A stretch of DNA of 62,033 nucleotides, filler included, from Hausera hauseri (lineage: Eukaryota), in NCBI GenBank assembly GCA_046269625.1. It is 12 parts of 12 records of this genome, joined end to end, with 100 filler letters (N's around TTAATTAATTAA, not from the genome) between each part and the next. Parts side by side here need not be neighbours in the genome. Positions count along the whole stretch, not along the records: positions 49,175 to 53,620 come from JBJURY010578116.1; 11 more parts are not named here. One strand, 5' to 3'. Position numbers and translations under genes: made by a program. A model generated the notes under the pieces. The model ran no database searches, was not told the DNA's origin, and worked only from the letters and a program-made list of their open reading frames with translations. Below, in pieces: positions 1-62,033 of the stretch; position 1 is the first letter of the stretch, and the number at the start of each line of letters is the position of its first letter.

Positions 1-918
1 GTTAACAAAACTGTTCTATTCTTCTTTGGAATTACTAACGCCGGTCCGTCTTGGTGAATGTAATATAAAAACCCGTACTTCTCTTCATAGGCATCACTAA
101 ACCGAGCTAAGTGTCGGGCTAATTCTTTGTTTGTTGGTAATACTTTATTTTGTAGAATGTTTCTAATTACTTTTATCTTGACATCTTCCTGTTGGTTTTG
201 CTTATTCTTTTCTACTGACCCATCCATGCTCCAGACTGCTGCTATTACCTCTTTCTTTACCTTTAAATCTTTTGGCATTCTGGACAAATAATCCGCGTTT
301 GCATTTCGCGTCCCAGGTTTATACTGGAAATTTAATGTATAGGGTTGCAGTTTAAGGGCCCATAGTAGTAACCGACTATTTGGATTTTTATGCTGTTTCA
401 ACCACTGTAATGGTCGATGATCGGTATATATTAACAGTGGCTTGTTCTCACTAATGTACGGTGAAAATACTTCTACAGAAAATATTACTGCCAACAACTC
501 CTTTTCAATTACTGCATATTTCTTTTGGTGTTTATTAAGTTTCCGTGACGCATAAGCTAGTGGATGCTCTTTACTGTCTTTGCCCTTTTGTGACAACACT
601 GCTCTAACTCCGTAATCGGTTGCATCTGTGGCTAATGTGAATGGCTTGTTCATATCGGGGTAAATTAATAAGGGGCAGTTAGCAATCTTGCCTTTAAATA
701 TTCAAACGCTGACACTCATTAGTCCAAATTACCGTATCTAGGTTCTCACGCAATAGTTTATATAAGGGTTTTGCGATTTTGCTCAAATCCTTTATAAATC
801 GCCGATAGTAATTCGCCAAACCTAAGAATCGGCGTAATTCTTTAACTGTAGTTGGTTTTGGGAAGTCTCTTATTTTTCCCGATAGTTTGTCTTGAGGCTT
901 TACACTGTTGAGATTCAT
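1..918 (-). mobile_element. Ty3/gypsy pol fragment (RT thumb/connection, RNase H, start of integrase linker), frameshifted
   Basis: ORF 918-694 has LRRFLGLANYYRRFI. After a frameshift the minus strand reads PFTLATDATDYGVRAVLSQ...HPLAYASRKL...EKELLAV...YTDHRPLQWL...YKPGTRNANADYLSR, the gypsy RNase H motifs. Confidence 0.9.
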
Positions 919-3900
919 TAAACAAACTTTTATTAAGCAGACATTTTATGATTCTTCGAAATTATTAGAACAGACTTTGGTCATCGTTGAAATTATTTAT
1001 TTGATATTTGAGTACATTTGGCTTAACATTTAACATTATGTGGTATAATAAATACATTTTTATGTCTTATCTCTTCCATTGTATTGTATCGAGCCCTTGA
1101 TGGGCGTCATGGTAAATACTGTTTTGTGTTTATTGTTATCCAATGGTTGGCTCGAAAGTAATTTGGATTAGAGTGGTCGAATCGGAATAACATATTATGA
1201 TAAAAAATAGAAAATCGGAACAAAAGGAATTAAATAACATAAGAAAATCAAATTATAGAAAATAATATTGATAACAAGTACAATGTGTTAAACACAATTT
1301 GTTATGAAAATTAGGGTATTTAGAATGGAATGCAAAAGCGATTTTAGATGAATGCAAAGGTCGATTAGATATCGTGTTTCGATAAATGTAATGTAAAGTA
1401 GGTGTCAGATCATCGCATTATTGATGACAGGCTTAATAATAGAATATGTATTATTGATGACAGATTGAATAATAGATTTAATTTACAAATAGCAGTTTAT
1501 AATGAGCTGCCATACGAATAGCCAAGAATAAATCAATTTATCAATTTAAAAAATCAGTTATTGATGATAAGTAGTGTTCGAGATTGGTATAAAAGCAGTA
1601 TTGTAGATGAAACAAAAACACAAAGTACTTTTTCAAACTCTCATACTCTCGTACGCAGACGTAGCGAGTCAAATAGTCAGTTATATCATAGACCTATTTA
1701 CGGTCGAGGTCGTACTAGAAACATACGTGACTACTAAATAGGTACGACCTAGGTCTATTTTTCTTCGAATCTATCATTTGTTTAGAAATAATCAATACAG
1801 AGCTTTAGGAAAAGGCGACAGAACAAAACGAATTCTATTAGTTATCGAGTAACCAAGCTGAAAGATTAATATTATTGTTAATGGCGGAAGCAAATACAAT
1901 TCGTGTTCAAACCGAAGAAGAATTGAATGGTATATTTGTTTTATTTCGGGTTTAGATCATTCTAATTACCAGTTATTAGAGCTGCCAACTTGTTTTATGT
2001 ACTAAAAATTTTTATAAATATATATTAATATACACTAAAATTATGCATCTGATATCATTTCCCGAGGGAATTGAAATGGTGTGATTCGATGTAAAAAACC
2101 GGAAATTGGGATAATGAAAATTGACCGATCTATCTAACCAGGGAGGCTATGGGGCAGGCAGTTGATAAACCATGCGTTAAAACAAGTGTTATGAAATAAT
2201 GGTATAGGAAGGCTGAAGGGTCAGACTGAGATATAACACAACAATGATGATTTCTCCTCTTTACCATTACACATGAGACGATAAAGGAGAGACCCAATAA
2301 CCATTCTACGAGATGTGAAACGAACAAATAATTCGACATATCAGTGCAGATAACATTCGGGAAACGACAAACATATGATGCGACATGCTGATTTTTAATC
2401 TAGCTCAGTGTTAACATTCATGATTAAATATTTAATTGTTTGATCACCTGCGCCTTTGATCAATGACGTTGGTAAAATCCCTCAACGGATAGATTTTGCG
2501 AAATGTTATTACTGGTTGATTCGATTGCCAGACTCATAGATTTTAATGTTCTATGATCATATATAGGGTTTTACTATGTATTTGATATGTGCTTTCCTGA
2601 GCCATGAAAATTTACTATGGTGAAACCTTATGACTATTTCTGTATTGAAAATTAAATAAATCGCAGCGACGATTATTATAACGTATAATACAGTTATATT
2701 TAAGGGGTGATTAATTCGGGGAACTTTAATACGACGATATGGAATAATTTTACTTCAAAGTATTTATAATGCTTCAATTGATACAGTGTAGATTAAGTAT
2801 TACTAGCATTATCTCCTACTTAATTGAATCAATTACTAGCCTAAACCATTTCGACGTTATACTAAAAAGAATAATAGCTAAAATGAAAACGATGATGATC
2901 CCAAGTATACGGAGACGACTATATTAAGGGAAGATTTACATTCTTATCCGTCACCGAGATTATGATTCTAATGGAAAGTTGAAGAATTAGCAAAATAATG
3001 CAACATTTTCAATAAGAGAATAAAAGAGAAATTAGGAAAGTGACCTTGTTAGAAGTTCGAACACTGAGAGAAAATGACTCTCGACATACGTTAATGTACA
3101 TTACTACCCCATGTGAATCAACCTCTACCATATGGATATTTAGGTCGACCTGTTAGAAGAGTATGAAAGAAGTTTAGGATATTTGGATTATGAAATAGAG
3201 TAATCTAGATGTAATATAAAATGTAAACATTAACTCGATTAGTCATAAAAGATAAAGCCGTACCATGAAACTTAAACTAAAGGCGGATCACATCTTAAAG
3301 AATAAAAAGTAGACTACTGGATGACAGAATTATGGTCTTAGGAATACAGAATATGAGTCATGGATACATCACCACTGAATACTGTGGAGGCTGTCTCGCA
3401 GGTAAAATCGATATTAGAATTAATGGCCTTTGAATCAAGTACTTGAATATTAGATGTTTTTTATGAAGAGATGGGAATCTTGATTAATCGCAAAATGAAG
3501 GTCACTAAGAGTTTTTTGATATGTAATGGACCGTGAGTGAAAATTAGTATGTGACGGAGTTGCAAAGGAAGTCTAGAAACGAGATAATTTCTAAGGTATA
3601 AGGATACAATACATTCAAAATATATCCATCGAAATATGAAGGTAGTGCAGACATGTAGCTTGAAAATAACAAATTTAAATGTATGAAAGAAATGATTAAA
3701 CGTCATATCTTTGATTGCACGATCATTGACTAAAGAGTAAAGCTATATACACTGATTCCAGTTGTGAATTTTGCTTGCACTAGTTTAATAACTGTGGACT
3801 CCAGAGGAATATACACATATATAAATTTCAATAAAGATGAGGCGGACAAAGGGGAGGATCGATCATAATACCGATTTTGTACATTACTCACTATACCTTG

Positions 3901-4170
3901 AGAGCCTAGACACCCATAGAAACTTCTTAAAGTTAAGGATAGATGAATAACTCATGTTATGGTTAGGGTGGCCCTTATCGTCCCCCACTATAACAATATT
4001 AACTCTAATTTATAAATCGCTTCTTGAGCAGGTTAGGATTACTCGTTCTCGAGTAATCTGCTTGTGCCTTAACAAATTTGAATAACTTTTAATTCAATGC
4101 AGGTACTGCGTGCGTAAAATGCGATGTCTCAGATTAGAATTTCTCGTCTTACTTATTTAACGTTAAGTTA

Positions 4171-4270
4171 NNNNNNNNNNNNNNNNNNNNNNNNNNNNNN
4201 NNNNNNNNNNNNNNTTAATTAATTAANNNNNNNNNNNNNNNNNNNNNNNNNNNNNNNNNNNNNNNNNNNN
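4171..4270. other. Artificial contig linker N44-TTAATTAATTAA-N44 (first of 11; others start at 8385, 12866, 17365, 22486, 28261, 35141, 44465, 49075, 53621, 57960)
   Basis: Identical 100-bp block with a six-frame stop cassette between unrelated sequences. Confidence 0.98.
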
Positions 4271-5992
4271 TTCCTGACAACAGTCTTTCAGATCAAAAGA
4301 CTTTCCAATACGAAAATCGAGTTGCTTCTTTTCAAGCTGGGTCGTTGTGTAGAAATTTTATTTCGACAACCGAGAGGAAGCTCGTAAGACAGACTCACAA
4401 ACACGTCTGTCCTTTTCATCCGCCAGTAGTGAGACTGTTTTTACTTCTTGGTCACAACTGCTTCAGGCTTTGTCGAGAGTTCATGAACAAAACTTTTTTC
4501 ACGTGTCTGAGCTTAGTTACTCTGACCGGCTTGTCCTACACAGTCGTCTCCCCTTTTGATTACAATTGGCGGGTTTCGCCTTTTCATTTCTGCTTCCATA
4601 ATAATTCTAGCACAATATGCCCTTCCCTTCTTTGAAGAACGTCGACATCTATTCTCCGTTAGATGGAGATTTCTTCTTTCTTCTTCTTCTTCAATTGCTT
4701 TCCCTTTTGTTTTATTTTGTTTTATTTTGTACTGCCAACTTATTTCTCGTCTGACCTCAAAGTTCTCATGTATGTCATAATTAGCATCAACAATTATCAA
4801 CATAATATCAATAATCCATCAATATCAACAATTAATCAATATCAACAATTCATGAATATCACCAATTCATCAATATCAACAATACCTTATCGGAAAACTA
4901 CACATAACTATTTACATTCTGTGCAGACGCTTCTCTACATCAACCAGTTTCATAAAAAAAATTTCACAACTTCTCAAACTAATACAATTTCCATAAGTAA
5001 TTCATAAAATATACAATTTTTTTCAAAAATCATTGCAGTAACATCATATTACATCCTTCCTCTCTCAACCACAGTATTTCCATATTACAATCTGTGTTCA
5101 AAAAGAAACAACACAAATATGGCGTTGTGATCTCTCTTGACCATCAACTTCACCAAAAAACATGATATGTACTCAATTACTTAAATATTCACAAAAACAA
5201 ACATCTGTTTACAATGTTTTACACATTCTGCTATCAAAAATTTTACAAAGCAGCAAAAATTTGTGTCTGCTATGTGTTATCTGTCCTTTCTCTCTTCACA
5301 ATTATACTGTCTTTCACTCTCACATTCACGGGTTTGGGTGTGCTTTTGTTTAGTCTCCCAGTCCCTTCCCTTGGTTTGACATTTCTATCTTCCTTTCTCA
5401 CTACTATTTGGGGTTTCTTATAGTTGAAAGGCCATCCTCTCTCCCGCCCTCTCCTTATTCAAAGATCATTTTCTTTTTCTAGAAAAATGAAAATATCTTT
5501 GCTCTAACCGCTTTATATTATTTATCTTTAACAATGTTCGGCAGTTATCTTTATGCATCATTGTTATCTCAATATTATTATCAATCGATCCCTTAATCGC
5601 ATTGCACTTCTTTTATTATTCTGACTTTATTATTCCTACTGTGCCTGGAACTCTCTCTATTTAAGTTTTACTACACTTTACTACAATTATTTAACCACAT
5701 ATTAAGCTTCTTTGAACCTACTATATCAACTATTAATGTACTTCCTTATCACTTTCATATAATATTTAACTTGTAACATCTCTTCTAGTTTAGATGACTT
5801 ATAATTGTGTTAAGGTTGCAGTAAAGAAATGTGACATCATGTTTATCAATCGATCATGATTCACTTGCTCCCTTTTCTGGCTGGAAATTTCTGCTATTTC
5901 TTGTGTTTGATGTATTCTTTCCATATAATTCTCTCTCTTATCTTGTACGACTCTTTGTTGTACTATTGGCTCACTTTATGTTCTAGAATTTA

Positions 5993-8384
5993 CTACCTGT
6001 GCTGCTTTCTTAGTTTTGTAATTATGCTTATCTTTTCCGAATGTTCTCCTTTTAAGTCTTGCAAGAACTGTTTCTGCAGGTTCTGAATCAATTCATCCTT
6101 CTCAGTTACTCTATTATGAAGTTCTTTTACTTTCATTGCTGTGTCCAGTCTATTCTCCATTATTTCTTGCATTAAATTTCTGACTTCTTGCATTTCTTTA
6201 TCCTTCACCTGAATTATACTGTGCAGTTTTTTAATTTTATCTTCTACTGCTATTTGAAGTTCCTTCCGCTTTTCTCTTATCTCATTAACTTGTACATTCT
6301 CAATTCGTCGTTGTAACTGCATGTTCTTGCTAATGGGAATTTTCGAGTCTTTCTTACCACTTTCATCTAGTTTCTTCTTATACTTTTGTCTCAATGCTGC
6401 CTGTTTCTGAACTTTTGCTTGTGGTTCTTCTACAGTGCCTGTATCTGAATCTCGAGGTCTTTTTTAATCTATGTGCCATTTGTTCTAGATGCGACATTTC
6501 TGACTCTGTCTCGTGTTCTGTTCCAATTTCTTGATTGCTCTGAATTTCTTCTTCATTATCTCTTTCTTGTTGCATTAATCTCTGTTCTCTATACTGTAAT
6601 CTTGTCTTATGTTCCGGTAATGGAATATCACTTTCATTCGATGAACTACTTCTCATCTCTCTTCGTCTTTTCACCTGTTGACTCCTCGCCTCTTCAAATC
6701 TTTGTCTAGCCTCAAATCTTTTTCTAGCCGCTGCTCGCGTATTTTGAAACGATGCACTGGATTCTGATAAGAGTGGCTGTTCTGCTGTAGGAGGATCATT
6801 TGCTGTTGTAGTTTCGTTGTTTCTACCAAACTGCGGAAGTATGGGTGGTTTTATAAGTTCATATCTAGAGTCACTTTCTTCTTCCAATAGTGTTTCTATT
6901 ATACTTGCTTCATCAGATGCGTCTGTATGATCTGTCTCTGGCGGTACTACATATCTTGCTTTACGTATTCGTTCTGCACTTTCTGGTTGTCTTTCTTCAG
7001 GGAAATTCCTGTTATCTTTTCTTAAAAAATCTGTTGTAACCGTTGCTTTGTGACCTGTGATCTGGTTTTTGATGAAATACGTAACTGGTCCTCTTTTTTC
7101 AATTATCGTATATCCCGGAATCCATTTGTTCTACATTTTGGACGTTCTGTGATGCAAACTATTATACACTTTATCGCCTATATCGAATTCTTGGTAGACT
7201 GTCTTGTTTTCACTTTGGTCTTTGCGTTTTTGAAACGATTTTCAGACATTTCTACTTACTTTGACTGAAATCTCATGTAATTTCTGCAGTAAATATTTAT
7301 GGAAATCATCTCCTTGATACCGATACCGTGGAGTTAATAAATTATCTAGAAGGAGTATAGGTTCCCTTCCAAATATCATTTCATATGGGGAATACTTTCT
7401 ACTGCCATTCTCCAACATACGTAGTGTCATGGCGGCTATGTTTAAGTATAGATCCCAATCTGTTGGTTGGTCATTTACATATTTTGTAATAACATCGTAA
7501 ATAACTTTGTGTTGCCATTCGTTGACATATTTTGCTCCGGGATTATAATAGGGCATTGTTATATATTTAACGTTTAGTTCTTTAAGTGTGTTTCATAGCT
7601 TTGTTGACAAATTCTGTGCCGTTGTCTGTAATGATTTCTCTTGGACAACCAAAGCTTGGAATGAATTTTTCTACTAAACTATCCACTATATTTTCAGCTG
7701 CTTTCCTTGGAAGTGGATACAAATCCGGCCAACAGCTGAACAAATCAACGATATGAAGTATATATGCATTTCCAGATGCTGTCAGATGGTGGGTACCCGA
7801 TAAATCAAGACTGACCTTCTCGAAAGGGAATATTGCATGATCAGGCTCTTGCATCGGGTGTTTTAAACAATCCACGTTACGTAGTTTGCATGATTGGCAA
7901 TTTCTTATATATTCCGCGATATCCTTTTGCATATTTGTCCAGAAATACTTTCTCTTAATCATCGTAAACGTTCGATCTCTTCCCAAATGACCAAGTGTAT
8001 CGTGATATTGCTCTAATATTCTATACTTTAAGTGAACTGGCATACTTATCTGATATCCCCCTTCTCCATCTATTCTATATAGTATATCATCCTCTATTAA
8101 ATATCTTTTCCATCGGTTAACCTTCTCTACATTGGTGGACGTAATATCATTGACAATTTGTTGTAATTCCCTGTCTTTACTTTGTTCTTCATGCCTATTT
8201 GTTCTGTTTCGCTCTGCTCCGAATCTATTTCATTATACGTTTCCCGCAACTGCGTATCATTAGAATTTATAACAGAAATTTGAAACGCATGTTCGTCTAT
8301 ATCAGGCATTCAGTCCTTTTCAGGTTCCATATCAGTGTTAATTCTGCCAGACATTCTCGATAACAAATCAGCTACCGTGTTTTC
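5993..8384 (-). mobile_element. Ty3/gypsy element 3' part: end of RNase H, H2C2 zinc finger, integrase core, long charged/coiled-coil extension; degenerate
   Basis: NTVADLLSR at the contig edge. HDTLGHLG...CQSC, PFEKVSLDL, IVDLFS, IITDNGTEF (7582-8043). DWDLYL...SPYEMIFGREP (7242-7556). Frameshifts between the ORFs. Confidence 0.9.
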
Positions 8385-8484
8385 NNNNNNNNNNNNNNNN
8401 NNNNNNNNNNNNNNNNNNNNNNNNNNNNTTAATTAATTAANNNNNNNNNNNNNNNNNNNNNNNNNNNNNNNNNNNNNNNNNNNN

Positions 8485-10228
8485 TTGCAAAAGGATTTGC
8501 AGATAAACCATACCTGTACAGGGAACGGAATGCAGCATCAGTTTTTATGAAGCGGTTGGAAAAACTAGCTCACAATAGTGAAGATATGAAACCACAGAAA
8601 ATGGTGATTGCCACCAGTGAGGAAGCCCAGTGGACGAATGCTTCAGTTTGTTACTTGTGTGCAAAGCCGTTTACCGCTGACAATTACAAAGTTCGGGATC
8701 TCTGTCACATCACGGGAAAATATCGTGGTCCAGCATGCAATTCTTGTAACTTCCGTTGCCAAACTGTTAAATTTATCCCCGTGATATTTCACAACTTAAG
8801 TGGATACGATTCACATTTTATTATCGGAGAACTAGGAAATGTGAGTGGAAAAACTGATGTTATTCCACATAGTGAAGAAAAGTATATTACTTTCACTGTG
8901 CATTTTGGAACGATACAGCTACGTTTTATAGACAGTCTAAAATTTATGAGCAGCTGCTTGGATCAACTGGTGAAAAATGTGCCAGAAGGTCAACAAATGG
9001 AGACTAGAAGATACTTCCAGAATGATAAATTCCATCTAGTTAAACGAAAGGGTGTTTTTCCCTATGACTACATAACGTCATGGAACAAATTTGATGAAAC
9101 CAGCCTACCACCTCAGAAAATGTTTTACAACAAATTTTCCGATTCGGGCATTAGCGATGAAGATTATGCACATGCGCAAAATGTATGGAGCTCATTCGAC
9201 TGTAAGGCACTGGGTGATTACAGTGATGTATATCTACTAACTAATGTGTTTCTTCTAGCCGATGTTTTCGAGAGTTTCCGAAATGTGACAATGGCAAGCC
9301 ACAAAGTTGATCCTGCTGATTTTTTCACGGCTCCCGGAATGACACGGTCAGCAATGTTGAAATACACAGGAGTTCAGCTGCAAGTGTTGAAGGACTACTA
9401 TATGATATTGATGTTGGAGAGGGGAATACGAGGTGGATTATGTCAAGTAGTTCATAGGTATGATTCAACTAAACAATCGTCATTCATCATGTAGCTGACG
9501 CAAATAATCTCTATGGGTGGGATATGAGTTGCAGCTTACTCTATGGAAATTTCCAATGGGTAGATGATTCCAATCAAACTGATATCATGGTTATTCCACC
9601 AGATGCAGAAACCGGGTACATTTTGGAGGTTGACGTAGTTTACCCGATATCACTGCATGACGAACATGACCAGCTACCGTTCCTACCGGAATCAAAACTG
9701 CCACCATCTTCACCACCAAATGGAAAATTTAAAAAATTATTGCTGCACTTGGACAATCGAAAACAATGTCAGCCATTATGTTGCTTTACAGCAGGCAGTG
9801 CCATATGACGTGCAGATTAAAAAAATTCACAGGGCTTTGCAATTCAGTCAGTCAAAGTGGCTTTAACCGTACATTAAATTTAATACGGACTTGAGGACTG
9901 CTGCAACTAATAATTTTAAAAGGACCAATTTAAATTGTACAACAATTCAGTATTTGGCAAAACAATAGAAAATTTCCGAAATCGCCAATGTACTGAATTG
10001 GTCAATTACTGGAAGAGAGCAAAGAAATTAATTGCAAAGCCCAATTTCCTCCACAGTGATATTTACACCGAAAACCTAGTGATCATCAGTATGGCAAAAA
10101 GAGCTCTTAAGTTCGACAAGCCAATCTACGTCGGCATGAGCATTTTGGACATGGCAAAAACTCTAATGTATGATCTTCATTATAATGTAATGAAATCGCG
10201 ATACCAGAATCAGATGCAACTAATGTAG
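8485..10228 (+). mobile_element. Protein-primed family-B DNA polymerase (Polinton/Maverick/adintovirus-like, endonuclease-VII-preceded type), frameshifted pseudogene
   Basis: CYLC...VRDLCHITGKYRGPACNSCN, FHNLSGYDSHFII, FIDSLKFM, RKGVFPYDY, GIRGG, DANNLYG, YILEVD, KLYNNSVFGKTIEN and KPIYVGMSILD across 4-5 broken ORFs. Confidence 0.9.
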
Positions 10229-12592
10229 TGTTTCGTGCAAACAAATTACCTGGAGTTGTTAATTTAGACGCGCTGATTTCAATGGACAACAAGTTGAGTT
10301 CGTAAGACAAAAGATAATGGAAAATTTTTTAGGAATAATTACAACCCTTTTGTGGAAAGATGATCAATAATGTTTGACACATGGAGTTGGAGAGTCGGCA
10401 AAAATGAATCTGCTAATGTGAGTTTCAATCCAATCTGAGCATAAGTGTGCTCAAAGTGGAATCCGCAAAAACTGTCCCAGAACCGCGATAAGGTTTTTGG
10501 TAAACTGGCTATGGATGTCGGACCTGCAGACTATGGACTAATGATAGCGAGACATTGGATATGCGGATATTGGAAAAAATCTGGGAAAAGTTGCATGGAT
10601 TCATGTCCCAACCTATATGTGTATGTATCGATATATTGATTTTGGCATAACGCAGAGTCGAATCGGGTGAGTAATGGTCGTAAATCCGTAAAAATCACAA
10701 AGGAATCCTTTGAGTAGTCGGAAAAATATTTACAAACCAGGTACATTTGTATGCTAAATGAATGGATACAGTGAGCCGGAGTGGATCATATGTTGGAAAT
10801 GGAAATTTACCACGGGCGGTGCACGGAAAACCCAATTCTATATGATATGTACATAAATCAACTGAAATTTTTGGTTTTTCCGTCATTTTTTCTGTTATCA
10901 AACTTTAATTACGGGAGTTACATTAAAAACCCACATTTAGAGGTTTGCATTGTGCAAAAGCCTTGTATGGACCGCATAATACAAGTATTAAAATCCACTC
11001 GATAAAACGATTGATGCAAACTTAAGAAAACAACCCCAGTTTAGAAGATTTATTGTAAAATGTATATGTTGACGGAGGTGATCTCGACGTCGTGTGTAGG
11101 TGGAGTTAGACTCGACACAGTACAAAAAGTTGGTGGAGATGTCCTCGAGGCCATGTGGTATTTGACTGATTTGATTGACTTAGTTGACTTTATTGACTTG
11201 ATTGATTTGACTTTTGTTTCGTCAGTTTTGAAACTTCATCAGATCCGGATGCTAGCATTTCGGTGGATCTTCATTTTCGGTCGTTGTCGTTGTTATTGTC
11301 ACGGTTGCTGCTACTTCTGCTTGGTTGTTTCGTTCTTGCATCGCGAGCATACATCAGAAGAGAAGCTGTATAAATATGTTAATCATATTAAATACATTTA
11401 TCAGGAAATATCTGTTCATATCTGCATCAATTCGACTGAATTCGTATTTTATGTGATAGTGACTATGGGAAATATTGCTGACAGTGGGGAATTTTGTTCA
11501 CTCATTAAAAAGCGACGATATGTTGATGGCAAGACGACTGACAGGAATCATTCGGCGATAAACTGTAGTCAGAATGTTGGGCGTAAAAATCCGGGTATGT
11601 TAGATTTGAGACTGATTCGCATGATGGGCGTATGTAATACATCGAGCCGCAGTATCTGTAACCATAGTATTTCGCCATTGTCTGAAGGCAGAAATCTTCA
11701 GAATGATCGGAGTTGTTGTTGTTGCAATATCTGTAGTACGGACAATCTATTTGTTTAACTTGCTTTCAATACGACAGATCTAAAATGGGAAAAAATTTAA
11801 CATATATATAAGTAATAAAAAGTAAGTGCAATTAATTCAATAAATATGACAATTTAATTACTTAACATTTCTACCTATTTACGTAGATGCTTCAATCATA
11901 GAATATTATAACAATGGTCAATAATGGTTGTATAATGGTTGTAATGATTAGTAATGTTGAAAATAAAGAAGTCGATATTAAACTTTTATTTCCTGCTGTA
12001 CAAAAACAACAACTAAATCGTCTCTAATAAATTAGGATCACACAAGTCACATGGGTTAATCAATTCAGTGGCAGCATAAGAAGAATGATCGAGTCCATCA
12101 AAATTAGTTACATTGAAATATTGCTTAAAGCAAATCTGATCTGCTGACTGCCACATTAGAACGTAATCCATCACATGATCAGCTTTTGTGACAAAATCAT
12201 TCACAAATTCCATTTGAAGTTTATTATCAAACAGTGCATAGTTATCTGCCAATTTCTGCCAAGTGGAAAAAATCTGACTGAATAATACATACATGTCACA
12301 AGGAACCTGCTTCATATATCGAAAATAGGGTTTCCGTGCATTCCAATTCTCCTCAGCACTTAAAAGTATCATTTCAGGGGAATTATATCATACGTACTGC
12401 AAAGGCCGATCAAAATTTTAAAGATGACTTCTAAGACCGTCAAAGGAGTGATATAAACTGATAAGTGTCGTTAAATGTGACATGTTACAATCTTACATAA
12501 AGTAAAATGTAGTAAGATAGGTGTGAGAAATGGTGTTGTCCGTTTTAATTAGATAGGTGAGGAAATGTGGTTGTCTGGAACTGGATCATAAT

Positions 12593-12865
12593 AAAATTTT
12601 TTCCGACTCAACATATTGCGGTGAGTCCAAATATGCAGGTGTCCGGAACTGGGTCAGTCCAAAATTTTTTTTGCCACAAGACATTGCGGTGAGTCCAAAT
12701 ATGCAAGTGCCCGGAACTGTGTCAGTCCAAAATTTTTTTCGACTCAAGTCATTGCGGTGAGTCCGAATATGCAAGTGCCCGGAACTGTGTCAGTCCAAAA
12801 TTTTTTTCGACTCAACTCATTCCGCTGAGTCCAAATATGCAGGTGTCCGGAACTGGGTCAGTCCA
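12593..12865. repeat. 68-bp tandem repeat, 4 copies, running into the contig end
   Basis: Unit AAAATTTTTTYCGACTCAA...TTGCGGTGAGTCCAAATATGCARGTGYCCGGAACTGKGTCAGTCC starting at 12593, 12661, 12729 and 12797. Confidence 0.95.
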
Positions 12866-12965
12866 NNNNNNNNNNNNNNNNNNNNNNNNNNNNNNNNNNN
12901 NNNNNNNNNTTAATTAATTAANNNNNNNNNNNNNNNNNNNNNNNNNNNNNNNNNNNNNNNNNNNN

Positions 12966-15945
12966 CTCATGGGATCCATTTTTTACTTGATGGAGGACAG
13001 CACCTGCAGCTGTTTTGGATGCGTCCGTGGTTAAGAGGAGTTCTGTATGGGAGTCTGGATAGGCCAAGATTTCTGCGGTTTTTAAATTGTTTTTGAGGTG
13101 ATTGAAAGCGTTGACTAGTTTGGCGGTCCATTGAATAGGCTGTTTTTTTTGCGAGAGCTTAATGAAGCAAATAAAGCGGTTAGAGTGGAGCATGTGGAAC
13201 ATACTTATGAATAAAGTGCAAGGTTCTGAGAAAAGAACGTATCTATGTTGATATACGTGGTAGCTGTATGTTTTTTAGCTGTGGAATGCTGTCTGCTAAG
13301 GCGAATATCCGGAGGAGCTAATAACATGTCCTAGGAAATTGACCTCATGTTGAAAAAGAGCATTTGGAGAAATTAATTCGCAAGTTGTTTTGGTGCAAGC
13401 GCTGGAAGATCAAACGTAAGTGTTTAAAGTGTTGTTTCAAGGAGGATGGTGCAATTAAGATATTATCAATATATGGATAAACGAAGTCTCAACATGATAG
13501 GACTGTATCTATATGACCTTGGAAGGTCTGAGAAGCGCTACGGAGTTTATAAAAAGGTATTCGAAAAGGCCGAAGGGTGTAATGACAGCCGTTTTCGGAA
13601 TGTCTGCCGGGGCCACCGGAAGTTTATGGTATGCTTTGTGTAAATCAATACAGGAGAAGATGGTCGCACCATGGAGCCTGTGAAGGATATCGTTGATTAA
13701 TGGTAGAGGGTAGGCATCCATTGTTTTTATAGTGTTGAGTTGGCGGTAATCACCGCATGAGCGAAAGGTACCATCTTTTTTGAAACAACATGCAGTGGTG
13801 AAGACCAGGGAGATTTGGATCTTCTGATTATGCCTGATCTTTCCAGTTCGAGAAACTTAGCCTCCACTGCCTGTCTTCGACGAGGCAATAACGGACGGAC
13901 ATTTTGACGTATTGGTCTCTGATGTGCTGTTACTATGTGATGGAAGGTGGATTGAGGTGGTAAGAATAATTTGTCCTTGTGCAACAAAAGCATGCAGGAC
14001 TATGAAATATATTGCTGTAGATCAGAAGGCAATGATTGCAGATTATTCGATAGTGTCAATGCATCGTAACTAGATGCAGTTGACGTATGAGTTATAGACG
14101 AAGTGTTGTGACTGGGTGGTATTTGGTGCAAAATGTTCGTGTTGAAGATTGTGTTGGCAGCTGTGATATTAGTAATAGGTGCCACGCAGTTGGCAATATC
14201 GTATTTTTACCGTAGTAAAAATTTCTGTATAATGAGTGATTATAAAAATAATTTAAATCGGAAGTCGTTTTCTTCAGTATTGACTTTCTGGAAGCGATCG
14301 CCCGGTTGGTCACCAAAATGCTGGTAATTTGATTAAGATTATTTCCGCACTTTAAGGAACATCGTTTACAATCTACATATAAATTGTAGTGGGACAGAAA
14401 GTCTAAACCCAATATAGGTGTGCGTACATTGGCTACTGTAAATTTCCATGTGAATGTGTTTGGAAAGTGTGGAAGAGTGAACGTTAATTTAGTAACTCAA
14501 AAAATTTTGTAAAGCTTCACCGGACACAGTGAACAGTTGCTTTTTTGAGGTGAAATTGTTTTGGATGTGTTGTATTGGTGGCAGTAGAGAGATTGCTGCG
14601 TCAGTGTCTATAAGAAAGTTAATGCTTTGCTGTGTTAGAGTGATGACTGCTGCTTCCAACGTGAATACAGCAAAAGAAATGTGTCGGCTATCTTTCTGCA
14701 GGTTGGTGCCTTTGCTATGACTTGCCGTGTGTCCTAGCGGCGAAATCTGGTTTTTGTAGCTGGTGAGTTTGGCCTACTGTTTTGTGTGAACTTAGTAGTG
14801 TTGGTTTTATTGTGTGTGTTGTAGTTACAGCCAGGTAGGCATTTTTGTGCTTTTGTGCCAAATTTTGAGTGATAGATGCAAACGATGTTGCTTTTATTAA
14901 AATCAGGGGAGTATAATTTACAACCAATGCAGCATTTCTGAGCATTGCTACCAAATTTGCTATGATAATAGCCAATAGATAACCGCACGGGCGAAGGCGA
15001 CCGTCTCTAACGTTGATTATATACATTAGAAGAAACAGCCTTAGAAAAACTCTGTCGAGGCAGCGTTAATTTGTTTAATTTTTCGTTTATGTTGTTAATC
15101 GTCTTCTGTAACATTTCATTTTCTGTACGTAATTGCGCAATTTGTTGCTTCACCATTGCATTTTGTTAATGTTGGTCTGTTGTTAAAGCTGCAGAGACAG
15201 TTGGTGTTGTGTATGAGTGCAGTACTTCATATGCTTTGTCCGCCAGTTCGGCTAGCTTGTCCAGAGCCGTGGAGTCTTCAACGACAGTAAGCAAAGCTCT
15301 TATTTGAAGGGGCAATGTATTTAAAAAATAGTGGCGAATAAGTTCTGGGCTATGCTCATGTTACGCCAAGGGTGTTGAGATGAAACAAAGATGTGCGCAA
15401 GAATTTAGAAGGCTTCTGAAGGCCCATGGCGTTGTCGTTGAAGAATCTTTGAATGATTGAGTCGACTGACGGCTCAGTAAGCTTGAGAACTGCATTATAA
15501 AGTTGAGTATATGGGTCAGTGTGATGAAGGATGTCGATAATATTGGTAATTTTAGTTTTGATTGAAGCTGGTAAATGAAAAAATAGGCTGTTGGCTTTGG
15601 ATAAAGAGTCGACGACGTTTTGTGATTGGAGCCAGAAATGGTGCAGTTTTAGCCAAGTTTGAGTAGAGTTTTGCTTGTCGAGGAAGTATTTTGTGCAGGG
15701 TGAATGAGTGGGTAGTGTGTGTTGTGTCAAAGTGTTTGAAGCACTTTGTTTGGGTAAGTAAGTGATAGAGATCTGTGGTTTTGTGGGTTTGTTATTTAAC
15801 AAAAGGGAAATAAAATACGGAGATCGTGTGTCCGTGGCGTGTTGTGAAGCGGCAACGAAAGGTGCCGTCTGACCCAATGGTGCAGGGTGGGCGGCCGGGG
15901 CCTTAGCTTCGCCGCGGCGGGTCTCGAATTTCTGGGTAACCTAAA
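12966..15945 (-). mobile_element. CsRn1/Kabuki-clade-like Ty3/gypsy element copy 1 (leader, gag, protease, RT, start of RNase H), degenerate
   Basis: Gag with CHCC-type motifs (CIYHSKFGTKAQKCLPGC). Protease FLIDT and GLDFL. RT SPWSSPLH, AYPLP, FSCIDLHKAYH, KTAVITPFGLFEY. RNase H TTDASKTAAGAVLHQ. Confidence 0.92.
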
Positions 15946-16439
15946 TCCTTGCATGTAGCGTTTCCCCATCAGTTGTTCTGGCATTTATTATTTCTGATAC
16001 AAGGAGGTTGTAAGCACTCGACGTATTGACATGTTTTGATGAAATATATCTTCGCACAGCATGAACAACGCGACTGTAGAGTTTTCTGAGTATCCCCGTT
16101 TAGAGGTCATTAGGTGACAACAGGATGAATATATTCCGCAAATTATTCCTCGACTCATGAGAGACAATATCTTTGAGGCAAGAGTTGAAAAAAACTAATT
16201 GCTTGACAACGATGATACCTCGAAAATATTCCCAAATGTTTTTTATCGAATGTGTGTAGCGATTGCGACAACGTTTGTTTAATTGTTTAACAGGCGCTGG
16301 TGATTGTCGACGTTTATTCGACCAAAACAATTTTTTCGTTTCGGTCTTTATCACCGCTCGAATGTCAGCTACTTATTTGGACGAGTCTGAACCGTATTAA
16401 ACGGAGAGAATAAAATGTTTTTGGTGGAGAATGATGCCC

Positions 16440-16718
16440 AGTTCTTTATTGATTTCGTCTTCGATTAAACTTAGGCTAATTTGCCGTAGAGCCTTTTCAC
16501 AAGCCGAAGCAGTCGATTGCACAGTCTGTAATTCATCTTCGGTCGGAAAGATCAAACCATGTTTGGACAACACGTGTTTGTCGTCCAACGTATCAAATGA
16601 AGATCGTTTTCTCATCGACTGACCACTTTCCATTCCGTACAAATTTGGATTCGGTACGTTGGAATATTCCAAGCTTTGCATCTCACTCATTCTCGGGGTG
16701 GTGCAGTCTTCCCGTTTT
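16440..16718 (-). pseudogene. Isolated fragment of a ZFR/ILF3-family protein (start of the DZF domain)
   Basis: DTLDDKHVLSKHGLIFPTEDELQTVQSTASACEKALRQISLSL matches the ZFR pattern [23 protein letters not shown]...ERALKLVSD. Similarity stops without a GT donor. Confidence 0.7.
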
Positions 16719-17495
16719 CTATCTACTCACTATTATTTCTTCTGTCAACATTTGAGTGTTCATTTTGTACGTTTTGTGCGATTTGAATAAGGACAAAATA
16801 ATGCGAAACACTTCCTTATATAGTTTTGACGAACCACTTCTTTTATAAGCAAATTGTCTAAAACTATTAAAACATGGTAAATTTTCAATGAATGCATAAT
16901 TGTTGGTGTGCACGCACATCAAAAAAATAAAATCACACATTCTTTTTCTGAGATACACATTCACACACATTAGTAGATGAAAAATGAGAGTTCTGGCCCA
17001 AAGGCATATACCCCCTTTGAATCGATGCGTTTAAACAAAAATTAATTTCACGAATTGATAATTCGGTACTTATTTTTATCCCCCGATTGGGTGAATCCGT
17101 GATTATATAGTATTCCGTATTGGGTAAATCCGAAATTAGTACTTTTCCCGGATTTGGTGAATTCGTAATTATTTCTTTTTATCCCGCAAATGTCACATTT
17201 TATTAGTGTTTTTAAAAATGTCTTTGGCCGATGGTAATCATTCAATCGACACATACATTGCGCTGCTCAAAGTTAAGTATTTAATTTAATTAAATGAATT
17301 TACAAATATTTTAGGAAACTGTTAAGAAAATGAAAGATAATTTAATTGTAATGAATGGGTATGANNNNNNNNNNNNNNNNNNNNNNNNNNNNNNNNNNNN
17401 NNNNNNNNTTAATTAATTAANNNNNNNNNNNNNNNNNNNNNNNNNNNNNNNNNNNNNNNNNNNNATTACTCTATGCATATAGTACTTTTAATAGT

Positions 17496-17615
17496 GAATC
17501 CGTGAAATGTTTATTTTCTCTCCTTGCCTCATATTTTCATCCTCAGCATTTTCTGATTGTACATATGAAATTCTGATGACATTATTTATGTACATGAATA
17601 TTGTCTGTCCGAAAC
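17496..17615. repeat. Dispersed ~120-bp partly palindromic repeat (second copy 51522-51630)
   Basis: GAATCCGTGAAAT...CATCCTCAG.ATTTTCTGATTGTA.ATATGAAAT is shared between two contigs. Confidence 0.8.
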
Positions 17616-17847
17616 GTAAATACAAACGAATTTTGTACTTCAATAGGCAACGGAAATCTGGGCGTCATCAATCATTATAATTCTATTGAATGACCCAAAA
17701 TCTCAATCATCATTAATTTATTCAAACACCATACAAAAACGTATATGAATAACTTGTATGTTCAGTGAAATGTCGAATAGTGAACGAATCGTGGTCGTGT
17801 TATTTCTGACAACTCAAATCTAATATTCGCATAAGTATGTAAAATAA

Positions 17848-19270
17848 GGGTGTGACTTTTCCAATTTTTGGTGAAGTTTGATTCGGCCATGACTTTACAA
17901 TATGAGACCTAACCCAAGCATTACTTTGTAAGTTTGGCATTCACTTTTCTTTCAGAAATCTCCCAAAGTAACAAAAAGAAATTTTTAAAAGCCAGACATG
18001 TAATTATGAACACAATCACTAGACTTCATCGCAAATTAAACAACATCATTACGTAGGGTAAAACGGTTGTTCGTATTGTAATATCTGAAAATCGCCTTTA
18101 TGAACAAATTCTGAAGCTCCTCGGCATCAAATGGATTTTAAAGGAAATTTTCGCATTGCAATATTCTGGTACGGCCTTTTCCAAACTTTGTATATAAAAT
18201 AGGGTTTGGTTTGCAAACCATGCATTTATCCACACATCAGAAATGAACCAACAAATGGGAATTATCTGTTCTCGTTGATTTGGTAGCAGGATGAAAGGCA
18301 AATTCGGAAATATTGCCCTGGAGTTCCATCAAACATTACTCAAACTTGGTAGTGCTGTGAATTGTATGAATAGGAATTCAATTTTGTCCAAATAAAACCG
18401 AATTTACTGACCAACCTCTAGCAAAAATGGCATGTCATCTTTTCGACCGATATCATCGCGATTTACAGATGATTATTATTATTAGATTGGATGAATTTCT
18501 TTTTCAATGGGTCACAAATTTTTGATAATTTTATCAACAAACGCATAGCTGATGTTAATAGAATGATTTCATCTTCTAAGGGTTCATCCATCACAAACTA
18601 AAGTATTAATGTAGTGTTGACAGCCATCATTTTGGGGAGCTTGTAGACTTTGTAAATTTAAAACACCGTCATTTCGTTAACCGGCGTTTACGGCAGTTGT
18701 GTCGCAAATCGGCATTTTTATTTCTGGCTGTCATTCATAATAATCCAGTGTTTCTTTTATGCTAGTTGAAACTGTTTGAGCTCGACAATTTTCTATAGAC
18801 AGCACTCTTAACCGATTTTCCTTTCTGTCACTTTTCAATACCATAAGTTGACATTCTTTATACATTTTTTCATTCTGAACTTCACTTTTTTCGGCTGCTT
18901 TGAAATTTGCTTTGCACATGCTTCGTAGATCAATGCTTTCTGTGAAAGTAACTTGCAAATATTTGAAGCTTTTGTTGAGCTCAAATTAACGTGCTTTACT
19001 AAAGCCATAGCACTTCTTGTTGAATGGTGGCATTGTTGTGCAATCTTCAATATTTTTGGAGCTTCGTATTTATCCTCGTTGACATTGCTTTCTTCAGATG
19101 TTGCTGAGCTGTGGTAGTTAGTTTCCTCTGATAATTTGCTGCAGGATTCTCAATTTAGATGGATGCAAATGACTTAATCTTCCTGAACAAGGATTTATTT
19201 GTTATTGCAACAAAATCCAGCCTGATCCACAATTGAACTAATTCTTGAGCAATCACTTGAAATCTTGACT
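17848..19270 (-). mobile_element. Highly decayed putative DNA transposase remnant
   Basis: Broken ORFs ending WFISDVWINAWF...DAEELQNL...LPY loosely resemble the C-terminus of the transposase at 50.5-51 kb. GGG-type possible terminus at 17848. Confidence 0.3.
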
Positions 19271-19498
19271 TTATACTTTTCATTCGTTCCGCTAAAGTAT
19301 TAAATATCGCACAAATTTACCAACGACCCTTTCATGTATGTTACAGCCATACTTCTTTTGATAACTTTGTGAAACGGTACCCAATTTTCTGACCATACTT
19401 TGAAAATTGTTTTTTTTTGTATTTTACGTTGAAATAAATAACAAATTTTTGCAATTGCCAGTCAATTTATTGATAAACACAAACAACATTAACAAATG

Positions 19499-20240
19499 TT
19501 ATACTAATTGATATCGAATCCATGAATCAGATGAATTTGCAAATCTCAATGGCAATGACTGATCTGTATAAATGTTCAACATGCAGCTATTTGTACTTAT
19601 TTGCATGAAGGCACTTTTACAATATGGCTGCCTGTTCAAACATCTAAAAATTGCGACATTTTGTTAAGCATCAATACATTTCTTACTTAAAAGCACAATC
19701 CATTGTCGAAACGACAGCATATATCTCTGATTTGCCTTCATCAGCATCATTATTGACAACCATAATCAACGGTGAAAACATAATCCCTGATGGTTTAATT
19801 TGATCCAATACACAAATGACATCTGCAGAATACAACTGACTACACAGTAAATCTGCTAAGCCAACCAATGTCGAGACCCATTACAACACGCAATCTTGGC
19901 CAGGACTGCCATTATTTGGTTCATTGTAGATCCAGTTTTGAGTCTGTGTAAATATTGTTCCATCAAAATTCAGCCATCCATTTTTATTTGTGTATCGTTC
20001 ATTGACCAAATCTGATATTCCTACATAAAAATTGTTATTCATCCAATTCAGCTGTTTTATGTTATCCAAATCTGGTCCATTGGGTAATTGACCATTCATA
20101 GTTTCACAATATTGTGCAGCATCCCATACAGTCATTGATGTTGTTAAATTTCTTTTATAATATGTTTTACCATTAATAATCGATGTGTCTGCATTGGATA
20201 ACCCAACTAAACAAACAAACATAAAAACAAAGTCAATCAT
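19499..20240 (-). pseudogene. Secreted C-type lectin + PAN/apple-like domain gene, with an in-frame premature TAA (19883-19881); exons 20240-19687 and 19643-19499
   Basis: Signal peptide MIDFVFMFVCLVGLSNA; AAQYC, YVGISD, WIYNEPNN, DCV. 43-bp GT-AG intron 19686-19644. Exon 2 CLNRQPYCKS...CML. Paralogous to the adjacent gene with the same intron position. Confidence 0.8.
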
Positions 20241-20793
20241 AAATGAAATTAGAATGGTTAAAAAAGCGAAATCGTCATATTTTATTCAACGTCTAATAAA
20301 CTATTTGTACTGTCAACATGGCTACTTATTATTATGGTCAAATAAGAATAACGCATGGCTACACAACAACAATTATCTTCATGGATGATTGGAGGGTTGT
20401 GCAGAATGATGTCTTTACCAGTAAAATGACATTATTCCTTTCATATTTCTTTACTCGGATATAATAATAATACAAATATGAGTTTGTTAGGCTTATACGG
20501 ATTATTATCCATGTAAATTTGTCAATAAAACTGATCAATGAAACTAGAATTGTCCGTGAGATGTCCTTCCATAATTCATGTCTACCTGACAATAACATGA
20601 GTATCATTCATGGAGTTTAAATAAAAATGGATGACTCATATTCAACAGAACAAATCATACATACCATGTAAAGTAAAATACATATTTTGTAATAACTGAA
20701 ACTGATATGCGATTTGTTAGTGATGAGACCAGTCAATTTTGAGTATTACCAGTAATAAATTCCGACAAAATGTATCATTAGTAATTGAAATCA

Positions 20794-21558
20794 ATGTCAA
20801 AGTGGACAAGTTGGACATTTTATCGTGTATCATGGATATTACTCATGATTCCAGTAAATATTTGTGGGGCAGTCAAATACGAGATGATCAATGGGAAAAC
20901 GTATCATCGGAGAGAAGAAGTAAGGGAAATCACGGCCATGGATGGAGCACGATATTGTGAACAGGTCAATGGTCATTTGCCTTATGGGTATGAGCTAAAT
21001 GATATTGTATCATTGAATTGGGGTAATATGAAATTTTGGGTTGGTGTGTCAGATTTGCTGTATGAACGACACGTGAGTAGGTCTGGTTGGCTGAATTATG
21101 ATGGTACTGAATACAGAGAACAGAGTTGGTGCAATGATGAACCAAATGATTATAATGGAGAGCAGGACTGTACAATTCATTGGCCATCTTGTATGTTAAT
21201 GGATTACAATTGTATATCTGTCCAGGAGGCTGATGTTATATGCACCATCAATTTGATGAGTAAACAACATTCATTTTCATTTATTCTGTCGAATATGGTA
21301 ATCAATAATGACCCCAGTGAAGGGGATACTGAAATAATTGACCATTTGTCTTTGATGCAATGTTCCATCAGGTTTGTTGATAATATGAATAAATGAGGCG
21401 TTCATTTGTAATGCAGATGTTTCAACAGGCAGCAATATTGTAAGGGTATTTATTACGAAAATGTTACTGAAACGTGTATGTTGTCAATATATGTGGACCA
21501 GTCGTTGCCTAAACGGCTAACAAACAATCCAAATTGGAAACGTTACTACATGCAGTAG
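20794..21558 (+). CDS. C-type lectin (EPN motif) + PAN/apple-like domain protein; exons 20794-21371 and 21417-21558
   Basis: Hydrophobic leader; GARYC, FWVGVSD, WCNDEPND, DC..HW..C.LMDYNC. 45-bp GT-AG intron 21372-21416. Exon 2 CFNRQQYCKGIYY...CML, TAG at 21556-21558, AATAAA about 35 nt downstream. Confidence 0.88.
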
Positions 21559-21829
21559 CTGGATTTAATGGTTACCATATTTGTTTTATGATGAATAAAG
21601 GACTTATATTATTGCTATCTTTGTTCTGGAATTTGCATACTTAGAATGTGTTCATTATAGTTAATCCACTAAAATATGGGAATGTATAATATTTGTGCAT
21701 TAGCTATTTAAAATAATTGTCTTGCTCGCATTGACCACACTTATAAAATTTCAGTGAACATTGATAACAATTTTTTACGTCAACCCGATATATTTAGAGG
21801 TTAATTTGACGCGTGTCATAGCAATACTA

Positions 21830-22485
21830 AACAAGCACCGTAGAAATCGAAATAACAGGGGAAGAGCTAACGGAGGAATTGACGATCCACTGTGGTGACC
21901 ATCCGGAGATGAGAAAGGAAATCTACCACAGTGATAAAAAAGCGTAGAACAAATCAAAGGGAAAATACAGAAAGTTCACGAAGTGGCAGCAAAGGCGGAA
22001 GAGATAAACACAGTCAGAGAATACACTAAAGATGGTCGACGGAGTTATTGAGATGTGGTGGTGCACAAATTTGACAAACCAAGACAGGAAAGAATGGATT
22101 TCAAACTACACAATGCGCAGGCAAAGAGGATGGTGAAATGCTGGTCGTGCCAGAAAGACGGAAGAAATGATAAAGCAGTGTCACGTCATGTTATCCCATG
22201 CCGGAATAGGAAAAGTAACAAAATACATAAGCAGTAACTACGATATGAGAAAGATGAAAGACAGCGTCAAGGGAGTGATTGGACGCTGTGAGACGTGTCA
22301 GCGAAACAAGACTCTGACAACGGGTACGAAGGAAGAGACCCTGAGACTCTGGGAAAACGAACCATTCAAGAAGATCTACATTGATATTTGCGGACCGTTA
22401 AAAGAAATCTGGAAGAAGAAAAAATACATATTGGCCATCATAGACCAGTTTAGTAGATATATATCACTATCGGCTATAGCAAAAC
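21830..22485 (+). mobile_element. Internally deleted Ty3/gypsy fragment (gag knuckle joined to integrase)
   Basis: KCWSCQKDG is followed directly by CHVMLSHAG...CETCQ and EPFKKIYIDICGP...IIDQFSRY. Confidence 0.8.
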
Positions 22486-22585
22486 NNNNNNNNNNNNNNN
22501 NNNNNNNNNNNNNNNNNNNNNNNNNNNNNTTAATTAATTAANNNNNNNNNNNNNNNNNNNNNNNNNNNNNNNNNNNNNNNNNNNN

Positions 22586-25500
22586 TTCGTTCGTCGTTCG
22601 TTTGTTTGTTCTTTCATTCGTTCGTTCGTTCGTTTGTTCGTTCGTTCGTTCATTCGTTCGTTCGTTCGTACGTTCGCTCTTTCGTCCGCTCGTCCGTTCG
22701 ATCTTTCGTCCGTTCGTACCTCCTTTCCTTCGTTCGTTCTTTTGTTCTTTCGTCCCTTCTTTCGTTCATTCTTTCGTTCTTTCGTTCGTTCATTCATTCT
22801 TTCTTTCGTTCGTTCGAACGTTCGTTCTTTCGTTCATTCTTTCCTTAGTTCGTTCGCTTGTTCCTTCATTTGTTCGATCCTTTGTGCGTCCGTTCGTTCT
22901 TTCGTTCGTTCTTTCTTTTGCTCGTTCCTTCGTTACTTCGTTCGTTCTTTAGACCATTCACTCTTTCTTTCGTTCGTTCGTTCGTTCGTTCGTTCTTTAG
23001 TTCGTTCGTTAGTTCGTTCGTTTGTTAATTCGTTTGTTCCTTCGTTAGTTCGCTCGTCTTTCGTTTGTTTGTTCTTTCATTCGTTCGTTCGTTCGTTTGT
23101 TTGTTCGTTCGTTCGGTTTTTCTCTCTTTCATTCGTTCTTTCGCTCGTTCGTTCTTTACTTCCTTCATTCTTTCTTTCGTTCCTTGGTTCGTTCGTTCGT
23201 TTGTTCATTCGTCCGATCGTTCGATCGTTCGTTCCTTCGTTCCTTCGTTCGTCCGTTCCTTCGTTCGTTTTATCGACCGATCTTTCGTTCTTTTGTTCCT
23301 TCCTTCATTCCTTCTTTCGTTCCTTCGTTAGTTCTTTCGATCATTCATTCTTTTGTTCGTTCCTTCGTCCGTTCGTTCCTTCCTTCGTTCGTTCGTTCGT
23401 TCGTTCTTTCGTTTGTTCGTTCGTTCATGCCTTCTTTCTTTCGTTCCTTCTTTCGTTCTTTCTTTCGTTCATTCGTTCGTTCTTTCGTTCTTTCCTTCGT
23501 TCTTTCTCTGGTTCTTCCGTCATTTCTTTCATTCGTTCGTTCCTTCTTTCGTTTGTTCCTTCGTTTTGTCATTCGTTCGTTTATTCTTTACTTCCTTCCT
23601 TCGTTAGTTCGTTCCTTCCTTCGTTCGTTCTTTCGATCATTCATTCTTTTGTTCGTTCGTTGGTTCTGTCGTTCTTTGGTTCGTTCTTTCTATCATTCTC
23701 TCTTTCTTTCCTTCCTTCCTTCGTTCCTTTGTTCGTTCCTTCCTTCTTTCGTTTGTTCGGTTATTCTTTCGTTCCTTCTTTTGTTTTTTCGTTCGTTCGG
23801 TCGTCCTTTCTTTCGTTCTTTCGTTCGTTTCTTCGTTCCTTCGTTCGATCGTTCTTTCGTTCTTTCGCTTGTTCGTTCGTTTTTGAGTCCGTTCTTTCGT
23901 TCGTTCCTTCGTTTGTTCATTCGTTCGTTCATTCACTCGTTAGTTCGTTCCTTCGTTCGTTCGTTCTTTTCTCGCTCTTTCCTTCGTTCGTTCGTTCGCT
24001 CTTATTTCGTTTGTTCGTTATTTCTTTCGTTCTTTCGTTCCTTGGATCGTTCGTTCGTTCGTTCTTTGGTTCAATCGTTCATTCCTTCGCTTGTTCGCTC
24101 GTTTGCTCGCTCGTTCCTTCTTTCGTTCGTTAATTCCATCTTCCGTTCTTTCTTTACTTCGGTCATTCGGTCGTTCGTTCTTTCTTTCGTTCGTTCTTTC
24201 TTTCGTTCGTTCGTTCATTCGGTCGTTCTTACATTCGTTTGTTCATTCTTTCCTTCGTTCCATCGTCCTTTCATTCGTTAATTCGTTTCTTCTTTCCTTC
24301 TTTCGTTCGCTCGTTCGTTCTTTTTTCGTTATTTCATTCCTTCGTTCGTTCGTTCATTCTCTCTCTCTTTCTATCGTTCGTTCGTTTGTTTTTTCTTTCT
24401 TTCTTTTGTTCGTTCATTCCTTCATTGTTGCGGTCCTTTTTTCCTTCGTTCATTCGTTCTTCCGTTCGTCCGTTCTTTCATTCGTTCCTTCGCTCCTTCT
24501 TTCGTTCATTTTTTCGCTCTTTCCTTCGTTCTTTCTTTCTATCTTTCATTCGTTCCTACGCTCATTTCTTCGTTTGTTCGTTCTTTCGTTCGTTCGTTCG
24601 TTCTTTCCTTCGATTGTTCGATCGTTCGTTCGTTCGGTCTTTCTCTCTTTCATTCGTTCTTTCGCTCGTTCGTTCTTTAGTTCCTTCATTCTTTCTTTCG
24701 TTTGGCGTTCGTTCGTTCGTTTGTTTCTCGTTCTTTCTTTCTTTTGTTCATTTTTTCCTTCTTTCTTTCATTCCCTCTTTCGTTCGTTCGGTCTTTCTTT
24801 CGTTCCTTGGTTCGTTCGTTCGTTCATTCGTTCGTCCGTTCGTTCCTTCGTTTTTTTGTTCCTTCGTTCCTTCGTTCCTTCTTTCGTTTTATTGATCATT
24901 CTTTTGTTCTTTTGTTCCTTCCTTCGTTCCTTCTTTCGTTTGTTCGTTTCTTCGTTCTTTCATTCTTTCCTTCGATCGTTCTTTCTTTCGTTCGTTCGTT
25001 CGATTTTAGTTCGTTCTCTCTTTCGTTCTTTCGTTCGTTCATTCGTTCTCTCTTTCATTCGTTCGTTCGTTCGTTCTTTCGTTCTATCGTTCGTTCGTTC
25101 GTTTGTTCGCTCGCTCGTTCTTTCTTTCGTTCGTTCAATCGTTCTTTCTTTCTTTCGTTCGTTTTATCCTTCTTTCTTTCATTCCTTCTTTCGTTCGTTC
25201 GTTCCTTCTTTCTTTCGTTCGTTCTTTCATTCTTTCTTTCATTCATTCCTTCGTTCGTTCGTTCGTTCTTTCGTTCTTTGGTTCGTTCGATTGTTTTTTA
25301 GTCCGTTCTCTCTTTCGTTCTTTCGTTCGTTTATTCGTTTTTTCTTTCGTTCGTTCGGTTTATCCTTCTTTCTTTCATTCCTTCTTTCGTTCGTTCGTTC
25401 CTTCTTTTATTCGTTTGTTCATTATTTTGTTCGTTCCGTCGTCCCTTCGTTCGTTAGTTCGTTCGTTCGTTCCTTCTTTCGTTCCTTCTTTCGTTCGTTC

Positions 25501-37984: not shown

Positions 37985-38176
37985 TGTAAATTTTTGATTA
38001 CGAAATACAAATCGATTTTATCATCCATTTTAATTTTCAAGTTATATCAGTTTATACATTTTCACGTTGAAATTTAATTGCTGATCCTCGTATTCAATTC
38101 CTGGATTATATTGTATATTAGTTTAATTCTGCTCCTACGAATATTTTTACTCAATACTTACAAATTGGTGTCAGAA
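37985..38176 (+). mobile_element. Putative short LTR (TGTAA...TTACA, 178 bp) followed by tRNA-Leu PBS at 38166-38176
   Basis: Inverted termini TGTAA (37985) and TTACA (38158-38162), 3-nt spacer, then TGGTGTCAGAA. No partner LTR seen in the contig. Confidence 0.5.
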
Positions 38177-38259
38177 TTTTATTTATGAACTCAGATAGTT
38201 TACCGATGTTAAATTTGTAAAATTGCCAATCGCTAAATTAATTATTAATTCTTTGCAAA

Positions 38260-41200
38260 CCGTCGTCATCACCGGTTCCAGATGTTGAATATGACAACTG
38301 TTCAAACGCATTGAAATTTGTGGAGAAATTTATCATTCAGTCAGATGGCTATATTTTGATCGATTGTGCAACGAATATTGTTTGTGGGCGGATTTTTAAA
38401 AATCGTGAACCGGTTTATACGTGCAGGGATTGTGCAACGGATGATACATGCGTTTTGAGCCGGAATTGTTTTATAAACAGTGAACATGCTAAACATAATT
38501 ATCAGATGTATACATCAGTCGGCGGCGATTGTTGCGACTGCAGTAACGCCGAAGCATGGAAATCGCAAACGCTCTGTACGTTGCACGGCGGTGTGGATAG
38601 TCAATCAGAACGCAGTAAATCAATTAAAGATCACGATAAATATTTGGCACAGATACCGGAAAACGTCAAAGAACAGTTCATTGCATTGGCGATATTTATC
38701 ATCGATAATTATCGGCGATTTCTTATGACCCCGTTGTGCAAAGGCAGCAAAGACGCCCGGGATGAAGCGCTGAAGAAAGAAATGGACATTCTTCAAACGG
38801 AATTCCCAACGATGAAAACTCAAGAGCTGACATTAGTGTTGTGCAACAATGAATATCACAATTTCGATCAGGTTGTCATTTTGTTCAAACGCTATCTGCA
38901 GTGTTCACGAGATCAGACGTTGGCATTTCCCAATGTTGTCGACCGGGACGGCCGATGTATGGCATTGATGTCGACCGATTACCAAGATCTCTACGATGAA
39001 CAGCGTGATATTCTCACCAAATCCAAACAGACGACGTACATGGAATTGTTGTGTCGACTGCATTATCCGGCGATTCTGGCCGTGCAGAATTTCCTCACGC
39101 ATGCACTCAAGTGGCTTGGGGAATTCGTTGAGATATTCGAAACTGCGCCTGTTGCTCTGTCGGTATATGCTGACGGATTCGCTCGTCGACGGTAGCCGTC
39201 AGATCCCGATGTTGGAATTTGTCGGGGATTTGTTCAATAAACATTGTGAAATGTGGAAAGCGGCACGTCGGGTCTCCATCAATTTTGTCATGACTACCGT
39301 ATTTAAGGACAACGTTTTTAAGAAATTGTTTGCATCAGAAACGATAAAGAATTACAAAGTTGTCGTGGATAATTTCGTTGTTGACGACCACAACGTTGAA
39401 GATTCTCTCATCAGTCTGACATGCCAACTGTTTACCGTCATCAGTGTGGGGAAATACTTACTGGAAACACAGAGTGCCCTCGAGATTATCCTCCAGATCG
39501 TCTACGACATGCTCGTCGAACACAGTCGTCCATTACCGATGCACGAACACATTAATCAATTCTACAAAGAAGAAAACGAAATACAAAAGAAATTTGATCC
39601 ATTCGAACGGCGATTTCGTGCCGTTGACGATACGAAATACATTTTACGGAGTTTGTTGACGTATTTGACGGGATGCGGTGAAAATGACGATTACGATCCG
39701 TTGGTGAATCCGAGCAATGATTTCAATGGTGCGTTATTGGACAATTTCCTATCGTATTTCCAGTTACTCGTGGACACATTTGCATTGATCCAGGATACGA
39801 ATACGATTGAACGAGTAACGGGGAATCATGTCGAACAAGATCCACAATGGAGAACGGGTATTATTATCATGTACGATTTGGTACCGTCGATATCTCTTAC
39901 TGCTGATATTATCGTATCGGATAAACAATGTTGGCAACGAGCATTCGATATTGCTCGTCAAGGATTCCAATCACGAATCGTTGCCATGGATGCACCACTT
40001 ATCAAACCATATCGATTACTCGGCCATTGGACAAATGTCGTCAGTAACGATTGGCCGACGAAATTCGTCAGTATTGTCAAACCGCTCCATCGAATAATGG
40101 CAGCATTGTTAACGAACGGTGAGTATCGTCGACAATTGCAGTCAGACGAGGCCGATTGTCTATTGGACCAGGCATTGCAAATGATCGTATTCTGTAGTCA
40201 ACAGGCTGGTAACATGTGGATTCGTAACGGATCTGTACCGTACATTCTCACACAACAAATGAAATCGATTTCATTATCCAGTGAAATGTTCGATCGTGAT
40301 TTACAACTCGTACAACAAATGGCAGCATTGATGTTGCCGGATGAGTTTCTGTTGAAGGTTATTCATAAATTCGATTTGGGGCAATTTATTGAGTGAGTTT
40401 TGTTCACCGATAGCTATTGCCATTGTTGTTGTTGTTGTAGTGGAGATTGCAGTAAACAGGACATGAAACCGCTGCTGCAGCGTGCAGAAGATTTCCTACA
40501 GCTGCTCATTACGACGTTATTTCATCGACATCGAATTGCAGTTGGTAAAGATATGACCGTAGAGAAGATCTATGAGAATATGTTATTGCATTTGTTATGC
40601 ATTAAACCCATGTCCCACAGTAAAATGATGAAGAAATTGCCACTTTGCCTACAGAAATATCCCAAAAATCGCCTATTGGCTATGATCAATCGAATATCCG
40701 ATCAAACTCGACAAGCCCAAGTCATCATTTTCAGCGCTAAACGGCAACTGATTGCCGATCAGTTCAATCGATTCAATCCGATTTATTCACTGCAGGATCG
40801 AAATGAAGCCGATTTATACGTACAGAATTTCCTGAAAACGGACGGCAATCCGTTAACGATTATCGTACCGCAACCGGTGTCATTGAGTGACGATTTTTCC
40901 GCTCTTTATCGCTACTTTTCCTGTCCGGTATTTGTTGACATTTTGAAACGATTTGTACGAATAATGGCAATTCGTCGCAATGGGGAAATGTGGAACGATA
41001 CGATATTGGATATGGTTCTTTATCTGATCAATGGGGCGTTATTGGAGGACGATGTTAACCGATTGGATGGCAATTATCCGTTATTTATTGATGCCGCTGG
41101 TAATACCGATGATTCGGTGAGTATTATCGGCAATTTGGAATTGCTCTGTGATAAAATAACTGGTGAACAACAATTGGAAATGGTCAAGTAAATAGGATTT

Positions 41201-43780
41201 TTATCAATTTACTATCTAATCCGTTTTGTCGTTGTTCTAGATGGACAATTAAGAAATGGCATGAAGTACGCCGTAAACGGACCGTCGGAGCATGTAATAC
41301 AGACGACTGCCCAATGGATATCGACGGTAACAACAAGGTTATGAAGGTTAGCCAGTCGAAAATAGCCAAAGCCGATGCGGCAAAACGACGACGAGAACAG
41401 CTGATGAATAAAATGATGAGAATGCAGAAGAAATTCATCAATGAAAATTCCAATTTACTGTTATCGGACACCGATTTACAATCGACTGACCAACAGACGT
41501 GCATTTTATGTCAGGAAAATGATACGGACTCGTTACCGGACCGTGCATTGGTGGCTATTGCCGGTGCATGGCGGTCTACAGTTATGGCCCGACATCCGTT
41601 TACTAAGGATATTCCCGGCAATTCGATTCCGGATCGTCGACGGTTGTCTGAAGATTCTTTGGTAAATTGAAATTATCGGCATTTCTTCTATATTCCCCCT
41701 CCTCCCCTTATGAATAGGAACGGCAAATATCCCCTAACGCACCACACGCCAACACTGAATCAATTGACCGAATTGCACCACGACAAATCGTAACGATGCT
41801 CGACCATGCCGAAGAGACATTCGTGACGACATGCGGTCATCTGATGCATTTCGACTGTAAAACGAGATATCTCGAAGACATGATCAAACACAAACGGAAC
41901 ATCGCTAAGTCAAAGGGCGTGTTGTATCCACAAATATTCACTCGATGTCCGCTGTGCAAATGTGTTTACAACATCGACATCCCCGTCGTACGCAATGCAC
42001 AATCTACTGGCGAACTGTTTGGATTTGCGGACCATTCATCGACAGTATCATTCGATAGTTGGTGCGATTGGCTCGCTGGATGGATGCCGACACACGTCGC
42101 GACATCTTGCACAACAGAACAACCGAAAAAGGAGTGGAGTTTCGTTAGGTTTCTCAAGACGAAAGTCGAACACAGTTGGAGTTATCTGATGCGCAGTGGA
42201 CAGCAGTTTACATCGAGCAGCTGTCAGACGACAACAGACGAATTGTTGGGTGCATTGGCGTATCGTTTGTCATTGGCGATTAAATTCCAGCCGACAAAAC
42301 TAACGAAGGAAACGTATCAGCAATTTGAGAATGTGAGGACGAGTTTCAGAGAAAGTACAGCACAGGAACTCATTGAGATGGGCTATGCTATAATGTACAC
42401 GACGGTGACACGGGAACTAATACTAGACAAACAGTCAGAGTCGTTGTTGACAGACATGCCTGAACGGCACAATGACGGGATACGGCGGATGGTGCATGCA
42501 AATTGTCGTGCCATGCGCACCGCCGACAAGGACCAACATCACAGTCTCCAATCATTCGTTCAGCTACCGCACACTCTCCTGTCCAACCCGATAAATGCCC
42601 ACTTTGCCTGGTCTGAATTACATCGTCAAACGGTACCCATATTCATTCTGGAGACGGATTTTTTCTATGTGATGTCATCGGTATTTTTTGCGTTACCATC
42701 TAGACGGGTCAACTGGCAAAACGAGAAGTCCGTATATCGACAGGGACACATACAATCTGCACACTGTCCGTTACATTTACCAACTACAGTGTGTGCAGAT
42801 CATGTTGTCTGTCCAACAATGTCCTACTGACAATGCACTACTCGCCGATGACTCATCGGATACTGCAGATCAACTGTGGCAATTGCGGCAGTCTGTCGGC
42901 ACGCATTGTCCGCTCGTACGGCTGGCAGATTTGTCACCTGCGCAACTGTTCGCTGCTTATAAGCGTAGTTTGCTGCCGTTTCTGCGATGTACCACATATC
43001 TACTGTCCTTATTGGGAACTGTGAAATTGCCGACACAGCCATTCGGTAATTTCCCTCCCTCCAATCACATTGGTCCATTATCGACGTACTGTTGTAGATG
43101 ACACCAATGCAGAAATATCTGCCATTATGAAACTACTGCAGCTGGAACTGCTGCCATTTTCCCATGACCATTTACCGTCATTCGTCGACAAACATTTGAA
43201 ACAGCTCATCAAACCGTGTAAACTTTCTATGACGTCATTATGGGGTACTAACCTGCCGCACAAAATACCATTCGATTATCCTGCGTTAATCGAACTGCCG
43301 ATGGATTTCACAGACGTCATCACTCGGTGCATGGATCGCGGATGCAGCTTCAGTCGACAGATGAACAGTCACGTATCGGATCTTGTCCTTTGTCTGATTT
43401 GTGGTGAAACGTTCTGTCTCAATGGATATTGTTGCAACCGTGTCGATGATCAAGTCGGTGCACAAATACACGCACGACAAATTCATGGTGGCTATGCCGT
43501 GTTCCTCAATGCTCGTAATTCAAAGGTCGTCGTGTTATTCTATCAGGCTCGTTGGCAGATTCATATGGATCCGATTTACTTTGACAGATTCGGTGAAAAT
43601 GACGTCGAACTCAAGTAATTGTTTTTTGTGTCCCTTATTCGGTATTTTTACTTCAGTAGACGTGGCAATCCGCTGTTTCTCAATACGGATGTCTACGCAC
43701 GGCTACAGCGCAGTTGGCTCGATCACAGTCTCGGCTGTGTCATCAACGACGGTTTGCTTTCCACCGATTTCTTTGTGTGA
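38260..43780 (+). pseudogene. UBR1: N-recognin E3 ubiquitin ligase UBR1/UBR2 homologue; 5 short introns, 2 frameshifts, no ATG
   Basis: UBR box CGRIF...YTCRDCATDDTCVL..CF..SEH..H...CDC..AEAWK. ClpS-like LCNNEYHNFDQV. HLLCIKPMSHS. RING CILCQE...CGHLMH..C...CPLC. C-terminal CLICG...YFDRFGE...RGNPL. Introns 40393-40440, 41188-41240, 41662-41717, 43046-43097, 43615-43659. Frameshifts near 39140 and 42720. Confidence 0.88.
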
Positions 43781-44689
43781 TTTCGATGCCTTGGTATGAC
43801 GAACTTTCGTTCTCATTGACATTTTTCATCTGATGCGCTTATTTTATCATCGACAGACATCGGCTCTTCATTTTGTTTTAATAGAGTGCCATTAGTTGGT
43901 TGCTGCACGTGTCTTGTAGTGCCGATATAATTTTATCTGCCTTTCCAATTACCGTTCATCGGGCGGTGGTGGGGTCAATTAATGATTATATTTTTCACTT
44001 TTGTTGTTAAAGATTTAATGTGCAAATGGTAAATTTTATGGATATTGTTTTATAAAATTGCAATCAAGTTTTCTACAATGCAGATTTTATTAATTTACCT
44101 TACCAACACGTTACCACGGTGATTGAATATTTAAACAAATTGTTAAATGAATTGTAATGCTGTATTTCGTCTATTTGTTGTAACTTCCCTAATTTGAACT
44201 TGCATTATATAGTAAATCCACTAACATTTTAGACTTTAGTTTTTTTATAAAAATTATAATTCCGTTGCTAGGCAGCAATAGCATAACGTTTACATTAGAT
44301 ACAAATATTTTAGCTTAATATTTGTGTGAAGGGGAAACTCGATTGATAAAATTTAAATTGTATATTAATTATTAACTTTCGTAAAACATTTTATAAAAAG
44401 GGCGTTTCCGTTAAATGAACGCCAACAAAAAAATCAAAATAAAATTATATAAATTAAAAATTTGNNNNNNNNNNNNNNNNNNNNNNNNNNNNNNNNNNNN
44501 NNNNNNNNTTAATTAATTAANNNNNNNNNNNNNNNNNNNNNNNNNNNNNNNNNNNNNNNNNNNNCACTGCCTTCTTGAGGATCTTCGGAATACTTATTTT
44601 TTGAATTAGATAAATATATCATGTGGGCATTATGCAATATACCCAATCATTTTATTGGTTTCCGTAATTAGATGGTTATGAACGTCAGT

Positions 44690-45046
44690 TTGTTTGCTTC
44701 CTCTTTGTTATTTATTTTCGGATTTTGTTATTTGATGTAAAGGGCTGCTACTATTCGCAGGTCGCCTGGATCACGGTCAGTTCCCAAAATATTAATTACA
44801 TTTTTTGTATTTTGACAGTCTCTGAAATGTTTGAAAAGACTCATTCTTATTGAAATATCCAAAAAGTTGAGTTTTCGAATGGCACTTCCAATATAATGCT
44901 TTGACCTTTATGCATTCGATTTTGTAGACTGTACGTGTCTTTTGGTATATATTTTGGTCTTTCATGGGACATGATTTCCATTTGAATGGGTCTCTATTTG
45001 CAATTCTTAATTCATTTCTTATTGACCAGAATTTATATGTTGACAT
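44690..45046 (-). mobile_element. Penelope-like element GIY-YIG endonuclease remnant
   Basis: VYKIEC...ALY, then (other frame) ILGTDRDPGDLRIVAALYIK*QNPKINNKEE, the typical C-terminal L.I.EAL.I...P.IN.K.E pattern. Confidence 0.6.
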
Positions 45047-45464
45047 GATGTTGATATCCGGTTATCAGAATATTAATTTGGGACGTTAATTGAAGGCCTC
45101 ATTAAGATATTTCGACAAAATTTTAAACAATATGAAAGAAGAACATTTTAATGTTGTATAAATATGAAAGTAAAAATAAACTATATTGCATTGCGTTCTT
45201 TGTCATTTTTGAGAATAAATCTTGCGGAAGAATTATAAAAGTTCTAACTAAAAGAAAATTAGTCGTTGAATATGATTCTGAGTTCGTTATGAGTGAAAAA
45301 ATAAGTTTCATTTTCGATTCTTACTCTTGGATTTTGTTTCAGTTAAGTAATGGAATACAAAACTTCCTCAAAAAATGATTCACGATTTCACTTATGTGAT
45401 TTTTGTTTATTTATAATTAGAATATTTTGTTTAATTCATTGCCGTGTTTTGTGCTTTTTCAAAC

Positions 45465-48461
45465 ATGACCCTAACTGAAGGAGAACAAGATGCGCCAAGA
45501 ATTGCAATAATTATTCATCCTTCAGATGTCAGAAATATTGTGACTAGAACTGCCGAGTTTGTCGCACGTAATAGTCCTGAATTTGAAACAAGAGTTAAAC
45601 TCAATGAGGCAAATAATCCAAAGTTTAATTTCTTAAGCAGCACAGACCCGTACAATGCATACTATCAAGATCGTGTCAAACAGTATATTGAAGGGACCGC
45701 TGAGTCAACGTCATTGCGAATATCTGCACCGACTGCCATGAAACTGGTTCAAGAGACACCAAAGGCTATTCAAGAAGTATTTGAACCAAAAGAACCACCA
45801 CCGGAGTATGAATTTATTGTCGATCCACCAAGTATCAACGGGCTGGAATTAGACATTGTAAAATTGACAGCGCAATTTGTTGCAAGAAATGGCCGTCAAT
45901 TTTTAACACAGCTTATGACCAGAGAACAGAGAAATTATCTATTTGATTTTTTGCGTCCGCAGCACAATATGTTCAGTTATTTTACAAAGCTTGTCGAACA
46001 GTTTACAAAATATTGCTACCGCCAAACGACATTGTTCATCGATTGCAGGACGAAGCACATGATCCGCAAATATTTATGAAAAATTGTAAATATCGTGTCC
46101 ACTGGGAACGTTATCAAGCTAGAATTCGAAAGAAGGAAATGGAATTGGAGGACAAAGAACGAATGGCATATGCTCAGATAGATTGGCACGATTTTGTAGT
46201 TGTTGAGAACGTTGATTATCCGTTGAATGAAATTGGAAATTTCCCTCCTTTGACACTTCCTGAAGAAGTTGGCGCAAGAGTTATTGCGGAAGAAAGAGGC
46301 GAACAGATTATTCCAGTATTGGTTGAAGATAAACAAGTCGAGGAGATGGAAGAGGATGTGGAAGATGAAGAATCTGAAGAGGAAGAAGACGAAATTGAAG
46401 ACATCAATGTTTCCGAAAAACGGAAAGAAGTCGATGAGGACATGGAGAATGATGATATGGAGCTGTCAGATCAAGAAGATGGTGGTGTCGTTCCCCCGCC
46501 TCCTCCAACTCAGTCTGCTGCTTTTAAGCAGCCTGCACCAATTTCTGATTCTGATAAGACGAATCTTATCAATCCAGATGAAGTCATTGTGAAACAATAC
46601 AATCCTAAATCTAAACAGAAGAACATAATTGATCAGGTTAGTATTTATTTATTGTTTAATTAGGCTATTCAAGCGCTAATTTATTGCTGTGTAATTTCTT
46701 TTTGATCTGTTACTTTATTTTATTGAAGTAGATGTAGTAAATATGACACTTCGTCGTTTATTGTATTACTGACTACGTTCTGAGAAAATTTATCACTTTC
46801 ATAACATATCCTCACATTTATTATAGGACTAACCCTATAATGACACCATTTTGAAAAATACATTAACATTTTGGTTAGTTCAACAAAATCCAGTAGTCTC
46901 AACGTTTATAATCTGCTTTTCATATCTTGATCAACAGCATTCCATAGTTGCCTGTTGTCCGTCAACAACAGTTGAACATAAATCTATGCAACATGTATCG
47001 TTTCAACGAATCTCCTTTATTGGAACATTATTCGATAACAGTAATTTTTCTGCGAAATGATTACAACCTTTGTTCTTTCACCGGAGATTTTGTTACTGCT
47101 TAATAATTATTTGTTTAAACAATAACTTCGTGTTGTTTTTCATTTCATAATTATGAAGTACCAGGATTCAGGGATTTCTGGGTGACAGTAAAAATAACTT
47201 AGTTCAACACAATTTTAGTTCCGTTAAATTTAGTAGTATGACAAAAATATTCAGTCAAATTTTCGTTTTTTAATTATTAAATTCATATGCAATTCATCTG
47301 ACCTCCGACGAAAGGTAGAAAAATACGTGGTTGTGTATTATAGATTCAAAGTCGTGTGTCATCGTTAATTAAAAGTAATACTTCAAGATTTCTGTTTGTA
47401 TCCGGGGGCTTTTGGGGGTTAAAGCTCCTCACATGGTATCTGAACTCAACATTTTTATTATTTGATCTAACGCCTCATAAATTTTATTTTTTGTGATGTT
47501 TTAAAGTTTTAAAATTTTTACGAATGACCGAACGTAAACATTATAAAAGGTTTAATGTTGTGAGCCACATATGCAAGAAGTGCGGTAAATCAGAATCAAC
47601 ATGTTGGGAACCACATATGCAAGAAGTGCGATAAATCAGAATCTACATGTTGGGAACCACATATGCACATAGCTTTTGATATTATGTAATAAGTAACGCC
47701 ATTTGAGAAATTCTGGACGACACTGTTTGCCTATTTGCTAATAGAATTGTAAATAATTTTACTCATCCTAACTAGTTTAATATCAAAGTATTTTTCAATT
47801 ATATTTTCGAAGAATATCTAAAATTTCTTTGAAGCATACAAAATAGATGTAAAACTTCACCTAAGCAGACAAATTTTTTCTATATTTTAACAATTCAACT
47901 TTCTAGCAATATTTTTATTCTATTTGTCATTCATTTTCAAAATCTTAGGTTTTACTCGTATCTCCTTTGGGAGACCAGAAGAAGGTATCTACCGATCAGG
48001 CGAAAAAGCACATTCATGTTTCTTTATTGAATCCCCAATGGAAAGCCCAAAAAGATCGTTCAAACCGCAATCGTGCTGCGGATGATTCAACTTATGCATC
48101 GGGCTTTAATGTTAATGAAAACTTAAAGAAAATGGCAGAACGTCGAACAGATATATTTGGTATTGAAGAGACTGTTATTGGTAAGAAAGTTGGAGAAGAG
48201 GAATCTAGAAAGAGTGATAAATATTCATGGGATGGTCATTCTTTGACTCATGAAGCGACAATTAAACGTCCATCTGAAATCACTACGCGTGTGGAAGAGA
48301 AAGAAGTTGATTTAGATAGGATCGGACCTCAAGCCGTTCCGCAACCTCCGCCGGCAACAACAATAACAATAATTGTGAACACACCTATAATTACACCTGC
48401 TGTGTCTCAAATAAGTTGTAACAGCGGCGAACCAGAAGAAAAGAAGATAAAACGAGAATAA
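45465..48461 (+). CDS. SF3A1: Splicing factor 3A subunit 1 (Prp21); exons 45465-46636 and 47949-48461; one-base frameshift in an A-run near 46010
   Basis: Two SURP domains (RNIVTRTAEFVARN...KFNFL...DPYNAYY; DIVKLTAQFVARNGRQFL), AQIDWHDFVVVE, LKKMAERRTDIFG. Phase-0 GT-AG intron 46637-47948. Confidence 0.9.
47565..47667. repeat. 46-bp tandem duplication (about 2.2 copies) in the SF3A1 intron
   Basis: CCACATATGCAAGAAGTGCG.TAAATCAGAATC.ACATGTTGGGAA repeated. Confidence 0.95.
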
Positions 48462-49174
48462 ACATTTTGTATATAGATCAACTGATTCTTTGTTGAAAAT
48501 ATACGTTTAGTTTTGTCCATTTTATTGATTATGTAAGTATTGTGTGTCAAAGTTACCATTAGATGTTATACTTTTCTATCATTTAGTACGATTTACGTAG
48601 AAATTTTAGTTAATGGTGTAGAAATGGCTACCAAATGCCTATATTAACGTAATATTTTCTATTTACATCTGTGAATTCTCCTAGAAATATCGTCTAATAC
48701 AGGTGTAGGGAACAGCAGGCTTTGAGAAATTATTGTAGCATTTGAGACACGCAGGCAAAGTAGTATTTTGCGGCCTCGCAGAAGGTTTTTACGTTTAAAA
48801 ACATAAAAACAGTTATTATCTTTGCATAATTCACGCAAATATACTTCGGGTGCCAATTAAATATTGATCAAACTGTGATACCAGAAAAACAAATATAATT
48901 GAATAAAATCTTACACCTTTATTCTGTAACACTGTCATCTAATGCGGTAACTGCCCGTAGATGTTCCTTTAATGTTCCAAGTTTGTGGAGAAATCGATCA
49001 GGCAGTATGCTGTTGAAGATGTGCAACGCAGCTATTTCAGTCTCCTGCAGAATCGAAGTTTTGTTTTCGTAGTTNNNNNNNNNNNNNNNNNNNNNNNNNN
49101 NNNNNNNNNNNNNNNNNNTTAATTAATTAANNNNNNNNNNNNNNNNNNNNNNNNNNNNNNNNNNNNNNNNNNNN

Positions 49175-49704
49175 ATAGATCCAGTCCACAGTCACAGGGT
49201 ACCTGTACAGGTGGCATACCAAAGAGGTTATTTTGATGAAGAGATGAACCAGATCTTATCTGATCCAGGTGATGACACCAAGGGTTTCTTTGACCCCAAC
49301 ACCAAGGAGAACCTTACATACCTGCAGCTGATCGAAAGGTGTATTACAGATCCTGCCACAGGTCTGAGTTTACTGGTCATTGTGAAGAAAGGCGAGTTCT
49401 ACTTCTTTGTTGATGAAGCCACAAAGGCCATCTTAAAGTCTACAACAACAACCAAAGCTGGAGGAAAATACAAAGGCACCACAGTTTCTCTGTGGGATTT
49501 GCTTTACTCCAAATACATCACAGAGGAAAAGAGGAGAGATCTTGTCCAGCAGTTCAAAGCTGGAACACTCACCATCCAACACTTCTTGTAAATCATCTTG
49601 ACCATCATTCAGCAGAAGACAACCACAACAACAACCACAACAATCACAGAGACTACTGAGGAAAAAACCTTAAAGGGAATCAGAAAAGATGTCAATTTGA
49701 CTGA
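49175..49704 (+). pseudogene. Vertebrate (teleost-like) epiplakin/plectin repeat fragment with in-frame TAA at 49589-49591
   Basis: [64 protein letters not shown] is a canonical plectin-repeat (B domain) end, followed by the [19 protein letters not shown] linker. Confidence 0.9.
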
Positions 49705-50479
49705 AAGTTCATCAGAAGAAGTAACGAAAATTGCAACTAGAAAACCGCAATGTCAGTGTCAAAATTCAATAAAAGAAAACATCGACCGAACAAAACCGAC
49801 AATTTGTTACCGATGTTGTGACAACAACACATCGACCCTCACTGATTCAATGAGAATGGATTCGCGGAAATTCCAAAAGCTCATAAAGCGTTGTACATCG
49901 AAATCCGTACTTGGACGTGTTAAGCAATCGTTGTTTACAAATCCCGAAGATTACGAGCAATTTTTGTTTGATAAGAACAATTTACATGGAAGGACATTGG
50001 AAGAACTCGTGCGAAATTATGAAAACTGTTTTAATGAAGATGTTCGACGGGAAAATGCATGTTTCTTTGACAGAAGTCGTTTCCGAAATTTCGATGGAGA
50101 TTCGTCTGACTCAAATTTGAATTTTTTGTTTGACATTGCTCTCAAAGGTGCAGAAAAATCATCAAAATTGATGAAGACAAATCATTTTTGATGGACTAGT
50201 GAGATGCATGATTGATGAAGATGGATGGTGAAGATGACGGATTATCTCAGAAAGAAGAGAGAGCAGCACAGCGCACAAAAGTTTCATCAGAGAGAAAGCG
50301 ACGAGAGGATGAGAGAAAGCAAGCGAGTGCTACACACCTAGTATCTTGCATTATGTACCAGCATGGGTTGCATGTCCCGTAGCATGTAATGCCCCATTGA
50401 GTGACTTGATACTGTTTATAAGAATTAAGCAATATGCTTATATAAACAAGGCAGTTGCATAGGCAGCATGCAAGAAGTT

Positions 50480-51448
50480 GACGAATCATTTATGGTACAT
50501 AGGACCAGAGATGATTCCGCTGTCACTGTTTTCAAACAATGTTTCTCTTGAGGAGAAGTAGTTGATTGTTGATGCCATGGTTCACAGTGAGAATGACTGG
50601 AGTGTCATAGGGATGAAGTACCCAGTAGCTGAATGTAATCAGTTCGATAACAAGCAACTCCGTGAGCTTGTAACATCTTCGTCAACTGCTGCTTTGCAGT
50701 CATGGGCTAGACATAGCTGTTTTGTCTGAAACTGATCCACAGACTTAGAAAGCAATTTCTGAATATCGTGAAACCAAAACAGTTATCACATCTGTGAAAG
50801 TTGTGTATGATGCTGCAGAACGCTCAATTGCCCTTATGAGCACTTTCAGCGTGTCCATTACGAAGACGGAATCAGAAATGCAGAAACTTATACAAGTTGT
50901 CAAGGACAACAGAAAGCGTATTCCTGATTCCTGCAGGAGCTCCTTAACTAAATATATCTCTCTTTAGACTTTACAGATTACAAACTTGCAGACAGATTTG
51001 AAAGACAGATATTAGCCTTGTCAGAGCCATTAAGTCTTTGTATCCATGACTTTTTACAAAATTGCTTTTCTGAGACTCTATGTACGGTACAATAAATACA
51101 TACTACATGCACCAGGACAACGTCAATTTTATGACTTTTTGGAATTTTGAATAAAGAAATTGATTGAAATTTACAGTTGAAATTTGATTATACTTGTCAT
51201 ATTGTAAGTTAAACCTGAAATTGCATGTATTTATCACGTTTCTTGTCTACTCTTAAGTCTGGACTATAACTGTGGTTAACGAGTAGTCGCGGCGACATAG
51301 GTTTAACATGCTAAATGTTGCCTTCTTTGAGCAACCTCTAAATATCATTCAAATTAACTAAAAATGGGCACAGAAATCACCTTCCATGAAAGGAACAATA
51401 TTATAACTTGTGCAATATGGAATTAAAAAAGGAACTTTTGGACATCCC
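50480..51448 (+). mobile_element. DDE DNA transposon 3' remnant (HLWY...VVNDxAER type, probably Sola2-like)
   Basis: NHLWYIGPEMIPLSLFS; LKVVYDAAERSIALM...TKTESEMQKLIQVVKDNRKRIP; possible terminus ...GGACATCCC at 51448. Confidence 0.6.
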
Positions 51449-52154
51449 TAGTGCATATAATAGTTTAACTATATACATCCAAAATTAAGCAAATTTTGCA
51501 TTATTTTTTGGTTGTCTGACAGAATCCGTGAAATTTTATTGTCTGTCCATTCTTCAGATTTCCATCCTCAGAATTTTCTGATTGTAAATATGAAATCATG
51601 ATAATATTATCTATGTATATGAAAATTTTCACAGTTGGAAATTGGTCACTACAGTAATAGTTCCCTTGTTATATTCAGGAATTTGTAGTGATAATGGTGT
51701 TTAATGAACTGTTGTGATGTTACCTAATAACATAGGGCTGCATCATTCATTAATAATACTACTGATAAGGCTCGGATCCACCGATGGGGCGTTGGGGCGA
51801 ACGCCCGGCATGAAAAAATAACTAAAAAAATTATTACAGAATTAAGAAGTACTGTAATAGAATTAAGTTGTAATACCGCGTAATTCAAGTCGGTCTGCCT
51901 ACCCAAAGACCCAACGAACTAATATATTTAATTTTCCACCGGCCTCCCATACTTGATGTGTCACGTGCCACGGTGTCACATATGTTAAGCCTAGTATTCT
52001 TGTGACGTACTCAATTTCTAAGTTTCTAGCTTTGTCTTAACGGAACACATAGGTACATGTTGGATTCCTACATGTGTGAGTTCCCAAAGGCATCTTCTTT
52101 ATCTTTGTTCTTTCATATAGTAAAGTGTATACTCAATAAGATACTTTACGGTCC

Positions 52155-52379
52155 AGGGGATGCGATCTGAGGATCATAAAATGCGCGAAATTGTTCGGTC
52201 GCCGGGGCTTTGCTCGGACTCCAATGGGAAGCTTACAACGCTTCCCCAGACCTCTAGCTGTTGGGGTGAAGGTTACAACCTCCTCTCAAAGAACCCAACT
52301 CACCTCGGCTCTTCGAGCCACGCTCTTATCGCCTCCGGTGATAATACCCGGAATTTTAAAAATCCTGGATCCGCGCCTG
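52155..52379. mobile_element. GC-rich MITE-like remnant with hAT-like terminus
   Basis: GC island containing CCGGGGCT...GGGAAGCTTACAACGCTTCCCCAGACC.CTAGCT and ending CCTGGATCCGCGCCTG (reverse complement CAGGCGCGGATCCAGG). Confidence 0.5.
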
Positions 52380-52849
52380 GTGGTACATGCCTCGAACCAA
52401 TTTTTACAAATCGATTTACTTGAAAAATTACAAATTTATATTCGTCCGAAATGCGGCATTAGAATAACACTGAATATCTTTAGTAATATTTAAACGCGAT
52501 TACTTTGTTTTGAAGGCTTCACGAATATTTTTCTTGCACATTCTTAAATCTCCATTGGTAGTCTTCAATCAATATTTCCATCCATGATCTGTTGAGAACT
52601 GACTTGTCAATATTTTATTTCATTTTTATATAGTAGCAATTTCTGTACAAATATTTAATTTTCTTTTAATATTCTAACAATCCGAAACATTCATTTATTT
52701 TATGATCGCTAACTCTTTCTAAGTATGTTTCTGCGCTTCTTATATAAAAGTACTGAAGTAATTTGTTGAACACAATAAAAAGTTTTAGCTGGTCTTTGAA
52801 TTTTTACTTTCTACTGACAGGTACGAAGTGGTTTATTCGAGAGACGAGA

Positions 52850-53620
52850 TTGATAATTGGTGATTACAGCGACACATATCTGAAGACAGATGTATTACAT
52901 ATTCGAAAGCTTCAGGAATGCCATTGTGCAGTCTCACAAACTGAGCTACACGTGTTTTTTCACTTTTCAGAGAATATCATGAGCAGCGTTGCTCAGGTAT
53001 AATGGAGTGAAAATTCACATTCATAAGGATTACAACATGATAATGATGCTTAAATGATGGATATATGGAAGAATTTGTAAAGTAGTGAATCGACGTGCAA
53101 ATAATCATTATGTTAATCGTGATGAAACAAAACCGTCATTTTTCATCACATATTTGGATGTCAATAATTTCTAAGGTTAGGTAATGGGCGTCAGTCTTTC
53201 CTACGAAAATTTCAAATGAGTTGAAAATCCGAATAGCATAGATATCACAAGCAGTACAGATGATGCTGAAACAATATTTATCTTTCAGGTAGACATTTAA
53301 TACGATTGACTTCAATATGTAGAACATGACTAGTTGCCTTTTCTACCAGAATCAAAAAATCCACATTACCGAAAATTCAGAAAATTGTTAATCTATCTGG
53401 TTGATAGAGTAGACACGTTGTACATTACATAGACTTGCAACAGACTTCTGAATGGTTCATTGTAAACAAAGTGCATTGGGCTTTTGCAATTCAGTCAATC
53501 CAAATGACTTCAATGGTATATTCAATTCCATTCAGACCTGCGAACATATGTGAAAAACGTTTGCAAAAAATCAACTCTAATTGTACAACAACCATGGAAA
53601 ATATGAGAAACATGCTGCCG
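52850..53620 (+). mobile_element. Second, highly decayed protein-primed polB remnant
   Basis: IGDYSDTYLKTDVL, HKDYNMIMML and LYNN..MENMRN are colinear with the polB at 9210-9985. Confidence 0.7.
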
Positions 53621-53720
53621 NNNNNNNNNNNNNNNNNNNNNNNNNNNNNNNNNNNNNNNNNNNNTTAATTAATTAANNNNNNNNNNNNNNNNNNNNNNNN
53701 NNNNNNNNNNNNNNNNNNNN

Positions 53721-53925
53721 AACTTCCGGCCTGATTGTTTTTACTACTATCAATTCAATCTCATGTACTTCCTTATCCCACTCCACGTTGACTTTTAACT
53801 TTCCCAAACAACCATCACTTTTCGAAAAGGCTCCAGTCAATATTAGAGCGCACTTCGTTAGCTTAAGTTGTCCTATCGCTTTCCAAATCTTTTCACTGAT
53901 TACTGACACCGTGGATCCACTGTAG
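53721..53925 (-). mobile_element. Ty3/gypsy aspartic protease fragment
   Basis: (Y)SGSTVSVISEKIWKAIG...LTGAF...CLGKLKVNVEW. Confidence 0.7.
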
Positions 53926-54142
53926 TGCCTAGGATGTGGCTGCACTGTTTCAGGCTGTCCAATCGGTGAGAGAATTTTCCCCACCATGTGATTATGCGAC
54001 ACAAAAGTTGCATAATATAGCGGGAATCATCGTTAGTGCGAAAGCTGGAGATTCCAGATTTACAGATACTAGAAAGGACGAGCAGGAAAGGTGTATCACT
54101 ATCGAGTCAATGACAATATTGGAATGAAACTATAATTGCCAA

Positions 54143-54322
54143 TGTATAGATCCGTAGAGACGCTGTATATATGTATATATCTATTTTATGTGTATTATGT
54201 ATATAAATTATGTATTGATTATCAATTTGTAATTTTAAGTTTGAATATAACTTTTCTTGTGGATTTATTTCATCATTTCTTGGATTTATTTCAACCTAAT
54301 AAAACATACACTGGTGTCAGAA
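54143..54322 (+). mobile_element. Short LTR (TGTAT...ATACA, 168 bp, AATAAA at 54298) + tRNA-Leu PBS TGGTGTCAGAA (54312-54322)
   Basis: TG...CA with a 5-bp inverted repeat, poly(A) signal just inside the 3' end, 1-nt spacer, then the PBS. This is the standard 5'-LTR layout of gypsy elements. Confidence 0.7.
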
Positions 54323-54347
54323 CCATTGGAATTATTTTGCTAATTAT

Positions 54348-55860
54348 ATGCACATGAATGATCCTAAAACTGCAAATAGAATGACTTATCTCGATCGCAT
54401 CAAAGATGTTTGTCACTGTCGAAATTTGGAAAATATCATTTTAAAGTACCTTTATTCATTGGATGAGATCAGCGATCTGGTGAACAATGTTAACAAATTC
54501 TGTCTATTAGTGGGCGTTATTCAGTGCTTAATGGGTCTACTGCAGTTGGGATATTTGACACGGTATTTGTCAGATCCTCTCTTATCCGGATTTACCGTTG
54601 GTGCATCTGTCCATGTTTTAACGAGTCAGTTAAAATTTTGTTTTGGACTCAACTTCAAAACTATGCCAGGAAATTTTTATGTCGTAAAGACTATATATAA
54701 TATTTTCAAAAGTATTGATAAAACAAACACTCAAACTCTCGTTTTAACTCTATTGTGTATGGCTTTATTGTTCGTTAATAAAGAACTTATCAGTCCTCGA
54801 GTAGTCCCATTGATAAAAGCTCCAATTCCAATGGAACTTGTTGTGGTTGTTTTCTGTACACTTACATACTATTATTTAAAGCTTAATTGGAACCACAGTG
54901 TATTTGTTGTTGGAAAGATCGACCAAGGCCTTCCAATGCCAACTGTTCCAGATTTGAGTAATATTTCCAATTTCATTGGAGATGGAATTATTACGGCCGT
55001 GATTGCATTCTCAGTGTGTACATCATTGGCCAAAATATTTGGGAAAAAACATGGATATGTAACAAACGCAAATCAAGAACTGGTTGCATATGGACTAATG
55101 AATTTTGTATCGTCATTTTTCCTCTGTTACCGCGCTGCCGCATCTCAGTCGATCAGCAGTTCAAGAATCAGTTGGTGGTAAAACGCAATTATCTTCAATT
55201 ATTTCCTCTACTTTATTATTATTTGTTCTACTTTTTATCGGACCTTTATTTTGTACTTTGCCAAAAGTATTTGATATCAACAGTCTTGTGTGTGTATTTA
55301 TTTTGTTTAGTGTATTCTTTCATCGATCATAATTGTTGCATTGAAGGGAATGTTCATGCAATTTGATGAGTTAAAGGAACTTTGGCATTTTTCAATTTGG
55401 GATTTTGGAACTTAGATCATAACGTTTTTCATTATTGCATTTATTAGTGTGGAAATTGGTTTAATTGCCGGTGTTGCACTTTCCATTTCAACAGTGATGT
55501 TTCGAACTCACAGTCCAAATTCACACATTTTAGGGCAAATCGATGGAACGGATATCTACAAAAATGTTGATGTTTCTGAAAAGTGCCAAGAAATTGAAGG
55601 AATAAAAATATTTCGATTCGAAGGAAGCTTGTATTATGAATCCTGTGAACATTTTCGAAAAACGTTATTTACAAAAGTATCATGTGATCCCAGAAAGGTT
55701 AAATATTATATTTCTAAGTACGAGAACAAAATCAGGAAATTGGACGATTCAATCGGAAAGTTGAATAACCAGTATGACGTGGAGATTACCGATGCGCCTA
55801 ATCAGAAATATCCTCGACCGAAAAATTTGAAATTTCCAAGAAATTTAATGGTACTAAAGA
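54348..55860 (+). pseudogene. SLC26 (SulP/prestin-like) anion transporter, internally deleted, with part of the STAS domain
   Basis: LLVGVIQ...LGYLTRYLSDPLLSGFTVGASVHVLTSQLK; PIPMEL; NQELVAYG; LSRSAVQESVGGKTQ; IFRFEGSLYY. The first TM helices are missing; frameshift near 55150; TAG near 55413; retained 44-bp intron 55267-55310. Confidence 0.92.
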
Positions 55861-55864
55861 AAGA

Positions 55865-57959
<2,095 letters not shown>

Positions 57960-58059
57960 NNNNNNNNNNNNNNNNNNNNNNNNNNNNNNNNNNNNNNNNN
58001 NNNTTAATTAATTAANNNNNNNNNNNNNNNNNNNNNNNNNNNNNNNNNNNNNNNNNNNN

Positions 58060-58532
58060 CCAGAAAGATTGGGATGAGTTCTTAGAAGGTACACAGATCG
58101 CCATTAAAACTACGTCACATCCTGCAACAGCATTTGCTCCATTCTTTATGATGTATGGCAGAGAAGCTGCATTACCTACAGATTTAAAACTGATACTATA
58201 TACCACCACAACGGAGGATCTAGAACAGAATTTTGTTGAAGTAATACAATCAAGATAGATGAAATGTTGGGAAATAGCCAAGGAATTATATAGAGAATAT
58301 CAGGAACAATTTAAGAGTCAATACGACAAGAAGGCTAAGCCACACGACTTGGAACCAGGAAACTGGGTTTAAGTACACTATCCAGTGGTGAAGACAGGCC
58401 CGTCTTTTAAATTGACTAAAACAGACAGGGGACCGTATGAAATTGCTAAATCTACGCCAACCACGGTTTATATAAACAAAAACGGCAAAGAGGAACTCAT
58501 ATGGATTTAAAGAGTAGTTAAAACGGAAATAA
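58060..58532 (+). mobile_element. Ty3/gypsy integrase C-terminus with GPY/F module
   Basis: DWDEFL...APFFMMYGREA.LP...YDKKAKPHDLEPG.WV...RGPYEI; contains internal stops. Confidence 0.85.
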
Positions 58533-58585
58533 GACCAAACAAACGCTATAATTTTTGTTCGCGTAAAACAAATAAAGAAAGGAAA

Positions 58586-59860
58586 ATGTCATCTGTAGTG
58601 AAGAGACCGATATCGCATGTGCGAATAGTTCTGGCCTTATCATTAATTGCCTCGTATGTACCGACGGTGAGGTCGATAACTCAAATTGAAAAATTACAAT
58701 ATGCGGCAAGACGGAGGGATATCCAAAACTTACGATCCCTTAGAGTGTACGATATGGATTGGAGTAAGCCATGTGCTTGGTTCAAAGCACGTGAGCCTAT
58801 TCAGAACCATGTGACATTTTAAATAATATTTGTAACTGAATCTAAGTAGAGAACCTGCGATTTTGTGTACGGGACTCATAGGAAGTGTTGCGATTTGGAT
58901 TTCGGACGGAACTATCAATACCGGTTTCAAATGTTTTACTATAACCAACCGGGTGCCCAATCATATATAATTGCTGAAATGGTAATAATAATGTCTAAAC
59001 GGAATGGCATGAATCAAGCCAAGACGGACGAGATAATTCAGAATACTGATCCATTCAAAAGGCTCTTGGATTATAATATTATTGGGATTTATAAGGACTT
59101 AAAGAGCCGATGTATTCGAATTGAAACCAAAGTAGAACTACCAGGAGAACCACTAAACGTCTCAGTTCCTTTTTAACAGTATTGTTTCTTGGGCCGACGA
59201 CGACCCACTTTGTGCTGTAAACTGCAGCTAGGGCAAGCTTACCAATTACAATTCGACTTTTACAATACGTACCCCGGGGAGAGAAGCATCTATCTGAGAG
59301 GATATCGTCCAAAAATCGGAATATGGAAGCTTCCGCCTCTAACCATTACGATGAAATTGTCTACTGCTTCGAGCACAACTTTTGCCATTACGATTACCAC
59401 TTGGGATGGACTACCCGAAGGAAAACGAGGTAGTATACCAGTTAAGATTTTAACGAAAAGTGACAAAATTCTATTCTACGCTGAGGAAACATTAAATTAC
59501 GACGTTAAAATTGAATGTCGTACCCTGTACACCAATCAAATCGTGATCTTAAAAAATAGCCCCGAAGCAGAATGCCAATCGTTACGGCCGCAACATGACT
59601 ATATAGTCAGAATCACTGCGAGGGGTAAGAACCTCAAAACTTATACAGTGCAGACTCTGGATAACAAAGCTGAATAATGCAGTATAAGGGTCTGAGTACT
59701 CAGATTGTGTTCACCACGAATAATTCCATCAAAGAAAACGAATTACCGATAATAGTATATTCAGTTTGTCAATTTTTGTTCTTCTTATATTAATGGCGAA
59801 GATTTTTCTAGTTTCAAAAATTGTAATAAACGCGATAAAAATCAAAGGGGAGATAAACGG
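58586..59860 (+). pseudogene. env-position ORF: signal peptide, three FN3-like modules, TM helix; disrupted
   Basis: ORFs at 58586, 58865 and 59189 share one frame. Hydrophobic IVLALSLIASYV; repeated C..L....Y motif; hydrophobic stretch at about 59745-59815. Confidence 0.5.
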
Positions 59861-60007
59861 GTAAAAGGGTACCAAGACGGACTTTATGATAGCATAACCT
59901 GAGAATTACAGATTAGGTTATCCTATCATCAGACAGCAAAAATGTTTTGCTTCAAAACGATGATCTGGCTTAGGTTTAACCTTTATTTTTATTTTAGCAG
60001 AGTAAGT

Positions 60008-61551
60008 ATGTTCGAGAAGGCGAAGAACTCAACAGTCAGTCCTGAATTTGATATTGATGACTTATTACAGAAACATGTCACCGTTCTCAAACCGCTATCC
60101 AAAAGTTTATGTTGCCAAATTGGAGGAAATCTGAAACCCAAGACTTACCTAGAGTTCAACCAGGAGAGTAAAATACCAAATGGACTAAAATGGGGTTTAA
60201 AAGAGAATCGACTAGTTCGATTATATGCCATGCGAAACCCAAAGGATGCACGAGCGAATTTGTTAAGAAATCTAATTCTATATGAGCCAACACATGAACA
60301 ATTGTACGTACATGTCGCTGATGGGGAAATTCAATACAGGATTGTATGAAAATCCTGGAGTACACAGAAGGGACAGTAATGGAAGTTTAGCACTTACGAG
60401 CTATGTTGCTATAGCCCTATGAATTACGCTCTAGAATTCAGGATCGCAAAACTCCAAACTAAAACCATGATCGAGATGACATGGCGGACAGAAATAATAA
60501 AACCACTACCCCCGTTACTCTATGTATAGAAGCCGTCGGAAGATGATATATAACAAAATGGGGAATCTTATAGATTAGTTCCGGATGGCCGAAACACTCG
60601 AATATTAGCCGTAAACTATGGAGAAAAGAATGACGGATGGTACATTTTGATAGAAGTCTCCATCAGAAATACTAATGGAGAAGAGATTATAAGTAAGATA
60701 ATCGCACCTCGAGCTAGGATTAAGGATACATTTCCCGACGTTACAGGAATTTTCAAAGTACAGCTTGAAAAGGGAAAGGACGTCTTGGAAATCCATGAAG
60801 ATATAAGCCATTGCTTCTACGGATATATTGTTACCGAATTTCAAGTGCACGAAGCATTAGAGCAACTAGGGATTAGACAAGAGCACATAGCCGGAATTTG
60901 GGAATTGAGCAGAAACCCAGCTGTGGTAAGCCAAGTAGAAAACACCTTGATGAGAAAAAGAAATTATCTGAATCCGTCATCAACATCGCGAGAATCGCAA
61001 TTCAAAATGATGCTAGAAGCCATGAATGGCGAACGGTTCAAATTCCCTAAATTGATGTCATTAAGTCAACGAACTAAGTTTATCAAAGAGGTCTATGACT
61101 CGTTACGATGGGATCACGAATGGAATCCCAAAAACTACATGCAAAATGCCATATCCGACAACAACCCTAAGATTGTAATACAAAAATTCCGGAAAGGGTT
61201 TCGTGAATACCCAGGTTACCGACAAATAGAACCCAAGAACATAACCGATTTCGAGTTACCATTTACAATAGTCCAACGGGATCCCTTAACAGCCAACAGC
61301 AACCAACAACCAGTCAAGTCCAAAACAAGACCATGACAGATAATCGAGATGACTCAAGAAAACAGAAGACAAAAACTTCCTTCTTGGAGTATATCAGTAA
61401 AAAGAAAAGCAAACATAGTAAAAATCAGACAGACGAACATACATCGGCGGTCGACAGCCTAATTCTGAAGAAACCGACAAGTGGTCAAAAGGCAAAATTG
61501 GACCAACAAGAAAAGAATGAAAACAACGAAAATCAGTTAAAAAACCGCTAA
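60008..61551 (+). CDS. Additional unknown ORFs 3' of the env-position ORF (60008-60349, 60647-61336, 61333-61551)
   Basis: Long same-strand ORFs in AT-rich DNA; no recognisable motif. Confidence 0.4.
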
Positions 61552-62033
61552 AAACGGATCGCTCAAGACGGAAGTTAATGTTCTTCGAAAGAACTGGAAG
61601 GAAGATACTCCAATTATAGTTACAGAATTCGGTCAAGTAAAAGAATACAAAAGAATCCTTGTCATGGCCGAATATTATAGCAAGGGAAAAATCAAAGAGG
61701 TTATATTTTACGTATTTACGGTTCCTAGAAGAATAGTAAGCGGCAACGGATATTCCAGAGAAGATACCACCATTGGCAGATACTTAGCCCCAATATTTCA
61801 GTCGAAGAATGGTACCAATCAATTAACAATTCCGTAAATAAACAAATTAGAATCCAACTTGTTGGCTGCGTGCGCATCAACACCGTCCACGTCATCGCCC
61901 AACCGGGGTAGGATTTTAAAATACCAACTCTCTGGTATGCCTGCTGAATCAGAATAGGATCGTTTGAGATTACTCATTGAAAAGTAAACACCAGTAGAAA
62001 TTTTTATTATAATCCAAATTATTTATTTTGAAA

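Follow-up and report, generated by a model that had tools for sequence, protein, structure and literature searches.

Composition of the locus

The window analysed here is a stretch of 62,033 nucleotides from the Hausera hauseri assembly GCA_046269625.1, made up of 12 short contigs joined end to end by artificial spacers. One of them, a 4.4-kb contig (49175–53620), lies directly behind such a spacer and opens, at its base 1, with a piece of fish DNA that continues in frame into unrelated sequence (Table 1). The fused stretch takes up 1017 bases from the start of the contig, and the 5′ side of the fish piece lies outside the view. The remaining contigs have the look of an invertebrate animal, with CpG near expectation, retroelement remnants and a polB family. 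Broken intronless housekeeping genes are also present on other contigs of the window. For comparison we used seven of the 24 sequencing runs listed (X1, X2, X3, X4, X6, X7, and X11), in the form of assembled contigs, not raw reads. An Rfam search of the window gave no match.

Table 1 Features at the fish–native junction and in the rest of the contig, with the evidence for each.
Feature	Position	Strand	Evidence
Artificial spacer (N44, TTAATTAATTAA, N44)	49075..49174	.	Window composition
Percomorph (probably killifish-group) epiplakin fragment: end of plectin-repeat domain and Thr-rich linker	49175..49705	+	Pfam, protein searches, tree, ~98% DNA identity to fish-like runs
TAA, in frame	49589..49591	+	4/4 covering runs read G (GAA, Glu) across their full depth
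21-base word common to fish epiplakin and native multicopy family	49685..49705	+	Exact in X4 and X6; homologous in X1 contigs
Native orphan family X, CpG-rich	49685..50137	+	Several 86–92% copies in X1
Probable second overlap, 21 bases (up to 27)	50117..50137	+	End of X1 family-X piece; start of transposase-like homology
Decayed, internally deleted DNA-transposase-like remnant	50117..50966	+	Metagenome relatives; multicopy in X1, depth 40–130
Native dispersed repeat, common to the contig at 17465	51522..51630	+	84% to 17496–17605; depth >700 in X1
Decayed protein-primed polB remnant	52856..53579	+	46–69% aa to PF03175 gene near 8487–9932

A fish epiplakin fragment opens the contig

Between 49175 and 50191 the TAA is the sole break in frame +1, the first part of which encodes a plectin repeat (PF00681, E 2e-10). 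CpG content changes sharply across 49705/49706: the 531 bases of 49175–49705 hold 2 CpG (o/e 0.08) compared with 24 in the 486 bases of 49706–50191 (o/e 1.53; Fisher p 6e-9). None of 1078 sampled 531-base windows, taken at a step that missed the fish piece itself, held 2 CpG or fewer. A protein search with X at the stop yielded 1072 candidates, 570 of which reached E 1e-20 or better. In the 120 of the 570 that are listed, every named match is vertebrate (two rows carry no organism), and the best full-length identity among these 120 is to Fundulus epiplakin. The nearest protein is an epiplakin-like sequence from Fundulus diaphanus (P0025; 92% identity over 175 aligned columns), and 176 amino acids align full length to teleost epiplakin repeats at 60–90% identity. 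At the DNA level the piece is ~98% identical to the fish-like runs. We also built a tree of 30 rows, using the best repeat per species and zero invertebrate rows, there being none among the named matches. It placed the fish piece inside a percomorph clade with support 95/96; the grouping with Fundulus and Crenichthys (82/79) is not firm. On these sequence comparisons, the assignment of 49175–49705 to fish epiplakin, grouping with fish over other plakins, was confirmed.

The first-pass annotation had described a fish-like epiplakin/plectin piece with a Thr-rich linker, carrying a premature TAA and switching near 49705, in frame, to CpG-rich DNA; each element of that description was borne out. 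The piece is no intact multi-repeat epiplakin frame, only 531 bases with a TAA at 49589, and it had no intron to lose, the fish contigs being colinear with it here.

A 21-base word is matched on both sides of the joint

The switch from fish to native sequence lies at 49705/49706. Six of the seven compared runs (X2, X3, X4, X6, X7, and X11) depart from the window after 49705, all with the same loose end, and read on as epiplakin. Over 49640–49705, X4 and X6 show one difference from the window, at 49672, so the word at 49685–49705 is exact in both. Three contigs of a native family in X1 begin to fit at 49685, 49685, and 49686 (depths 5.8, 7.6, and about 5.8, respectively), and their upstream sequence is non-fish. 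Because these native contigs fit from 20–21 bases inside the fish match, the word belongs to both partners. The native paralogues carry 5–8 differences over 62–69 bases, mostly at unlisted places; the word is probably exact in the native copy at this locus.

In the 8 listed of 12 X1 records, none was seen to run from fish DNA upstream of 49685 into native DNA downstream of 49705. As we read the depth table, a hidden bridging record would not fit into it, the depth at 49715 being that of two listed records. We considered an X1 contig of depth 5.8 that lacks the C at 49672 as a bridge and rejected it as a partial match ending before 49715. X1 is also missing an exact native piece over 49706–49904, and rare variants are dropped from contigs; the absence of a bridge thus counts for little.

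The remainder of the contig is native

What had been annotated as one CpG-rich coding sequence proved to be two things: an orphan family (family X, 49685–50137) and a transposase-like remnant from 50117. An exact copy of family X is present in X1 at depth 3 over 49905–50137, and the family encodes a Cys cluster (CQC..CYRCC). No relatives were found by word-index search (12 candidates), in the Atlas, in Pfam, or among 1.84 billion representatives, where the lone match (P0144) was rejected as a short-repeat artefact.

The remnant behind it, which we take to be DNA-transposase-like, had no relatives in a first scan and 11 metagenome loci (L001–L011) in a second. Its close relatives in metagenome contigs share 74–77% DNA identity, and it lacks about 390 codons compared with L004. 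Pfam gave no family for the remnant or for two long relatives. Judged against the metagenome relatives, homology starts at 50117, perhaps at 50111: identity is 16/21 and 15/21 at 50117–50137 versus 5/21 and 6/21 at 50090–50110. An exact X1 contig of 444 bases fits only 49905–50137 among the pieces listed (1212 more are unlisted), and the listing gives no joint for it; if that record ran on unseen, it would end at 50348, which is another listed joint. A second overlap of 21–27 bases, at 50117–50137, is therefore probable.

The rest of the contig also belongs to this genome, as the first-pass annotation had it, and the repeat and polB remnant that it named are both real. In X1 (share 0.47), six listed pieces of the contig's rest match without difference (1902 bases in total, depth 3–8), and native single-copy pieces there have depth 3–8 with holes. 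The 3′ neighbours of the fish piece are thus family X and the DNA-transposase-like remnant; comparison of the contig with this window's own LTR elements gave no match.

Fish and native DNA occur in X1 at similar depth, with fish epiplakin at ~3–12, so host DNA was co-sequenced with the carrier organism. The fish DNA within this one run suggests that the carrier is a fish parasite. X1 is one possible source sample of the window. In X7, low depth over native repeats (window 50218–53495) was seen besides fish DNA; this run may include a small amount of DNA from a related invertebrate.

The stop codon and the donor

With G at full depth in all four covering runs, the stop is private to the window. 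Glu occupies this site in 54/64 teleost repeats. In all, the window has five letters that almost none of the fish depth carries, of which two are silent, two are missense, and one makes the stop. One missense change is Asp to Gly, with Gly found in 6/64 teleost repeats, and the other Phe to Leu, at a Phe kept in 54/64. In the core (49401–49705), the list for X2 shows two differences only, the stop and the Phe change. Both are G:C to T:A, a pair that suits errors in singly covered DNA no less than neutral decay. Over 49371–49705 there are 5 differences in X2 and 6 in X3, two runs that cover the fish part only, with zero depth in bins from 49771 on.

The exact donor is absent among the fish DNA of the seven runs compared (closest ~98%). 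The fish DNA of X1 itself differs from the window at a minimum of 11 listed places, so if X1 were the source, the piece would not come from its main fish. The first-pass annotation had held that near-complete identity to a host fish, without sequence spanning the joint, would speak against transfer. The second of these was seen, in that no bridging contig appeared in the listed X1 records; the first was not, no compared fish being 100% identical.

Two local irregularities were noted in the fish part. In a block at 49341–49370, 14 of 30 letters, counted by eye, differ from X2, X3, and X7 within epiplakin sequence otherwise 98% identical, perhaps through gene conversion between repeats in the fish lineage of these runs. 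In X1, a branch at depth 3.5 lacks three fish alleles over 49333–49357; with the branch at 8.2 it adds up to the fish path at 11.9, and on that account we read it, tentatively, as a fish repeat copy.

The stop had been taken to favour an integrated, decaying copy. We computed that under neutral decay a stop arises in ~3% of changes. A single stop is explained equally well by neutral decay and by a sequencing error where data are thin, and so lends no support to integration; it excludes only that the piece faithfully copies a fish gene in working order.

Gene fragments and repeats on other contigs

Several other contigs carry broken genes. At 54303–57775, pieces of an SLC26-type transporter, an axonemal dynein, ATP-citrate lyase (ACLY), and KAP3 lie head to tail and intronless, the last three in a single open frame (56765–57775). 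These dynein/ACLY/KAP3 fusions seem real, and their joints, judged on vertebrate orthologues, span about two codons or less. A UBR-box E3 ligase gene of ~5.4 kb (38242–43615), with no evident introns and many frameshifts, is probably a dead retrocopy. An SF3A1-like gene (Surp, PRP21) at 45435–48458 has a frameshift and a 1.3-kb gap; its placement in the Atlas went no deeper than Eukaryota. Three related retroelement remnants (12966–17364, 28361–35140, and 35241–36100), Gypsy-like by eye, share 65–69% DNA identity, and the last abuts the UBR gene. The contig at 22586–28260 is a tandem satellite with CpG o/e ~3 and AT skew ~-0.85, and at 19884–21393 lie two similar short divergent genes, one of them a C-type lectin by Pfam.

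Discussion

The piece is fish and opens its contig, and three contigs of a native family also match over its last 21 bases. We think it likely that the fusion is an assembly mis-join with host DNA. Most likely it is not a feature of any genome, and we regard the fused frame as without function. Of the two origins offered in the first-pass annotation, transfer and chimeric assembly, it is chimeric assembly that the evidence supports better.

In the mechanism we propose, the fish piece would come from host DNA in the sequenced sample, and an assembler working with short words would link fish to native at the 21-base word present in both. At k = 21 the shared word would be one graph vertex. At coverage 1–3 both true continuations could be missing or clipped, which would leave a single path, fish then native. 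The same event probably recurred 430 bases on, at 50117–50137. The stop and the Phe-to-Leu change would probably be read errors left uncorrected, or else rare variants, where cover of the host DNA was thin. A small-k mis-join is expected at low cover and at a contig end, and both are present here (depths from X1).

The number of such words can be estimated. Genomes of 700 Mb and 500 Mb (sizes assumed) would have ~4e5 exact 21-mers in common, and one 10-kb and one 5-kb molecule ~6e-5, or 0.13 with 2 mismatches allowed. Because an assembler sees all words at once, it has ~4e5 shared 21-mers in view against 6e-5 for a pair of molecules. In a toy graph of random sequence with 400 shared words, k = 21 and coverage 1–3 gave a single chimeric path for 18–32 of them; none arose with fish coverage 10, or at k = 31 or 33. 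This model speaks to plausibility only. Several points weigh against a mis-join: a join at k = 21 would fail if the native word carried mismatches, the missing bridge is weak evidence, the exact donor is absent from the fish compared, the main fish DNA of X1 is unlike the piece, and the second joint rests on a partial piece listing, in which the 444-base record may run on. SPAdes has 21 as its default smallest k. Use of k = 21 as the smallest SPAdes k also appears in a published analysis (PMC12999062), and the assembler of this window may be another.

A chimera made in the laboratory is unlikely. In that case, during whole-genome amplification or library PCR, the 21-base match would have let a strand of fish DNA prime on the native template, and the resulting molecule would have been sequenced and assembled. 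It would need no exact match, and it would explain the thin, uneven cover and the extra errors; chimeras in multiple displacement amplification (MDA) prime at 2–21 complementary bases (PMC1855051). Against it, the same study has 85% of chimeras as inversions, mostly within one molecule, and complementarity at only about one-third of joins between distant segments, and a match of 21 bases stands at the top of the MDA range (PMC1855051). The seven runs compared carry no library record, and the probable second overlap of at least 21 bases suits a fixed k better.

Very improbable, in our estimate, is a real and recent host-to-parasite transfer, in which template switching guided by homology copied fish epiplakin RNA or DNA into the genome, where the copy is now in decay. 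The five private letters, among them the stop and the change at a widely kept Phe, would fit such a history, as would the piece's unlikeness to the main fish DNA of X1 and the occurrence of fused gene fragments in this genome (dynein, ACLY, and KAP3 in one frame). Earlier claims of vertebrate-to-schistosome transfer, including salmonid DNA, have however been put down to contamination (PMC13155389). A single junction is seen here, at a contig start and with 5′ native DNA absent; X1 yielded no bridging contig in its listed records; the contig has no match to the window's LTR elements; and the overlap is long. We give an equally small chance to the broader proposal that a fish parasite whose retrotransposons routinely capture fragments of its own genes also captures host gene fragments, with the epiplakin piece as a young, dead product of ongoing uptake of DNA from the host. 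The link to the capture machinery raised in the first-pass annotation is weak, since none of the window's LTR elements was matched in the contig and the native fusion joints are short, not 21 bases; the fish joint is of another kind than the joints of dynein, ACLY, and KAP3. Plakins are generally present in invertebrates, but a native plakin merely resembling fish epiplakin has a negligible chance: the ~98% DNA identity to fish-like runs refutes it, and the listed named matches are vertebrate, in keeping with the tree position among percomorphs.

If the fusion is a mis-join, as we favour, it is a warning only: the assembly holds host DNA fused to native contigs, and the joints of each fish-like insert in it should be examined for a word of ~21 bases common to both sides. 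A real fusion would be a rare case of ordinary coding DNA passing from a vertebrate to an invertebrate, and would link host uptake to an active capture process of this genome, in a field where earlier claims failed on contamination (PMC13155389).

Our literature search combining epiplakin, horizontal transfer, and parasite found no paper, and we compared the junction with four known systems. Teleost epiplakin, as in Fundulus diaphanus, has the same short linker and plectin repeat and runs colinear with the window to 49705. In contrast, the window piece is only about half of one repeat unit, has an in-frame stop, and is joined to unrelated DNA.

De Bruijn assembly is known to be prone to false overlaps at shared k-mers (PMC3861042). 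Like the joint in the window, they join unrelated sequences at a short word, at low cover and at a contig end. The joint here differs in that its word is homologous, and only probably exact, on the native side, and the assembler of the window may be a different one.

The refuted host-to-schistosome transfers (salmonid repeats, albumin, and MHC, reviewed in PMC13155389) likewise concern near-identical vertebrate host DNA in parasite or invertebrate data that was read as transfer. In the window, by contrast, a single contig carries host piece and native sequence in physical union, and a specific cause of the join can be seen.

LTR-mediated retrocopies also bring a partial coding piece to a joint at shared bases. 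In Tan et al. 2016, all 15 retrocopies are flanked by LTR elements and the median microsimilarity is 6 bases (PMC5131818). Measured against these, the window piece has no visible LTR flank, a donor of another species, one junction only, and an overlap of 21 bases where the median is 6. It is the native joints of dynein, ACLY, and KAP3 that, at their short length, agree with the 6-base median of LTR capture given there.
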